Below, piece after piece: positions 1 to 53,645 of a stretch of DNA of 53,645 nucleotides. Location of the stretch: positions 1 to 53,645 of IMG/VR virus record IMGVR_UViG_3300030419_006157; one strand, 5' to 3'. A model generated the notes under the pieces. That model saw only the letters and a list, made by a program, of their open reading frames with translations. It was not told where the DNA came from and did no database searches. A program made the translations under genes and the position numbers. The stretch's first letter is position 1, and the number at the start of each line of letters is the position of its first letter. This DNA comes from a virus (lineage: Duplodnaviria; Caudoviricetes).

Positions 1-72
1 TCTGGTTCTTCTTCTGGCTCTGGTTCTGGTTCTTCTTCTGGCTCTGGTTCTGGTTCTTCTTCGGGTTCTGAA
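1..72. repeat. Coding tandem repeat (Glu/Pro-rich, ~30-bp unit)
   Basis: tctggttcttcttctggctctggttctggt repeated. Confidence 0.7.
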
Positions 73-848
73 TTTTCATCAATGTAACTATCTAGCATAT
101 CTAGGTTGTCCCCCATACCTTGTTCTGCTATCAATGACTTCAAGTCCTCCTCGTTATCTACCTTAGACACAAACCAAAAACTGATCAGATAAGTGAATTT
201 TCTAATTACATTATCTGTAAACTCGTCCTCTTCTTCTACGAGCATATCGTAATATTCTAATTTGTCTTCAATAGAATCCCCCGGAAAAAAAGGAGACTCA
301 CCCCCTCCTTCTTTATCCACTTTGTAAGAAGCGCTTAAAACCCACCAAAGGATAGTCTTATTTCTAGCTCTAACTTCAGCTGTTTGATCAAATAAAGCTT
401 GCTGACTCATTTCGAAACTTGTCAGAGCGCTTCTGGTGTTATCAATAACGTCTTTTAGCTCGTTTAGCTTCTCTTGCTCCTCCTTCGTTACTTTTCCATC
501 GGCATGTAAATCTGCTATTTCTTTTTGTTTATTGTAAAAATCGATATATAATTTCCCATATTTTTCGATTTCATCGTTACTTAAAGCTCCTCCATCGTTA
601 TCGTACCTTTTTTCAAGTAGGGCTTTAGTCAGGAGTCCAGCTTTAATGCCTTCAGATAGCTTTACGGCATAATAGAGGTCAGCATCATCATAAAGTCTTC
701 TATTGGGCTTCCTCATGAAAAATTCATAAGGAACGTCCTTTTCCTCTTCTTTTTCTACGGTTATTTTTTCGCCCTTTTCGTTTTCCGTAGACTCTTTAGT
801 TAATACTTTTTCTTTCTTAACTTCTTTAAAAGTATATAGTTTTTTCAT
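1..848 (-). CDS. Hypothetical protein downstream of tail tube gene (possible tail assembly chaperone); runs off the window edge
   Basis: ATG at 848 overlaps the stop of 845..1078 (ATGA). Open frame MKKLYTFKEV... continues to the window edge and ends in acidic EPEEEPEP repeats. Confidence 0.7.
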   Translation of the reverse strand, partial: MKKLYTFKEVKKEKVLTKESTENEKGEKITVEKEEEKDVPYEFFMRKPNRRLYDDADLYYAVKLSEGIKAGLLTKALLEKRYDNDGGALSNDEIEKYGKLYIDFYNKQKEIADLHADGKVTKEEQEKLNELKDVIDNTRSALTSFEMSQQALFDQTAEVRARNKTILWWVLSASYKVDKEGGGESPFFPGDSIEDKLEYYDMLVEEEDEFTDNVIRKFTYLISFWFVSKVDNEEDLKSLIAEQGMGDNLDMLDSYIDENSEPEEEPEPEPEEEPEPEPEEEP

Positions 849-1078
849 TTGAGCTTTATATCAAACTTATCAAGGTTTTCTTCTATTTCCCGAATTGTAT
901 CATTGCCATAGTCTAGCACTCTTTTTCTGGCTTTTTGGTACACCTCATCAGGTATTTGAAGACCGGAATCTTCTAGGTCTTCAAGGATAAAAAGGAAGTT
1001 TTTATAGAGATTTGTGACTTTCCGCCTTACCTGAAAAGCCATAAAATCCCTAGAATTATTATTGGAGTCATCCAACAC
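845..1078 (-). CDS. Hypothetical phage protein
   Basis: 77-aa ORF coupled to the downstream gene; GTGTAA element at 1104-1109. Confidence 0.7.
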   Translation of the reverse strand: MLDDSNNNSRDFMAFQVRRKVTNLYKNFLFILEDLEDSGLQIPDEVYQKARKRVLDYGNDTIREIEENLDKFDIKLK

Positions 1079-1126
1079 CCTGTATCCTTTTTCCTAAGTA
1101 TTATTACACCATGTTTTCAAAAAATG

Positions 1127-1158
1127 CAAAAAAATAACCCCCCTCCGAAGAGGGGGGC
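1127..1158 (-). terminator. Rho-independent terminator after major tail gene
   Basis: cccccct-ccgaag-agggggg hairpin with A-run on + strand (U-tract on -). Confidence 0.8.
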
Positions 1159-1197
1159 ATGGTTTACATATGTCTTACTACTTAATTAATTTCTCAA

Positions 1198-2559
1198 TTA
1201 CTGCATTGCGCTGGAATCTTGGATGATCGGTTCGAAGTCATCCGCAAAGATACCGCTCATGAACAGTCCTTGTCTAACTTGATTAGGACCGCCAATTTGA
1301 GTTGAGAAGTCAAGAGTCACAGACTTATTAGATCCGATATCGGAACTGAAAGACTGAGCATCGACCTTACAATTCTTTAAGGCGTACTGAGCAAAGATCT
1401 CTTTAGCTACAGCTGAATCACCCGGACAGTTAGTAGGACGCAGCAAGTTAACTGTAATGTCGTAACTGTCATCACAATTAATTACGTCAGACAAACTACC
1501 AGTGGTAAGATCAGCAACAAGAGCATCAATCGAGCAACTGACAGTCATTGGGAAGGTGATCTCGCGAGTAAACGCAAACCTACTTCCAAGTCTGTTAATC
1601 GGTTCTCTGCCCATGTCCAAGTTAATATTGTAACTTTGGATCTTAGCGTGAGCCTTACTGGTCATATCCCCAAGCGTAGCACCCGGAGCATCATAACTAT
1701 TCAAGCCTCCAGCACTAACATCGCTAAGGTGTCCACCTTCAGAGTCAGCCTTCTGGAACTCAAAGGTGATATCTCCCGGACGAAGAGCACTTGTTGCAAG
1801 AATTCCTGTTCCAGCACTACCAGTTGCTACTGGGATACAATACTTGAAGTGATCTAGTCTTGTACCGCTTTCAGGAGAAATAGCTGGGCTACCTCCAGAA
1901 ACGCTATTGTTGAAGGTCATGTTCATACCCTCGACAGAAACAGAACAAGTTGGGAAGTTTCCTACTGAACACTCAGTAGCGTAAGAGGTCAAGAATCCGT
2001 TACCAACTCCAATCACTGAGATTGTGTCGGTTACAGCATTTCCACCTTCGCCAGCAGCCTTGGAAAGATCACCCACTGCGTCTTCGCCTTCAGCTACGGT
2101 TTTGACAAAGTAGTTCTTTTCATCCGAAGCCTTATTCAAAAGACCCGAAATACAAGAAACGCCTTTAGCAACGGTAAACCCTAGATTCGCTTCGTTATCC
2201 ATAGTAGCAAGGATATAAGAAAAGTCTAAAGCAACAGTCGGTGTGTCCATGACCACCCTATCAATCGCCGCTAATTCACCAAATTGGTTAATATCTGTAC
2301 GGGCGATATTGAAAGAATAGTTACAAGTTTGAACTCTATGAAGTTGTTTGATAGCATTCGGGAAAGATTCCGCGCCAGCGGCTCCTCCGTTTGCTCCAGT
2401 AGCAATGCCATTATTGGTCTTGCCCGTGCCAAGATCCTTGGCTCCGTTCCAGCCTTCAACGTGACCGCCAAGGCCATTAGATTTGAAAAATCCGCTTACG
2501 GCTGGAGAAGGACCAACGTAAACGGCTTCTGATTGGTAAATAACTCTATTTCTAGCCAT
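1198..2559 (-). CDS. Putative major tail (tube) protein
   Basis: 453 aa, beta-rich, follows the neck/tail-completion genes; AAGGA SD and own terminator; paralogous to 26118..27422. Confidence 0.65.
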   Translation of the reverse strand: MARNRVIYQSEAVYVGPSPAVSGFFKSNGLGGHVEGWNGAKDLGTGKTNNGIATGANGGAAGAESFPNAIKQLHRVQTCNYSFNIARTDINQFGELAAIDRVVMDTPTVALDFSYILATMDNEANLGFTVAKGVSCISGLLNKASDEKNYFVKTVAEGEDAVGDLSKAAGEGGNAVTDTISVIGVGNGFLTSYATECSVGNFPTCSVSVEGMNMTFNNSVSGGSPAISPESGTRLDHFKYCIPVATGSAGTGILATSALRPGDITFEFQKADSEGGHLSDVSAGGLNSYDAPGATLGDMTSKAHAKIQSYNINLDMGREPINRLGSRFAFTREITFPMTVSCSIDALVADLTTGSLSDVINCDDSYDITVNLLRPTNCPGDSAVAKEIFAQYALKNCKVDAQSFSSDIGSNKSVTLDFSTQIGGPNQVRQGLFMSGIFADDFEPIIQDSSAMQ

Positions 2560-2637
2560 AAGTTTATTCCTTTATAATAATTACATTTTTTTAGGTTAAA
2601 TGAGAAATATTTTCTCCTATTTTTATAAAAAAAACTG

Positions 2638-3567
2638 TTATTGTATATCTTCTCCTTGAGTAGCCTTTCTTGGGTATCTAGGTTTAGATATCTCAAAGTC
2701 TATTACACCATTAAATACGTCTGGGTTCATATTTTCTATCTTCAAATTAACATTTCTACTAAATTTCGCAATATTTACTTCGTCGATAAATACGAACTGA
2801 TCTTCAGACTTTTTACCAGTTATAAGTCCAGTGTATGAATATTTATCGTTATTCTTGTAAGAGCCGAGTGAATTAAACGGCATATCCGTAGTATTAAGCA
2901 AAGTAACATGGGTTCTGGATAAATCTCTAAATATTGAGCAAACCGCATCTAAAGCGTACTGAGAATCTGCCAAAACTACAGCCCTTAAATTAAATGTAGT
3001 TGAGTCATAGCCCCCAAAAGCAAGCGGCTCGTTTCTAGATCCATTATGCCTTAAGAATATAGCAGGATAAGTTATCGCATTGGTAGCTAACCCAGTTTGG
3101 CTTTCTGTAGTTTTTGGCGTTAAATTAAACTTAGTTTCGAATAAAAGTTTCTCTTCGGGCTCATTTGTAAGATAAACATTAAAGTCTTTTACCGCATATT
3201 CCCCGCTTATAGATGTATCTGGGTTTTGAACAGGGTAGGTCATATATACCTGACCTTGGTCGTAATTTATTCCAGATAACCCATTTGTCCCGACAGGAGT
3301 AAAAGTTCCACTCAAATAGACCCCTGTAGGAACATTTACAGTTTTAGATGAAGCTTTATTCGGGTATGCATTTCCAGTTCCAGTTACTGAAAAATCCGCC
3401 ACAAACTGCTTAAAAGGAGCCCCATATGTATAATAGCCATTAATTAAATTATCTACGGGATAAAAAGCGCCAGAGGTGTTTGTAAATGCTTCTCCACGCC
3501 TCACAAGATTATGGTCAAACCATAACAAAAAGCTAGACATCAATCTGTTGTCAAATTGCGGAAGCAT
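2638..3567 (-). CDS. Putative tail terminator/completion protein
   Basis: 309 aa; YPAIFL motif; syntenic position before the tail tube gene. Confidence 0.5.
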   Translation of the reverse strand: MLPQFDNRLMSSFLLWFDHNLVRRGEAFTNTSGAFYPVDNLINGYYTYGAPFKQFVADFSVTGTGNAYPNKASSKTVNVPTGVYLSGTFTPVGTNGLSGINYDQGQVYMTYPVQNPDTSISGEYAVKDFNVYLTNEPEEKLLFETKFNLTPKTTESQTGLATNAITYPAIFLRHNGSRNEPLAFGGYDSTTFNLRAVVLADSQYALDAVCSIFRDLSRTHVTLLNTTDMPFNSLGSYKNNDKYSYTGLITGKKSEDQFVFIDEVNIAKFSRNVNLKIENMNPDVFNGVIDFEISKPRYPRKATQGEDIQ

Positions 3568-3568
3568 T

Positions 3569-4282
3569 TTAGACTCGTCCTAATTTACCTCTAGTGTCCG
3601 CAGGAGTCGAAGTTCCCGACTTACCACCTGCTAAATCCCGACTAAATTCATTATACAATGCACTAATATAACTAACTGGCCTATAACCGCCACTCCTTAA
3701 TGAGTTTTTAACCTGTACGGCAGTTCCAGATCTGCTGTTTTTAAAATTCTCATCTTCTACGTATAAATATGCTCCTAACCCTGAAATTCCGCTTTCTATA
3801 CCTTTTAGCCAGCTTTTCCCCATCCAAGGAACAGTCGATCTTGTGCTACTAAAAAGTTTACTCTTGGACATACCTACAACTTTCCAAGAGAATTCAAATC
3901 CTATGCGATCTCTCCCCTTCCCTACATTGCCCGTTTTTCTTACTCGTTTATGTGAACTCAAACGATGCTGATCAATCAGCGCCAAAACCTCACCTATAGG
4001 ATCACTCCCATCCTCAAAACCTATATAAGAAAATAAATTCCCATAACCACCTAAAGTGCCTGAAAGATTTTGCTCTTCCGGCCCTCCATCTATCTCTTGT
4101 GAAACAGGATGGTTTAATAGATTATTTTTAAATCTTCTTAGAGCTTGATTCAACTTAACTACAGCCTTGTCTCGAATCCTTTTCTCGGTTCTGCTGCTTA
4201 AATTGCCCCTTTTAGTAATCGCTTTAGACACGGCGGTTTGAAGAACAATTTTATTCCACTTTATTTTTCCTGATATTGGCAT
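3569..4282 (-). CDS. Putative neck/tail-completion protein (basic)
   Basis: Start moved to MPISGK (ATG 4282), directly after the upstream stop; synteny. Confidence 0.5.
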   Translation of the reverse strand: MPISGKIKWNKIVLQTAVSKAITKRGNLSSRTEKRIRDKAVVKLNQALRRFKNNLLNHPVSQEIDGGPEEQNLSGTLGGYGNLFSYIGFEDGSDPIGEVLALIDQHRLSSHKRVRKTGNVGKGRDRIGFEFSWKVVGMSKSKLFSSTRSTVPWMGKSWLKGIESGISGLGAYLYVEDENFKNSRSGTAVQVKNSLRSGGYRPVSYISALYNEFSRDLAGGKSGTSTPADTRGKLGRV

Positions 4283-4283
4283 T

Positions 4284-4730
4284 TTAGTTGGTATATTTAA
4301 GGTGGAATACGTAAAGCTTAACCCCAAAGAAATATTTTACAGATTCTTCTGTCATTAGTTGAAAGTCCTTTCCATCAACTACTATCTTTTCCGTTTTTCC
4401 GTTTTTAATGTAGTCTTTGCAATCTTCTTGGACCTTAATTCTTATGTCTCCGGCGAAATATCTAATTTGGGTCCCTACGTCTGACATCTCATCAGAGAAT
4501 TGCTCATCTTTATATTTAATCATGCCAGAGAAAGATTTATATACTGGCTCATAAGTATAATTAGCTTGCTGCGCTGAAGTCCCATACCCATACAAGAAAT
4601 CTGTGTTTATTTGAGATATTACTTTTTTAGACTCCTTATGAACAACGAAGTCCCTTTTGAAAGTATCAAATAGGTTTATGAAGTCGCCTGTAAAAGCGTT
4701 AACTTCTGTGGCTGAAACTAAACTCGCCAT
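4284..4730 (-). CDS. Putative head-closure (stopper) protein
   Basis: 148 aa; beta-rich C-terminus (KIVVDGKDFQL); synteny. Confidence 0.5.
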   Translation of the reverse strand: MASLVSATEVNAFTGDFINLFDTFKRDFVVHKESKKVISQINTDFLYGYGTSAQQANYTYEPVYKSFSGMIKYKDEQFSDEMSDVGTQIRYFAGDIRIKVQEDCKDYIKNGKTEKIVVDGKDFQLMTEESVKYFFGVKLYVFHLKYTN

Positions 4731-4732
4731 AA

Positions 4733-5221
4733 TTAAACCCTATTATAATCTCTGTTTGGTCTGTATACAGCAGCAACAGTATCATCCCCGGCAACTTGAA
4801 GGGGCTTAGTACCTCTTCTAACATATGCGGTAATCAATTTATAAAGCTCCTCATGATAAACGTTCCTCATCTGAAGATAGGTTTTTGATTGTTCGTTTTT
4901 ATTTATTTTCCTGATCGAAGAACCATCTGAAGACAAAGCGATAACAGCGTCTGTGGTGGCGGCGTTAATGGTATCTCTCAGTTTCCCATCAAAATGATGC
5001 ACCATATACATTTTTTTCATAATCACTACTTCTTCTGGCGCTATTTCTCGCGTCCCTTCTTCGATCTCAAAAGTGGAAGAATTTACATCAAAATCAGTAT
5101 TTAGATGATTATTTAAGGCTCCAATATTAGTCCTAACATAAAAAGCAATAGCGGGAATACTAAGATCCGAAGGAGCCCCCAACTCTCTATGGATTTCATC
5201 AGCTATATCGACTATTTTCAT
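4733..5221 (-). CDS. Putative head-tail adaptor protein
   Basis: 162 aa, helical; first gene of the neck operon; GTGTAA element 8 nt upstream. Confidence 0.5.
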   Translation of the reverse strand: MKIVDIADEIHRELGAPSDLSIPAIAFYVRTNIGALNNHLNTDFDVNSSTFEIEEGTREIAPEEVVIMKKMYMVHHFDGKLRDTINAATTDAVIALSSDGSSIRKINKNEQSKTYLQMRNVYHEELYKLITAYVRRGTKPLQVAGDDTVAAVYRPNRDYNRV

Positions 5222-5241
5222 AATAATATTTACACGCGATT

Positions 5242-5472
5242 CTACATTATTTGAGTATAGAATGGATATTTCCCATCAGGTATAGTAAGTCCGGGGGTAT
5301 TTAGCGACCTTTGAGTAGATAATTCAGCATCTATTTGAAGTCGCCGTCTTCTTTTTCTTCCGTCTGGGCCTAAAGGCCATCCCGGATCTGGAAGACTACT
5401 CAAAGAATTTATATCTTTGATCCTAGGGAAAGCATTTATATCTGTATATGGTAAGTTGCTAGTTCCAATCAT
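5242..5472 (-). CDS. Small hypothetical protein
   Basis: 76-aa ORF with GTGTAA element 8 nt upstream of ATG. Confidence 0.55.
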   Translation of the reverse strand: MIGTSNLPYTDINAFPRIKDINSLSSLPDPGWPLGPDGRKRRRRLQIDAELSTQRSLNTPGLTIPDGKYPFYTQIM

Positions 5473-5494
5473 AAATGTTTTTACACTTTTCCTA

Positions 5495-6208
5495 TTATTT
5501 TTTACTTACGAAAAATATAGTGTCGAATTTCTCTTCTTGAACTAATCGTTTACCCAAGAATTTCTCTAGTCTAGGCACAAAGGTATTGGCATGTCTTTGA
5601 CATTCTGGGGGTATCGACTGGTGGGAGAATATCTCATTTACGTTAAACTTTTTGGACCCATCTGCAATCATCCTAAATTCTTCTGGGCTAAATTCTCTTA
5701 CGTGTCCATCTCTATTAATTCTTGGCGAGCCGCATTGAGGAACATCACCATGTAATATTTTCCTAAAGGCGAAAGGGCATACTCTATTTCTTGTAGTCAC
5801 ATAAAAAGTACCATTAGGCTTTAAAACTCTATGAGACTCATACCAAAAATTTAGAACCCCTTTCCAAGATAATTGGCCAGTATTATCTATTATCCATAAA
5901 TGCTCTATTGTTTCCCAACTAATTACCAAATCAAAAGAGTCATTCCTGAAAGGAAGTAAGTTCCACCTCATGTCTAAGTTGCTACTATTAACGCAATGAT
6001 ATTCTACGTCGCACTCAGACTTTATGTACTCCTCAAAGGAATAGCCATGACCTGACCCCTCCAAAGAACCACCTATATCTAATATTTTTTCCCCTCCTTT
6101 TATTATTTTTTTTAAGTATTTTACAGCATTAAATATTCTTCTTTTCCCATGATAGACATAACTAAATTTAAGAGAATCTTCCTTGAGTTTTTTAGCTAGG
6201 TTTTTCAT
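5495..6208 (-). CDS. Class I SAM-dependent methyltransferase
   Basis: ILDIGG motif I, LPFRNDSFDLVISWETIEHL, RVLKPNG. Confidence 0.85.
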   Translation of the reverse strand: MKNLAKKLKEDSLKFSYVYHGKRRIFNAVKYLKKIIKGGEKILDIGGSLEGSGHGYSFEEYIKSECDVEYHCVNSSNLDMRWNLLPFRNDSFDLVISWETIEHLWIIDNTGQLSWKGVLNFWYESHRVLKPNGTFYVTTRNRVCPFAFRKILHGDVPQCGSPRINRDGHVREFSPEEFRMIADGSKKFNVNEIFSHQSIPPECQRHANTFVPRLEKFLGKRLVQEEKFDTIFFVSKK

Positions 6209-6873
6209 ATGAAAAGAGAATACTTTTCGAAATCTGGATCATTAAATAATCTTTCTTCTGTTTTTTCATGTATCCGATCATTTTCCCTGAACCACCTAAA
6301 CCCCTTATTGCTGCTTGCGTTTTGTTTTTCGATTGGAGTGTAGCCAATGCCTAACTCAGATCTTATAAAATCTTGCAAGTTAGAATGATTAAATTCTCTA
6401 ACGTCTTTTACTTCGTTAATATAATCCGGTAGGACCCAGAGATTTCTCAATGCTGTATCTATACATCGATGAATAAACACATCCATGTCCCACTCATGAG
6501 AATCTACCATAAGTGGGTTTTTCCCCGTCTCTAAGTGAACCTGTTTCGACCAACAATACAAAGAGCAAATAAGATCTTCAGGTTTCCTTATGAAGGTGAA
6601 AGTCGTCCATCCTTTTTCATTAAATTCGGATATAGTGCTCTTTGACCAAGCTATATGGTGATTATGTACGTAAGCTGGGCCTTCATCATTAGAAATTTCC
6701 GACAATTCTTCTTTAGTCCAATCTCTGCCTTTGTAAGTTTCAGGTAATCTTTTGACCCAAGAATTATAAATTTTGTAATCAGAATTATAGAAGGCCTTGG
6801 TTTCTAACCAGCGAGAGACATACGAGCCAGCGCACTTACCGAAATGGACAAAAGCTAATTTACTTTTTTTCAT
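6205..6873 (-). CDS. Sulfotransferase-family protein
   Basis: FVHFGKCAGS (5'-PSB-like) and TFIRKP...SLY (3'-PB-like) motifs. Confidence 0.7.
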   Translation of the reverse strand: MKKSKLAFVHFGKCAGSYVSRWLETKAFYNSDYKIYNSWVKRLPETYKGRDWTKEELSEISNDEGPAYVHNHHIAWSKSTISEFNEKGWTTFTFIRKPEDLICSLYCWSKQVHLETGKNPLMVDSHEWDMDVFIHRCIDTALRNLWVLPDYINEVKDVREFNHSNLQDFIRSELGIGYTPIEKQNASSNKGFRWFRENDRIHEKTEERLFNDPDFEKYSLFI

Positions 6874-8107
6874 TCATTAAAAAATTTATTTTATCTTTTA
6901 GGTAAAGAATTTCTTCTCTGTTTAAATTATCGTCTAAAAATTTATAAAATACATCTTTTATTTTTTGGTTCATGGTTATTATTCCCTGCCCAGCATTTTT
7001 AGATTTATAAATCCCATCGGTTAGATGAAGGTGAAAACTCTTCATGTCTTTGGGTATGTTAAAATTGTTTCTCCAAAATCCCCAATTATGTCTCCTATCA
7101 AAAATTCCCGTATCAAAAGCCTCATCTATATAGTTCATGCACTCCTGCTCATAAAATTTGGACCTAGTAAGATATAACTCCTTCCAATAATCTGGAAATG
7201 TATTATCGGCGCAAAATAAATATCCAGCATTAAAAAATCCATATTTCAGGCTATTTTGAGTGTTTTTTATACAATGATAATGAGGAGATAAAATGATTTC
7301 CTTGTTAAGGTTCTGATCGATTTTATCTACTAGGATTATATCGCAATCCAAGAAAAAAGTATTTCTATGATGACTCAAGGCAAAATCCATAGCTGCCATT
7401 TTCTGGAAAATGCATTCAACCCTATGGGGAGACTTAATCTCAGAGTAAAGCGTTTGAAAATGCTTCGACTTAACTTCTTTTAGTATATCCTCTTCAGCGT
7501 CTAATTTAAAAATTAAATTCTTAAGCTCTAATGAGTCAAAATATCTTTTAGTTTCCGTATCGCATATAACGTAAATTGGTAAGTCGTAAAAAAGATTAAC
7601 GCTTTCAATAAAAACTGCGCCCTCTCTCATTAACTCTTTAGTACATACGAAAGAAAAACTTTCTAAGTCTATATTTTCGGAATCACATTCCTGAGTTATG
7701 CAGATTTGAGACTCAAATTCATAATCATATTGAGACGATATTTTTTCTAACGAAGATTTAGCCAATATAGGGTCATAGCCTTGAGCCATTTTTAAAGGGG
7801 CGAATATAGAAGCGGAACAATAAATTCCATAATGTTCAATTATATCGAAAGACTTGTCTTCCTTGCTTATATCAGCAATCCAGAAAGCCCACTTCCTATT
7901 CTCCATTTTGTTTTCTATAGAGTTTAGGAGTTCGGACAAACCCTCAACAGTCTTTACTACTAGCAAAACAGAGATCGAATCGGGTGCAGTGCTAATCGTC
8001 CCCAAAGCGTTCTCTAGTATTTGGCTATTCTTAGGCTCATAAAGGTCATCTCTAATTTTTCGAAGACCTATTTTTTTCCCCTTGTATTGAAGTGTTATGC
8101 TCTCCAT
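6860..8107 (-). CDS. Putative glycosyltransferase (GT-A fold C-terminal domain)
   Basis: FFLDCDII DxD motif, FNAGYLF, FYEQ. Confidence 0.65.
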   Translation of the reverse strand: MESITLQYKGKKIGLRKIRDDLYEPKNSQILENALGTISTAPDSISVLLVVKTVEGLSELLNSIENKMENRKWAFWIADISKEDKSFDIIEHYGIYCSASIFAPLKMAQGYDPILAKSSLEKISSQYDYEFESQICITQECDSENIDLESFSFVCTKELMREGAVFIESVNLFYDLPIYVICDTETKRYFDSLELKNLIFKLDAEEDILKEVKSKHFQTLYSEIKSPHRVECIFQKMAAMDFALSHHRNTFFLDCDIILVDKIDQNLNKEIILSPHYHCIKNTQNSLKYGFFNAGYLFCADNTFPDYWKELYLTRSKFYEQECMNYIDEAFDTGIFDRRHNWGFWRNNFNIPKDMKSFHLHLTDGIYKSKNAGQGIITMNQKIKDVFYKFLDDNLNREEILYLKDKINFLMNEKK

Positions 8108-8334
8108 TCCTCTGAACTTAAGATGCTTAATATTTCTGATTGGGTGTATTCCGGTAAACCAATGTCATCCTCCGTAATTTTAAACACAAAGTCTGGCTGG
8201 TCCCCAAAGTATTTTATAACAACTTTCTCTTTATCTGGAGAATACCTCAATGTGGAATGGGAAGATTGCAGGACCTGATCAAAGTCTATCAAGTAAACAT
8301 CGTCGGAATTAATTATGCAATATTTAGTTTCCAT
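8095..8334 (-). CDS. Conserved phage hypothetical protein
   Basis: Start at METKYC (8334), just after the upstream stop; IDFDQVLQSS..TLRYS motif of a type common in aquatic phages. Confidence 0.65.
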   Translation of the reverse strand: METKYCIINSDDVYLIDFDQVLQSSHSTLRYSPDKEKVVIKYFGDQPDFVFKITEDDIGLPEYTQSEILSILSSEEWRA

Positions 8335-8335
8335 T

Positions 8336-10132
8336 TTACGCAGTACATGTCGCTTGTGTGCTATTAGCCGCTTGGTTCCCAACGTATTCAGTATCTCCAA
8401 TCATTGGTATAAAGGCAATATGAAAAGTTCTTGGGTCACAATTAGACGTAGTCGCAAGCTGTAAATTATCAGCGCCACAAGGACCTTCGGAAAAATCACT
8501 GCTTTTAAATAAGCCTTCAGCGTTCAAAAAAATGAAGCCATGAGTATTAATCGAAGGAGTCCCTCCGGTTGAAGCTATAGTTACTTTTAGTTTGTCGTAT
8601 GCAATAAGATCAGTTTCTCCAAAAACGCCTCTAGCCTTATAAAGCCAAGCCGTACTCATACTAGCGCAAACTGCTCCCAAGCTTGCACTAGCCGCTGCAC
8701 TTGCAGCGCCCATTACATGAACTATTTCATAATTAGCTGGATCTAATACATAAAATTCCCTAAGTAGTTCAAAGTTTTTTCTGATTTCAGACAGTTTAAG
8801 GGCTCGCTCATATACTATTAAATGCCCAACCTTAACATTCGAATCTGTCGCGGATGCAGCTATACTTTTGCCTAGTGTTATGGCGCAACTTTTTACACCT
8901 ACGTCACTACCATCCATGTAATACATTTGACTAACAAGACTTTGATTTATTGAGTATGAGGCAGAATCCACAGTATCACTAGGATTAGTGAATCTAAATC
9001 CATCGTATTGTTTATTTGTGTATGCGTTTATATGAGAGCCAAAAGCATTTAACTTAGGGTGAATTGTCATAGAAAACATATTCCAATGGTTAGTTTCCAA
9101 TTCAACATTAAGAGCTATTTTACCAGTTTTACCCGGAACTAAAACGTAAAAACGAGAAGCACCATTTTCAACTATAACACCAAACTCTATGTAGAATCGC
9201 TCTGATAGACCCTCTCCGGGCGCTTTTATATTTCCTATAGGATAAGAAGTATTACCTGTTTTTTTAGGAACATAAACCCATTGAGATACGGTGGTTGGCT
9301 TTTGCATGTTGATCGTAAAAGCAGACCCACCATAACCAGCACTTTGAGCCCCTATTTCATCATCAACCCCATCAAAACCAAAACACCTAACTGCTCTTCC
9401 GTACAGATTAACTGGACTTGCCATCCCAATATAGTTGTCTTCTATGCCATTATTGAGAAAAAGGTCTTTTGTGTTTCCAACATTTGTATCGTTTTCCCAT
9501 TTTAAATTTCCACTAGTTGTATCAACAGCGCCTATATCATCTGGATCAAACAGTCCTATCATATCAGGTGTATCATCTGAAGAGCCAAAGGTTAAAGACC
9601 CAGCAGAAGAAGGCGTTGGGGCAGAACCACTATAAATGACTTCCCCATCAGTAAAGTAAGTAGCTTGACCAGCAGAAAAACCATATATGAATGAACCATC
9701 TGAATTGAGAAAGGTAAGACCTATATCGCTTTCAGTGCCTACATCTGTACCGTCGTCTCCTCTAACATAGACAAGCGAGATTGACCCTGTGGCTTCTGTA
9801 GATATAGTATAGGTTTCGCTAAGGTGATCGTTATAAAAATCACTCCAAGTAACCCATACTTTGTCAGAAGCACCTTGGACAGTCATTAAATTGTTGCCTT
9901 CGTAAACCTCTACGTAAGGATGATTATAATACTCATCTCCCCAACCATCTCCCATCACATCAGTAACCTGTATGGTCATTTCCTCGGCGGAACTAGGAGT
10001 AGGGTAAGACACTAGGCCACTGGTAGGGTGTTGATTAGCGCCATTTTGATCCCTATAGAGCTTATGTTGGCTAGAAAACGTCTTGCCAATTGTAGCAACT
10101 TTAGGGCAGCTATGTATTCCAATAAAATCCAT
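8336..10132 (-). CDS. LamG/concanavalin-like domain virion protein (candidate receptor-binding protein)
   Basis: FGFDGVDD ... TVSQWV ... WNMFSMT ... IVYERALKLSEIRKNF signature. Confidence 0.7.
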   Translation of the reverse strand: MDFIGIHSCPKVATIGKTFSSQHKLYRDQNGANQHPTSGLVSYPTPSSAEEMTIQVTDVMGDGWGDEYYNHPYVEVYEGNNLMTVQGASDKVWVTWSDFYNDHLSETYTISTEATGSISLVYVRGDDGTDVGTESDIGLTFLNSDGSFIYGFSAGQATYFTDGEVIYSGSAPTPSSAGSLTFGSSDDTPDMIGLFDPDDIGAVDTTSGNLKWENDTNVGNTKDLFLNNGIEDNYIGMASPVNLYGRAVRCFGFDGVDDEIGAQSAGYGGSAFTINMQKPTTVSQWVYVPKKTGNTSYPIGNIKAPGEGLSERFYIEFGVIVENGASRFYVLVPGKTGKIALNVELETNHWNMFSMTIHPKLNAFGSHINAYTNKQYDGFRFTNPSDTVDSASYSINQSLVSQMYYMDGSDVGVKSCAITLGKSIAASATDSNVKVGHLIVYERALKLSEIRKNFELLREFYVLDPANYEIVHVMGAASAAASASLGAVCASMSTAWLYKARGVFGETDLIAYDKLKVTIASTGGTPSINTHGFIFLNAEGLFKSSDFSEGPCGADNLQLATTSNCDPRTFHIAFIPMIGDTEYVGNQAANSTQATCTA

Positions 10133-10611
10133 TAATCCTCCGCAGCATAAGCGGCAGTTAATTGCCCTGTGACTTGACTTCCACCCGCATAAGAAACTAA
10201 AGATAGCAAAGCTTGACTACCTGATTCAATCGCCCCCGGAGATCCCCCAATCCATTTTATGCCGTTATCCCAAAAAAGATTATAACCAGTTCCATTTGAA
10301 TTATTAATTAATTTAATTGTAGAAGTTTTCCCTTCTCCCATATTAGAAAAAGTAAAACCTGAAATATTTCCCGTGACTTCTAACGTGCAAAATGTTTGCC
10401 TCATATCCCCAGTAAAGGGTCCACCAAGTGAATTAGCTCCTGAAACAATTGGCGCTCTTCCATAATCGTGTAGGCCAGTATAGCCTCCCGCAGAGACTAC
10501 ATTTCCATATTCAAGTCCATCTCCTGCACTATTTACAATAATCGATTGAGCAGGTTCTGCGCCCGATACGCTAACTCGATCAATCATTATTTGTTTTAAT
10601 TTATCATCCAT
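10132..10611 (-). CDS. Fibre-associated adaptor protein
   Basis: C-terminal ~90 aa resemble the C-terminus of the 1986-aa fibre. Confidence 0.6.
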   Translation of the reverse strand: MDDKLKQIMIDRVSVSGAEPAQSIIVNSAGDGLEYGNVVSAGGYTGLHDYGRAPIVSGANSLGGPFTGDMRQTFCTLEVTGNISGFTFSNMGEGKTSTIKLINNSNGTGYNLFWDNGIKWIGGSPGAIESGSQALLSLVSYAGGSQVTGQLTAAYAAED

Positions 10612-10631
10612 TTTTAATCCTTATTTAAATT

Positions 10632-11621
10632 TTATGGGCCGCTGCCGCCCACGAGATGCTCATAATCTCCAGTTTTCAAAAAATCATTTTTAGTTGCATA
10701 ATAATTTTGCCTTATCTCCGATTCTTTAAGTTCCTTACTATACACTAAAACTCTACCCAGTCTAAAGTTTTGTCCAGCATAGTGAGTACCCCCTATAAAT
10801 GGATAATCATCAGAGGTATAGTCAGGGTACTTATCAACTTTTCCAAGCCATAACGCAGCCCCTGTGGCATCAGCGTTTTGTAAAGTCCTATGAGAATAAC
10901 TACTATAAGTGGTAGGCTCCGAAGAAGCATCAATATAGATATGCCAATCCGCAACACCGCCCCCGCCAGAAGAAACGGTGCAAGATATCATATGCCATTC
11001 GTTATCTCCACTAGTTAACTTATATCGATCACTGAAACCATTTTCGAAAAATCCAGCATCTTGGCCTTGTTGATTAGTTATGATCCACCAAGGATAATTT
11101 GTATCTGCGTCGTCCTCATGAGCCTCAAGCATAATATGACCCTTGCCGTTATCTGAATTACTTCCCATATAATGGCCCGATACATGAGCTAACGAACCCA
11201 TCCAAAAGCCAGACTCTTTTACTACATCACCAGCTGAAACTAATGGCGCATATTCGACATATGACCCTCCACCTGCGGCTGTAAATTCTCCAGTATTGCC
11301 GCTCATCGACCACCACGCGCAAATAGAGAATCCATTATGTAAATTTACATTAAAAGATTCATTATAAACGTCATTGTAAGCTCCTATGTAATTATCTACT
11401 CCATCGAACTTAAAATAACTAGAGGCATCACTTGTCCCAGATACCCATTCAGTACCATTTTTAATTTCTAGGTCTGGCTCGTTAGTAATTGAATTAGACC
11501 ATCTTGTTATCCCTGATGTATTTCCAGTATTAGGATTGAAATCGCCTATTAATCCGTCTGTTGCTATTCCAGACGGATTTAAGCTGCCCAATTGGGCCGT
11601 GTTATGGAATCCTCCAAACAT
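10632..11621 (-). CDS. LamG/concanavalin-like domain virion protein
   Basis: YFKFDGVDNY ... SICAW ... WHMISCT ... VYSKELKESEIRQNY. Confidence 0.7.
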   Translation of the reverse strand: MFGGFHNTAQLGSLNPSGIATDGLIGDFNPNTGNTSGITRWSNSITNEPDLEIKNGTEWVSGTSDASSYFKFDGVDNYIGAYNDVYNESFNVNLHNGFSICAWWSMSGNTGEFTAAGGGSYVEYAPLVSAGDVVKESGFWMGSLAHVSGHYMGSNSDNGKGHIMLEAHEDDADTNYPWWIITNQQGQDAGFFENGFSDRYKLTSGDNEWHMISCTVSSGGGGVADWHIYIDASSEPTTYSSYSHRTLQNADATGAALWLGKVDKYPDYTSDDYPFIGGTHYAGQNFRLGRVLVYSKELKESEIRQNYYATKNDFLKTGDYEHLVGGSGP

Positions 11622-11624
11622 ACC

Positions 11625-17976
<6,352 letters not shown>

Positions 17977-18019
17977 ACTAATAAGTATTACACGGCGAAA
18001 AACCTAGATATACACTATT

Positions 18020-18406
18020 TTATTTACCTTCTTCTAGAATTTTTCTCACATGTTCGGGTACATCAGCATTGGTTGTGGTATTAGTGTCTGCTGGTTTTCT
18101 ATAACCGTTAAAATGTCTCTGGAATTCATACACTAGACGCTCTTCGAGGCGAACACGATCTCCCGCTGGCAAAATACCAAGATTATTGGCGTGAGATTCG
18201 AGATCGGTTTTGCTCATTTCGTCTAATTCTTTTTTATATTCTTCTTCATTTGAGGTGGAGTATTTGCCCATTCCATCATCTCCCCAAATTTGATCTAACG
18301 TCGTAGGCTGAAAGTTCTCCTCTTTGCCGTGAGACTGTTCTAAATCAGACATTTTAGTCTTTTTAGATGCTTTAGTAGTTTTTTTCGATGGTTTCTTTTT
18401 GTTCAT
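18020..18406 (-). CDS. Hypothetical protein
   Basis: ORF starting MNKKKP; basic N-terminus. Confidence 0.7.
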   Translation of the reverse strand: MNKKKPSKKTTKASKKTKMSDLEQSHGKEENFQPTTLDQIWGDDGMGKYSTSNEEEYKKELDEMSKTDLESHANNLGILPAGDRVRLEERLVYEFQRHFNGYRKPADTNTTTNADVPEHVRKILEEGK

Positions 18407-18442
18407 AATTATCACCAATCCGTAAATTATAGCCTATAAAAC

Positions 18443-18474
18443 CAAAAAACCCAAGGGGAAAAACCCCTTGGGCT
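18443..18474 (-). terminator. Terminator after major capsid gene
   Basis: cccaagggg-aaaaa-ccccttggg hairpin with A-run. Confidence 0.85.
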
Positions 18475-18492
18475 TGATTTAGTTAATTGTTA

Positions 18493-19671
18493 TTAACCAA
18501 GAATAGTGCCGCATACTGCGCGTCCATCGAGGCAGAGACGACCCTCTTCGAGAGAACCGTAGAATCCAGCCTTATCAGAACGAGAAGCATACCATTGATC
18601 ATCAGGAACCGCAGTAAACTGCGATCCGGTGTCAGCGTCACGAGCAACGGGGCGAACAAACGCCTCGCGGCCCAAGTCGATACCGACAAGGATCTGATGA
18701 GATGCAGTAGCAAAGTTGGAGATGCTATTGCTAGAACCATCCAAGTTAGTAGCGGCAGTGCCGACACTATCGAAGAAGGTTTCGAACAATGCATTGTAGC
18801 GTTGGCTTTCGCCAAGCTCAACCAACTCATGAATAGCTACACCGTAGATGTTCTCCATGCCAGCGGCATTAAAGATCGCCATACGTGCATCATCCGGCAA
18901 GTTCTGTGCGTTAGCAGCAGTTGCTCCAGAATCGCTACGAAGAGCGTTGTAAGCGAACTTACGAATCTGACCCTTAACTTCAGGGGAAACGAACAAGTCG
19001 GTTAGCCCCTTAGCGTTATAGTCAGCGGGAGTACCGCCAGCCCATGACACGTTAACTCTCTTCATGCGAGTCATCAGATCATTAAGATCTTGAAGAACGA
19101 ACTCGGCAGAAGCGCCAGTGTTGACAGAAGTCAAGCAATGACGAAGAGCGCCAGAAGTACTGGCAGCAGCAGAGCGACCATCTTTGGTAGCTGCTTCGGC
19201 AAGAGCCTTCATGACCACTGCCCAAGCATTTCTTTCTTGTTTAATGAGGACCTCTTGAGCCATGCGCTCAACAGCTTTGCTCACTACGTCAAGACGAGCC
19301 TTACGAGCGTACTTCTTATGAAGATGAACGGCACTATCTAAACGATAGGTCATTACCTTCATCTCTTGTACGGGAACGTGGGCGTCTGAGCTTGGCAAGC
19401 CGCCAGCCATGTTCTGAGACCACACACTAACATGACCTTTGTCAGTGTTGTAATAAAGGTCGAGCGGATAGCTAGGGTTATCGTCCTGATCGAACTCAGA
19501 ATCCGAATACAAAGCAGCAGAAGTGCCAGCTTCGTTAACGACTTTCTGAACGACAGGGCCAATAAAAGCAGCGAAGGCCTCGCTTGCTTCACGAGAGACA
19601 CCAAGGTCTCTAGAGCCAAGAGCTTTAATCAACTCCACCTGTTCTGGTGTATTTTTAAGCTTTAATTTCAT
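18493..19671 (-). CDS. Major capsid protein (HK97-fold, inferred)
   Basis: 392 aa; follows protease/scaffold and decoration genes; SD, biased codon usage, strong terminator. Confidence 0.8.
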   Translation of the reverse strand: MKLKLKNTPEQVELIKALGSRDLGVSREASEAFAAFIGPVVQKVVNEAGTSAALYSDSEFDQDDNPSYPLDLYYNTDKGHVSVWSQNMAGGLPSSDAHVPVQEMKVMTYRLDSAVHLHKKYARKARLDVVSKAVERMAQEVLIKQERNAWAVVMKALAEAATKDGRSAAASTSGALRHCLTSVNTGASAEFVLQDLNDLMTRMKRVNVSWAGGTPADYNAKGLTDLFVSPEVKGQIRKFAYNALRSDSGATAANAQNLPDDARMAIFNAAGMENIYGVAIHELVELGESQRYNALFETFFDSVGTAATNLDGSSNSISNFATASHQILVGIDLGREAFVRPVARDADTGSQFTAVPDDQWYASRSDKAGFYGSLEEGRLCLDGRAVCGTILG

Positions 19672-19702
19672 TAGTAATCCTTCTTTCTATAATTAAAAGG
19701 TT

Positions 19703-20266
19703 TTACAGTTCCAACTTGATAAGCGCATAGCCATCAGTGTCACTCGCGCCAAGAACGTGGCCAACTTTGTAGCCAGCGCTATCGCCGTTAGTTGCGATGA
19801 TTTCTCCAGAGTCACCAGCAAAAAGCTTGGTTCCCGGAGTAACCGTACCGATGGAATCGCCCGAATAAAGAAGGATTCCTCGTGACAAAACAGGAGCGGA
19901 TTGGCCGCTAATAGCGACTTCCATCTCTGCTGCTTTACGTGGGTTAAACTTCAGTAGCTCTCCGTTCTCGTCTACTTCGGCAATATCATGGAGAAGAACT
20001 CCAAGCGCTACGTTGCCAGAACTAGTCTGACAAATCTTAGCTGTTGAGCCGTATCGTTGAGAAACAGTGCCGTTGTAAGAAGCACCGGGACTACCCAACA
20101 TCTCTGTTGGCTCGTCGGTGTTCTTCCAACCATCGCCCTGAACCTTTACAAGAGTTCCTTTCGGAACTTTGTCGCCAGCCGTGAGACCAATCGATCCGCT
20201 ATAAGCGTAGAGATTGATCACATCGTGCTCATCATATACTCTAAATGGTTTTAAGTTAATAGCCAT
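19703..20266 (-). CDS. Head decoration/cement protein
   Basis: 187 aa, Gly-rich beta protein between scaffold and capsid genes; AGGAG SD. Confidence 0.65.
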   Translation of the reverse strand: MAINLKPFRVYDEHDVINLYAYSGSIGLTAGDKVPKGTLVKVQGDGWKNTDEPTEMLGSPGASYNGTVSQRYGSTAKICQTSSGNVALGVLLHDIAEVDENGELLKFNPRKAAEMEVAISGQSAPVLSRGILLYSGDSIGTVTPGTKLFAGDSGEIIATNGDSAGYKVGHVLGASDTDGYALIKLEL

Positions 20267-20284
20267 AATTTACTCCTAAATTAT

Positions 20285-21814
20285 TTATTTAATCCAATTT
20301 TCTACGCTGAAAGCGTCCTTGTATTTATCATAAGTGTTAGCTTCCTCAGTCTCGGAAGAGACGGGAACCTCAGATGCTTCTGCTTCAGAAGAATCAAGAG
20401 CTTCATCAACCACTTCTTCAGCGGGTTTGGGCTCTGGCTCTTCAGACGCTTTCGCCTCTGGTTCTTCCGAAGCTTTAGCTACTTGAGCAGCTTCCGCTTC
20501 GGCCTTCTCCAAACTTTCTCTATCTTTGGCATTCAAAAGAATGCTCATTTTCTTAGAGTAAGTTTCGAAATCTTCATCGTTCATATCCTTGATATCGTGA
20601 GCAATAATCTCTCGATCTTCATCGGTAAGAACGTAGGTGTCGTCAAAGGTAGTCATGCGGGTAACAAAACGCTCTTCAGCCTCTTTTGCCGCAACTTCCT
20701 TTTTAATTTCTTCGAGTTCTGCCTGAACAGCTTCAAAAGTTTTCTTCGACTCTTCAGTATTATTCTTTAGAGATTCGATTTCTTCTTGTGCGGCTTTCAA
20801 GTTATTCTCGACTTCTTGTTTTTGAGCAATGTACTCTTCGGAGGCCTTCTGCAACTCATCCTCTATGAAATCAGAGATCGATGAGGCAGAAAGCTCCTTC
20901 AGATTCTCATCGCTGATATCTTTTAAGCTTTCGATTTTCATAATAACTCTCTTTTTATTCTTTACATTAATTTCCTCTGATTGTGAAATAATATTTACTG
21001 TTTTTTCTGTTTTTTCGTCCAAAACCTTATCTTCAGGAGCGCTCGCTTCTGAGGTTTCGGCTTCTGGAAGTTTCGATGGGACAATGACTCCCTTGACGTC
21101 CGCAGCGGGAGTCTCCGTAAGTCCGATTCCAAGTGGGACAACTTGACCAATTACCTTTCGATAAATGCTCCTGCCGTCTTCGGTTTCGCCTGTTCCACCA
21201 AAAGCCTTTAAATTCGCTTTTAATGAGTCAATTTCGTTTTCATCAGAAACGACGACTGAAGATTCAATGTTTTTATTTCCATTTTCAGTCAAAACTAGAT
21301 TATATTCGCTGAAACCAAGTTCCCAACTTGCGCTTATCGACATATATTTTTCGCTAGTTGGATCATTGGATTCTTCTATAATATTAGCCAATTGATCATT
21401 TACCACCTTCCATATAATTCCACCAAGAGTAATATTAAACGGATGGTTGCCTTCTCCTAGTCTTTCTTCTGCTAATACCTCATCAGTACCAAATTCGCTA
21501 AAGCCAGCGGCAAGAATAACTCCGCAGACCTTTTGTCTATTATGCTCAATATTAATAGGCTTATTAATGAAAGACTTGTGAATCTCTAAGGCTGTAGCTG
21601 TATCAATGACATCTCCGTTCCTATTTACCCTATTGGCCACACAAGCGTTAAAAGCTACTGGAAGAAGATCTATTTCTTTTTCTGTGTCGATACCCGGAAT
21701 AAATTTTTCTATATCTAACTGACTAGCCAAGGACAAATACTTATCCTTGTCTTCTGAAACCATAGGCTTCAGCACTGAGCTAAAAGTTGTATAGTACTTA
21801 TAATCCTTTTTCAT
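20285..21814 (-). CDS. Prohead protease-scaffold fusion
   Basis: NRNGD, KPINIEH, SASWE in the N-half; acidic coiled-coil C-half. Confidence 0.75.
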   Translation of the reverse strand: MKKDYKYYTTFSSVLKPMVSEDKDKYLSLASQLDIEKFIPGIDTEKEIDLLPVAFNACVANRVNRNGDVIDTATALEIHKSFINKPINIEHNRQKVCGVILAAGFSEFGTDEVLAEERLGEGNHPFNITLGGIIWKVVNDQLANIIEESNDPTSEKYMSISASWELGFSEYNLVLTENGNKNIESSVVVSDENEIDSLKANLKAFGGTGETEDGRSIYRKVIGQVVPLGIGLTETPAADVKGVIVPSKLPEAETSEASAPEDKVLDEKTEKTVNIISQSEEINVKNKKRVIMKIESLKDISDENLKELSASSISDFIEDELQKASEEYIAQKQEVENNLKAAQEEIESLKNNTEESKKTFEAVQAELEEIKKEVAAKEAEERFVTRMTTFDDTYVLTDEDREIIAHDIKDMNDEDFETYSKKMSILLNAKDRESLEKAEAEAAQVAKASEEPEAKASEEPEPKPAEEVVDEALDSSEAEASEVPVSSETEEANTYDKYKDAFSVENWIK

Positions 21815-21832
21815 TTTTAGTTCCTAAGTCAT

Positions 21833-22372
21833 TCAGGGGGAAAAGTAATAGTCTTCCGGCTTGTATTGCAGAAACAAATCCGAAAGATCAAACTCAAATA
21901 CTAACCCATAATCTTTACACTCAAAATCCGCGAAGTTTACGTCTTTTTCGCTTGGCTGGATAAAATTCTCGTCACATTTAGAATCTATGAAGTTATTAAT
22001 ACTGGCTACACACCAATTATTAATATCGTAATTTGCCATTAACGAGTTCGAGGCAGCGGAACAGAAAACTTTTTTAAATTTTGCGAGAGGGACTCTTTTA
22101 TTATTTTCTTTATTGAATTTTTTTCGTTTTTCTTCCAAGAAGTTAATAATTTTATTAGAATAGTCTATCGCATCGGATTGGGTGGCTATTTTAGAAGAAG
22201 TCGATTCATTACTGGGAGACTCTGGCTCTTTTTCAGCGGCTTCTTCTGCCTTCGGCTCTTCCTTGGGCTCTTCTTGTTCCTTAGTGGGCGCAACGGGGGC
22301 TTCCTTCTCATGATTATTATTCACCTTATCCCAAAGGCTTTTGTAATCTATGTTTCCCCGAATTTTTTTCAT
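21833..22372 (-). CDS. Hypothetical protein
   Basis: 179-aa ORF with GTGTAA element upstream. Confidence 0.7.
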   Translation of the reverse strand: MKKIRGNIDYKSLWDKVNNNHEKEAPVAPTKEQEEPKEEPKAEEAAEKEPESPSNESTSSKIATQSDAIDYSNKIINFLEEKRKKFNKENNKRVPLAKFKKVFCSAASNSLMANYDINNWCVASINNFIDSKCDENFIQPSEKDVNFADFECKDYGLVFEFDLSDLFLQYKPEDYYFSP

Positions 22373-22430
22373 AATAATATCTAATTGTATATTACACTAG
22401 TTTTAAATAAAAACAATCAAATTTAAAAAT

Positions 22431-22458
22431 AAAAAACCCCCGCTAAAAAGCGAGGGGT
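22431..22458 (-). terminator. Probable terminator
   Basis: acccc-cgct-aaaa-agcg-a-ggggt hairpin with A-run. Confidence 0.7.
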
Positions 22459-22481
22459 GTGTTCAGATTATTTATCCTACT

Positions 22482-22679
22482 TTACTTTTTTTTGGAGGAA
22501 CCCGTCGCGTTAACTTCAGCCTTAACAAAAGGGACTGTTACACTTGCCCCCTCTGTACTCGCGGAAGCTCCAAGGTATCCATTATCGTTAGCTTTAGGGC
22601 CAACCGTCACGGTGCTCGCGCACCCAAATCCAAAAAAGGATACGGCTGCAACTACTAGCAATTTTACTTTATTTTTCAT
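22482..22679 (-). CDS. Small lipoprotein
   Basis: Signal peptide with lipobox FGFGC. Confidence 0.7.
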   Translation of the reverse strand: MKNKVKLLVVAAVSFFGFGCASTVTVGPKANDNGYLGASASTEGASVTVPFVKAEVNATGSSKKK

Positions 22680-22737
22680 TTGTTTATAAACAAGCCAATA
22701 TGACTTGGGGATAAGGTATCAATTAGCGAAAACTAAA

Positions 22738-23247
22738 TCAAGGTAAAAAAACTTCTTTTTCTACTACTAAGATAGCGTGAATTTTTGTGCAGTCGCCGTG
22801 GTATTTTTCGATGGGTAAATTATTCGGAAAAGCCATCCAGTGATATAATAACGTCCACTTTTTACTTATTAATACTATAGCTACGTCCTTATTTGGGTCT
22901 AAATCAGATAGAGAGCTTACTTCTCTGGTTTTAAAACCGTATAATTTTAAAACGTGTTTTATGTCACTCTCGAAAGAAATACCTCTCGCTCTATGGTGAA
23001 ATATAGAAAGGAAAGATCTGCATTCATGCCCCCTCTCTTGTATTATTCTGCTGATTTCTTTTCTTTCCTCTTTTATATTAAGGTGAGAAAGAACTTTCTT
23101 GAGGGCTGTCGGACCACAGCTTCTTACGTGTCTTGGGTCTTGCTTATTTGCGATTAAATCGGCTACCCTCCGACCTTCAAAAGCGGTATTTATAGTGCCG
23201 CAACCAACAGCAACTAGCATTAAAGATATTAATATTTTTTTCAACAA
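22738..23247 (-). CDS. Lipoprotein with papain-like (C39-type) peptidase domain
   Basis: Lipobox AVGC; SCGPTAL catalytic Cys motif and later YHW. Confidence 0.65.
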   Translation of the reverse strand: MLKKILISLMLVAVGCGTINTAFEGRRVADLIANKQDPRHVRSCGPTALKKVLSHLNIKEERKEISRIIQERGHECRSFLSIFHHRARGISFESDIKHVLKLYGFKTREVSSLSDLDPNKDVAIVLISKKWTLLYHWMAFPNNLPIEKYHGDCTKIHAILVVEKEVFLP

Positions 23248-23289
23248 TTCCCCCTTAGTACTAATTACACCAAAGGGGAGTTAGGAAAT

Positions 23290-24147
23290 TTATTTTTTTC
23301 TTAGGGCTGCTTTCTTCTTGGCAACTTTCTTTTTAGCAACCTTCTTCTTAGCTACCTTCTTCTTAGCTGGGGCCTTCTTCGCTGCCTTCTTCGGGGCTGT
23401 TTTCTTACTCGTCTTTTTGGGGGATCTTTTCTTAGTTGGCTTTTTCGCAAAAGGATTTCCTTCTTTGTCTTGCTTTTTCATTTCTCTAATAAAGTCATAA
23501 GTAATATATGCAATAATAAGAATCATTAGCGCCAAAAAATAAAACAATATAAGCTCACTCCAATTAATTTTCATATTCTCCTTTTCTAATTCCGATAGTC
23601 TTTTAGCTTCTAGCTCTCTTTTCTCTACTTTTTCCTTGTCGGATTTTTCCTCTGGGGTTTTTTCTAAATCAGGCGCTGGTACTACTTCAAGTATCGGCAT
23701 ATTATCTTTTACGTCCCCTAAAGGCAAATCAGGAAGTATAGGTTTATCGTAATCAAGTTTCGATAACTCTAAGTTGGCACTTGCTAAAGCTATATCGAAA
23801 TTATCCGTTTCAGGTTCGGCAATAGACAGCCTTGGAGAAATAGGGGTAGACTTTACAGGGGGAATTTTTACTTTTTCAATAGGAGGCAAAGGGGCAGCTT
23901 CTTCCCAAGAAGTCACTTCTTCCCTTTTCGGTATTAAATTACCATCCGGGATATTTTCCGTGGATTCAACTATGGGTTTTTCTGGCGCTGGGTTCCCCTT
24001 TGGGATTGAGCTTCCTTTGTTTATTTCCTTTATTGTTTTAGGTTTAACAATCTTTCCCGCTGAGTCTTCCCCAATGCGTAACCCTCCAGTTTTACAACCG
24101 ATAATAAAAAATACTAAAACACAAACAGATAAAATATTATGCTTCAA
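23290..24147 (-). CDS. Lipoprotein with C-terminal TM helix and Lys/Ala-rich tail (u-spanin-like topology)
   Basis: Lipobox IIGC, Pro-rich linker, TM WSELILFYFLALMILIIAYITY, KKAPAKKKVAKKK repeats. Confidence 0.6.
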   Translation of the reverse strand: MKHNILSVCVLVFFIIGCKTGGLRIGEDSAGKIVKPKTIKEINKGSSIPKGNPAPEKPIVESTENIPDGNLIPKREEVTSWEEAAPLPPIEKVKIPPVKSTPISPRLSIAEPETDNFDIALASANLELSKLDYDKPILPDLPLGDVKDNMPILEVVPAPDLEKTPEEKSDKEKVEKRELEAKRLSELEKENMKINWSELILFYFLALMILIIAYITYDFIREMKKQDKEGNPFAKKPTKKRSPKKTSKKTAPKKAAKKAPAKKKVAKKKVAKKKVAKKKAALRKK

Positions 24148-24406
24148 GTCTACTCCTTTGGTCTTTTTTCAGTTCTTCTTCTATTTTCTTAAAAATTTCT
24201 AATAGTCTTTGATGAGAGCGAAACAGCTTGTTTCCTTCATGCATTAGGATTGTATTCTCAAGCATTAGCCCCTTATTCTGTTTCTTGAGTAATTCATTAG
24301 ACTGATAAGATAAAAAGTTTATATAAATGGATATAAATAATAGGAGCCCCAAGCAAAACTTAATTGCAAAATCGTTCTTATTTTTTTTAGTATTATTTTC
24401 CATCAA
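24137..24406 (-). CDS. Membrane-anchored coiled-coil protein (i-spanin-like)
   Basis: N-terminal TM helix followed by heptads. Confidence 0.5.
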   Translation of the reverse strand: MMENNTKKNKNDFAIKFCLGLLLFISIYINFLSYQSNELLKKQNKGLMLENTILMHEGNKLFRSHQRLLEIFKKIEEELKKDQRSRLEA

Positions 24407-24840
24407 GTTGACCCTTTTGCAGCTGCATTACCAAAATAGAAACCAACTATGGCGCTTAATGTTTGCCTTACTTCAGGAACCATTAAATAACCATCAAGTT
24501 CGACGAAATTAATTTCTTTACCTCCCCCGAATAAACCAAAAAACCAAGTTGGGTTTTCTGTTTCTACTTCGACAATTGTTGAATGACCCATTAGAGACAA
24601 AATAAAAGGAGCGGCAATTACCCCAAATAAAATACAGCATACGATTAAGCGGCGAACCCACTTACCTACATCTATAGGAACTCTTTCAGCCGCTTTATCG
24701 GCGCTATCATCTTGAGCTTTCTTCAGGGCTATTGCGTTTTTAAATATTTCGTGACGTTCTTTGGCTCTTTCGGCCATGTAACGAAAAATAAACCCTACGA
24801 TGCTCCCTCCGATCATCGTTATTAATTCCATAGATAACAT
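24403..24840 (-). CDS. Putative holin / membrane protein
   Basis: 2-3 hydrophobic segments; WVRR..; C-terminal IVGFYFG motif typical of phage holin-like proteins. Confidence 0.6.
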   Translation of the reverse strand: MLSMELITMIGGSIVGFIFRYMAERAKERHEIFKNAIALKKAQDDSADKAAERVPIDVGKWVRRLIVCCILFGVIAAPFILSLMGHSTIVEVETENPTWFFGLFGGGKEINFVELDGYLMVPEVRQTLSAIVGFYFGNAAAKGST

Positions 24841-24858
24841 TCTATATAAAATTACACT

Positions 24859-24890
24859 AAAAAAGCCGCACAGTGAAAACCGTGCGGCCT
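24859..24890 (-). terminator. Terminator after tubulin-like gene
   Basis: gccgcac...gtgcggc hairpin with A-run. Confidence 0.7.
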
Positions 24891-24912
24891 TTGGGCGGGG
24901 GGAATAAATTCC

Positions 24913-26094
24913 CTATTCTTCTGAGATGTCCCCTAATTTAGCCAATTCCTTAAGTTTTTCGTCAGGTCTGCCGATACCACTTATTGAAGTATAAACAATT
25001 AGATTCGGTTTATCTCCAACGTATATACCTCTATGAACTACATTTCCGGGGCGTAATAGCCTACAAAGCTGATCGAACGCTTGATCCAGAGCAGACTGAG
25101 GAATATTATCCAACTGCTCTTTTCCTCCAACGACTACAGCGCCAGCGTGACTTCCAGAAGACAAATCTATACCTCCGGATAAAAGACCGCTCTTGAAGTT
25201 ATCTCTCAAAGCTCTAGAGATACTCACTGGATCGCTCCATTCCTTAACTGGCGCAGCCCCAAAGACCATCAATCCAGAATCAAGAATAGTCTTATAATCA
25301 TTAGCATCAAAAGATGTGAATGAGCTATCCCTTGCCGCAGTAAGATTAAATAAATGGAATAATCCAGCCATACTCGCATTAGCAGTTTGCCAAAAATTAG
25401 AAACTACAAGATTGGGGTAAACCTTACCAATTCTCTCGTTATCAATTACTACCAAGGGGGAAACTTTCCCTTCCTCGACTAAATCGTAAACGTCATTTAA
25501 ACATTTGTGAGCATTGGCATTTACCTTTTTTCCTTCTGAAGCTTTTGGCAGAGCTAAAATCACCCCGACTTTATCGGTGGGAGCTTTAATCGTTTCTTGA
25601 AGCTCTTTTGCCGCCTCAACCAAACTAGTGACAGTACCAGATCCAGTACCACCGCCAGCGCCAGCGCAAACAAAGATTCTATCAAGGGTTTCGCCAAACG
25701 AATACCTCATAAAATCTACAACGTCTTCTTTTTTGCCAGAGAAAACTTTTTTTGCGTAATCTGGGTCTTTACCCGCTCCCCCATCTCCAATGCATAACTT
25801 ATGGGGAACTTTTTTAATGGTGTTCAAATCTTGCTGCGCCGTATTAAGAACAGCCACTTTTCTATAACCGAAATCATAGAACGTCTCAGCTATTCTTGAA
25901 CCTCCTTGCCCAGCGCCAATGAAAGCGAACTTAAAAGCGGTCTCTACTTCATCTTTTACTTCTTTTTCTGCCGCCAACTCCTCTTCCGGTTCGGGCATGG
26001 GGATATCAGGCATGGAAATATCAAATGACTCCCCCGGATTCATATACTCATTTACGCTTTGGCCTACTGGCTTATCTTGATTTTCTTCACTCAT
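24913..26094 (-). CDS. Tubulin/FtsZ-family GTPase (PhuZ/TubZ-like)
   Basis: FIGAGQGGSRIAE, LNTAQQDL, GAGKDP, signature GAGGGTGSG, IDNE, FDANDY. Confidence 0.92.
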   Translation of the reverse strand: MSEENQDKPVGQSVNEYMNPGESFDISMPDIPMPEPEEELAAEKEVKDEVETAFKFAFIGAGQGGSRIAETFYDFGYRKVAVLNTAQQDLNTIKKVPHKLCIGDGGAGKDPDYAKKVFSGKKEDVVDFMRYSFGETLDRIFVCAGAGGGTGSGTVTSLVEAAKELQETIKAPTDKVGVILALPKASEGKKVNANAHKCLNDVYDLVEEGKVSPLVVIDNERIGKVYPNLVVSNFWQTANASMAGLFHLFNLTAARDSSFTSFDANDYKTILDSGLMVFGAAPVKEWSDPVSISRALRDNFKSGLLSGGIDLSSGSHAGAVVVGGKEQLDNIPQSALDQAFDQLCRLLRPGNVVHRGIYVGDKPNLIVYTSISGIGRPDEKLKELAKLGDISEE

Positions 26095-26117
26095 AATTCT
26101 TTATTTAAGTTACACTT

Positions 26118-27422
26118 TTAAAAGTTAAAACCAGAAAACACCGTTCCTGATTCGATTATTTTACCACTAACAAACAACCCTTTTCCAGAGACATTATCTG
26201 CAACATCTGTTGAAAAAGTCATACCTAATACTGACCTTTCGTTAACTTGATTGGAAAAATCTATATTCTCTACTCTACAATTAATAAGGTCATATTGCAA
26301 AACTACAAAAGGATCAGCTTCTCCAGAACATGCTACTTGCCTATTTCTAGCCTTTATATTTATATCGTATCTATAGTCATTATTAAATACATTTCTTAAC
26401 TCGCCTGTTTTATTATGCGCTACTAAAGCGGATATAGAGGCATCTATAACCATTGGATATTTTACAGGTCTATCAATTGGAATTGTATACCCCATCCCAA
26501 TGTATTCCCTTCTCTCAAGCTCGGTTCGGAAAGTTACCTCCTGAAGGTTAAAAGTACCGAAATTATAACCAACGTCCGCTATATCTGATTGATTATCTCC
26601 ATACCCAGTAGCTTTGATAGTGATTAATAAATCAGAGCACATCAATGGGGTACTCGGATTCATATTATGCGTAGCCATCCCTATCTTATTTTTGCTCGAA
26701 GTTTCATCTAATGTTTTAGGGATTTTAAAAATATTATCATTAACCTTCGTATAGCCAGTGGGCTCTATAGCTGGAGAAAAACCAGAACCACTAGTATGGT
26801 AACTTACGTTATCTCCAATATACGAAACCGACGAACTGACTATTGAGCCAACTCTAAGTTCTGTACTGTATGAATTTAAATAGCAATCCCCAAATGCCAA
26901 CACAGATACCTCATCCAACTTGGACTCGCTCATATTGATTAGGTCTTCGCCTTTTTTGCCGTTAACGAAAAATAGATTCCTTTTGTCTCTATCTTTGTAA
27001 GGCCAATTAGATTGGGAATATGTCGAAGAGGTACTCTCAGAGGTTAACCCTTCAAAGAAAAATACTTCTAAATTTTCATCGAAATAAGACAACTGATCAC
27101 CGCCAGTGGGAAAATTTGGATTTAAACCAAGTCTAACTTCGTTTCTTAAATCGTAAACGTTATAATCAAAATTTATTTCTATTGTAGGAGGGGATATTTG
27201 TACGCTATCTACTAATTCTCTTCTTCCTAATTCTGAGATTTCTGTTCTATTAGATACTATACTGTAACTAAAACTGGTAAGGCCATTAATTTGCTTTAAG
27301 GCGCTTGGTTGAGAAGAGTCTCCCGTAAGGAAACCGGAAGAGTTTATAAAGTGGAATCCAGTTGATGGCGCTGGACCAGCAAATAACCCTTGCTCGTTGG
27401 ATTTTATAGTAAACTCAGGCAT
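26118..27422 (-). CDS. Second tail-tube-like protein (paralogue of 1198..2559)
   Basis: Shared GPxP, KQ..G/R..SF/NYS....RT.I...G, DKRN/DEKN, FGD/NG.L.SY.TE..VG motifs. Confidence 0.65.
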   Translation of the reverse strand: MPEFTIKSNEQGLFAGPAPSTGFHFINSSGFLTGDSSQPSALKQINGLTSFSYSIVSNRTEISELGRRELVDSVQISPPTIEINFDYNVYDLRNEVRLGLNPNFPTGGDQLSYFDENLEVFFFEGLTSESTSSTYSQSNWPYKDRDKRNLFFVNGKKGEDLINMSESKLDEVSVLAFGDCYLNSYSTELRVGSIVSSSVSYIGDNVSYHTSGSGFSPAIEPTGYTKVNDNIFKIPKTLDETSSKNKIGMATHNMNPSTPLMCSDLLITIKATGYGDNQSDIADVGYNFGTFNLQEVTFRTELERREYIGMGYTIPIDRPVKYPMVIDASISALVAHNKTGELRNVFNNDYRYDINIKARNRQVACSGEADPFVVLQYDLINCRVENIDFSNQVNERSVLGMTFSTDVADNVSGKGLFVSGKIIESGTVFSGFNF

Positions 27423-29364
27423 CTCTTTTTACCTCACTAGCATAAAGTATACTTGCAAGGTAAGAACTGATTTGATGATCACATGCGATATCGTGAATTT
27501 GATCTATCGCTTTTGCATTAGTGTCTACAGGTGATTTCAAATACTTTCTAATCACGCCTACCTTAATCCATTGATCTGGAGACTCATTTGAGATTATCAA
27601 CTCCGCTATTTCACCAGCTACTTGGCTTTGTTTTTCGTCTAACGTATCTAGCTTGTGCATTTTCTTGAGTTGATCTTTAACCTTGTCCTCAAGTTTAGTA
27701 GCAAGAGTTAGATTTTCTTTAACTTTCTTTAAGCTGTAGTTAGCTCTTGATTGCTTATCTCCAATTTTCCCCGGTTGCCTATCTGATTGAGGGGTACTAA
27801 TTTCAGGTGGTCTTCCATTTTTATCTTCACCTTTATCCTCTTTATTCGGGGTAGAATTTTTCCCCCCAATTAAAGGCTCGTAGAACCCTTGAGTTTTTAA
27901 CTCCTTGAATCTCTTTTGCGACTCTAAAGAAGACTCTCTATCTGGAAGCTTGTTGTTTTGTATTGCGTCAAAGCCCTCCTCTGGAGTTAAAATTCCAAGC
28001 TCCATCAATCTGCTGTAAATCCTCTGAGTATTAAAATTGTTCTTTAAAGGGATATCTTCGAAAACTGGCATTGGATAAGACTTGAATCCTAGAGTCTTAG
28101 AAATCCTCTTAACTTCTGGCTTGAGGAATTTATTAACAAATGCTTCACGAGCTTGTTTAAGTCTCGCCATGAAAACTTCCACTTTGGTTTGTTGATTAGC
28201 AAATTTTTCGCCACCCACCAATACATTGTTTAACCCTTCATTAATATCTCTATCAATTACCTCGTATTTTCTAGGATGAAGAAGATCCGCAATGTCAGGT
28301 ATAATAAATTTAGCATCAGTAGTATAATCCGAAATCAATACCCTGCCTACGGATTCATTTGCAAAAAGTTTTTGCATTGCTTCTAGGTTCTTTTGGTTTA
28401 CCCCGCCTTTTTCTGGTTCAGCACCCATAGTAACCAATAGAATTGCCTGATGAGTTGTCCTTGTGATAGCAAGGTCCATTTTTCTCATTTCCGCTTTAGC
28501 ATTTATAGACTCTAAAACTGGAAAGCCCATAGGAACCGCCAAGGGCTCATAATCTTGCTTCTTGTAAAAGACGGCGGATGTTTTTTCTGGATTGAGTTCT
28601 ATTTGGACACTGTTGTTTCTCTTATCTTTGACCTCCTCTTGCTTCTCTGGGGGTAAAGCGTTTAAAACTTCCTCATCCTCTGCCGTCTTGGGATTCCTCA
28701 ATCTTTCTAGTTCATAATCAGAAAGATTTTTATAAAATTTAGTTTTGGCAAAAGATATGTTTCCTCCAGCTTGTATATCAGCTGGATTTAGAATTATATA
28801 TCTAGATGGTAAAACAATGCTCCCATCTTCAGCTAAGGAACTTGAAAACCCCTTGTTGAGACCAAAGGATCTCGCAATTTTAATCACATCCGCTTTTCTA
28901 ATTCTGTTATCGAATCTATGGATAAATACATTGCCTGACCTAAAGTATTCGCGGAAAAATTTTTCCTGTAGATCCCAAATATCAAACTTTTCGAAAAGAG
29001 CGGAAAAGAAATCCCTAGACTTTTTTGTTCCTCCTGATAAGTAAATATCGGAAATAGAAAACTCAGTCATTAGGTCAATTACATTTCTGAATACTGCGAA
29101 ATTATAATAAGCCTTCTGACAAAGGATAACTACATCCCTAACATTTATACTCCTAGTACCCCCATAGTCTCCACTTTGACTGTATCTAAACGGAGTAAGC
29201 CCCTCTTTTATGTTTCTAAACCTATCCGTTCTTTCTATGTACGAAGAAGCATTTCTGCGCGTTCTGGTGGTTTTCTCCGCTCTGGAATAAGCGAGAGATT
29301 CCTCCATCCCCGCCATTAATGGTTCCGTTGGTGAATTTTCAGGTTTTTTGCGTGGTCTTGCCAT
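27415..29364 (-). CDS. Portal protein
   Basis: 649 aa directly downstream of terminase; VFRNVIDLMTEFS, REYFRSGNVF. Confidence 0.8.
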   Translation of the reverse strand: MARPRKKPENSPTEPLMAGMEESLAYSRAEKTTRTRRNASSYIERTDRFRNIKEGLTPFRYSQSGDYGGTRSINVRDVVILCQKAYYNFAVFRNVIDLMTEFSISDIYLSGGTKKSRDFFSALFEKFDIWDLQEKFFREYFRSGNVFIHRFDNRIRKADVIKIARSFGLNKGFSSSLAEDGSIVLPSRYIILNPADIQAGGNISFAKTKFYKNLSDYELERLRNPKTAEDEEVLNALPPEKQEEVKDKRNNSVQIELNPEKTSAVFYKKQDYEPLAVPMGFPVLESINAKAEMRKMDLAITRTTHQAILLVTMGAEPEKGGVNQKNLEAMQKLFANESVGRVLISDYTTDAKFIIPDIADLLHPRKYEVIDRDINEGLNNVLVGGEKFANQQTKVEVFMARLKQAREAFVNKFLKPEVKRISKTLGFKSYPMPVFEDIPLKNNFNTQRIYSRLMELGILTPEEGFDAIQNNKLPDRESSLESQKRFKELKTQGFYEPLIGGKNSTPNKEDKGEDKNGRPPEISTPQSDRQPGKIGDKQSRANYSLKKVKENLTLATKLEDKVKDQLKKMHKLDTLDEKQSQVAGEIAELIISNESPDQWIKVGVIRKYLKSPVDTNAKAIDQIHDIACDHQISSYLASILYASEVKRDA

Positions 29365-29385
29365 GATTTCTATTAAAATTACACA

Positions 29386-31215
29386 TTATTTAATAACAAT
29401 CGGAGTAAAAGTTGTTGGAATCTGTTCTTCTTTTAGATTCTGGGAGTCATAATAACATTTTGTAGCCCAATTTGCTAACATTAGGGTCGTGTAATTATCT
29501 TTTCTAGCCCGAAGAGCAGATGTACTCCTTTTTAAATGCTGGGGCAAGTCAAAAGTTTGAGTCCCTTTCGCGGTTGACTTCACCTCAACTAAAGCACATT
29601 GCTTCTTAGTCTGATGTATAAGCGAGTCTTGAGTCTCTATAAAGTCTAGTATGTTGCTCTCGTTTACGTATTTCAAATCTATTTTTGAACCAGAATACTT
29701 ATTAAACGAATTTACGTTAGCTACCGTCTTAGAGCCGAACCATATCCTTTTATGGTCTATGCTGCTCTGTAAAAACTCATTAGCCTTTCTAAGCCATTCG
29801 CTTGTAAATATTTGTTTGAAGCAAATATAGCCAGTGTCCTTATTGTGATCCCTTTTAAGTTTTTTAATTTCTTTTTGGTAGTCTCCACCATCTTTATTGC
29901 TATCAAAGTCAATAAAGTTAATTTTTCTATTATCTCTTTTGAAATGCTCTGACTCATTTGCCCCATCTATAAACTGATATCCAGCGTTATCAATGCATAT
30001 CATTTCTATATTAAAATTCTTCATTATATAATGCAGATATTTTATATGGTCTTTTAAATTCCCCCCGGCAACAGCATAGCTATGCACTAAAGTTCCAGAC
30101 TTCGCTTCATCGTCCAACTCCAGCATAGACATGGCAAAATAATCGGAGCTAGGACTATTCGAAAATGAAGGGTCAATTCCCAAGACGTATTTTTTATCTT
30201 CGTCCCCTACTATTTTTGTAGTCGGGCTTTCTCCATCAGGGATAGTGCATAGGTGCATTTTCTTTGCGCTAAAGTAAGAGTCTGATCCATCAGTAAACTG
30301 AGCGCAATACTCCCTTAAGAATGAAGAATGAGAAGCTCCTCCATTTTGGGCTTCATCGATAATTGTTTTGTCTATCATCTCTTCCGGTAATGACTCATAC
30401 CCCATTTGAGATATAAAATATTTACCATCTGTTTCATCTTTAGATGTAATTTTATCTGTCCATTCTTGGTATGTTTTATATAGATTTTCAAAGGTATAAC
30501 TAGCAGATGATAGCGCTATCATTTTAGATGTATTCTCAAAAACCATCCTATCCTCTTCTTTCATCTTGCCCTCTTTAATGAGCTTGTCCTCAATTTCTTT
30601 TACTTCTAATCTCTCCTTCATGTTTTGAGGGGCCACCAAGAAAGGCATCAATACATTATTGATTATATCTTCAGGTATTAGAAGGTACTCATCCAGTACC
30701 AATATATTCGCACGAAAACCACGGATCTTTTCGCCGTTGAGAGGGATAGCTGTTATAGTTCCTTCGTTTATTTTCCACTCAAACTGGTCATTTCGTTTCG
30801 ACTTAGCGCCGAAAGCTTGAGCCAGTAATTCGGCCCCCTTGCTTTCTACAAGTTTTTCCAAGTTGTTAAAAATGAAACGAGCAGTACGAAACGTAGGTCC
30901 AGCTATCAATATTTTTGTTCCGGGATTAAATATGCACTGAAGAAAACAAAATACCGAAGCAATAAAAGTTTTACCGCAGCCACGACCCCAAACACACATA
31001 GAGAAATTTCTATTCATCATTCCTTTTAGAGTAATCTCTTGGAATGGGGCTAATTTTATACCGGATATTAATTCAGTGGTAACTCCTAAATTGCTTCTTA
31101 GAAATCTAGCCAAGCTAACCTTGGCTTGCTTGTCAGTTAACTCACCCTTGAGATTTAAAAGCTCCTTATTTAAATCAGGCAAATTCTGCTGGTATTTTTC
31201 TGGGGCGTACCACAT
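29386..31215 (-). CDS. terL: Terminase large subunit
   Basis: Walker A GRGCGKTF, Walker B IRGFRANILVLDE, RNase H-like VLGIDP, C-terminal KDNY. Confidence 0.93.
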   Translation of the reverse strand: MWYAPEKYQQNLPDLNKELLNLKGELTDKQAKVSLARFLRSNLGVTTELISGIKLAPFQEITLKGMMNRNFSMCVWGRGCGKTFIASVFCFLQCIFNPGTKILIAGPTFRTARFIFNNLEKLVESKGAELLAQAFGAKSKRNDQFEWKINEGTITAIPLNGEKIRGFRANILVLDEYLLIPEDIINNVLMPFLVAPQNMKERLEVKEIEDKLIKEGKMKEEDRMVFENTSKMIALSSASYTFENLYKTYQEWTDKITSKDETDGKYFISQMGYESLPEEMIDKTIIDEAQNGGASHSSFLREYCAQFTDGSDSYFSAKKMHLCTIPDGESPTTKIVGDEDKKYVLGIDPSFSNSPSSDYFAMSMLELDDEAKSGTLVHSYAVAGGNLKDHIKYLHYIMKNFNIEMICIDNAGYQFIDGANESEHFKRDNRKINFIDFDSNKDGGDYQKEIKKLKRDHNKDTGYICFKQIFTSEWLRKANEFLQSSIDHKRIWFGSKTVANVNSFNKYSGSKIDLKYVNESNILDFIETQDSLIHQTKKQCALVEVKSTAKGTQTFDLPQHLKRSTSALRARKDNYTTLMLANWATKCYYDSQNLKEEQIPTTFTPIVIK

Positions 31216-32168
31216 TATAAAGATCCTAGATCATAGTATAGCTGAAGGTCTATAGTTTTAACTCCTCCTCCTGAAGTTAAAATTTTCTCAACTATCCTTG
31301 ATGCTTCCTTTCTTCCTTCGACAAATAGAAATTGCACATGATCATTATCCTGAATTAAAGATCTTACGTTATGAAATACAAATTCTGGATTAATTTTTAT
31401 TTTGTTGTAAAGTTTGTAGCTTGTCCCTTTACGCCTTATTTCGTTGAAGTGCAAGGCGTCATTAAACTTAGATTCTACTAAAACCACTAGGTACGCCTTA
31501 GACTCCTTTGCCCTTTCAACTTCCCTCTTGAATCTTTCTAGACCACCACTCATGGTCCCTATGAAATCAGTTAAAGATTTTCTTTCTACGTAACAGTTAC
31601 CCGAAGCTCCTCTATTACTAAAAGAGTAGTCTCCAAAGTTTAACTTTTTGACTTCTATTGGACGTTTGAATCTTAAAGACTTTTGCTCTCTTGTATCTAT
31701 ATATATTTTATATTCTGGATCGTTCCATTCTTCCCCAGAAATTAGTTCGCCTTGGTCTAAGAATTTATTTTTCAGGCCAAGTTTCGAGCATAGTTCTTGA
31801 TAGCTTTCGAATATCTCATTGTAGTATTGAACCGGAGGAAACATTAAAGATCTTAACTCTACTTGGCTAGGGGCATACTGAAGGTCTTTTTCTACTATCC
31901 TTTCTTGGAGAATTTCTTCACAAAATTTTTGAGCGCTCTCTAAATCTTGCTTCTTTAACCACATTCTTAGATTAGTTTTAGAATTAAACCTAGAGGAGAA
32001 ATACTGAGTTTTATTTTTAAACTTTATAATCTTTCCATCATACAAATCATACCGTGGGTAATACGATTGATAATATTCAACCACCCTCAACTTATGAGCC
32101 TTCAAATGACCATGAAGCTGCCTTTCAGAGTCAAAGGAGACACCACATACTTTGCAAGTATTAGCCAT
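31215..32168 (-). CDS. ERCC4 (XPF/Mus81-type) nuclease with N-terminal C2H2 zinc finger
   Basis: CKVC..HGHLKAH; IDTREQ, GDYS, VERKS. Confidence 0.85.
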   Translation of the reverse strand: MANTCKVCGVSFDSERQLHGHLKAHKLRVVEYYQSYYPRYDLYDGKIIKFKNKTQYFSSRFNSKTNLRMWLKKQDLESAQKFCEEILQERIVEKDLQYAPSQVELRSLMFPPVQYYNEIFESYQELCSKLGLKNKFLDQGELISGEEWNDPEYKIYIDTREQKSLRFKRPIEVKKLNFGDYSFSNRGASGNCYVERKSLTDFIGTMSGGLERFKREVERAKESKAYLVVLVESKFNDALHFNEIRRKGTSYKLYNKIKINPEFVFHNVRSLIQDNDHVQFLFVEGRKEASRIVEKILTSGGGVKTIDLQLYYDLGSL

Positions 32169-33258
32169 TCAATACCTCATCTTCAGTCAAGCCCATTATC
32201 CTAGCTTTTATTTCGTCCATACTAGCAAGTTTTTTTGTTTCTTCCTTAAGGGATTCTTTTCTCAGATCTGCCAATTTTATCATTTTTTCTCTATTCTCTT
32301 CGTCTTTCCACATCTGAACCAAGTTTAGAATGCTGGCATTTTCTTGAATCTGTTTGCTCAGGCGGTCACTTCTTTTTACTTTTAGGTCGTTTAAGAGTTT
32401 TTGCTGTCTGGTAACGCATTGATTGTATTCTGTTCTGGCCGTATTATTAGCTTCAATCAAGGTCATAGGTATTCTATTGCCCTGTTCGACTTCTTGATCG
32501 ATTTGCATCTGGATCATTTGAATCGTTTCTTGAATACTTGAAGAAATAATTATTTCAGTGCATAAAACGATATATTGATCTACTTCTTCTTGGGTCAAAT
32601 CAGATTTATCGTTGGTATAACGAACGAAGCTAGACTCGAATAACTCCCTATCTGTTTCTGCCTGATAGGTGTTAATCTGGTGGTTAAACCTATAAGTATT
32701 CATATACCCAATTAAGGAAGATAGCTCCTTTTTTTGGGACGGCTTTAATTTATCTTTGTCTATTTTTTCGGCTACATACTTATTAACTTTAAAGATCGCA
32801 GATAATATAGTTTTCGGGGGTTTATAATGACCAGTTGCAACATCCTCATGCTCTGGCTGTGCGTAAACCAATTGCGGGTCTAAAGTTTTTATTTCTTCTA
32901 GAACTGTCCTAGCCTCTTGACTTAGCGCTGTTAGCTTATCGTTATTATATAAAGCTCTCGTTATTTCTAACGGCTTCATGGTAAGGACGTTATTTTGTAT
33001 GAATTCTTTTTGCTGGTCAGTTAGAGTTTTTGTCCCTTTAGCTTTATACTCGTGAGCGCCACGCGCCTTAAGCGATTTAGAGGCCAAAAACGCTTTTACA
33101 GCCTTTCCTTCCTTGCTCCTGCCGTCTGCACTCTCTATACTAGGAAAAGCCTCTCTAACAAGCTCTAGGAGCGAAGGAGGGTCTTCCTCTCGACTATTCC
33201 AAAGCTCAATCACTCTGGCTTGTTGATCTTCTGTTAGCTCTAATGGTTTCGCGCTCAT
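32161..33258 (-). CDS. Hypothetical helical protein (candidate small terminase)
   Basis: 365 aa, coiled-coil C-terminus, two genes upstream of terL. Confidence 0.5.
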   Translation of the reverse strand: MSAKPLELTEDQQARVIELWNSREEDPPSLLELVREAFPSIESADGRSKEGKAVKAFLASKSLKARGAHEYKAKGTKTLTDQQKEFIQNNVLTMKPLEITRALYNNDKLTALSQEARTVLEEIKTLDPQLVYAQPEHEDVATGHYKPPKTILSAIFKVNKYVAEKIDKDKLKPSQKKELSSLIGYMNTYRFNHQINTYQAETDRELFESSFVRYTNDKSDLTQEEVDQYIVLCTEIIISSSIQETIQMIQMQIDQEVEQGNRIPMTLIEANNTARTEYNQCVTRQQKLLNDLKVKRSDRLSKQIQENASILNLVQMWKDEENREKMIKLADLRKESLKEETKKLASMDEIKARIMGLTEDEVLNG

Positions 33259-33959
33259 TATAGATCTATCTCTCCATTATATAAGATTTTTTTGACTTTT
33301 TCTAATATGGTTTTCTTGATGTTCTTTAACTGTTTGTATCCCGGCGCTCTATTTTTCTCCGCGCTCTTATATCCCATTAGTTTTGAAGCTTCTTCTTCTG
33401 ATTTAAACTGTATATATAAAAGGTTGTAAAGTTTCCACTCTATGGGCTTCAGTACTTCTTTCATTTTGTCATGCAGTTGTTTTGACTTAACGTCAAAATT
33501 CATAGTCTCCATAGACATTTGAAATACTTCCTGCTTATGGTTTTCTAAAGATACTGGAAGTTTTGTATCATGGGCTCTTTTTTTTGTTTTTTCCCAGTTA
33601 GCATATAAAGGACATTCGTTACATTGCTTTCCGTATATGGAGCACATGTCAACTCCCTCGGCGGCATCGCACTTTAAACAAGGACGACTAAAACTTCCGT
33701 AGTTGTTCCTTATAAGGTTTTTTATTTGATTTGATATTATCCTATTGAGCCAAGGAGCTAATGGCTTCGCTGGGTCGTACAGATGCCATTTTTTGTATAT
33801 ATGAATCCTTAAAATTTGAGAGACGTCATCGAAATCCATCCAAGACAAAATACTCAAATTCCATTTTCCCCGTCTCTTGAGAATTTCAGTATCTATCTTA
33901 TCAATAACATCTTCAAATTTTGGACTTATTTTTTTACTAGGTTTCTTTTTTCGAGGCAC
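33258..33959 (-). CDS. Phage sigma70-family sigma factor with Cys-rich insert
   Basis: DFDDVSQ..IHIYKKWHLYDP...WLNRIISNQIKNLIR (region 2); CLKC..C..C..C insert; region-4-like C-terminus. Confidence 0.8.
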   Translation of the reverse strand: MPRKKKPSKKISPKFEDVIDKIDTEILKRRGKWNLSILSWMDFDDVSQILRIHIYKKWHLYDPAKPLAPWLNRIISNQIKNLIRNNYGSFSRPCLKCDAAEGVDMCSIYGKQCNECPLYANWEKTKKRAHDTKLPVSLENHKQEVFQMSMETMNFDVKSKQLHDKMKEVLKPIEWKLYNLLYIQFKSEEEASKLMGYKSAEKNRAPGYKQLKNIKKTILEKVKKILYNGEIDL

Positions 33960-34360
33960 TATTCGCTATTTTTTTCCCTAAGCGACCCGGCCTCGGCTCT
34001 GAACTGTTCCATGTTTTGCTGGGCCGTAGGCCCTTCGCTTCTAGGGGTCGAGACATCGCTTTTAGGCTCAACGTCCATAGAAGACCCCTTGAATATGGAA
34101 CCTAGAGTTTCTGAGTTCTGAGAGTCGGGTTCAAAATCATAATCCAGCCCTTTCATAGATTGGAAGTCTGGCACTCCTTCTGCGTCGTATTCCACATCAA
34201 ACCCCAAACCTTCTTTATCAAAGTCGGGCTTTTCATCTACGGGGGTAGGCTTAGACGACGCTTTACTAACGGTTAGCCCATGACCACAGTTAGGGCAAAA
34301 ATTGGGCTTTTTACTAGCAAACTCAATCTTAGTACCACAATCTGGACAATAAGTTTTCAT
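33959..34360 (-). CDS. Zinc-ribbon protein
   Basis: MKTYCPDCG...NFCPNCG. Confidence 0.75.
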   Translation of the reverse strand: MKTYCPDCGTKIEFASKKPNFCPNCGHGLTVSKASSKPTPVDEKPDFDKEGLGFDVEYDAEGVPDFQSMKGLDYDFEPDSQNSETLGSIFKGSSMDVEPKSDVSTPRSEGPTAQQNMEQFRAEAGSLREKNSE

Positions 34361-34425
34361 AATACAAAACAATGTTAACACACAAAATTTTAAAAATCTA
34401 ATATTTAGGTGTAAATATAGACGTC

Positions 34426-34611
34426 ATGAGCAAAGAAGAAGTTCTAAGGGATTTCGAAAAAATTTTAGAATTAAGTATTAAATATTGTAGTGGAGATAAT
34501 CTAAAAGATAGAGAGCTTAATGAATTTGTAGAAAATTTAGCGCAGCAGATAAACGCCAAAGCCCATCTGGTTAAGAAGCGCGTCAAGCGAACAAGTGGTA
34601 ACGTAGTCTGA
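34426..34611 (+). CDS. Small hypothetical protein
   Basis: 61 aa; GTGTAA element at 34409-34414 on the same strand. Confidence 0.65.
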   Translation: MSKEEVLRDFEKILELSIKYCSGDNLKDRELNEFVENLAQQINAKAHLVKKRVKRTSGNVV

Positions 34612-34624
34612 GCGCCACTACAAA

Positions 34625-35677
34625 TTAACGAAACTTAAGAAGATTTTCAAAGCACTCTCTATATTCGAGAGGTATAACTCTCTTTGCGTAATCGTCGCAC
34701 ACCCTAAAGCAAACATCTTTTTTACCTGTGTGAAAACAGCTTAAAGCATACTCCAAGGGGATTTTGTAATCTCTTGCGGTTTTATCTACAAACAAAATGT
34801 CTTCTGACTCAGGTTTTGCTAAGTACTCCAAGCTCATATCGTGGGAAAACTTATAAAGCTCTTTTCTCCTAAAGTAAGTGATTACTCTATACGCAGCCTC
34901 AAATCTAAAAGGTCTAAATTTTAAAGCGTCAATGTATAAGCCTATTGGGTAATTCAAATCTTCTGGATTTTTAGAGATGCATTCCGCTCTTCTCAACTTT
35001 GATATGTACGTCTCTTCATCCCAGCCACTCATTTCCGAGCGCCTTTTATACATGTCAGAAGCTTTTTCAAGCTCCCCATTGCACCCATAAGACTGAGCTA
35101 AATAAAAAACATCTCTAGGGTTATTAGGGTTATCTTTGACTGATTTCTCTAATAAGGATATATCCTCTTGATTCTTGTATGAATGTCTAGATCCGTCACT
35201 ATAGTGAATTAAAGCTATTAAATCCGTGGAGCCAGTATTAATGTCTCCTTCTCCTATTATGTATTCATGAGTAACTCCTTCGTACCTCCAATCTATATCT
35301 CCCTTCACTAGCATTTTTTGTCGGAAGTACATATCTCCTTCATATTTAAGCATGTAAGAAGTATGGTATAGCTCATCCATGAAGTTTAGATCATTAACGC
35401 GCAACTCCATATCAGCGTCTATTAGAAGTATGTAGTCCGCTTTATTAGAGCATAACTTCATCAACTCGGATCTATTGTGGCCGAAATCTTTCCATTCGGC
35501 TTCATGAAGCTCTCCGGGGATATTTCGAAGCTTGTCGGATATTATTTCTTTGGTCTTATCTGTGGAGCCAGTGTCACATATGACCCAGTAGTCAATGTGA
35601 TTCTTAAATGAGTTGATGCATCTCTCGATGACATGTTCCTCATTTTTAACGATAAGAGCTACACAAAGGGTACTCAC
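34625..35677 (-). CDS. GT2 glycosyltransferase with TPR domain
   Basis: IVKNEE, DTGSTD, DFGHNR, IDAD, GVTHE; FYLAQSY TPR. Confidence 0.9.
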   Translation of the reverse strand: MSTLCVALIVKNEEHVIERCINSFKNHIDYWVICDTGSTDKTKEIISDKLRNIPGELHEAEWKDFGHNRSELMKLCSNKADYILLIDADMELRVNDLNFMDELYHTSYMLKYEGDMYFRQKMLVKGDIDWRYEGVTHEYIIGEGDINTGSTDLIALIHYSDGSRHSYKNQEDISLLEKSVKDNPNNPRDVFYLAQSYGCNGELEKASDMYKRRSEMSGWDEETYISKLRRAECISKNPEDLNYPIGLYIDALKFRPFRFEAAYRVITYFRRKELYKFSHDMSLEYLAKPESEDILFVDKTARDYKIPLEYALSCFHTGKKDVCFRVCDDYAKRVIPLEYRECFENLLKFR

Positions 35678-35720
35678 GACCCCATAGTATATCCAAGAAC
35701 GTATTTTTTCAATTAAAGCT

Positions 35721-35906
35721 TCAGCAATCGTAATCTTTCTTAGTCCAAGAGCTATCTTCCATGCCTTTTATTTTTTTAACCCATTCTTTTTTGCTGGCAT
35801 CTTGATACCTGTTTAGAAAGGACTGCAATTCGATTTCAGCTTGCTTATTACTAATTCTAACTACGTCTTGTTCTCCATTTTCGTATTTTACATTTATCTT
35901 AACCAT
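35721..35906 (-). CDS. Small hypothetical protein
   Basis: MVKINV..., TAATG coupling with the upstream ORF. Confidence 0.6.
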   Translation of the reverse strand: MVKINVKYENGEQDVVRISNKQAEIELQSFLNRYQDASKKEWVKKIKGMEDSSWTKKDYDC

Positions 35907-36076
35907 TAAACTAAATGATGTAGTGACCAATCTGCATTTTCCCCCCATTTGGAGCGAACCCATTCACCCGCTTGATCTCTTGCTTCGTCTTCTGTCTTTT
36001 TGCTAAATAACCTAGAGGCAACTTTGTCTCCTTCGGAGTAAACGATAGCCACCCAATTTTCCGATTTTTGATTCAT
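35906..36076 (-). CDS. Small hypothetical protein (56 aa, not in ORF track)
   Basis: MNQKSENWVAIVYSEG...SLHHLV; fills the gap exactly between phoH and the next gene. Confidence 0.65.
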   Translation of the reverse strand: MNQKSENWVAIVYSEGDKVASRLFSKKTEDEARDQAGEWVRSKWGENADWSLHHLV

Positions 36077-36077
36077 C

Positions 36078-36863
36078 TTATTTGGCCTTTAAGCTTTTTA
36101 GCTTTTTGGTCAGAAACTTAACTAGCTCCGATCTCATAATGTCTTCCTCGTCGAAAGTAAAAGTATGGATCCCCATCTCCTGACTCTGCTGATCAGTGAA
36201 TATCTTAATCATGGACTCGAAAGCTCCACGCTGGTCTTGATGCCTTAAATCGGTTTGCATTGGATCAGCCAGTATAAAGCATTTACTGTTTTTTCCCATT
36301 CTGGTTAAAACAGTTGTAATTTCCTTAGCAGTAGAATTTTGCGCTTCATCCAAAATGATGCACTTTGCATCCCAGTGGAGTCCTCTAGCAAAATTAACAG
36401 GGAACATTGAGATTCTACCTTCCGACTCAAGTTTTTCTGCTCTCGTCGTTGCTAACAACTCATCTAACTTATCTAGAAAAGGTAAATTGTAGAAACGAAG
36501 TTTATCTTCCGCGCTTCCGGGAAGGAAGCCGAGTTTAGCTTCGCTACTTTCAACTGCTGACCTCAGATACATTATATCCGAGATAACTTTCATGTTCAGT
36601 AATTGTAAGCCGCAATATACAGACAATAACGTTTTACTTGTCCCTGCCGGACCGTTCACGAACATTATTTTTGTGTCCGGATGTAGAGCCACCTTAAAGA
36701 AACTTTTTTGATTTTCCGTCCAAGGGAAAGACTTTACCTTAATTTGTCTTTTTATAGGATTCTCGGTAAATGCGGGACTCAAGGCTTCTTCAATTTCGGC
36801 TAGAGCTTCTGCTTTTTGCTTGGATTTAGTAGGGTGTTTGGATGATCCAGATTTTCGCGCCAT
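36078..36863 (-). CDS. phoH: PhoH-family ATPase
   Basis: GPAGTSKT, LGFLPG, FARG, ILDEAQN, LTRMG, D..QTD, RS.LVK. Confidence 0.93.
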   Translation of the reverse strand: MARKSGSSKHPTKSKQKAEALAEIEEALSPAFTENPIKRQIKVKSFPWTENQKSFFKVALHPDTKIMFVNGPAGTSKTLLSVYCGLQLLNMKVISDIMYLRSAVESSEAKLGFLPGSAEDKLRFYNLPFLDKLDELLATTRAEKLESEGRISMFPVNFARGLHWDAKCIILDEAQNSTAKEITTVLTRMGKNSKCFILADPMQTDLRHQDQRGAFESMIKIFTDQQSQEMGIHTFTFDEEDIMRSELVKFLTKKLKSLKAK

Positions 36864-36919
36864 AACTAATTTTATTTACACTTGATACCACGAAAGGGTT
36901 AATTATTCATGGTCTTTAT

Positions 36920-38416
36920 TTAGTTTTTGTTTTTTAACTTTTTTCTGTAAGTGAATGTTGCTTCTTGATCTTCTAGCCATTGAAGTAGGTTTTCGTTATC
37001 AATAGAAAAACCGTTTTTAATGTATTTCAATAATCTTCTATTATTACCCCTAGGATAAGCGTCTCGTATAGAGTTTCTAATTAAAATTTTATTAGTTATA
37101 TCATTCTCAAAGGTCGGATAACAAAAGAATTCTCCTTCGCTATCTAGTGCTGCCATTTCTATAGTAAAATCAAACCAACTAATACACTCTTGAGGGGTGG
37201 TGGCGTAACAAGTTGGGTCGCCAGACTTTCCGTCCCAGCACCCAATATCCATTGAATGATATTTATACTTTGCTCCTTGAGCTAAATGACCATATTCTTC
37301 TGGAACACCTTTTGTAGTTAGATCAAAGACTGCGCCACGATCTCTAGGTAATTCGCTAATAACTTTAAATTGTTTCCATTTTAAATAGTTAATAGTCTTA
37401 TCGCGCTCTTTTGTGTTTGGGAAAAATATATCTATATCTTTTGGCGTCATACCTCCAGTAACAAAGTAATCTCTTATAGCTCCACTAGCTATCCAAAAAT
37501 ATTTAGAGCCAGATTCCTTAATCAAATCAACAAAAGGCTTCAAGTGACTTTTTAGCCCTTCAACATTTATCGCTTTAACTTTAGCTTTATAGTTTAAATT
37601 GATTCTCTTGATTGGTTCATTCATTGTTTCAAATCCTCTAGTTAAAAACTTATCATATTTGCGATAGTCAGCATCCTTTTCTAGTCGTTCTTTTGTAGCT
37701 TCTGATATTTCTCCCGAATCGTAATAAAATTGGTATCCTTTACTCCCGCTGGCATTCTTCTTTTCCGCTGGGACATACTCATGGTGAAAATAATTTAACA
37801 AGAAATTTTTAAAATTATTATCGTTAAACTCTGCCACGTAGTTTATTTCATCTATGTAATCCGGCAATGTCCATAAATTGCGAGCGTCCTCATCTGTAAT
37901 CAAAAAATTAAAGAAAGTATCTAATGAAACTTTTCGTGGGTCCGACTGCCCCGACATTGATTCTATTTCTTTTCTTAAGGGGTTCGCCAAGTCTTCTGCG
38001 TCATGGCGCTTCCTTTGACTCTTTGACCAAGAGTACAAAGAGCAAATGATATCCTTTGGGTCTCTAAGGAATGTAAAAGTAAACCATCCATTGTCATTGA
38101 AGGCTTTAATGGTTTCAGGACACCAATTAATCATATGGTTATGGGCAAAGCCAGACTCAATATTTTTTGTAGCTATTTCCAGTAGCTCTTCCTTCGTCCA
38201 ATCTCTATGAAGGTTTCGCTTCACCTCTTTCTGGGAAAAGTCCCACCAAGAATTAAACTGAGGTATTTTTGGTATAACAAAATCTCGTAAATATTTTTGA
38301 GTATACACTCCCGCACATTTGCCATAGTGAATGAAAGCTATCTTTTTAGGCGCATGTTTCCAAAGACCCGTATTCGGATCTACTTCTCCCCCCTCAACTA
38401 CTGAACTTCGGCTCAT
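36920..38416 (-). CDS. Sulfotransferase-like domain fused to nucleotidyltransferase (poly(A) polymerase/CCA head-like) domain
   Basis: N-half FIHYGKCAG...TFLRDP; C-half SGAIRD...PKDIDIF...FDFTI. Confidence 0.7.
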   Translation of the reverse strand: MSRSSVVEGGEVDPNTGLWKHAPKKIAFIHYGKCAGVYTQKYLRDFVIPKIPQFNSWWDFSQKEVKRNLHRDWTKEELLEIATKNIESGFAHNHMINWCPETIKAFNDNGWFTFTFLRDPKDIICSLYSWSKSQRKRHDAEDLANPLRKEIESMSGQSDPRKVSLDTFFNFLITDEDARNLWTLPDYIDEINYVAEFNDNNFKNFLLNYFHHEYVPAEKKNASGSKGYQFYYDSGEISEATKERLEKDADYRKYDKFLTRGFETMNEPIKRINLNYKAKVKAINVEGLKSHLKPFVDLIKESGSKYFWIASGAIRDYFVTGGMTPKDIDIFFPNTKERDKTINYLKWKQFKVISELPRDRGAVFDLTTKGVPEEYGHLAQGAKYKYHSMDIGCWDGKSGDPTCYATTPQECISWFDFTIEMAALDSEGEFFCYPTFENDITNKILIRNSIRDAYPRGNNRRLLKYIKNGFSIDNENLLQWLEDQEATFTYRKKLKNKN

Positions 38417-38688
38417 CTCATGATTAGGAACAAGAGCTTTCTAGCTATAATTAACACAATTAATATAATTACGGCTATAATGCAATAAAGCTTAAGGCTA
38501 GGCACACTACCTTGTTCACTTTCATTTGGGGATTTTGGAAAAATTCGTATACCATTAGGTTTTTTTTCGACTTTTTCGACCTTGGGGTCTGAATCAGTTA
38601 TCCCGATAGTATCCGTCACTTTCTTCAATACCGAGCAAGACGTTAGAAGAACGATAATCAAAGATAATAATATGATGTACCTGTTCAC
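38413..38688 (-). CDS. Lipoprotein with C-terminal TM helix (u-spanin-like topology)
   Basis: GTG start at 38688 with AAGGA SD and GTGTAA element at 38697-38702; lipobox LTSC; hydrophobic C-terminus. Confidence 0.6.
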   Translation of the reverse strand: MNRYIILLSLIIVLLTSCSVLKKVTDTIGITDSDPKVEKVEKKPNGIRIFPKSPNESEQGSVPSLKLYCIIAVIILIVLIIARKLLFLIMR

Positions 38689-38737
38689 TTTATCCTTTAC
38701 ACTTATTTTGTTTTCATCTAATTTTCTGGGGTTTTTA

Positions 38738-39604
38738 ATGAAAATCGCACTCGTAGCATCCGAAGGTAACAAAACTGCGAAATGGTCTACCCCCATAGGT
38801 CTATCGAAGGCCTTTTCTAAAAAAGGGCATGATGTTGATAATTATTACTTAAACGCAAAACAATGTGATTTCTCTAAAATAGAAGAAAATTCAGATGGGT
38901 ATGATTTAATCTTTTTCTGTTGGTGCGGTCCATCTCCATCATTTGACGAAAATTTAAAAAAATTAAAATCTAAAACCGAAACCCCCGTATACCTAGAGCT
39001 TGGAGATGAACCTCAAACCTATACCCACAACCAGCAAAGAATAAATCATGTTGATGCATTCTTCACACCGGACCTGAGATGCCACATGCATTATCGCGGG
39101 AGAAATCTCCCATCGCATTGGATGACTCATTGGTGTGATGATGAAATTTTTTATAAAACAAACACTGAAAGAGAAAATATCTGCGTAACGACCTGCATAG
39201 GCGAAAGGCCTTTACTTCACATGTTTTCCAGATCTTATGGAGGTAAATTCATAAATAAGAAAGTAAGTGATTATGAGAATACTGAGTTTTATAACTCTGG
39301 CACAATTACTTACCAATTTGCTAGATTTGATGAAATAACCAGAAGGATATTTGAAGCAGGGGGTTGTGGTAATGCAATAATTACAAATAGAATATCCCCT
39401 GATACTGGAATATATGATCTTTTTAAGGAAGATGAAGATATATGCTACTTCTCCAATGAAGGAGAAGCTATTGAAAAAATGAGAAAACTGTATAATGATG
39501 ACGATTACAGAAATCACCTAGCAAATAACATCTATAAAAAAATAAAAGAAAAACATTTGGTCGGTAATCGTATAGATCAGATACTAGAAGTTCTCGAAGG
39601 ATGA
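38738..39604 (+). CDS. Glycosyltransferase (CgeB / Glyco_trans_1_2-like, GT-B)
   Basis: Start MKIALV; RRIFEAGGCG, DLF..DEDI..F, H....R. Confidence 0.8.
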   Translation: MKIALVASEGNKTAKWSTPIGLSKAFSKKGHDVDNYYLNAKQCDFSKIEENSDGYDLIFFCWCGPSPSFDENLKKLKSKTETPVYLELGDEPQTYTHNQQRINHVDAFFTPDLRCHMHYRGRNLPSHWMTHWCDDEIFYKTNTERENICVTTCIGERPLLHMFSRSYGGKFINKKVSDYENTEFYNSGTITYQFARFDEITRRIFEAGGCGNAIITNRISPDTGIYDLFKEDEDICYFSNEGEAIEKMRKLYNDDDYRNHLANNIYKKIKEKHLVGNRIDQILEVLEG

Positions 39605-40602
39605 AGATAATTCTAACAGGTGCAGCAGGGCTACTAGGTTGCCATCTTACAAGACATCTACTCAAAAAAGGGCATACTGTAATAGGTATAGATAATCTCT
39701 CTGGTGGATATAAAGATTTCTTGCCAGAAGATGAGAAGTTTCACTTTTTCAAATACGACTTGGGGGCAAATACTGATTCTCGCGAATTAATAAATAGCAC
39801 TTTTGATCAGTTCAAACCAGAAGTGGTGTACCACTTAGCCGCTTACGCAGCAGAAGGGCTATCCCCATTCATTAGAAACTACAATTATGTCAATAATGTC
39901 TTATCTTCTGTTAATTTAATAAATGCATGTGTTGAGTATGAATGTAAATTGATTTTTACATCCTCTATGGCTGTCTACGGGCAACAGAAGCCGCCTTTTA
40001 GAGAAGATATGAGGCCAAACCCTATAGACCCCTATGGGATTGCTAAATACGCCGTAGAAATGGATCTAGAGCAAGCACACAGGCAATTTGAGTTGCAATA
40101 TAATATAGTAAGACCTCATAACGTGTTAGGTACTTATCAAAATATCTGGGATAGGTACAGAAACGTAATAGGGATCTTTATTAGAAGGGCGTTAAACAAC
40201 GAGCCATTGAGAATTTACGGCGACGGAGAGCAAACTCGCGCATTTTCTGATATTTCTTATTATATGGAGCCATTTGAAAAGCTCATGGAGAATCATAACG
40301 GTGAAACCTTCAACATCGGGGCGGATAAATATTGGTCTATTAATGAAGTTGCACTACTTGTGCAAAAAATAGCATCAAAACACAACTATAATGTCCAAAT
40401 AGAGCACGTAGAGCCAAGACACGAGGCAAAACATGCTTATTGTGATCACTCCAAGGCTAAAGAGCTTTTAGAATTCAAAGATGAAACAAACTTAAATGTA
40501 TTAATTGAAGAAATGTTCAATTGGGCTATGGCTCAACCAAATAGAGAAGTAAAAGATCTTAAATATGAATTAACAAAAAATATATACTCCTATTGGAAAT
40601 GA
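39601..40602 (+). CDS. NAD-dependent nucleotide-sugar epimerase/dehydratase
   Basis: TGAAGLLG, SSMAVYG, YGIAK (YxxxK), GDGEQTRAF. Confidence 0.93.
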   Translation: MKIILTGAAGLLGCHLTRHLLKKGHTVIGIDNLSGGYKDFLPEDEKFHFFKYDLGANTDSRELINSTFDQFKPEVVYHLAAYAAEGLSPFIRNYNYVNNVLSSVNLINACVEYECKLIFTSSMAVYGQQKPPFREDMRPNPIDPYGIAKYAVEMDLEQAHRQFELQYNIVRPHNVLGTYQNIWDRYRNVIGIFIRRALNNEPLRIYGDGEQTRAFSDISYYMEPFEKLMENHNGETFNIGADKYWSINEVALLVQKIASKHNYNVQIEHVEPRHEAKHAYCDHSKAKELLEFKDETNLNVLIEEMFNWAMAQPNREVKDLKYELTKNIYSYWK

Positions 40603-41315
40603 AAAATGCAGTAATATTGCCAACTTATAATCGCCCCGAATCTCTCAAAAGATTCTGTGATAGCTTTAATAGTACCTCTAAACACTCTCAACTGTTTGTT
40701 GTATTAGATAAAGTTGATCCCAAGTTTGATGAATGTGTTAATATATGCACCGAAAACCAAGTAGTGACATTCGTCACGCCTTTCAGGCAAAGGTTATCAA
40801 GTAAAATTAATTTTGGGTGGATGAATAGCCTGAATTATATGACCTATGCTTACTATAATAATCCCGAAAAGACAGCTACCCACTTTTCTTTTTATGGAGA
40901 CGATGTAGTATTTAATACAGAAGATTGGGATTTGAAGCTTATGGAAGCCTGTAACGGAAATCCCTTCCATATTGTCTACCCGAATGACGGCCAAAGACTA
41001 GATCTTCCGAATCATTGGACTATAACTAGCAAAATTGCTGCTGCAACAGGCTTTTTATCCCTTCCATGCCTCGATCATATGTATGTTGACATGTTTTGGC
41101 TTGAAGTGGGCAATCAATTAGGGGTAATTCGTAGGGCAGACGAGGTAAAAACAACTCATTTGCACCCAGCCTATGATCCCAACGTGGAAAAAGACGAAAA
41201 TTACAACTCATCACAAGAATTATACAAATCAGATGAGTATATGTTTAACGCATTTAAGGGTACTGGCAAAATGCAAATGCTAATCGATAAGCTAAAACCA
41301 ATATTAAAAGAATAA
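40599..41315 (+). CDS. GT2-like glycosyltransferase
   Basis: ILPTYNRP, GDD, HMYVD, HLHP. Confidence 0.75.
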   Translation: MKNAVILPTYNRPESLKRFCDSFNSTSKHSQLFVVLDKVDPKFDECVNICTENQVVTFVTPFRQRLSSKINFGWMNSLNYMTYAYYNNPEKTATHFSFYGDDVVFNTEDWDLKLMEACNGNPFHIVYPNDGQRLDLPNHWTITSKIAAATGFLSLPCLDHMYVDMFWLEVGNQLGVIRRADEVKTTHLHPAYDPNVEKDENYNSSQELYKSDEYMFNAFKGTGKMQMLIDKLKPILKE

Positions 41316-42061
41316 TGCCGCCTTTAACCGTACTAATTCCCACTCATGCTCTGAAAAGAGAGGTCATTGGACCTTTCAAGGACATGAATCAGCAAAATGC
41401 TTCGGCTCCCTCTACTAAATTAATAGAGCTAGTAGTAAAAAACGTTGAGGATCACATTACCGACATCCCTTTGGAGTTTGTTATTGGCCTAGATCATAAA
41501 CCAGATCTTGCCTTGTCTATAGATTACCTTGAAAATCTAGAGAATTACGCAAAAAGTACCAAAAACGTTAAAATTACTCATGTAGATTTCAAATACTGCG
41601 ATAGAGTAATGACAACGAAGACGGCTACAGAGAATTTTTACAACTTAATAGAGACATGTGAGACCGATTACTTCATGATGTGGGAGCATGATTGGGTTTT
41701 CATAGATAAAGTTGACCAAGAGCAGTTAAAAATATGGAATCGTGATATCGATATGCTCCGTTTTAACCAACATCCCAATGAACCCCGAAAAGAAGACGAG
41801 TTGATGTGGCATGATGAGAGGGGTTTAAGGACATCTCTATATAGCAATAACCCTTTTGTGACATCAAAAGCACATTGGATATTAAAATATATACATCATG
41901 GCTATGAAATACCCGATTGGTGGGGTGAATATGGAGCTTTTATAGAAGGCCCAATTAATAGATTAATAAAAGAAGAGAAAATTAAGCCCAGAATTCATCT
42001 ATACGGGGATAGATCTGATCTTCCAGTGATAAAACATCTTAACGGCCAAGTCTGGCAGTAA
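41315..42061 (+). CDS. Putative glycosyltransferase
   Basis: TVLIPTH, DYFMMWEHDW, YSNNP, HLNG. Confidence 0.65.
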   Translation: MPPLTVLIPTHALKREVIGPFKDMNQQNASAPSTKLIELVVKNVEDHITDIPLEFVIGLDHKPDLALSIDYLENLENYAKSTKNVKITHVDFKYCDRVMTTKTATENFYNLIETCETDYFMMWEHDWVFIDKVDQEQLKIWNRDIDMLRFNQHPNEPRKEDELMWHDERGLRTSLYSNNPFVTSKAHWILKYIHHGYEIPDWWGEYGAFIEGPINRLIKEEKIKPRIHLYGDRSDLPVIKHLNGQVWQ

Positions 42062-42088
42062 ATTAAAAAGCAATAAACTAAAAGACCC

Positions 42089-42119
42089 TCCCCGGATTTT
42101 TTCTTCCGGGGATTTTTTT
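42089..42119 (+). terminator. Terminator ending the glycosylation operon
   Basis: tccccgga...tccgggga followed by a T-run. Confidence 0.8.
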
Positions 42120-42417
42120 GGCTTAGTGTTTATTAAAACTCGTTTTAAATTTAAAATATTTTGAAACCGGGGGCTATATGAGAAACGGTATATGAGAAAA
42201 CCTATGGGGTTTCGGGGAGAGTCTTTTTTACCCCCCGCGCTGATATGTTAATAACTTGTTAGTAACTTTTTTCGAATAACTGGTGGGGCTGTCAATAACT
42301 TTGTGAATATCTTGTGAATTATTTCGTGCGAAATATCTGGACAGAGACAGGTTTTTTTTGGTATAAAATAAACATCGCCGCGAGGTGAGACAAGCAACAC
42401 AAAAACCAAATACAAAA

Positions 42418-43026
42418 ATGGAACACACACAATACACAATCACGAAGGGCGCGACAGAGATCGAAACCGTACTGCGCGGAATTAAGGGCTGCCAGTTCAT
42501 CACGATGCAAGTTTTGATCAGCGCAGGATTACGCAAGACACGCGACATTGACGGCAAGCGAGTAAAGCACGAACACGGCGCGATCATGAAACGCCAAAAG
42601 GTTCAGGCCATCGTTGGGTGGAATTATGCGAGCCGCCTCGACAGACAGGCAGAGCGAGAGGGCAAGGAAATTGATTTCGAGGTGCAGCCGCGTATGTGGG
42701 GCGAACGCATCGCGGGAACGTGCCTAGTGGAACACAAGGGCGCGATGTACGTCGAAGCCGCACCGATTCACATCATGCAAACTGAATATATCAGCGAGCA
42801 TGGCGAAACAATCGACGCAAACGACATTCGCGATCTAATCGACCACAAGGCAGAGCAGAAAAGCAAAAGCAGCACACAAGAGGAACTTGCAAACGAGGTA
42901 TTCGTGCGCGATTACAAACTCGCAAACATCGAGACACTAGCCGCGAACGGTTTCCGCCTAACCGTCGAGGAGAGAGACAAGGCACTAAACGAATTGCCAC
43001 CAATCCCTAACGTGATCCACATCTAA
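42418..43026 (+). CDS. Conserved phage early protein (paralogue of 45501..46130)
   Basis: ATG 42418 after promoter TGGACA..TATAAA; NY...L.R......G....WG.R.....EHKG..Y motif. Confidence 0.75.
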   Translation: MEHTQYTITKGATEIETVLRGIKGCQFITMQVLISAGLRKTRDIDGKRVKHEHGAIMKRQKVQAIVGWNYASRLDRQAEREGKEIDFEVQPRMWGERIAGTCLVEHKGAMYVEAAPIHIMQTEYISEHGETIDANDIRDLIDHKAEQKSKSSTQEELANEVFVRDYKLANIETLAANGFRLTVEERDKALNELPPIPNVIHI

Positions 43027-43096
43027 TCATGGATATAGCTATAATAATAATTGGATACTATACAACCAAAACCATAATCGAACACATCGACGAATC

Positions 43097-43303
43097 ATGA
43101 AAAATACTTACAGACACGCGATCCAAAAAGCCAGCGCATTCCAGACACGCGACCTAGGCAACAACTTAAACAAAATCATAAAAGAGATGGAGACAGAAAA
43201 AGTAGAACGCGCCGAAACATACACGGATGGTCTAATCACTGGCGTGATGGTCGGGATACTAGCCGGAATGATACTAGCCGGAATACTGGTGCAAATAGTT
43301 TAG
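43097..43303 (+). CDS. Small protein with C-terminal TM helix
   Basis: GLITGVMVGILAGMILAGIL (GxxxG repeats); followed by a terminator. Confidence 0.7.
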   Translation: MKNTYRHAIQKASAFQTRDLGNNLNKIIKEMETEKVERAETYTDGLITGVMVGILAGMILAGILVQIV

Positions 43304-43318
43304 TGTGGTGTTGCGAGA

Positions 43319-43346
43319 CGGGAGGGCGAAAGCCCTCTCGTTTTTT
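43319..43346 (+). terminator. Rho-independent terminator
   Basis: cgggagggc-gaaa-gccctctcg-tttttt. Confidence 0.9.
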
Positions 43347-43463
43347 GAATTTTCGACCCTGAAAGAAAGTACGTGTACGTATAATACGTATGCGTACTAA
43401 ATTTTCGACCCTGAATAGTCGCTTCGCGAATATTCGACCCTAATTGACCCTGATTAGACTACC

Positions 43464-43533
43464 TTATTTGGCCTTCGACCCTAAAAGAGGCGTTTTATTT
43501 GGCGTTCGACCCTAAAAGTGGCGTTTTATTTGG
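43464..43533 (+). repeat. 31-bp tandem direct repeat
   Basis: ttatttggc(c/g)ttcgaccctaaaag(a/t)ggcgtt twice, plus a partial third copy. Confidence 0.9.
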
Positions 43534-43613
43534 GTTGTTCACAAAAAGCCGGTGAAATTGTTAATAACTTCTTGATTTTGTGGATAACTTTTTAAATTGT
43601 GAATAACTTTTTC

Positions 43614-43641
43614 TTGTAATTAAAAAAAATTTTGCTATAAT
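43614..43641 (+). promoter_or_regulatory. Sigma70-type early promoter
   Basis: TTGTAA-16-TATAAT with extended TG. Confidence 0.8.
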
Positions 43642-43649
43642 CAACGGAA

Positions 43650-43718
43650 ATGTTAGAAATACTAGTAATTGCGGCATTTATCATGGTTATTGACAGGTTG
43701 TCAAAAGGCGGTGAATAA
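43650..43718 (+). CDS. 22-aa hydrophobic micropeptide (not in ORF track)
   Basis: MLEILVIAAFIMVIDRLSKGGE, directly after the promoter; two paralogues nearby. Confidence 0.65.
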   Translation: MLEILVIAAFIMVIDRLSKGGE

Positions 43719-44015
43719 GTGCGGGATTACCTGTGAATAACTCTGTGAATAACTTGTGAATAACTCTGAAGCATATAGTACGTATGCGTACTATACGTGT
43801 GCGTATGAAATGATACGTGTGCGTATGATTATGGTAACAACATGGTACGTATACGTATGATTGTTGTTAGCCGTTGTTACCTGTTTTTTTCGACCCTGTA
43901 CGTACACGTACTAAATGTGAATAACTTTTTTAAAAAGTTGTGTCATAAAGCTTGACTTTTTTTCGTAATGTGGTATTATGTATTGTCGCGCATGGTGTGC
44001 GACACCATACAAAAA

Positions 44016-44288
44016 ATGAGTAATACAAAAAACAAAGTGTCCGAAACTACCGTTCGCAACCTGCTCGCCGGAGCAAATGACGCAAGAGAGTTAAACACTC
44101 AAATGGCCGAAATGCAAAACGGATTGATCCTCACCGATCAGGATGTTGCAAATCTGGAAAGCACGGTTCAACTGCTACAGCAGCAGCAGGAGCGACTCAA
44201 TCAGGCATATGAAATCCTGAATAAGTTGCCAAGCGGGATAAAAGCAGTCTATCACAAGACTGATCCTAACGGCAGATACCGGAGCTAG
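44016..44288 (+). CDS. Small coiled-coil early protein
   Basis: Start MSNTK after TTGACT..TATTAT promoter and a leader hairpin; terminator at 44302-44336. Confidence 0.7.
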   Translation: MSNTKNKVSETTVRNLLAGANDARELNTQMAEMQNGLILTDQDVANLESTVQLLQQQQERLNQAYEILNKLPSGIKAVYHKTDPNGRYRS

Positions 44289-44562
44289 TCAGAGTATCTC
44301 AGCCCCTCACCGGAAACGGTGGGGGGTCTTTTTTTGCTCTCCAAATGATATAGTACGTACACGTACTATACGTATGCGTACTATACGTACACGTACTATG
44401 CGTACACGTACTGTACGTATGCGTATCAAATTTCGACCCTAATTGACCCTAAAAAAGTATATTATTTGGCTACTTATATACAAAACGGGCCTCTACGTTA
44501 TTTGACTTATTTGATAGGAAACGGGCCTGTGAATAACTCGATTATTTTTTTTCGTTATTCTG

Positions 44563-44591
44563 TTGACATACGAAACAAATTACTGTAGGTT
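44563..44591 (+). promoter_or_regulatory. Sigma70-type early promoter, near-leaderless
   Basis: TTGACA-17-TAGGTT; ATG 9 nt after the -10 hexamer. Confidence 0.75.
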
Positions 44592-44600
44592 TATATCGTT

Positions 44601-44873
44601 ATGAGCAACTTGAAACTACATCACAACCGAAACGCCAAACTCGCCGCCGCAGTAACCAACCACATCAAAATGCGGAAGCGGCAGGGCGCAGATCACACGG
44701 TAGCCAAAACAGAGGCCTACCTTTTGTATGGTATCAAAAACCAAAACAGCCCAGACGTTAATTACGCTTGGTTGAATCATGCGCGGGAATACTTCGCGCC
44801 AGAAAACGTCCAAGAGCAATATTACTCATTCTTGGAAAAGTATCACGGCAAAGACTTGGTTCCCTCTGCCTAA
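44601..44873 (+). CDS. Hypothetical early protein
   Basis: 90 aa between promoter and CUUCGG hairpin. Confidence 0.75.
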   Translation: MSNLKLHHNRNAKLAAAVTNHIKMRKRQGADHTVAKTEAYLLYGIKNQNSPDVNYAWLNHAREYFAPENVQEQYYSFLEKYHGKDLVPSA

Positions 44874-44908
44874 TGAAACGGGGAGGCCTTCGGGCCTCCC
44901 CTTCCCTG

Positions 44909-44983
44909 ATGCAAGAAATAATAATATTCGCCATCGCTTTTTTAATACTAGAAAAAATATTCTCTGATGAAATTACTCACTAA
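44909..44983 (+). CDS. 24-aa hydrophobic micropeptide
   Basis: MQEIIIFAIAFLILEKIFSDEITH; same register as 43650 and 47597 peptides. Confidence 0.6.
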   Translation: MQEIIIFAIAFLILEKIFSDEITH

Positions 44984-45239
44984 AGAAATCAAGAAGCAAC
45001 TCCCCGCATTATATACAAATGAAAACAACCCCAACCCCAAGGCAATTGTCAAGTTCTTCACTCCGTTTGCGAATTGGACATGGTACGCGACAGAGTTTGA
45101 CGGTGAGGACACCTTTTTCGGATTGGTGGAAGGACACGACAAAGAGCTTGGCTACTTCAGCCTTGCCGAGTTGGAGAGCATGGGTCACAAAATTGAAAGG
45201 GATCTCTACTTTAAGCCAACGCCATTAAACGATTTGTAA
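44967..45239 (+). CDS. DUF2958-family protein
   Basis: VKFFTP...TWYATE.D..D.FFGLV.G...ELGYFSL.EL...IERDLYF. Confidence 0.85.
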   Translation: MKLLTKEIKKQLPALYTNENNPNPKAIVKFFTPFANWTWYATEFDGEDTFFGLVEGHDKELGYFSLAELESMGHKIERDLYFKPTPLNDL

Positions 45240-45253
45240 AGTGTGTTGCTCAT

Positions 45254-45279
45254 GGGCGGCCTTCGGGCCGCCTTTTTTT
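45254..45279 (+). terminator. Rho-independent terminator (UUCG loop)
   Basis: ggcggcc-ttcg-ggccgcc-ttttttt. Confidence 0.9.
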
Positions 45280-45500
45280 GACCCTGAATATAGTACGTAT
45301 ACGTACATTTTTTCGACCCTGAATAGTTGCTCCGCAAATTGACCCTAATTGACCCTGAAAATTAATATTATTTGGCCATATTTAAATAAAACGGGCAAGT
45401 AGTCAAGCAAAAGTTATTAACACTTATTTGGATCAATGTGAATAACCCGCGAAAAAATATCTCGACATTCAAAAGGCTTTATGACTATAATGCCCCCGTT

Positions 45501-46130
45501 ATGCAACAGTACACATTCACCATCGAACGCGAGCAAAGCGATTTTGCCTCGCAAATTGAAACACTCGCCACCATCGGAACCCGTGCAATTTCCGTTACCC
45601 TACAGCGTGAAATGCACGTTGGCAAAACGCCTTGGGGAACCAAAGGTGATTTTAAGCTGAACACGCCAAGCGAATTTTTTGGCATGGTTAAGACTTGGAA
45701 AATGACCGGATTGGTTAACGTGGATTACACCGCCGCCGTCAATCGCCACCTTTCAAAGATTGGCCACTCGGATGCGGGAACGTGGGAAGGCAGCGGATCG
45801 TGGGGAACCCGCCAAGGCGGAACCCGCGCCAACATTGGCCACAAGCTCCAAAGCTACTTGCAACTTTTCCGCTGGTATGGTGAGCGCAACCTTTTTACGC
45901 GCTACAGCGTGGACAACGTGCAAATCGACCCTGAAAGCTTTTCAGAGCATCTGTACGCCAAGGGATCAAGCTCCCCAAGCATCCGAACAAGCGACGGCGA
46001 GCGCGTCCCCGTTCCGTTTTACGTTTCGCGAGTGAAGTTTGAAGATATTCTGGAATTGGAAGGACTGCCAAAAATCCAAAGCGAACCACGCGAGCGGATG
46101 CTTGCCGAATATAGGCTTTCAGATTTATAG
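45501..46130 (+). CDS. Conserved phage early protein (paralogue of 42418..43026)
   Basis: Start MQQYTF after TCGACA..TATAAT; DY...VNR.L...G....WG.R.....HK...YL. Confidence 0.75.
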   Translation: MQQYTFTIEREQSDFASQIETLATIGTRAISVTLQREMHVGKTPWGTKGDFKLNTPSEFFGMVKTWKMTGLVNVDYTAAVNRHLSKIGHSDAGTWEGSGSWGTRQGGTRANIGHKLQSYLQLFRWYGERNLFTRYSVDNVQIDPESFSEHLYAKGSSSPSIRTSDGERVPVPFYVSRVKFEDILELEGLPKIQSEPRERMLAEYRLSDL

Positions 46131-46154
46131 ATTCAAATTCCCAAGGAGGAAACC

Positions 46155-46187
46155 AATCTGCCCGATCCCCACGGGCAGATTTTTTTT
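46155..46187 (+). terminator. Rho-independent terminator
   Basis: aatctgcccg...cgggcagatt followed by a T-run. Confidence 0.85.
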
Positions 46188-46333
46188 GACCCTAAATCGA
46201 CCCTGAAAAATCCACTACGTGGATTTTGACCCTAAAGGATCTGGTTATTTGATAGATTGTGAATAAGCTGGCGTTCATTGTGAATAACTTTTTCTTGGCA
46301 TGAAAACGATTTTAGACTAGTCTTGGCGGCGTT

Positions 46334-46579
46334 ATGAGTAACACTGACATTCAACTGCACAAGGCCACCGCCGAGCAGATTAATCAGATCGAGGATCTGG
46401 TCAATTCTGGATCGGGGCAAGGCTTCAGGGATCTGCTCGCGTGGATCTACAAGGCGCAGATCCGCCAAGCGGATACTGCGGAGATCGCCAACATGATCGC
46501 CCACGATCTGCCAATGCTCGTGGGGGATCGTGACGGCCTCCCCCGATCCGCAGGGGCCGAGGATCTGTATTCCCTTTGA
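46334..46579 (+). CDS. Hypothetical early protein (GATC-rich gene)
   Basis: TTGGCA-17-TAGTCT promoter, near-leaderless ATG, terminator at 46598-46626. Confidence 0.75.
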   Translation: MSNTDIQLHKATAEQINQIEDLVNSGSGQGFRDLLAWIYKAQIRQADTAEIANMIAHDLPMLVGDRDGLPRSAGAEDLYSL

Positions 46580-46768
46580 GGATCCTCAGAATCACCAACG
46601 TCGCCTTCGGGCGGCGTCTTTTTTTTGACCCTAATTGACCCTAAAGGGTTAAGTTATTTGACCCTGAAATATTTCAGTATTTGACTTATTAACAATCGGG
46701 TGGGGAATTGTGAATAACTTTCTTATTTTTTTCTTGTAGTAAAATCAATTTTAGTGTTTAATCTAACC

Positions 46769-47092
46769 ATGCAAACGAACTACGTAATCCAAATTCAAGA
46801 CATCGAAAATTACGGCCTCCACAGTGACGAGCCTTCCCATTATTGGAAATTCAAAGGCGGGGATCTGCTGGTGGTGGAGAATGCCCCTACCCGTGCCGCT
46901 ACCGTAATCGCGGTGGTCAATCTTCTCAAGTGTCAAGGCGGCATGGCCTTCCAATCCATTATTCGCGGATGGGATCAACATAGCGAAATTCCCGCCGAGA
47001 TCCGCAATGACGAGTGGGCTACTTTCATCGATTGGGCCGACCTAGAGGCAGACGCCAACGAAAAATTCGACCCTGAAAAGGTGGAGGTGTGA
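46769..47092 (+). CDS. Conserved phage hypothetical protein
   Basis: Leaderless ATG 46769; Q..ENYG.H....YWKFKGG motif. Confidence 0.75.
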   Translation: MQTNYVIQIQDIENYGLHSDEPSHYWKFKGGDLLVVENAPTRAATVIAVVNLLKCQGGMAFQSIIRGWDQHSEIPAEIRNDEWATFIDWADLEADANEKFDPEKVEV

Positions 47093-47141
47093 ATAACTTT
47101 TTCTTGCAATAAAAATAATTTTATGATTTAATAAGCGCGTT

Positions 47142-47342
47142 ATGAGATTCACATTTAAAAACTTCATGAGTGATGTTGACACCCACGTTCAAATCCGTTG
47201 TGGTTTAGGCATCGATGACTTGCCCGACGTTAACTTTCACGATTTTTGGTGGAAGGGAATTGACGAGGCAGATTGGCAACATATGGTTGAGGCAGCAGCA
47301 GACGAGGCCTTGAATAGTGCAGGATTTGAAGGAGTGATTTGA
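47142..47342 (+). CDS. Small acidic early protein
   Basis: TTGCAA-17-TTTAAT promoter; GLGIDDLPD.NF.D.W motif. Confidence 0.75.
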   Translation: MRFTFKNFMSDVDTHVQIRCGLGIDDLPDVNFHDFWWKGIDEADWQHMVEAAADEALNSAGFEGVI

Positions 47343-47414
47343 AAATTCGACCCTGAATAACTTACAAAAATAATCCTTGCATTACGAAAAAAATTAGTAT
47401 ATGGTTATATCGTT

Positions 47415-47600
47415 ATGAGCGAACAATATAAAACTAGAGCAGAGCGCGAACTCGTTTCGTGGAAACTATGGGCCGTCAATATGGGAATGTTGCGCGAGAT
47501 ACACAAGGAGATCGAAGAAAAAAATTCGACCCTGAAAGAAGATCCCGTAGTGTATACGGCAAATTCAAAATATCAAAATGAGTATTCGATCATTGTATGA
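47415..47600 (+). CDS. Small hypothetical early protein
   Basis: TTGCAT-17-TATGGT promoter, near-leaderless. Confidence 0.7.
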   Translation: MSEQYKTRAERELVSWKLWAVNMGMLREIHKEIEEKNSTLKEDPVVYTANSKYQNEYSIIV

Positions 47601-47665
47601 TGGAGGTTTTTGTGATCGCCCTAGTCATCTATATAGTGGACAGATATTCGACCCTGAATGAGTAA
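47597..47665 (+). CDS. 22-aa hydrophobic micropeptide (not in ORF track)
   Basis: MMEVFVIALVIYIVDRYSTLNE; ATGA overlap with upstream gene; terminator at 47701-47726. Confidence 0.65.
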   Translation: MMEVFVIALVIYIVDRYSTLNE

Positions 47666-47909
47666 ATGATTTTTGGTTAGGGTTGTTTGTTGCGTAATAA
47701 AGGGAGGCCTTCGGGCCTCTCTTTTTCGCGTCATTTTTTGACCCTAAAAGCTACGCTTTTGACCCTGAATGAGTGTTTATTTGAATAATATACCATAAAA
47801 TGGGCATTCTGTCAATGTTTTTTTATTACCAAAATAAATTTGATTGTGAATAACAATAACGAAAAAAAAGCTTGCATAAATTTTTATATCTGTTATTCTC
47901 TTTTCTGTT

Positions 47910-48614
47910 ATGGGAAACGCAAAACTAAAATTCGGAAAGCCAAATTCAAAGCTTAAAAAACTACAGGCAAAACGCGGTGTGAAATTGATCACCTTTACCT
48001 TGCCAAGCGGCCACACTTGCCCCGGTGCAAAGGATTGCCTTGCAAAGGCGGACAAGGTCACCGGAAAAGTTAAAGACGGAAAGCAAACAGAATTTCGCTG
48101 TTTTATGGCTTCACTTGAAGCGGTTTTTCCGTCACTGCGTGAATCCGTTTGGCACAATTTGACCCTGATTAAAAACGCGCTCAAAAATAGCGTTGAAGCT
48201 TGCGCGGATCTCATTTGCGAAAGCTTGCCGAAAAAGTTTGATATCGTGCGCGTCCACGTTGGCGGCGATTACTTTTCCCGCAACTATTTTTTGGCGTGGT
48301 GTGAAGTTGCCAAGCGCAACCCTGAAAAGATTTTTTACTCTTACACTAAAAGCTTAAAAATTATTTCTGGAATTGATAAACCTAAAAATCTAGTATTGAC
48401 TGCGTCCCGTGGTGGCAAGTTTGACGATATGATCAAAAAGCTTTCACTTAAAGAAGCAAAGGTTGTCTTCAGTAAAGAAGAGGCGCAATTGCAAAAGCTT
48501 GAAATTGACACCGACGACGAAAAGGCCGCATACGGCAAGAAAGACTTTGCCCTTTTAATTCACGGTGTGCAGCCAGCAGGAAGCAAAGCGGCGGCGGCAG
48601 TGAATGCATTATAA
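47910..48614 (+). CDS. GP88-like (radical-SAM-related) phage protein
   Basis: FTLPSGHTCPGAKDC...CFMA, VRVHVGGDYF, FYSYTKS. Confidence 0.75.
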   Translation: MGNAKLKFGKPNSKLKKLQAKRGVKLITFTLPSGHTCPGAKDCLAKADKVTGKVKDGKQTEFRCFMASLEAVFPSLRESVWHNLTLIKNALKNSVEACADLICESLPKKFDIVRVHVGGDYFSRNYFLAWCEVAKRNPEKIFYSYTKSLKIISGIDKPKNLVLTASRGGKFDDMIKKLSLKEAKVVFSKEEAQLQKLEIDTDDEKAAYGKKDFALLIHGVQPAGSKAAAAVNAL

Positions 48615-48636
48615 TAGTGCGCCCATAACATAACAA

Positions 48637-48678
48637 GGGCGGTGCAGGATCCACTCGTGACCTGTGCCGCCCATTTTT
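48637..48678 (+). terminator. Rho-independent terminator
   Basis: gggcggtgcagg...cctgtgccgccc-attttt. Confidence 0.75.
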
Positions 48679-48866
48679 CGACCCTGAATAGGTCTTCGAC
48701 CCTAGATAGATTTGACCCTGAAAGAGTGTTTATTTGTCTAGTAGTGAATAAGCTGGCGGTTTTTTGACCCTGAAAGGACTCCTTATTTGTTTGGTTGTGA
48801 ATAAGCTGGCAATAAATAACGAAAAAAAAGCTTGTAATCAAATCGTTTTTACTGTTTAATAAAACC

Positions 48867-49100
48867 ATGCAAACGCAAGAGTGGACAATCATCGGACGCA
48901 CATACAAATTTGGTCATCTCAACTACGAGGTTGGATGCGGTGGAACGGAAACCCCCTATTGCTGGAATGGCAAGTATTACCTCATGGTCTGGAACAAGGC
49001 CGAAAAAAAGCATGAGCATTATTGTTTCGAGGATGATCTCTTTTATCAGTCAGTTGGTTATAGCGATGATGATTGGCAAGGGTGCAGTCACTTCGATTGA
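48867..49100 (+). CDS. Hypothetical early protein
   Basis: TTGTAA-17-TTTAAT, ATG 6 nt later; GGTE.P...NG..YL..W motif. Confidence 0.75.
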   Translation: MQTQEWTIIGRTYKFGHLNYEVGCGGTETPYCWNGKYYLMVWNKAEKKHEHYCFEDDLFYQSVGYSDDDWQGCSHFD

Positions 49101-49183
49101 ATTCGACCCTGAAAGAAAGCTTTGTGAATAACTCTCTGAAGTTTTTTCTTGTAATGAAAACGAATCTATGATTTAATAAAAAC

Positions 49184-49372
49184 ATGATGAGCAACACGAA
49201 TACAAACAATCCCGAAAATAACCCTAACAGTCACAACGACCCACAGAGTGAACTGCGCGACCTAATCCAAGTCCAACCAGAGGAAGCGTGGGAACTCTGG
49301 GGAACCAATTCTTCCGGTGTCGAAGAATGGGATGCCCAAGTTTGGCAAGACATTAACTTCATGGGAGAATAA
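49184..49372 (+). CDS. Small acidic hypothetical protein
   Basis: TTGTAA..TTTAAT promoter, leaderless. Confidence 0.7.
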   Translation: MMSNTNTNNPENNPNSHNDPQSELRDLIQVQPEEAWELWGTNSSGVEEWDAQVWQDINFMGE

Positions 49373-49545
49373 TGAAAAACAACTTTTTCTATACTAAAAA
49401 AGGGGCGAATCTCTGGGCCAAATCACAAAGGCTAAAGGGAGCAAAGGCAAAAGTAATCAAATTGTCCGAGCCGAGTTATGTCGGTGGCTTCAATTACGAG
49501 GTGCAAGTAACTGGAGAGCCGTCTATATTCGACCCTGAAAAATAA
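49372..49545 (+). CDS. Small basic hypothetical protein (57 aa, not in ORF track)
   Basis: MKNNFFYTKKG...SIFDPEK; TAATG coupling. Confidence 0.6.
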   Translation: MKNNFFYTKKGANLWAKSQRLKGAKAKVIKLSEPSYVGGFNYEVQVTGEPSIFDPEK

Positions 49546-49592
49546 TAAAGTTTTTTCTTGTAATAAAAATAAAATCCTGTACTATAAGAACC

Positions 49593-49961
49593 ATGAGCTA
49601 CGAATACGAACTTGAATACCTCTTTGAGGAAGTTGAAAAGAATGGCAAACTGTATAGCGTTGAAGCCACCATCGGGTATGACGCCGAAATGGTTGACAAC
49701 GGAATCGGCCCCTATGAGTTTTGGGGTGCGCGGGGAACCGATGTTCTGATGGAGGTCGAAATTGGCAACAGCGGCATCATCAGCATCGACAAAATCGAAG
49801 ATGAGGACTGCAATGAAATTGACCCTGAAACCATCTCAATCTCAGACATTGAGGATTGGTTGAAGCCCTTTTACCAGAAGGGATACCGCGACAGGTGGAA
49901 CCCTGCGCGGTGGTACGATGAGGCCATTGAGAATGATGCTCAGAAAAATTTTGAAGAGTAG
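49593..49961 (+). CDS. Highly acidic early protein (possible DNA mimic)
   Basis: TTGTAA..TACTAT promoter; very high D/E content; GIGPYEFWGARG motif. Confidence 0.75.
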   Translation: MSYEYELEYLFEEVEKNGKLYSVEATIGYDAEMVDNGIGPYEFWGARGTDVLMEVEIGNSGIISIDKIEDEDCNEIDPETISISDIEDWLKPFYQKGYRDRWNPARWYDEAIENDAQKNFEE

Positions 49962-49984
49962 GCTGCTCTCATAACAACTAAAGG

Positions 49985-50011
49985 CGGAAAGGGAAACCTT
50001 TCCGTTTTTTT
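49985..50011 (+). terminator. Terminator ending the + strand early array
   Basis: cggaaagg-gaaa-cctttccg-ttttttt. Confidence 0.9.
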
Positions 50012-50220
50012 ATTGTTAAAATTTGACCCTGAATTTCTTAAAATCAGCGAATTTCTCATCGGAGAAAACACCCCTTTTCACGAAATTTTTTCGACCCTAA
50101 ATTGACCCTAGATAGTTATTGACCCTGAAAAATAACACTTATTTGTTTAGCCCTGAAAAAGCCGACCGATTTATTTGACCCTAATTAAATCAGTTTATTT
50201 GAGCTAATTGACCCTAAAAT

Positions 50221-50262
50221 AAAACCCCCGCTCCGAGGAGGTATAGAAAGGAGCGAGGGTTT
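50221..50262 (-). terminator. Probable terminator for the converging - strand genes
   Basis: aaacccccgctcc...ggagcgagggttt. Confidence 0.6.
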
Positions 50263-50286
50263 GGTTGTGAGGCAGGAGAAAGGAGA

Positions 50287-50796
50287 CTACCTCAAATTAT
50301 AAAACACATGATTGCCGATAACCTTTGTGGGCTTAACAGGGATCTTATTTCCTTTCTTATCTTTTAAAAACTTCCCTGTGCGTTTGTCTATTTTGTACGC
50401 CCAAGAGGGAGGACTCTTCATCATTTTTTTACTGTAATAATGATCGGCGTTGCCAGTGAACTTTTGCACAAGGTCGAATCCGCTATCGATTGCTAAAGCA
50501 AGCGACTTGGCATAAGGGGCAGATTTGGATTCCCACAAGTGACTCAACTCTTTCTCTGTCTTGATCTTCCCGTTACCAGCATTCCAAACGCTGAACTGCC
50601 AAGGCTGGTGACACACCTGTGCGGGAGTGATCTTCTTTTCCTTTGCGCGTTCTTGAATGACACATCCCACGGCGTACATCCCACTCGCTCCTTCGCCACG
50701 GGCTTCTCCAAGAATCGTAAGTGCGATTATCCGTTGCTCTTTTTCACCACCAAAAACACTGGCGGCTAATGCAATTAGTATAGCGATGTTCTTCAT
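50287..50796 (-). CDS. SleB-like cell wall hydrolase (Hydrolase_2) with signal peptide
   Basis: ALTILGEARGE, AVGCVI, QPWQFSVWN, ADHYY, IGNHVFY. Confidence 0.88.
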   Translation of the reverse strand: MKNIAILIALAASVFGGEKEQRIIALTILGEARGEGASGMYAVGCVIQERAKEKKITPAQVCHQPWQFSVWNAGNGKIKTEKELSHLWESKSAPYAKSLALAIDSGFDLVQKFTGNADHYYSKKMMKSPPSWAYKIDKRTGKFLKDKKGNKIPVKPTKVIGNHVFYNLR

Positions 50797-50808
50797 ATTG
50801 CGTATATC

Positions 50809-51015
50809 CTACCAAAGCTCATCTTCATTGTCAACGTTTTTTTTATTATCAAAAACCTTTTCGTCATCTAGGAAACCCTCGGTGGATAGGTATTTGAAAA
50901 TAGCCATTTGTCTTTCTTTGGTCATGCCCCCTTCGGAGCTAATTGAAATATTCTTGTTGGTTTTATCTAGTAGAACTTCTACTCCGTTTATCAATAAACA
51001 ATTTAAGGTACTCAT
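50809..51015 (-). CDS. Small hypothetical protein
   Basis: MSTLNC... after TTGACT..TACGAT promoter; KYL..EGFL. Confidence 0.65.
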   Translation of the reverse strand: MSTLNCLLINGVEVLLDKTNKNISISSEGGMTKERQMAIFKYLSTEGFLDDEKVFDNKKNVDNEDELW

Positions 51016-51067
51016 AAGATGCCCCAACCGTGAGGCTGGGGTAATCGTAACCTTACTCTAGGTAAAG

Positions 51068-51247
51068 TCAAGATTCAATTGGATCGCGTTTAACGATCTC
51101 GATTTGTGGGTCGTATCCATCATGATTGATAAGCATACTCCGAACATCTTCTAGTTCGCATGATGGTAGATAGAAAACCGTATCGATTTTCTCTTTATTG
51201 AGATAGACATCCCAACTCGTCATTACTTGGCTAACGTGTCTTAACAT
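51068..51247 (-). CDS. Small conserved phage protein (59 aa, not in ORF track)
   Basis: W.VYL....IDTVFY......V...LI.HDGY.P.I; leaderless after TTGACT..TACAAT. Confidence 0.7.
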   Translation of the reverse strand: MLRHVSQVMTSWDVYLNKEKIDTVFYLPSCELEDVRSMLINHDGYDPQIEIVKRDPIES

Positions 51248-51282
51248 GGCTCTATTGTATCAAGGTTATTTTTATAGTCAAC

Positions 51283-51832
51283 AAAAAAAACAGTCTGCTC
51301 GTGCTTACTCGCCCCTAACAGGTCGCGTGTCCTGTTCGCTGCGTTAGTCCTGCCAAGGCTGTGTTTCGCCTCCGAGCAAACCTAGAGAGACACCATCGGC
51401 GGTTTCCCGTTTCCCCACCTTTCGGCTCCACTTTCTTCGTATAGTGGCATTTAAGGCTGCGCCTTTATTACAACGAGTATGTTTCTCTCCTGTTCCCTTT
51501 CGGGAAATTGCTGTCGGTGTGAGGGGCTCGAACCCTCCCCCGTCCCTATCGTGTCACCGTCTAGCTTCAATGCATCTCCACTAGGGGCTTTCAGCCACGG
51601 GCGGTATTGCGGTACTTAACGAAATTCGTCAGAGGTTATAACCGTAATACTTCCAGTCTCACCAACATAAATTGATTCCCACGGTTTTGTATGATGTAGT
51701 CTCCCTAGGGCTACGACGACTACAACCCGCGCCTGTATTAGCGCATCTTTGTCGTGGGCGTTGCAAGATCTGGGCATCTAGTGACGGAGGGCGTTAGTAC
51801 CGAACCGTTTAGGGCATCATCCCCTGCAACTG
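51283..51832 (-). ncRNA. Putative multi-domain structured ncRNA transcript (~540 nt)
   Basis: No credible ORF; GC-rich; TTGACT-17-TAAGTT promoter at ~51838-51866; five successive closed stems; ends in stem plus U8. Confidence 0.65.
51512..51667 (-). ncRNA. tRNA-like element with enlarged interior
   Basis: Acceptor-like stem TGTTGGTG/CACCGACA, T-arm GAGGG-TTCGAGC-CCCTC, D-loop-like AGACTGGAA; no canonical anticodon arm and no encoded CCA. Confidence 0.7.
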
Positions 51833-51883
51833 ATATTAACTTACTACAATTAGTTTCGTAAGTCAACACTTTTTTTAAATTAA

Positions 51884-52076
51884 TGAGAGAGAGGATTTCT
51901 TGTTTGCCTCCAACGTTTTCGGGGTCACAGCCAAGATAGTTCAAGTCTGTCCCTACTTCGAGCCAACCTTACAGACCCCCAAGAGATTGGTGATCTCCTA
52001 GTCCGTAACATTGCACCTTAGCTGCTATGACAACAGCTTATTCGGTCACTCTCTTAGGGTCTCCGTCGAGTCCCTA
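51884..52076 (-). ncRNA. Putative structured RNA
   Basis: Non-coding; GAGAG/CTCTC closing stem with internal AGCTG/CAGCT, GAGAT/ATCTC and TCTGT/ACAGA helices. Confidence 0.5.
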
Positions 52077-52091
52077 AATTATTTAAAAGAA

Positions 52092-52496
52092 CTACTTATC
52101 TTCTTTTACGATGTACACCTTCTGTCCATCGATAAAGACATCCCTTGCATAATGCACGGGCTCCTTTGTTTTAACGTCTACAAAGGATTCATACTTATAA
52201 GGATTATAAGTCACCTGCCTAAGCGTCTTAGGCTTCCTAGCTTTACGCTCCTCTAAAGATTTAACCTTACCTAGATCGTGAACATAACCGCGCACGGTTG
52301 CGTGGACGTTCTTCCGTCTGGTTTCTAAAACTCTCTGCCTTCCCGCTTCGCTAACATTAAAGTCTATGCGCCCATAATGACCCTTCTTACCAACTATCCT
52401 TATAGCGTGGGTATGCTTTACAACAAGGCCCGTTTTGCGATCTTTCACGCTCAAGCACTTCTTATGTAAGTTGTAATATACTTCTACTGCCCTCAT
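52092..52496 (-). CDS. Conserved phage hypothetical protein
   Basis: VYYNLHKKCLSV...VSEAGRQRVL...KNVHA.VRG...YNPYKY motif; own TTGACA promoter. Confidence 0.8.
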   Translation of the reverse strand: MRAVEVYYNLHKKCLSVKDRKTGLVVKHTHAIRIVGKKGHYGRIDFNVSEAGRQRVLETRRKNVHATVRGYVHDLGKVKSLEERKARKPKTLRQVTYNPYKYESFVDVKTKEPVHYARDVFIDGQKVYIVKEDK

Positions 52497-52523
52497 TGTC
52501 TTTATAGACTATCAAAAAGATAT

Positions 52524-52811
52524 TTAAGTGTCAATACTTTTTTTTCCTAATTCGATTATTAAATTAAGCTCTCTTTCAACACATTCTTCATCTAGATATC
52601 CTTTGACTGTATCACCCCAACCTAATGGATCGCACATCATTCCTTGGTGGCGAAATACACCCATCTCATACAAGCCCTTTTCGCTGCCATATGAATGCTT
52701 ATGTTTCACCACGGAAACGTCATAGCCATTTGGCAATTCCACGTATGCCTGAATCGCACCCTCTCCGTGCGTCTTGGATATATCATCAAACTTTAGTTGA
52801 GCAAATTCCAT
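52524..52811 (-). CDS. Conserved phage hypothetical protein
   Basis: NGYDVSVV.H..SYG...GLYE...V.GYL motif. Confidence 0.8.
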   Translation of the reverse strand: MEFAQLKFDDISKTHGEGAIQAYVELPNGYDVSVVKHKHSYGSEKGLYEMGVFRHQGMMCDPLGWGDTVKGYLDEECVERELNLIIELGKKSIDT

Positions 52812-52931
52812 TTTATTTACTGTAAAAAAGATCCCGCTTTTATGTGGTTACGGAATAGGCGTTTATGATAACCAGTGACAAAACATAGTACAAAAAGCAC
52901 CGCCACATTGCCTTCCCTTTTCAGGGTCAAA

Positions 52932-53126
52932 TTAACATCTATCAGGTAACATCCAATCCTCTCGGATGCGTTTGGTGCGAGCCACTGATTCCTCAATGAG
53001 TCGATGAACATCTTCGACCATCTCACTACCCATTGTGACTTCCCCATGAGTAGTTAACCAATCCTCAAGGTCATCCTTGATTCGGTTAATCATTATTCTG
53101 TCGTGTTGGTCTTGTTTGTCATCCAT
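52932..53126 (-). CDS. Small hypothetical protein
   Basis: 64 aa; leaderless after TTGACA..TTTAAT. Confidence 0.7.
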   Translation of the reverse strand: MDDKQDQHDRIMINRIKDDLEDWLTTHGEVTMGSEMVEDVHRLIEESVARTKRIREDWMLPDRC

Positions 53127-53157
53127 GTTTTTATTAAACCAGAAATAAGTTCGTTTG

Positions 53158-53412
53158 TCAACTATTATTTTCGTTATTCTCTCTTATAATATCGGCAGCA
53201 TTATCGGGGCAAAGGCTCAATACTTTGTCATTCATTCCAAATCTGGATAAATCATAATCCCATTTGAGAGTTACTTCATCTCTATATTCTGAATCTGCAT
53301 CATATACCTCAAACTCCATCTCTTTATATGGGCCAGAGTTGTCTGTAAAATTTGTCCTTATGTCTTGGATGTAGCCGCCCTCAATCCATACCATGAATTT
53401 AAGATTCTTCAT
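53158..53412 (-). CDS. Small hypothetical protein
   Basis: 84-aa ORF with GGAGG SD. Confidence 0.7.
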   Translation of the reverse strand: MKNLKFMVWIEGGYIQDIRTNFTDNSGPYKEMEFEVYDADSEYRDEVTLKWDYDLSRFGMNDKVLSLCPDNAADIIRENNENNS

Positions 53413-53571
53413 TTAGCCCTCCAATTTCTTAAAGTTGTTTACTACAATGTCACAAGTATCTTCTAGTATGATTTGCCCTAGAACTGGGTCAATTCCACTC
53501 GCTGTGATAAAAGCGTCCATGTAAGCAATGAATTCCTCTTGGATTTGTTCTCTGACTTCTTCTTTAGTCAT
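53413..53571 (-). CDS. Small hypothetical protein (52 aa, not in ORF track)
   Basis: MTKEEVREQIQEE...FKKLEG with GGAGGA SD. Confidence 0.65.
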   Translation of the reverse strand: MTKEEVREQIQEEFIAYMDAFITASGIDPVLGQIILEDTCDIVVNNFKKLEG

Positions 53572-53645
53572 TTAGTCCTCCAATAAATAGTTTTTTGCTG
53601 ACTCAATTACTTTTTGATAATACTCATTATCTTCTGGCTCGAAAC

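Follow-up and report, generated by a model that had tools for sequence, protein, structure and literature searches.

Co-oriented repeats in the early-gene cassettes of a marine phage as possible binding sites of a transcription regulator

What role might some forty copies of one short word, nearly all pointing the same way, play in the early region of a phage? The window analysed here is the whole 53,645-bp stretch of IMG/VR record IMGVR_UViG_3300030419_006157, from an uncultured marine phage. The record is a fragment estimated to be 34% complete, with about two thirds of the genome outside it, and 'genome-wide' counts refer to the fragment only. An earlier note had proposed that the motif TYGACCCTRA is a polar cis-signal on first-entering DNA, with a Chi-like site, a KOPS-like guide, a nick site or a binding site for a protein as the options.

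Exact matches to TYGACCCTRA number 39 in the window (38 on the + strand, one on the - strand), against a mean of 0.33 (sd 0.68, maximum 4) in 100 dinucleotide-preserving shuffles. All but two (37/39) lie on the + strand within 43353-50217; the others, at 14819 (+) and 52921 (-), bear out the scattered matches and the reversed copy near 52920 that had been described earlier. With the near-variants TCGACCCTGT (43890), TCGACCCTAG (48696) and TTGACCCTAG (50102), the array region holds 40 copies of YGACCCTR on the + strand and none on the - strand, in agreement with the earlier count of about 40, whose coordinates refer to the GACCCT core and are the same in our recount. A strand-resolved map of the fragment finds the motif confined to this region and polarised rather than even across the window, and the largest gap between copies is no more than 835 bp. 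Position-wise information delimits a constrained unit of about 14 nt, WWWTYGACCCTRAAW, with flanks at about 0 bits; degenerate copies are almost absent (with one mismatch, 3 on the + strand and 0 on the - strand), and about half of the copies (19/40) begin with TCGAC. Four pairs stand in tandem at 10 bp and two at 11 bp, and the other short spacings measure 16, 17, 18, 21, 23, 26, 29, 29, 31, 31, 33 and 35 bp. Many of these are off phase and helical phasing is accordingly incomplete (phase coherence 0.38 at 10.5-11 bp), so that the tandem pairs pointed out earlier are real while their rule of one helical turn holds only in part.

Most copies (34/40) are non-coding, in a region of which non-coding DNA makes up 41%. 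Six lie in open reading frames (45926, 47068, 47527, 48160, 49530 and 49820), two of them within the last 8 codons; the earlier note rightly reported in-gene copies in different frames, but listed five, missing 49530, and the frames occupied are two, not three. Its suggestion of selection on the DNA is upheld by three pairwise comparisons, in which L058 and L094 are 96% alike and thus not independent: conservation is 87-89% at motif bases and 77-78% at other non-coding bases (p 0.001-0.004). Within genes the motif is nearly invariant, with 59/60, 50/50 and 40/40 bases identical against 80-83% for coding DNA, and wobble positions are kept in 17/18 and 12/12 cases against 71% and 65% elsewhere. 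In relatives that lack the motif or are more distant, homologues have other residues here: IALE in place of IDPE in a P0003 homologue at 58% identity, and FDAI in place of LTLI in a motif-less homologue of the GP88-family gene. Together these sequence comparisons support the motif as a polar cis-signal maintained by selection on the DNA itself.

The array is also present in two further lineages at 77-83% identity; in a complete 158-kb distant relative (G002) it was not found, only 7 scattered copies. Lineage 2 has cassettes without homologues in the window, and in these too the motif takes the same place in the architecture; the array of this lineage also keeps three inverted copies. Cassette order varies between lineages, and near-identical stretches surround some copies. 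As the modules are paralogous and shuffled between lineages, the 40 copies do not represent 40 independent events. Recombination junctions that could be placed map to a DnaA-box-like word, not to the motif.

Features of the array region and related elements (positions in the window)
Feature	Position	Strand	Remarks
Phage sigma-70-family factor, region 2 only detected	33258..33959	-	possible reader of phage-specific promoters
Eight intrinsic terminators	43315..50009	+	stem ends 43344, 44327, 45273, 46181, 46617, 47722, 48672, 50009
Whole array, 40 YGACCCTR (37 exact TYGACCCTRA)	43353..50217	+	
First cluster, 6 copies	43353..43515	+	last three are 31-bp tandem units
15 matches to DnaA-box consensus TTWTNCACA	43579..49131	-	one orientation; + strand reads TGTGAATAA or TGTGGATAA
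Sigma-70-like promoters, early cassettes	43614..49592	+	TTGTAA/TTGCAA/TTGACA, 16-18 nt, TAnnnT-type hexamer
Single variant copy TCGACCCTGT	43890..43899	+	adjoins ACGT palindrome and DnaA-box word
Tandem pair, 10 bp apart	44433..44452	+	second copy with TATTTG at +20
Cluster, 4 copies	45278..45358	+	last copy pairs with TATTTG
In-gene copy, reads IDPE in 209-aa protein P0003	45925..45934	+	kept in all three lineages
Cluster, 3 copies around small palindrome TCCACTACGTGGA	46186..46235	+	last with TATTTG
Cluster, 3 copies, two overlapping bipartite units	46625..46667	+	
Single copy, last 8 codons of 107-aa gene	47067..47076	+	
Single copy right after stop codon	47347..47356	+	fused to DnaA-box-like word CCTGAATAAC; cassette junction
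Two single copies	47526..47657	+	47526 within 61-aa ORF; 47648 just past it
Pair, 21 bp apart	47738..47768	+	second copy with TATTTG
In-gene copy, reads LTLI in GP88-family gene	48159..48168	+	conserved across lineages
Cluster, 4 copies, two bipartite units 52 bp apart	48678..48773	+	begins 6 nt past terminator
Three single copies	49103..49828	+	49103 past stop codon; 49529 in last codons of 57-aa gene; 49819 inside 122-aa gene
Last cluster, 6 copies and 3 TATTTG	50023..50217	+	between two convergent terminators
Sole reversed copy, inside - strand ORF 52817-53047	52921..52930	-	co-oriented with local transcription

The copies hold a fixed place in the transcription units. A copy lies 5-16 nt after the stem in seven of the eight + strand terminators, six of which come from one prediction set while 47703-47722 and 48637-48672 were read directly from the sequence; clusters begin, for example, 5 nt past the stems at 45254-45273 and 46155-46181, 8 nt past 46598-46617 and 16 nt past 47703-47722. 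A second word, TATTTG, occurs 17 times on the + strand of the array and never on the - strand, and 13/17 are located 19-21 nt after a motif copy, a pairing that recurs in the relatives (L058 10/13, L094 11/14, L055 7/7). The 31-bp tandem unit of the first cluster consists of the motif, a gap of 10-11 nt and TATTTG. This bipartite unit is found only between genes; its motif copy is always the one nearest the gene and nearly always of the TTGAC form, like a -35 hexamer, and 27/40 copies have no TATTTG partner. DnaA-box words, of which the whole window has 17 consensus matches against 5.1 +/- 2.2 expected, stand mostly between the motif cluster and the -35; downstream of the copy at 47067, one follows at 21 nt and the next -35 at 37 nt. 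The sigma-70-like promoters end 6-10 nt before the ATG, a spacing read from the sequence, with no Shine-Dalgarno sequence in between, leaving the genes almost leaderless. In compact junctions the last copy is 29, 30, 37 or 46 nt from the -35, and activator geometry relative to these promoters is therefore not fixed. The last cluster lies between terminators at 49980-50009 (+) and 50224-50242 (-), with neither a + strand gene nor a sigma-70-like promoter downstream.

We suggest, tentatively and at a little less than even confidence, that the motif copies serve a transcription regulator as oriented binding sites within the repeated cassettes of early genes. A sequence-specific protein would recognise the asymmetric site, about 14 bp long, and control transcription of the cassettes; it would probably bind as a monomer or in head-to-tail oligomers. 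The same module stands ahead of nearly every small early gene, running from an intrinsic terminator through one to four motif copies, TATTTG 19-21 nt after the last, and co-oriented DnaA-box-like words to a sigma-70-like promoter followed, almost without a leader, by the start codon; that the site is asymmetric and part of a directional module would explain why all copies point along transcription. Bipartite copies (box, 9-11 nt gap, TATTTG) may be regulator-dependent start sites or operator pairs upstream of the gene, and stand-alone copies, in genes, at gene ends or between convergent terminators, may be extra operators or polar roadblocks. If so, a single factor could turn the entire 7-kb block on or off at a defined point of the infection. 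Consistent with such a role are the discrete asymmetric unit, the selection at the DNA level, the recurrence in lineage-2 cassettes, a layout that tracks transcription units, including right-arm copies on the - strand among - strand genes (one in the window and two in L058), and the precedent set by the mycobacteriophage stoperators. Counting against it are the six copies between convergent terminators, with nothing obvious to regulate, the variable distance to the -35, the off-phase spacings, the inverted copies of lineage 2, the paralogous, shuffled nature of the modules, and the lack of a binder. No helix-turn-helix or repressor family was detected with Pfam and PHROGs among the genes of the array and both arms of this fragment, estimated at 34% of the genome; searches with P0001 and P0003, mid-sized proteins of unassigned function, gave no lead. 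A search for a MotA-type DNA-binding domain also gave no match, but as the control search for that family was silent too, this carries no weight. Neither an integrase nor a resolvase was found in the complete 158-kb relative, which makes a role in lysogeny unlikely.

The main alternative, possible though in our view unlikely, is that a sigma factor encoded by the phage reads the motif as part of a promoter, with TTGACCC as a -35-like and TATTTG as a -10-like word 13-15 nt apart; early genes would thereby have, besides the host-type promoter, another one upstream of it that is under phage control (middle-class). The phage family does encode sigma-70-type factors, one found in the window and in G001 and three in G002, of which one is primary-like (regions 1.2 to 4) and one ECF-like (r2+r4), and the co-oriented bipartite unit with its fixed spacing, intergenic position, place nearest the gene and TTGAC form is what such a promoter would offer. 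Against this, the 27 unpaired copies and the 19 beginning TCGAC are left over, tandem copies at 10-11 bp would be an unusual promoter layout, TATTTG does not end in T as a -10 hexamer usually does, and a 13-15 nt spacer is short for primary-type sigmas. Moreover, as G002 has three sigma factors yet no array, a sigma common to it and the window cannot explain a lineage-specific word.

We find it improbable that the copies act, together with host DnaA, as iterons, whether of a replication origin or of a plasmid-like control or partition locus. Direct repeats, some at 10-11, 21 and 31-bp spacing, are interleaved with 15 co-oriented DnaA-box words, and 43.35-43.93 kb alone has 7 copies, 6 consensus DnaA-box words plus variant forms, several palindromes and AT-rich tracts; yet 33/40 copies extend across another 6 kb with a cluster for each gene cassette, lineage 2 keeps the array but has nothing corresponding to the DnaA-box-rich 43.3-44.5 kb, and the region yielded no gene for a replication initiator or for partition.

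Slightly less probable still is a polar signal for a machine tracking along end-proximal or first-entering DNA, whether Chi-like against a RecBCD/AddAB-type nuclease or a KOPS-like translocase guide. The strict 40:0 polarity, the density without longer gaps, the invariant copies within the longest genes, as if coverage along the DNA mattered, and a cassette order compatible with frequent recombination would all suit it. Tracking, however, needs neither the predominantly non-coding copies at fixed spots after terminators and before promoters nor their coupling to a second word, and it sits poorly with copies flipped in the oppositely transcribed arm, with the inverted copies kept in lineage 2 and with junctions placed at the DnaA-box-like word. 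Five proxy genomes had neither motif enrichment nor strand excess, counts equalling the reversed-word control, a weak test, as they are only stand-ins for the host. Nothing points to first-entering DNA, since the contig ends are not physical genome ends, no terminal repeat is known for this lineage and no genome end is known near the array. Of what had been proposed earlier, the polar cis-signal and the option of a protein-binding site survive, while Chi, KOPS and nick sites fit poorly; judged on sequence, binding sites of a regulator are most likely a better account than a signal for DNA ends or DNA entry.

We give little credence to the copies being functionless remnants of duplicated and recombining regulatory cassettes: modules are clearly paralogous and shuffled, with near-identical stretches around some copies, but flanks carry about 0 bits around a nearly invariant 14-mer, the motif is better conserved than the non-coding DNA beside it, copies within genes are kept even at wobble positions and decayed copies hardly occur. 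Least credible is that the copies mark programmed nicks in a single strand, as known from T5-like phages. The defined, asymmetric word on one strand would suit this, but the placement in transcription units and the second-word coupling oppose it as they do tracking, and forty such sites in 7 kb, some only 10 bp apart, would fragment one strand.

Among known systems, a preprint describes the first-step-transfer DNA of T5-like phages as dense in direct repeats, palindromes and DnaA-box consensus words, much as the array region is, likewise an early region of a large virulent phage, and offers its model as a proposal; there the repeats lie in untranslated blocks within the terminal repeat and the DnaA boxes are paired inside inverted repeats (bioRxiv 10.1101/866236). 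The array differs in that its words come one set per gene cassette, all co-oriented, with no terminal repeat or genome end known. The hyperplastic regions of T4-type phages carry mobile regulatory cassettes, promoter plus stem-loop units flanking small early genes. We know of no separate multi-copy 14-bp oriented word or DnaA-box words in them, and the likeness lies in the repeated promoter and terminator units and in the gene order shuffled there between close relatives.

Closer in layout are the stoperators and operators of Cluster A mycobacteriophages (L5, Bxb1, TipsytheTRex). Two reports describe how a monomeric L5-type repressor recognises asymmetric 13-mers, more than 20 in all, that occupy promoters and short gaps between genes; the sites are oriented with transcription, and one that is reversed no longer functions. 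Like the array copies, these sites number dozens, are about 13 bp long and fall occasionally in genes (PMC9283540; PMC6550527). Pfam places two neighbouring genes of the array in families that take their names from mycobacteriophage proteins (GP88 and L5 gp82). Stoperators, however, are single sites genome-wide and have a cognate repressor, whereas the array copies occupy 7 kb of 53.6 kb, are often in tandem at 10-11 bp, pair with a second word in a third of cases, have no repressor found for them and form a word unrelated to the published stoperator consensus. A further parallel is with activator boxes that replace the -35, namely the MotA boxes of T4 middle promoters, which stand before early genes that also carry host-type promoters, and the direct repeats of PhoB and OmpR-type regulators: oriented boxes of about 10 bp at a fixed short distance upstream of a -10-like word, with further boxes that may stand in tandem at about one helical turn. 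Although TATTTG is not the standard -10 hexamer and most array copies have no partner, the array resembles these systems in its box 9-11 nt upstream of a -10-like word and in its tandem boxes at roughly one turn.

Exact copies of TYGACCCTRA number 39 in the window, where 0.33 are expected and none of 100 shuffles gave more than 4, and 37 of them lie within 43353–50217, which is 6.9 kb of the 53.6-kb fragment, every one on the plus strand. Counted as YGACCCTR with three near-variants included, the word occurs 40 times on the plus strand of this array and never on the minus strand, and the remainder of the window carries it at chance level on both strands. The earlier note had described about 40 copies on one strand, confined to the early region and with few matches elsewhere; this description is borne out, and the positions given were correct, including that of a reversed copy at 52921, the single copy in the right arm of the window, which lies on the minus strand (1/1). 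The window itself is estimated to represent 34% of the virus genome.

In an alignment of the 40 copies, information is limited to approximately 14 positions, WWWTYGACCCTRAAW, and falls to about 0 bits in the flanks; the information profile of this 14-nt motif has no dyad symmetry. Because the flanks are almost devoid of information and hardly any one-mismatch copies exist within the array (three on the plus strand, none on the minus), the maintained element is the word itself and not duplicated surrounding sequence. The copies form approximately 18 clusters along the 6.9 kb. The tandem arrangement at one helical turn pointed out from the sequence is present in six pairs, at spacings of 10 bp (four) and 11 bp (two), and spacings of 21, 31, 31 and 33 bp also occur, but others (16–18, 23, 26, 29 and 35 bp) are off phase, so that helical phasing is partial.

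About 14 small genes follow one another on the plus strand of the array region, and 34 of the 40 copies are in non-coding DNA, which makes up 41% of the region, with two of the six copies that fall in ORFs located within the last 8 codons. A terminator scan returned 27 terminator-like sites, compared with 9.4 ± 3.1 in shuffles. The T-tails of strong plus-strand terminators extend into motif copies, and at seven of eight plus-strand terminators a copy is found 5–16 nt past the stem (106 nt at the eighth). On the downstream side, the hexamer TATTTG, which differs from the canonical −10 hexamer, occurs 17 times on the plus strand of the array and not once on the minus strand, and in 13 of these cases it stands 19–21 nt (start to start) downstream of a motif copy, so that 13 of the 40 copies have such a partner and 27 do not. 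The paired copy nearly always has the TTGAC form and is in every case the one closest to the gene. The last cluster (50023–50217) differs in its surroundings, its six copies lying between two convergent terminators with no plus-strand gene or promoter downstream. Placed in this way, the word goes with transcription units and not with an end of the DNA. The gene set of the array looks like one of host-takeover or anti-defence genes. Apart from the GP88-family and DUF2958 genes (see table), the array encodes otherwise unmatched small proteins, mostly acidic.

Early genes of both arms lack a Shine-Dalgarno sequence, and since the −10 hexamers of their sigma-70-like promoters end so close to the start codon (see table), the early mRNAs would be leaderless or nearly so. 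Using the DnaA-box consensus TTWTNCACA as quoted in section 3.3 of bioRxiv 10.1101/866236, 15 matches were found in 43579–49131, whereas chance would give 5.1 ± 2.2 in all of the window. They share one orientation, reading TGTGAATAA or TGTGGATAA on the plus strand, and most are just upstream of an early-promoter −35 and downstream of motif copies. Co-oriented DnaA boxes before nearly every early promoter hint that the phage reads host DnaA, something that has only been proposed for T5. Forward variant boxes, TTGTTCACA and TTATTAACA, stand 14–15 nt ahead of some of the DnaA-box words. The ACGT-rich palindrome arrays that adjoin motif copies are specific to the lineage of the window; the matching place in lineage 2, the group of the related IMG/VR contig G001, has a different small palindrome, CCCACGTAGTGGG. 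Among the late genes (1–38416, minus strand), many structural genes lack a Shine-Dalgarno sequence and have TGTAAT or TGTAAA 12–25 nt before their start codon, and these hexamers may represent a late promoter class read by a phage sigma factor.

Features of the window and of its distant relative G002; coordinates are those of the window unless another name is given
Feature	Position	Strand	Remarks
Sigma-70-family factor	33258–33959	−	Region 2 alone detected; also in G001
Sugar-modifying block: two glycosyltransferase-like genes and a nucleotide-sugar epimerase	38582–42061	+	Between late genes and array
ACGT-rich palindrome arrays (GTACGTATACGTAC type)	43365–43400, 43775–43860, 44350–44425, 45290–45306, 43900–43915		Adjoin motif copies
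Sigma-70-like early promoters	43614–49592; 50796–52500	+; −	−10 hexamer ends 6–10 nt before ATG
Three tandem DnaA-box words	43732–43763
DUF2958 gene and GP88-family gene	44967–45239 and 47910–48614		In array
L5 gp82-family gene (PF25735)	51877–52551		In 611–675-bp shared patch
CRISPR-like array	G002 120200–120760 (in L181)		About 8–9 direct repeats of about 36 nt, 65–67-nt period
Sigma-70-family factors of G002	L180:17040–17993; L179:14123–14743

A scan for the tandem form of the word identified G001 and 83 metagenome stretches, of which six are true relatives (GC 0.43–0.46, with motif and DnaA-box words both present). The array is not lost in these relatives but is present in all three lineages: that of the window, with L015 (99.8% identical to it); lineage 2, with G001, L058, L040 and L020 (99–100% alike) and L094 (96% to these and approximately 81% to the window); and a third, L055 (approximately 77% to the window). 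The copies on the plus and minus strands number 30 and 5 in L058, 33 and 4 in L094, and 23 and 0 in L055. Three of the five minus-strand copies of L058 are inside the array, each perfectly inverted relative to a forward copy just past terminators, and the other two are in the oppositely transcribed right arm. Tight tandem arrays on high-GC metagenome contigs were set aside as unrelated to the window. These contigs (L062, L014, L019, L031, L076 and L073; GC 0.5–0.65) have 10–11-bp tandem arrays of the same core word, YGACCCTA..., often two of them 1.1–1.3 kb apart, which in L062 and L031 flank an ORF of approximately 255 aa that may resemble the four-helix-bundle proteins of the 23S rRNA intervening-sequence type.

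Comparison among the lineages shows that the word is conserved beyond its surroundings. Non-coding motif bases are 87–89% identical, compared with 77–78% for the remaining non-coding bases (p 0.001–0.004). The copies inside genes, from which selection on the DNA had been proposed, are nearly invariant: their bases are identical at 59/60, 50/50 and 40/40 positions, compared with 80–83% for coding DNA, and their wobble positions are kept in 17/18 and 12/12 cases, compared with 71% and 65% elsewhere, the L058 and L094 comparisons being mutually non-independent. In more distant homologues the encoded residues differ, LTLI of the window GP88 being FDAI in a homologue from a motif-less relative, and IDPE of P0003, a 209-aa array protein of no known family, being IALE in a 58%-identical homologue. 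The cassettes themselves are shuffled. Between 44556 and 48869, relative to L058 and G001, a pair of adjacent cassettes has changed places and some genes have been gained or lost, and those cassette junctions that could be placed are at the TGAATAAC word, which is repeated and upstream of promoters. In lineage-2 cassettes with no window homologue, the word is again found at gene ends, before a DnaA-box word and a −35.

IMG/VR searches with a 230-aa ORF (45438–46130, which includes P0003) and with GP88 gave no relative other than G001, and in an IMG/VR scan for the bipartite pattern G001 alone, among the matches listed, exceeded a single chance-like match. No close relative was found among cultured phages (a 57-bp match only by blastn), and the terminase is 21–24% identical to terminases of Bacillus-type phages. 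A distant relative reached through a right-arm protein, G002, is a complete genome of 158,301 bp with an end overlap of only 24 bp, and its structural genes are approximately 68% identical at the nucleotide level. It has seven scattered motif copies and no array, so the array is lineage-specific and lies in a region of small genes that varies. The only clustered one-strand word of G002 was considered as an analogue of the array and rejected, as it is a CRISPR-like repeat; its unique spacers are approximately 30 nt long, and degenerate units continue to 124.7 kb. The patch that holds the L5 gp82-family gene recurs at 94–98% identity in phage contigs that are distant or, apart from it, unrelated, among them G002, where the shared stretch is 611 bp, and the protein has 133 viral relatives; the gene appears to be a promiscuous mobile one.

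Our preferred reading, held with a little short of even confidence, is that a transcription regulator binds the word and that the word is part of the recurring cassettes of early genes. This reading rests on the layout, the likeness to the stoperators of mycobacteriophages, and the resemblance of the bipartite copies (motif, 9–11-nt gap and TATTTG) to activator-box promoters. No DNA-binding protein, and no helix-turn-helix or repressor family, was detected in the array or in either arm (Pfam and PHROGs, approximately 34% of the genome), and neither P0003, which has two homologues in a large protein set and whose cluster is also represented on a contig of 75,544 bp, nor P0001, another mid-sized array protein of no known family, gave a lead from solved structures or Atlas look-alikes. 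The MotCF domain (PF09158) had no match in the window, G001 or G002 and none in the control search either, and a search for T7-type RNA polymerase domains was silent, as were its controls.

In the closest rival, which we consider unlikely, the word is a promoter element recognised by a sigma factor of the phage. The family does encode sigma-70-type factors, one in the window and three in G002, including a primary-like (regions 1.2–4) and an ECF-like factor, but the one sigma factor encoded in the window, approximately 34% of the genome, is also present in G002, which is without the array. Chi, KOPS, nick-site and origin readings are possible, but each is at odds with the placement data. The earlier proposal of a polar cis-signal selected on DNA stands as regards polarity and base conservation, whereas a Chi-like or KOPS-like guide conflicts with a placement that follows terminators, promoters and the partner word and with an orientation that is reversed where the right arm is transcribed the other way, both in the window and in L058. 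Motif counts in five proxy genomes, taken from the epimerase relatives as stand-ins for the host, equal those of the reversed-word control and say little about a Chi or KOPS role. The epimerase is 56–62% identical to genes of Patescibacteria, Alphaproteobacteria and Melainabacteria, and its closest cellular relatives are spread over several phyla and indicate no host. Bacteroidetes-type promoter, minus-strand promoter, RNA-level signal, three-frame stop signal and uptake sequence were all dropped on reading the sequence, as was a sigma-70 promoter made of the word, its spacer being too short.

Beyond the regulator-site reading, a hitherto undescribed control code of the phage can be envisaged, although we think it rather improbable: approximately 14 autonomous cassettes would share their inputs (the oriented 14-bp word, its fixed-distance partner and host DnaA boxes), one phage or host signal, possibly the replication state of the host, would gate the host-takeover block, and the words would double as joints for cassette exchange. 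A bolder variant would have the word serve as a directional mark for an enzyme that tracks along the DNA of the array block; if it is such a tracking or nuclease signal, it would define one for a marine host. If the word is instead a regulator site, this would be a second, independent phage with dozens of oriented asymmetric sites controlling a gene block, and one that is not a mycobacteriophage but a large marine phage, apparently virulent, that runs its own sigma factors. The word, partner and DnaA boxes would form a compact system, which could reveal how early host-takeover genes are switched as a set and how the regulatory cassettes are reshuffled.

Among described systems, the stoperators and operators of the Cluster A mycobacteriophages come closest. 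According to PMC9283540 and PMC6550527, their repressor binds as a monomer to more than 20 asymmetric 13-mers, which are located in promoters and in the short gaps between genes, are oriented along transcription, and lose their function on inversion. The array resembles stoperators in asymmetry (approximately 14 vs 13 bp), copy number, polarity and intergenic bias, and in orientation, with 40/40 copies on the plus strand among plus-strand genes and the right-arm copy flipped; the three inverted copies inside the lineage-2 array are the exception. Unlike stoperators, which are single sites distributed genome-wide, the window copies are confined to 7 kb, are often in tandem, and in a third of cases are paired with a second word. 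Stoperators serve prophage silencing and immunity in temperate phages, whereas the window phage gives no sign of lysogeny. Its family looks virulent, as the complete G002 encodes no integrase or resolvase; tyrosine and serine recombinases were absent from the window fragment, G001 and G002 in a search in which control genomes were positive. The L5-type repressor combines a helix-turn-helix with a stoperator domain; no helix-turn-helix or repressor family was detected in the array or arms, within the approximately 34% of the genome covered. The bipartite copies resemble activator-box promoters of the MotA or PhoB type in having at a fixed short distance a partner that may act as a −10-like element, but differ in the non-canonical −10 and in the majority of copies that stand without one. 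T5-type nick sites show as single-strand interruptions in virion DNA, the material analysed here being an assembled contig. Origin iterons occupy a few hundred bp beside an initiator gene, DnaA boxes and an AT-rich stretch, whereas the window copies are spread over 6.9 kb with no initiator gene found in the array, and the DnaA-box-rich stretch is missing from lineage 2. Chi sites are over-represented in the host chromosome and skewed with the direction of replication. Finally, Chi and KOPS sites owe their function to where they stand with respect to a DNA end or replichore, whereas the word of the window takes its place from terminators, promoters and its partner.

Follow-up and report, generated by a model that had tools for sequence, protein, structure and literature searches.

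Phage non-coding RNAs are poorly charted. Among the large ones, GOLLD and ROOL are phage-borne, complex-folded and often located near tRNAs, and two small RNAs of phage T4, RNAC and RNAD, lie in the T4 tRNA gene cluster. A tRNA-like fold within a longer transcript is found in the MALAT1 mascRNA, which is cleaved by RNase P and RNase Z, and in the TMERs of murine gammaherpesvirus, where tRNA-like units serve as processing signals. The t-elements of plant mitochondria are likewise non-canonical tRNA-like folds in longer transcripts, and their cleavage by RNase P and RNase Z sets the ends of neighbouring RNAs (PMC1920247). RNAC and RNAD are described as stable small RNAs without known function (PMC9697503). 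The YrlA-type Y RNA combines a tRNA-mimicking module with a second functional module, and one such RNA is cut by RNase P/M1 RNA and given a CCA end; the same source names a 7-bp acceptor stem as a major RNase P determinant (PMC4201824). In engineered tRNA scaffolds, a payload RNA takes the place of the anticodon arm, and the cell processes and stabilises the product (PMC3753655, PMC3401473). The manA RNA, a structured RNA of marine phages of about 190 nt, was first proposed as a cis-regulatory 5' UTR element (PMC2864571), and a 2026 preprint (10.64898/2026.07.01.735769) describes the self-assembly of manA RNAs into closed oligomers, including 60-mer cages.

The locus described here is an array of RNA domains adjoining a manA-like RNA, with a tRNA-like RNA (TLS) among them. 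The TLS has exactly the layout of the engineered tRNA scaffold, which is a laboratory design, whereas here it would be natural. As in tmRNA, there is an acceptor, a T arm and a stem-less D-loop with GG, and the strand immediately preceding the T arm forms a helix that opens into a specialised domain; the D-loop spacing is presumably also comparable to that of E. coli tmRNA. The TLS differs from tmRNA by lacking G3-U70 and a tag frame, by an extra hairpin between the D-loop and the helix, and by its length of only 156-210 nt across copies. The t-elements, TMERs and mascRNA are organellar or eukaryotic, whereas the phage-borne TLS, a putative cleavage substrate, adds a large invariant domain and can stand alone. 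The two RNA ends of YrlA are located in its Ro60-binding stem, whereas the TLS has no Rfam match, and no TROVE/Ro60 gene (PF05731) was found in any of five records, including a complete 158-kb genome, in a search for which control genomes gave matches. By their description RNAC and RNAD are phage-encoded small RNAs as well, but the marine arrays are far more diverse. Unlike GOLLD and ROOL, the array domains are separable modules, and they are unmatched in Rfam.

Promoter and layout of the array

The window is the whole stretch of DNA that was analysed, 53,645 nt of the record IMGVR_UViG_3300030419_006157, and all coordinates are read on the minus strand. With its promoter and the final U8 tract, the array region spans 51866..51283 (-). 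It comprises the following features.

51838..51878, minus strand: sigma-70-type promoter with an upstream A-tract, read from sequence
51866-51861, minus strand: -35 box TTGACT, followed by a spacer of 17 nt
51843-51838, minus strand: -10 box TAAGTT
51760..51830, minus strand: M1, closed stem-loop domain at the transcript 5' end, with the loop motif ACUAACGCCCUC
51678..51758, minus strand: M2, closed three-way domain, supported by covariation
51512..51667, minus strand: TLS, tRNA-like RNA of 156 nt, supported by model R1 and covariation
51505..51511, minus strand: 3' trailer or linker NCAAUUU, near-invariant after the TLS whichever module comes next
51493..51506, minus strand: M4, 5-bp hairpin with a GAAA loop
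51384..51490, minus strand: M5, multi-hairpin domain closed by GAGAGA/UCUCUC, with a GNRA loop
51381-51293, minus strand: M6 domain, supported by covariation
51290-51283, minus strand: U8 tract

The original prediction, made from this sequence, had described a TTGACT-17-TAAGTT promoter followed by consecutive closed domains, among them a tRNA-like unit and a GAAA hairpin, and then U8; the promoter is present and all six domains are found as placed. The promoter is conserved in L118 and L130, the two related loci with M1 and M2, and transcription would start at about 51831-51830. The array promoter is absent from the output of the consensus promoter scan because of its weak -10 box. Among distinct related contexts, 48 of 57 have a TTGACN-16/18-TAnnnT site at most 300 nt upstream of the TLS. 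The next promoter in the window, TTGACT-16-TACAAT, begins at 51281, 2 nt past the array end. A scan of the region between the upstream gp82-like gene, manA and the array showed no terminator, and no ORF longer than 68 aa overlaps the array stretch.

For the 558 nt as a whole, the folding energy is unremarkable (z = -0.85), with 21 of 100 shuffles folding equally well. Taken by module, the z values are -4.30 for M6, -3.36 for M2, -2.14 for M4, -1.91 for M5, -1.32 for M1 and -0.31 for the TLS, and none of 200 shuffles is as stable as the real module for either M6 or M2. The support beyond chance is comparative, coming from sequence covariation in the TLS, M6 and M2; the homologue comparison proposed with the prediction thus speaks for these three folds and not for M5 and M1. 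The covarying stems are rich in G-U pairs, which the prediction had taken to favour RNA-level structure; one acceptor pair, for instance, is U-G in 19 of 41 sequences. This makes the minus strand the RNA strand. The motif reported to recur in the first and last domains, ACTAACGC, has exactly two copies in the window, one at 51798-51791 and one at 51348-51341, each on the minus strand; at least two window-wide copies appear in 21 of 100 shuffles, so that the repeat is not rare by chance.

Comparison with known RNA families and partner genes

The window yields no match in Rfam 15 at gathering thresholds, GOLLD and ROOL included, and at E-values up to 10 the region 50800-52400 yields chance-level matches only, apart from the upstream manA. 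A known large RNA is ruled out, with Rfam silent on the array at both gathering and E-value thresholds. The expectation that the stretch belongs to no known family is borne out by this search, which the prediction had suggested and which places a manA-like RNA directly upstream. That RNA, at 52073-51880, had been missed, as had the gene status of the tRNA-like unit.

The TLS retains the upper part of the tRNA fold: a 7-bp acceptor with a discriminator base, a GG in the D-loop for the elbow, and a 5-bp T arm with a 7-nt loop of the form U-U-C-R-A-N-N. It has neither a D arm with a 3-4-bp stem and a G18 G19 loop nor a 5-bp anticodon arm with a 7-nt loop. ARAGORN finds no gene in the window, and across 60 scanned loci it never calls the TLS. 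At E-values up to 10, the Rfam tRNA model (RF00005) has no match on the array and the tmRNA model (RF00023) none in the window; one TLS variant reaches 16.9 bits with RF00023 (cut-off 47), through the T arm only. A search for a tmRNA tag gave candidate reading frames that vary from one subtype to another and are displaced by 1-nt indels. A true tRNA or tmRNA is ruled out by the ARAGORN and Rfam results, the absent G3-U70 and the missing D and anticodon arms.

For the PolyA_pol/CCA-enzyme family, the records searched contain sub-threshold matches only (13-15 bits), and a 498-aa protein has a weak PHROG nucleotidyltransferase match and no Pfam match. A literature search on manA, tRNA-like and tmRNA-like phage RNAs gave no description of the modules. 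PMC10690425 reports 8,495 unnamed candidate structured RNAs predicted from IMG/VR, and the supplements of this paper or of PMC2864571 may already list some of the array modules.

The tRNA-like RNA

The TLS homologues were obtained solely via DNA pattern scans. They occur in 9 viral and 61 marine metagenome stretches, which make up the comparison set of 70 related viral and marine contigs; the five viral records searched have a single copy each. Two TLS-bearing records are classed as proviruses. Of 69 sources, 68 have a match to model R1, with 42 unique TLS sequences among them, and L113 is without an R1 match. A covariance-model pass with R1 over 82 loci around gp82-like genes returned only the window and one other contig, and two of the six new loci from a 17-mer scan, L083 and L085, are without a TLS.

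From 5' to 3', the TLS consists of the 7-bp acceptor, the D-loop UGG, the variable hairpin A, helix B (CCCGU/ACGGG) enclosing a conserved domain, and the T arm with 5 bp and a UUCGAGC loop. Across the alignment, 88.3% of cells are paired in this fold, compared with 37-59% when the partners are slid, and both sides change in 22 of 34 pairs, a number reached in none of 500 shuffles. The acceptor is paired in 97.3% of cells, with 6 of 8 pairs changing on both sides. In place of an anticodon arm, helix B (5 bp, paired in 99.5% of cells) closes off a branched 60-80-nt domain, and this replacement domain carries the invariant motifs GAAAGC and GGUGAYACGAUA. The helix B initially proposed by RNAalifold (CCGCCC/GGGACGG) was replaced by the covarying CCCGU/ACGGG. 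In the T arm, GGGUUCGA is invariant over 41 sequences and the outermost T-stem pair covaries. The UGG is also conserved, but in an unpaired junction of 9-11 nt, and the hairpin that follows is variable and 20-90 nt long.

Hallmarks of tRNA processing are frequent at the ends of the TLS. In the window, U-1 precedes G1 at 51666 and the discriminator A is at 51512; among 41 sequences, U-1 is found in 37, G1-C72 in 31 (with G-U in a further 7) and the discriminator A in 37. Position 3:70 is U-A in 27 sequences, C-G in 7, U-G in 4 and G-C in 3, and G-U in none of the 41. The NCAAUUU trailer would be a nuclease site, and CAAUUU is also found before the TLS and after M6 in L088 and L164. In 12 of 57 contexts the distance from the end of the -10 box to G1 is 6-10 nt, so that the TLS seemingly begins at the transcription start, and in several of these the next promoter comes directly after the TLS. 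These 12 contexts would leave RNase P little or nothing to cut away, and the TLS is therefore more than a processing signal. It is a tRNA mimic not described before, a gene of its own and the most widely conserved part of the array.

Other modules of the array

The M1 stems are kept in all three sequences and no pair changes on both sides, leaving the M1 fold weakly supported. Its loop motif ACUAACGCCCUC is also found in the hairpin A tips of other TLS copies and in L102. In the inner hairpin of M2, six pairs change on both sides among three sequences; a search of IMG/VR for further M2 copies gave no match.

M4 follows the TLS in L118, L103, L120, L125, L147 and L108 with 95-100% identity. M5 occurs in nine other loci, in four different arrangements, with 80-97% identity. 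Its covariation is not significant, with 1 of 20 pairs changing on both sides and 104 of 500 shuffles doing equally well, and a CC/GG hairpin considered for M5 was dropped for its clash with the GGUGG/CCGCC helix. M5 and M1 are conserved, with folds that are predicted. For M6, 5 of 19 pairs change on both sides among six sequences, which none of 500 shuffles reaches. The U run is present only where M6 closes an array, and the M6 closing stem and U tract are likely an intrinsic terminator. Pattern scans with M5 and M6 added only L164.

The manA-like RNA upstream

One further RNA lies immediately upstream of the array and outside its coordinates.

51880..52073, minus strand: manA-like RNA (Rfam RF01745)

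It matches RF01745 over the full model length with 45.2 bits and E = 5e-10, which is under the family cut-off of 55.2, whereas its homologues in related loci score 49.1-68.2 bits. None of the six array modules matches the manA model. In 18 of 57 contexts a manA on the TLS strand is no more than 900 nt away from the TLS, and the manA-like RNA and the array are one non-coding RNA island.

Arrangements in related phages

In the loci closest to the window, L002-L006, the gp82-like gene and manA are 94-98% identical and the whole array stretch is missing; their homology to the window stops at 51877, just past manA. Other loci carry parts of the array. The order promoter-M1-M2-TLS is found in L130, TLS-M4-M6 in L103, L120, L125 and L147, and TLS-M4-M5 in L108, whereas TLS-M5 is located at a different genomic place in L089 (G001, a complete genome of 158 kb). 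The loci L088 and L164 read promoter-TLS-M6-manA-terminator, and L082 has TLS-manA. In total, 32 different contexts follow the TLS downstream, and the flanking genes differ in nearly every related locus. Because the closest relatives lack the block at this site and its parts reappear elsewhere, rearranged and differently combined, the domains are modules independent of one another. A blastn search of 51200-52100 against the INPHARED phage genomes gave no match.

The entire array is found in L118, with a per-module identity from 74% (M2) to 100% (M6). The full arrangement is thus kept in the window and in L118, and one RNA contig spans M5 and M6; therefore some modules may cooperate.

RNA-library evidence

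Four metatranscriptome runs from four studies contain assembled, unstranded contigs over 51293-51507 (M4/M5/M6), and one of these runs also holds manA, with a contig over 51893-52047. The flanking genes, the TLS, M1 and M2 are without cover in the four runs, which shows nothing about their absence. The restriction of the RNA cover to M5 and M6 could reflect the greatest conservation of those parts. The contig ends at 51491 and at 51293/51298 are more likely assembly branch points at module boundaries than RNA termini, and in run X19 the contig extends upstream into different sequence.

Proposed organisation and alternatives

We consider the array to be, with somewhat better than even prospects, a promoter-to-terminator polycistron of about 549 nt made of separately folding and separately evolving small RNAs. 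The original prediction had left the choice between a new large RNA and a polycistron of small RNAs; the polycistron is favoured by modules that are separately conserved, shuffled and absent as a block, and the large RNA is not. The single transcription unit would start near 51831 and end at the M6 stem and U8, at 51283, with the order M1, M2, TLS, hairpin M4, M5 and M6 and with the TLS as anchor. Host RNase P would cut the precursor before G1, and RNase Z, or RNase E together with exonucleases, would cut at the NCAAUUU trailer. These cuts would release the upstream modules, a stable tRNA-shaped TLS and a downstream M4-M5-M6 RNA, and the products may act in trans as stable structured RNAs. What we infer are the start site, a stop at the U8 tract, all of the cleavage steps and whatever function the products have.

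A more far-reaching idea, tentative and on balance unlikely, is that the TLS is a natural tRNA scaffold, whose upper half would let a phage RNA be taken for a tRNA in processing, stability and factor binding, with the invariant effector domain at the anticodon-arm position, and that cassettes are reshuffled at CAAUUU together with manA and at least five undescribed families (M1, M2, M5, M6 and N1). During infection, the products might then be self-assembling RNA particles, with palindromic loop cores (AUGCAU, GCGC and GUAC in the TLS; CUAG and CAUG in M2) as kissing contacts. They might instead titrate, as decoys or sponges, host factors with affinity for the elbow and acceptor end of tRNAs, namely RNase P, the CCA-adding enzyme, EF-Tu, SmpB or defence toxins acting on tRNA 3' ends by modification.

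That the domains are the variable periphery of one family, a single multi-domain RNA of about 550 nt resembling GOLLD or ROOL, is hard to maintain, and we give it little weight. One promoter and one terminator bracket the stretch, L118 retains the whole arrangement, contigs from the RNA runs bridge the M5-M6 junction, and GNRA loops and the palindromic cores could mediate contacts between domains. However, most related loci have the modules singly or reordered, 12 of 57 contexts show the TLS alone with its own promoter, the large-RNA families of Rfam do not match, and in the folding analysis every domain has a closing stem of its own, with no long-range pairing found from one domain to another. 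We regard as very improbable a cis-regulatory role, either as the 3' UTR of the gp82-like gene or as a leader or riboswitch for the small genes downstream. It would agree with the initial 5' UTR proposal for manA in PMC2864571, and read-through into the array is conceivable, with no terminator seen after the upstream gene or manA; yet the array has a conserved promoter of its own and ends in a stem and U8 with a new promoter 2 nt further on, and its neighbours vary in nearly every related locus. The least probable reading is that the TLS is a decayed tRNA or tmRNA gene, or a tRNA-derived half of an att site, with the other stems arising by chance or acting at the DNA level as recombination cassettes. 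The resemblance of the T arm and acceptor to a tRNA or tmRNA 3' end, including the variant with 16.9 bits, fits this reading, as do the direct-repeat-like CAAUUU on both flanks and the provirus class of two records. Decay is difficult to reconcile with two acceptor strands that are present and covary, with motifs beyond the tRNA-like parts that are invariant over 41 sequences, and with a TLS that has its own promoter and one copy per record in five of five. Furthermore, 3:70 is never G-U, no reading frame is kept, and the G-U pairs favour RNA, since the opposite strand would have A-C in their place.

As this locus shows, there is a group of marine phages with compact, promoter-driven islands of diverse structured RNAs that are exchanged cassette-like. 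Should the TLS be processed in the manner of a tRNA, bacterial viruses would have a counterpart to the t-elements, TMERs and mascRNA, and the engineered tRNA scaffold would have a precedent in nature. The TLS, M6, M2 and N1 families can now be taken into covariance-model searches, RNA-end mapping and structural studies.

The arrays are mostly without true tRNAs, one being found within about 90 nt in 2 of 60 loci. In these two, L136 and L150, it is a genuine tRNA-Cys, encoded on the TLS strand some 90 nt upstream.

The array and its surroundings

The window, an IMG/VR viral contig of 53,645 bases with a completeness estimate of 34%, includes genes for the large terminase, PhoH, and sugar-nucleotide enzymes as well as an endolysin-like gene. 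The promoter, six closed domains, and U8 described in the original prediction are all present on the minus strand:

51866-51838, minus strand: promoter with an A-tract, TTGACT (51866-51861), a 17-nt spacer, and TAAGTT (51843-51838)
51830-51760, minus strand: M1, stem-closed domain
51758-51678, minus strand: M2, stem-closed domain
51667-51512, minus strand: TLS, tRNA-like unit, stem-closed
51506-51493, minus strand: M4, GAAA hairpin
51490-51384, minus strand: M5, stem-closed domain
51381-51293, minus strand: M6, stem-closed domain
51290-51283, minus strand: U8
51254-51281, minus strand: next promoter, TTGACT-16-TACAAT, starting at 51281

The motif ACTAACGC, also reported as repeated, occurs twice within the stretch and nowhere else in the window, and ORFs overlapping the stretch reach at most 68 aa. 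The description is accurate; its significance must rest on comparison with other sequences. The fold of the whole stretch is no better than that of shuffled sequences (z = -0.85). Taken separately, M6 (z = -4.30) and M2 (z = -3.36) are each matched in stability by none of 200 shuffles, the signal being weaker for M4, M5, M1, and TLS.

ARAGORN predicts no tRNA and no tmRNA in the window, and Rfam 15 gives no match there at gathering thresholds. At permissive thresholds, the only real match is manA (RF01745), which lies outside the stretch, leaving the stretch itself without a known family at either setting, as originally stated. The manA-like RNA (52073-51880, minus strand; 45.2 bits against a cut-off of 55.2, E = 5e-10, full model length) is located 18 nt past the stop of a gp82-like gene (52496-52092, PF25735) and directly upstream of the array promoter.

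The region has nothing similar among the INPHARED phage genomes, and the runs and contigs holding it or its relatives are of marine origin. The gp82-like gene has 133 relatives in IMG/VR, and 80 loci were kept. Five of these, L002 to L006, are 94-98% identical to the window across the gp82-like gene and manA, with the similarity gone at 51877, at the 3' end of manA, just where the array's promoter region begins. In L007/L082, a 57-nt piece of TLS is found upstream of manA, not downstream, and in G001, the complete 158-kb genome holding L002, TLS and M5 lie about 83 kb from manA in a different gene context. By these comparisons, the stretch is an insertion-like block built of modules.

Downstream of the array, minus-strand promoter-like sites of the form TTGAC(T/A)-16/17-TAnnAT (51254-51281, 51044-51071, and 50806-50834) precede small genes of 59 aa, 72 aa, and 169 aa (endolysin-like), arranged in series with one promoter each.

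A tRNA-like RNA family

R1, a covariance model of TLS from two sequences, found nothing further in the first 82 loci. DNA pattern scans yielded four further IMG/VR copies, and a conserved gapped pattern returned 9 IMG/VR and 61 marine metagenome stretches. R1 matches 68 of 69 sources, the exception being L113. Leaving out the 5'-truncated matches (L142, L122, L153, and L146) gave 64 copies with 42 unique sequences, of which 41 were aligned with MAFFT (truncated L151 excluded), the alignment not being fitted to any structure.

In this alignment, 88.3% of cells are paired under the proposed fold, compared to 37-59% when the 3' partners are slid by 1-3 columns. Both sides change in 22 of the 34 pairs, and none of 500 shuffles reaches the observed values. 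The acceptor stem is 97.3% paired with six of eight pairs covarying, and helix B (CCCGU/ACGGG), which replaces the first pairing proposed by RNAalifold, is 99.5% paired with four of five covarying. Covariation is also seen in helix C, in the closing helix of hairpin A, and in the outermost pair of the T stem, which has three invariant G-C pairs. Invariant or nearly so are U-1, the base before the first acceptor base G1 (37/41), the D-loop UGG, GAAAGC, GGUGAYACGAUA, GGGUUCGA, the A after the stem on the 3' side (37/41), and a trailer ending in AAUUU.

TLS belongs to neither the tRNAs nor the tmRNAs. Against a tRNA stand the missing D stem and a branched domain of 60-80 nt in the position of the anticodon arm, and ARAGORN calls TLS in none of 60 loci. 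As for a tmRNA, the 3:70 G-U pair is found in 0 of 41 sequences, the candidate tag frames differ and are displaced by single-base indels, and the highest score reached with the tmRNA model is 16.9 bits (cut-off 47).

The family has two main subtypes and a more distant type, found in L164 and missed by R1; because this divergent type exists, the family is wider than the pattern scans show. The L164 copy (8885-9035) is without the GGUGAYACGAUA block and has the same promoter-TLS-M6-manA layout as L088.

Recurrence of the modules in other combinations

The window modules were compared by blastn with flanks of up to 900 nt at either end of every TLS, among which there are 57 distinct contexts.

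Module combinations around TLS
L118: complete arrangement, with manA and the downstream gene as well; identity from 74% (M2) to 100% (M6)
L130: promoter-M1-M2-TLS
L103, L120, L125, L147: TLS-M4-M6
L108: TLS-M4-M5
L089, L133, L141, L116: TLS-M5
L102, L104, L110: TLS, extra hairpin, M5
Eight loci including L088: TLS-M6
L088, and L164 with the divergent TLS: promoter, GNRA leader hairpin, TLS, M6, manA, terminator

Downstream of TLS, 32 distinct contexts are found. In the five viral records searched, TLS occurs exactly once in each, and manA is a single copy in three, not always adjacent to TLS; a manA-like RNA lies within 900 nt of TLS in 18 of the 57 contexts. The original prediction had proposed either a large new RNA or a polycistron of small RNAs, and the polycistron is supported by these separable modules recurring in other combinations.

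In the six M6 sequences, both sides change in 5 of 19 pairs, which none of 500 shuffles reaches, and in the three M2 sequences six pairs do so. M5 is conserved with a predicted fold, one of 20 pairs changing on both sides and 104 of 500 shuffles being as good; M1 has no such pair. M6 has the U run only where it ends an array (the window, L118, and L103), being followed elsewhere by an ACAAUUU linker. The stretch is a compact unit with a conserved promoter type at one end and a stem with U8 at the other, its modules separable, three of them with folds supported by covariation, and its central RNA tRNA-shaped.

The element forming hairpin A in many type I TLS copies stands free in L102 as the extra hairpin, whose tip motif YUAACGCCCUC is the one originally noticed in M1. 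A further module absent from the window, N1, lies within 900 nt of TLS in 19 of 57 contexts. N1 is about 70 nt long, has a conserved core and an outer stem covarying across variants, and sits 150-600 nt downstream of TLS (e.g., L123, L101, L086, L139, L106, and L132), often with a small GUGGUGCUGG...CCAC hairpin in front of it; the copies in L086 and L087 are unmatched in Rfam.

TLS, M1, M2, M5, M6, N1, and their cassette-like arrays have no match in Rfam 15, and descriptions of these modules were not found in searches of the literature on manA, tRNA-like, and tmRNA-like phage RNAs. An IMG/VR-wide screen is described as listing 8,495 unnamed candidates (PMC10690425), and some modules may already be among them. 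The kinds of element involved are known, namely, tRNA-like processing elements, manA, and small stable RNAs of phages, for which PMC9697503 describes RNAC and RNAD of T4. Of chief interest here are the tRNA-like RNA itself and the island of shuffled RNAs surrounding manA.

Transcription

A TTGACN-16/18-TAnnnT site is present within 300 nt upstream of TLS, on its strand, in 48 of 57 contexts, where by our own estimate about 0.014 per 300 nt would arise by chance. In 12 of 57 contexts, 6-10 nt separate the end of the -10 box from G1; several of these have the next promoter and a protein gene directly after TLS, and TLS can therefore be a gene by itself. In two loci, TLS is preceded on its own strand, at a distance of about 90 nt, by a genuine tRNA-Cys(GCA) (L136 2908-2981 and L150 5273-5346).

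Part of the stretch is contained in 20 of 24 listed sequencing runs, six of the 20 being metatranscriptomes. In four metatranscriptomes from four studies, compared with window positions 50900-52500, only five contigs were found, which carry neither strand nor reliable ends: 51298-51491 (194 nt, identical to the window), 51338-51507, 51293-51491 (different sequence continuing upstream), 51347-51487, and 51893-52047 (over manA). M4/M5/M6 and manA are hence present in RNA libraries. Missing cover elsewhere is no evidence of absence and may stem from the higher conservation of M5 and M6. One contig bridges the M5-M6 junction, and in another relative M5 is attached to a different module; the end shared at 51491 is best explained as a branch in the assembly where two modules meet.

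Possible processing and function

TLS offers features that RNase P and 3' processing enzymes would recognize: an acceptor stem of 7 bp, probably stacked on the T stem of 5 bp, the T-loop/D-loop GG elbow, U-1/G1, and the discriminator A followed by an unpaired A/U-rich trailer. RNase E prefers A/U-rich single strands. Cuts at both ends of TLS would separate M1-M2, TLS, and M4-M5-M6. According to PMC1920247, cleavage at t-elements separates neighboring RNAs in this way in plant mitochondria. PMC4201824 names an acceptor stem of 7 bp as a major RNase P determinant and describes a tRNA-like Y RNA that is cut by M1 RNA and receives CCA. We infer that TLS must serve some function besides processing, since its inner domain is invariant and it often stands alone; its layout is that described for engineered tRNA scaffolds. 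No TROVE/Ro60 gene was found in five records searched and no convincing CCA-enzyme gene. A 498-aa protein beside PhoH (36920-38416, minus strand) has a weak PHROG nucleotidyltransferase match (E = 8e-8) and no Pfam match.

In three variants of TLS the helix C loop centers on a different palindrome (AUGCAU, GCGC, and GUAC), and both M2 variants have a palindromic tip, which hints at loop-loop dimerization of the kind described for manA assemblies.

A repeat zone elsewhere in the window

The motif T[TC]GACCCT[GA][GA]A (up to one mismatch) occurs 44 times in the window, compared to 4.0 +/- 2.0 expected, and none of 100 shuffles reaches 44. On the plus strand, 37 copies fall within 43353-50218, a 7-kb region of small genes in which a single intergenic gap often contains several copies (e.g., 50023, 50091, 50102, 50119, 50175, and 50208), and the motif resembles a promoter, operator, or iteron specific to the phage. 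Inside this zone, just past a terminator-like hairpin after a plus-strand ORF ending at 49961, a segment of about 60 nt (50034-50094) shows 88-92% identity to L082, L086, L087, and L088, in the orientation opposite to TLS.
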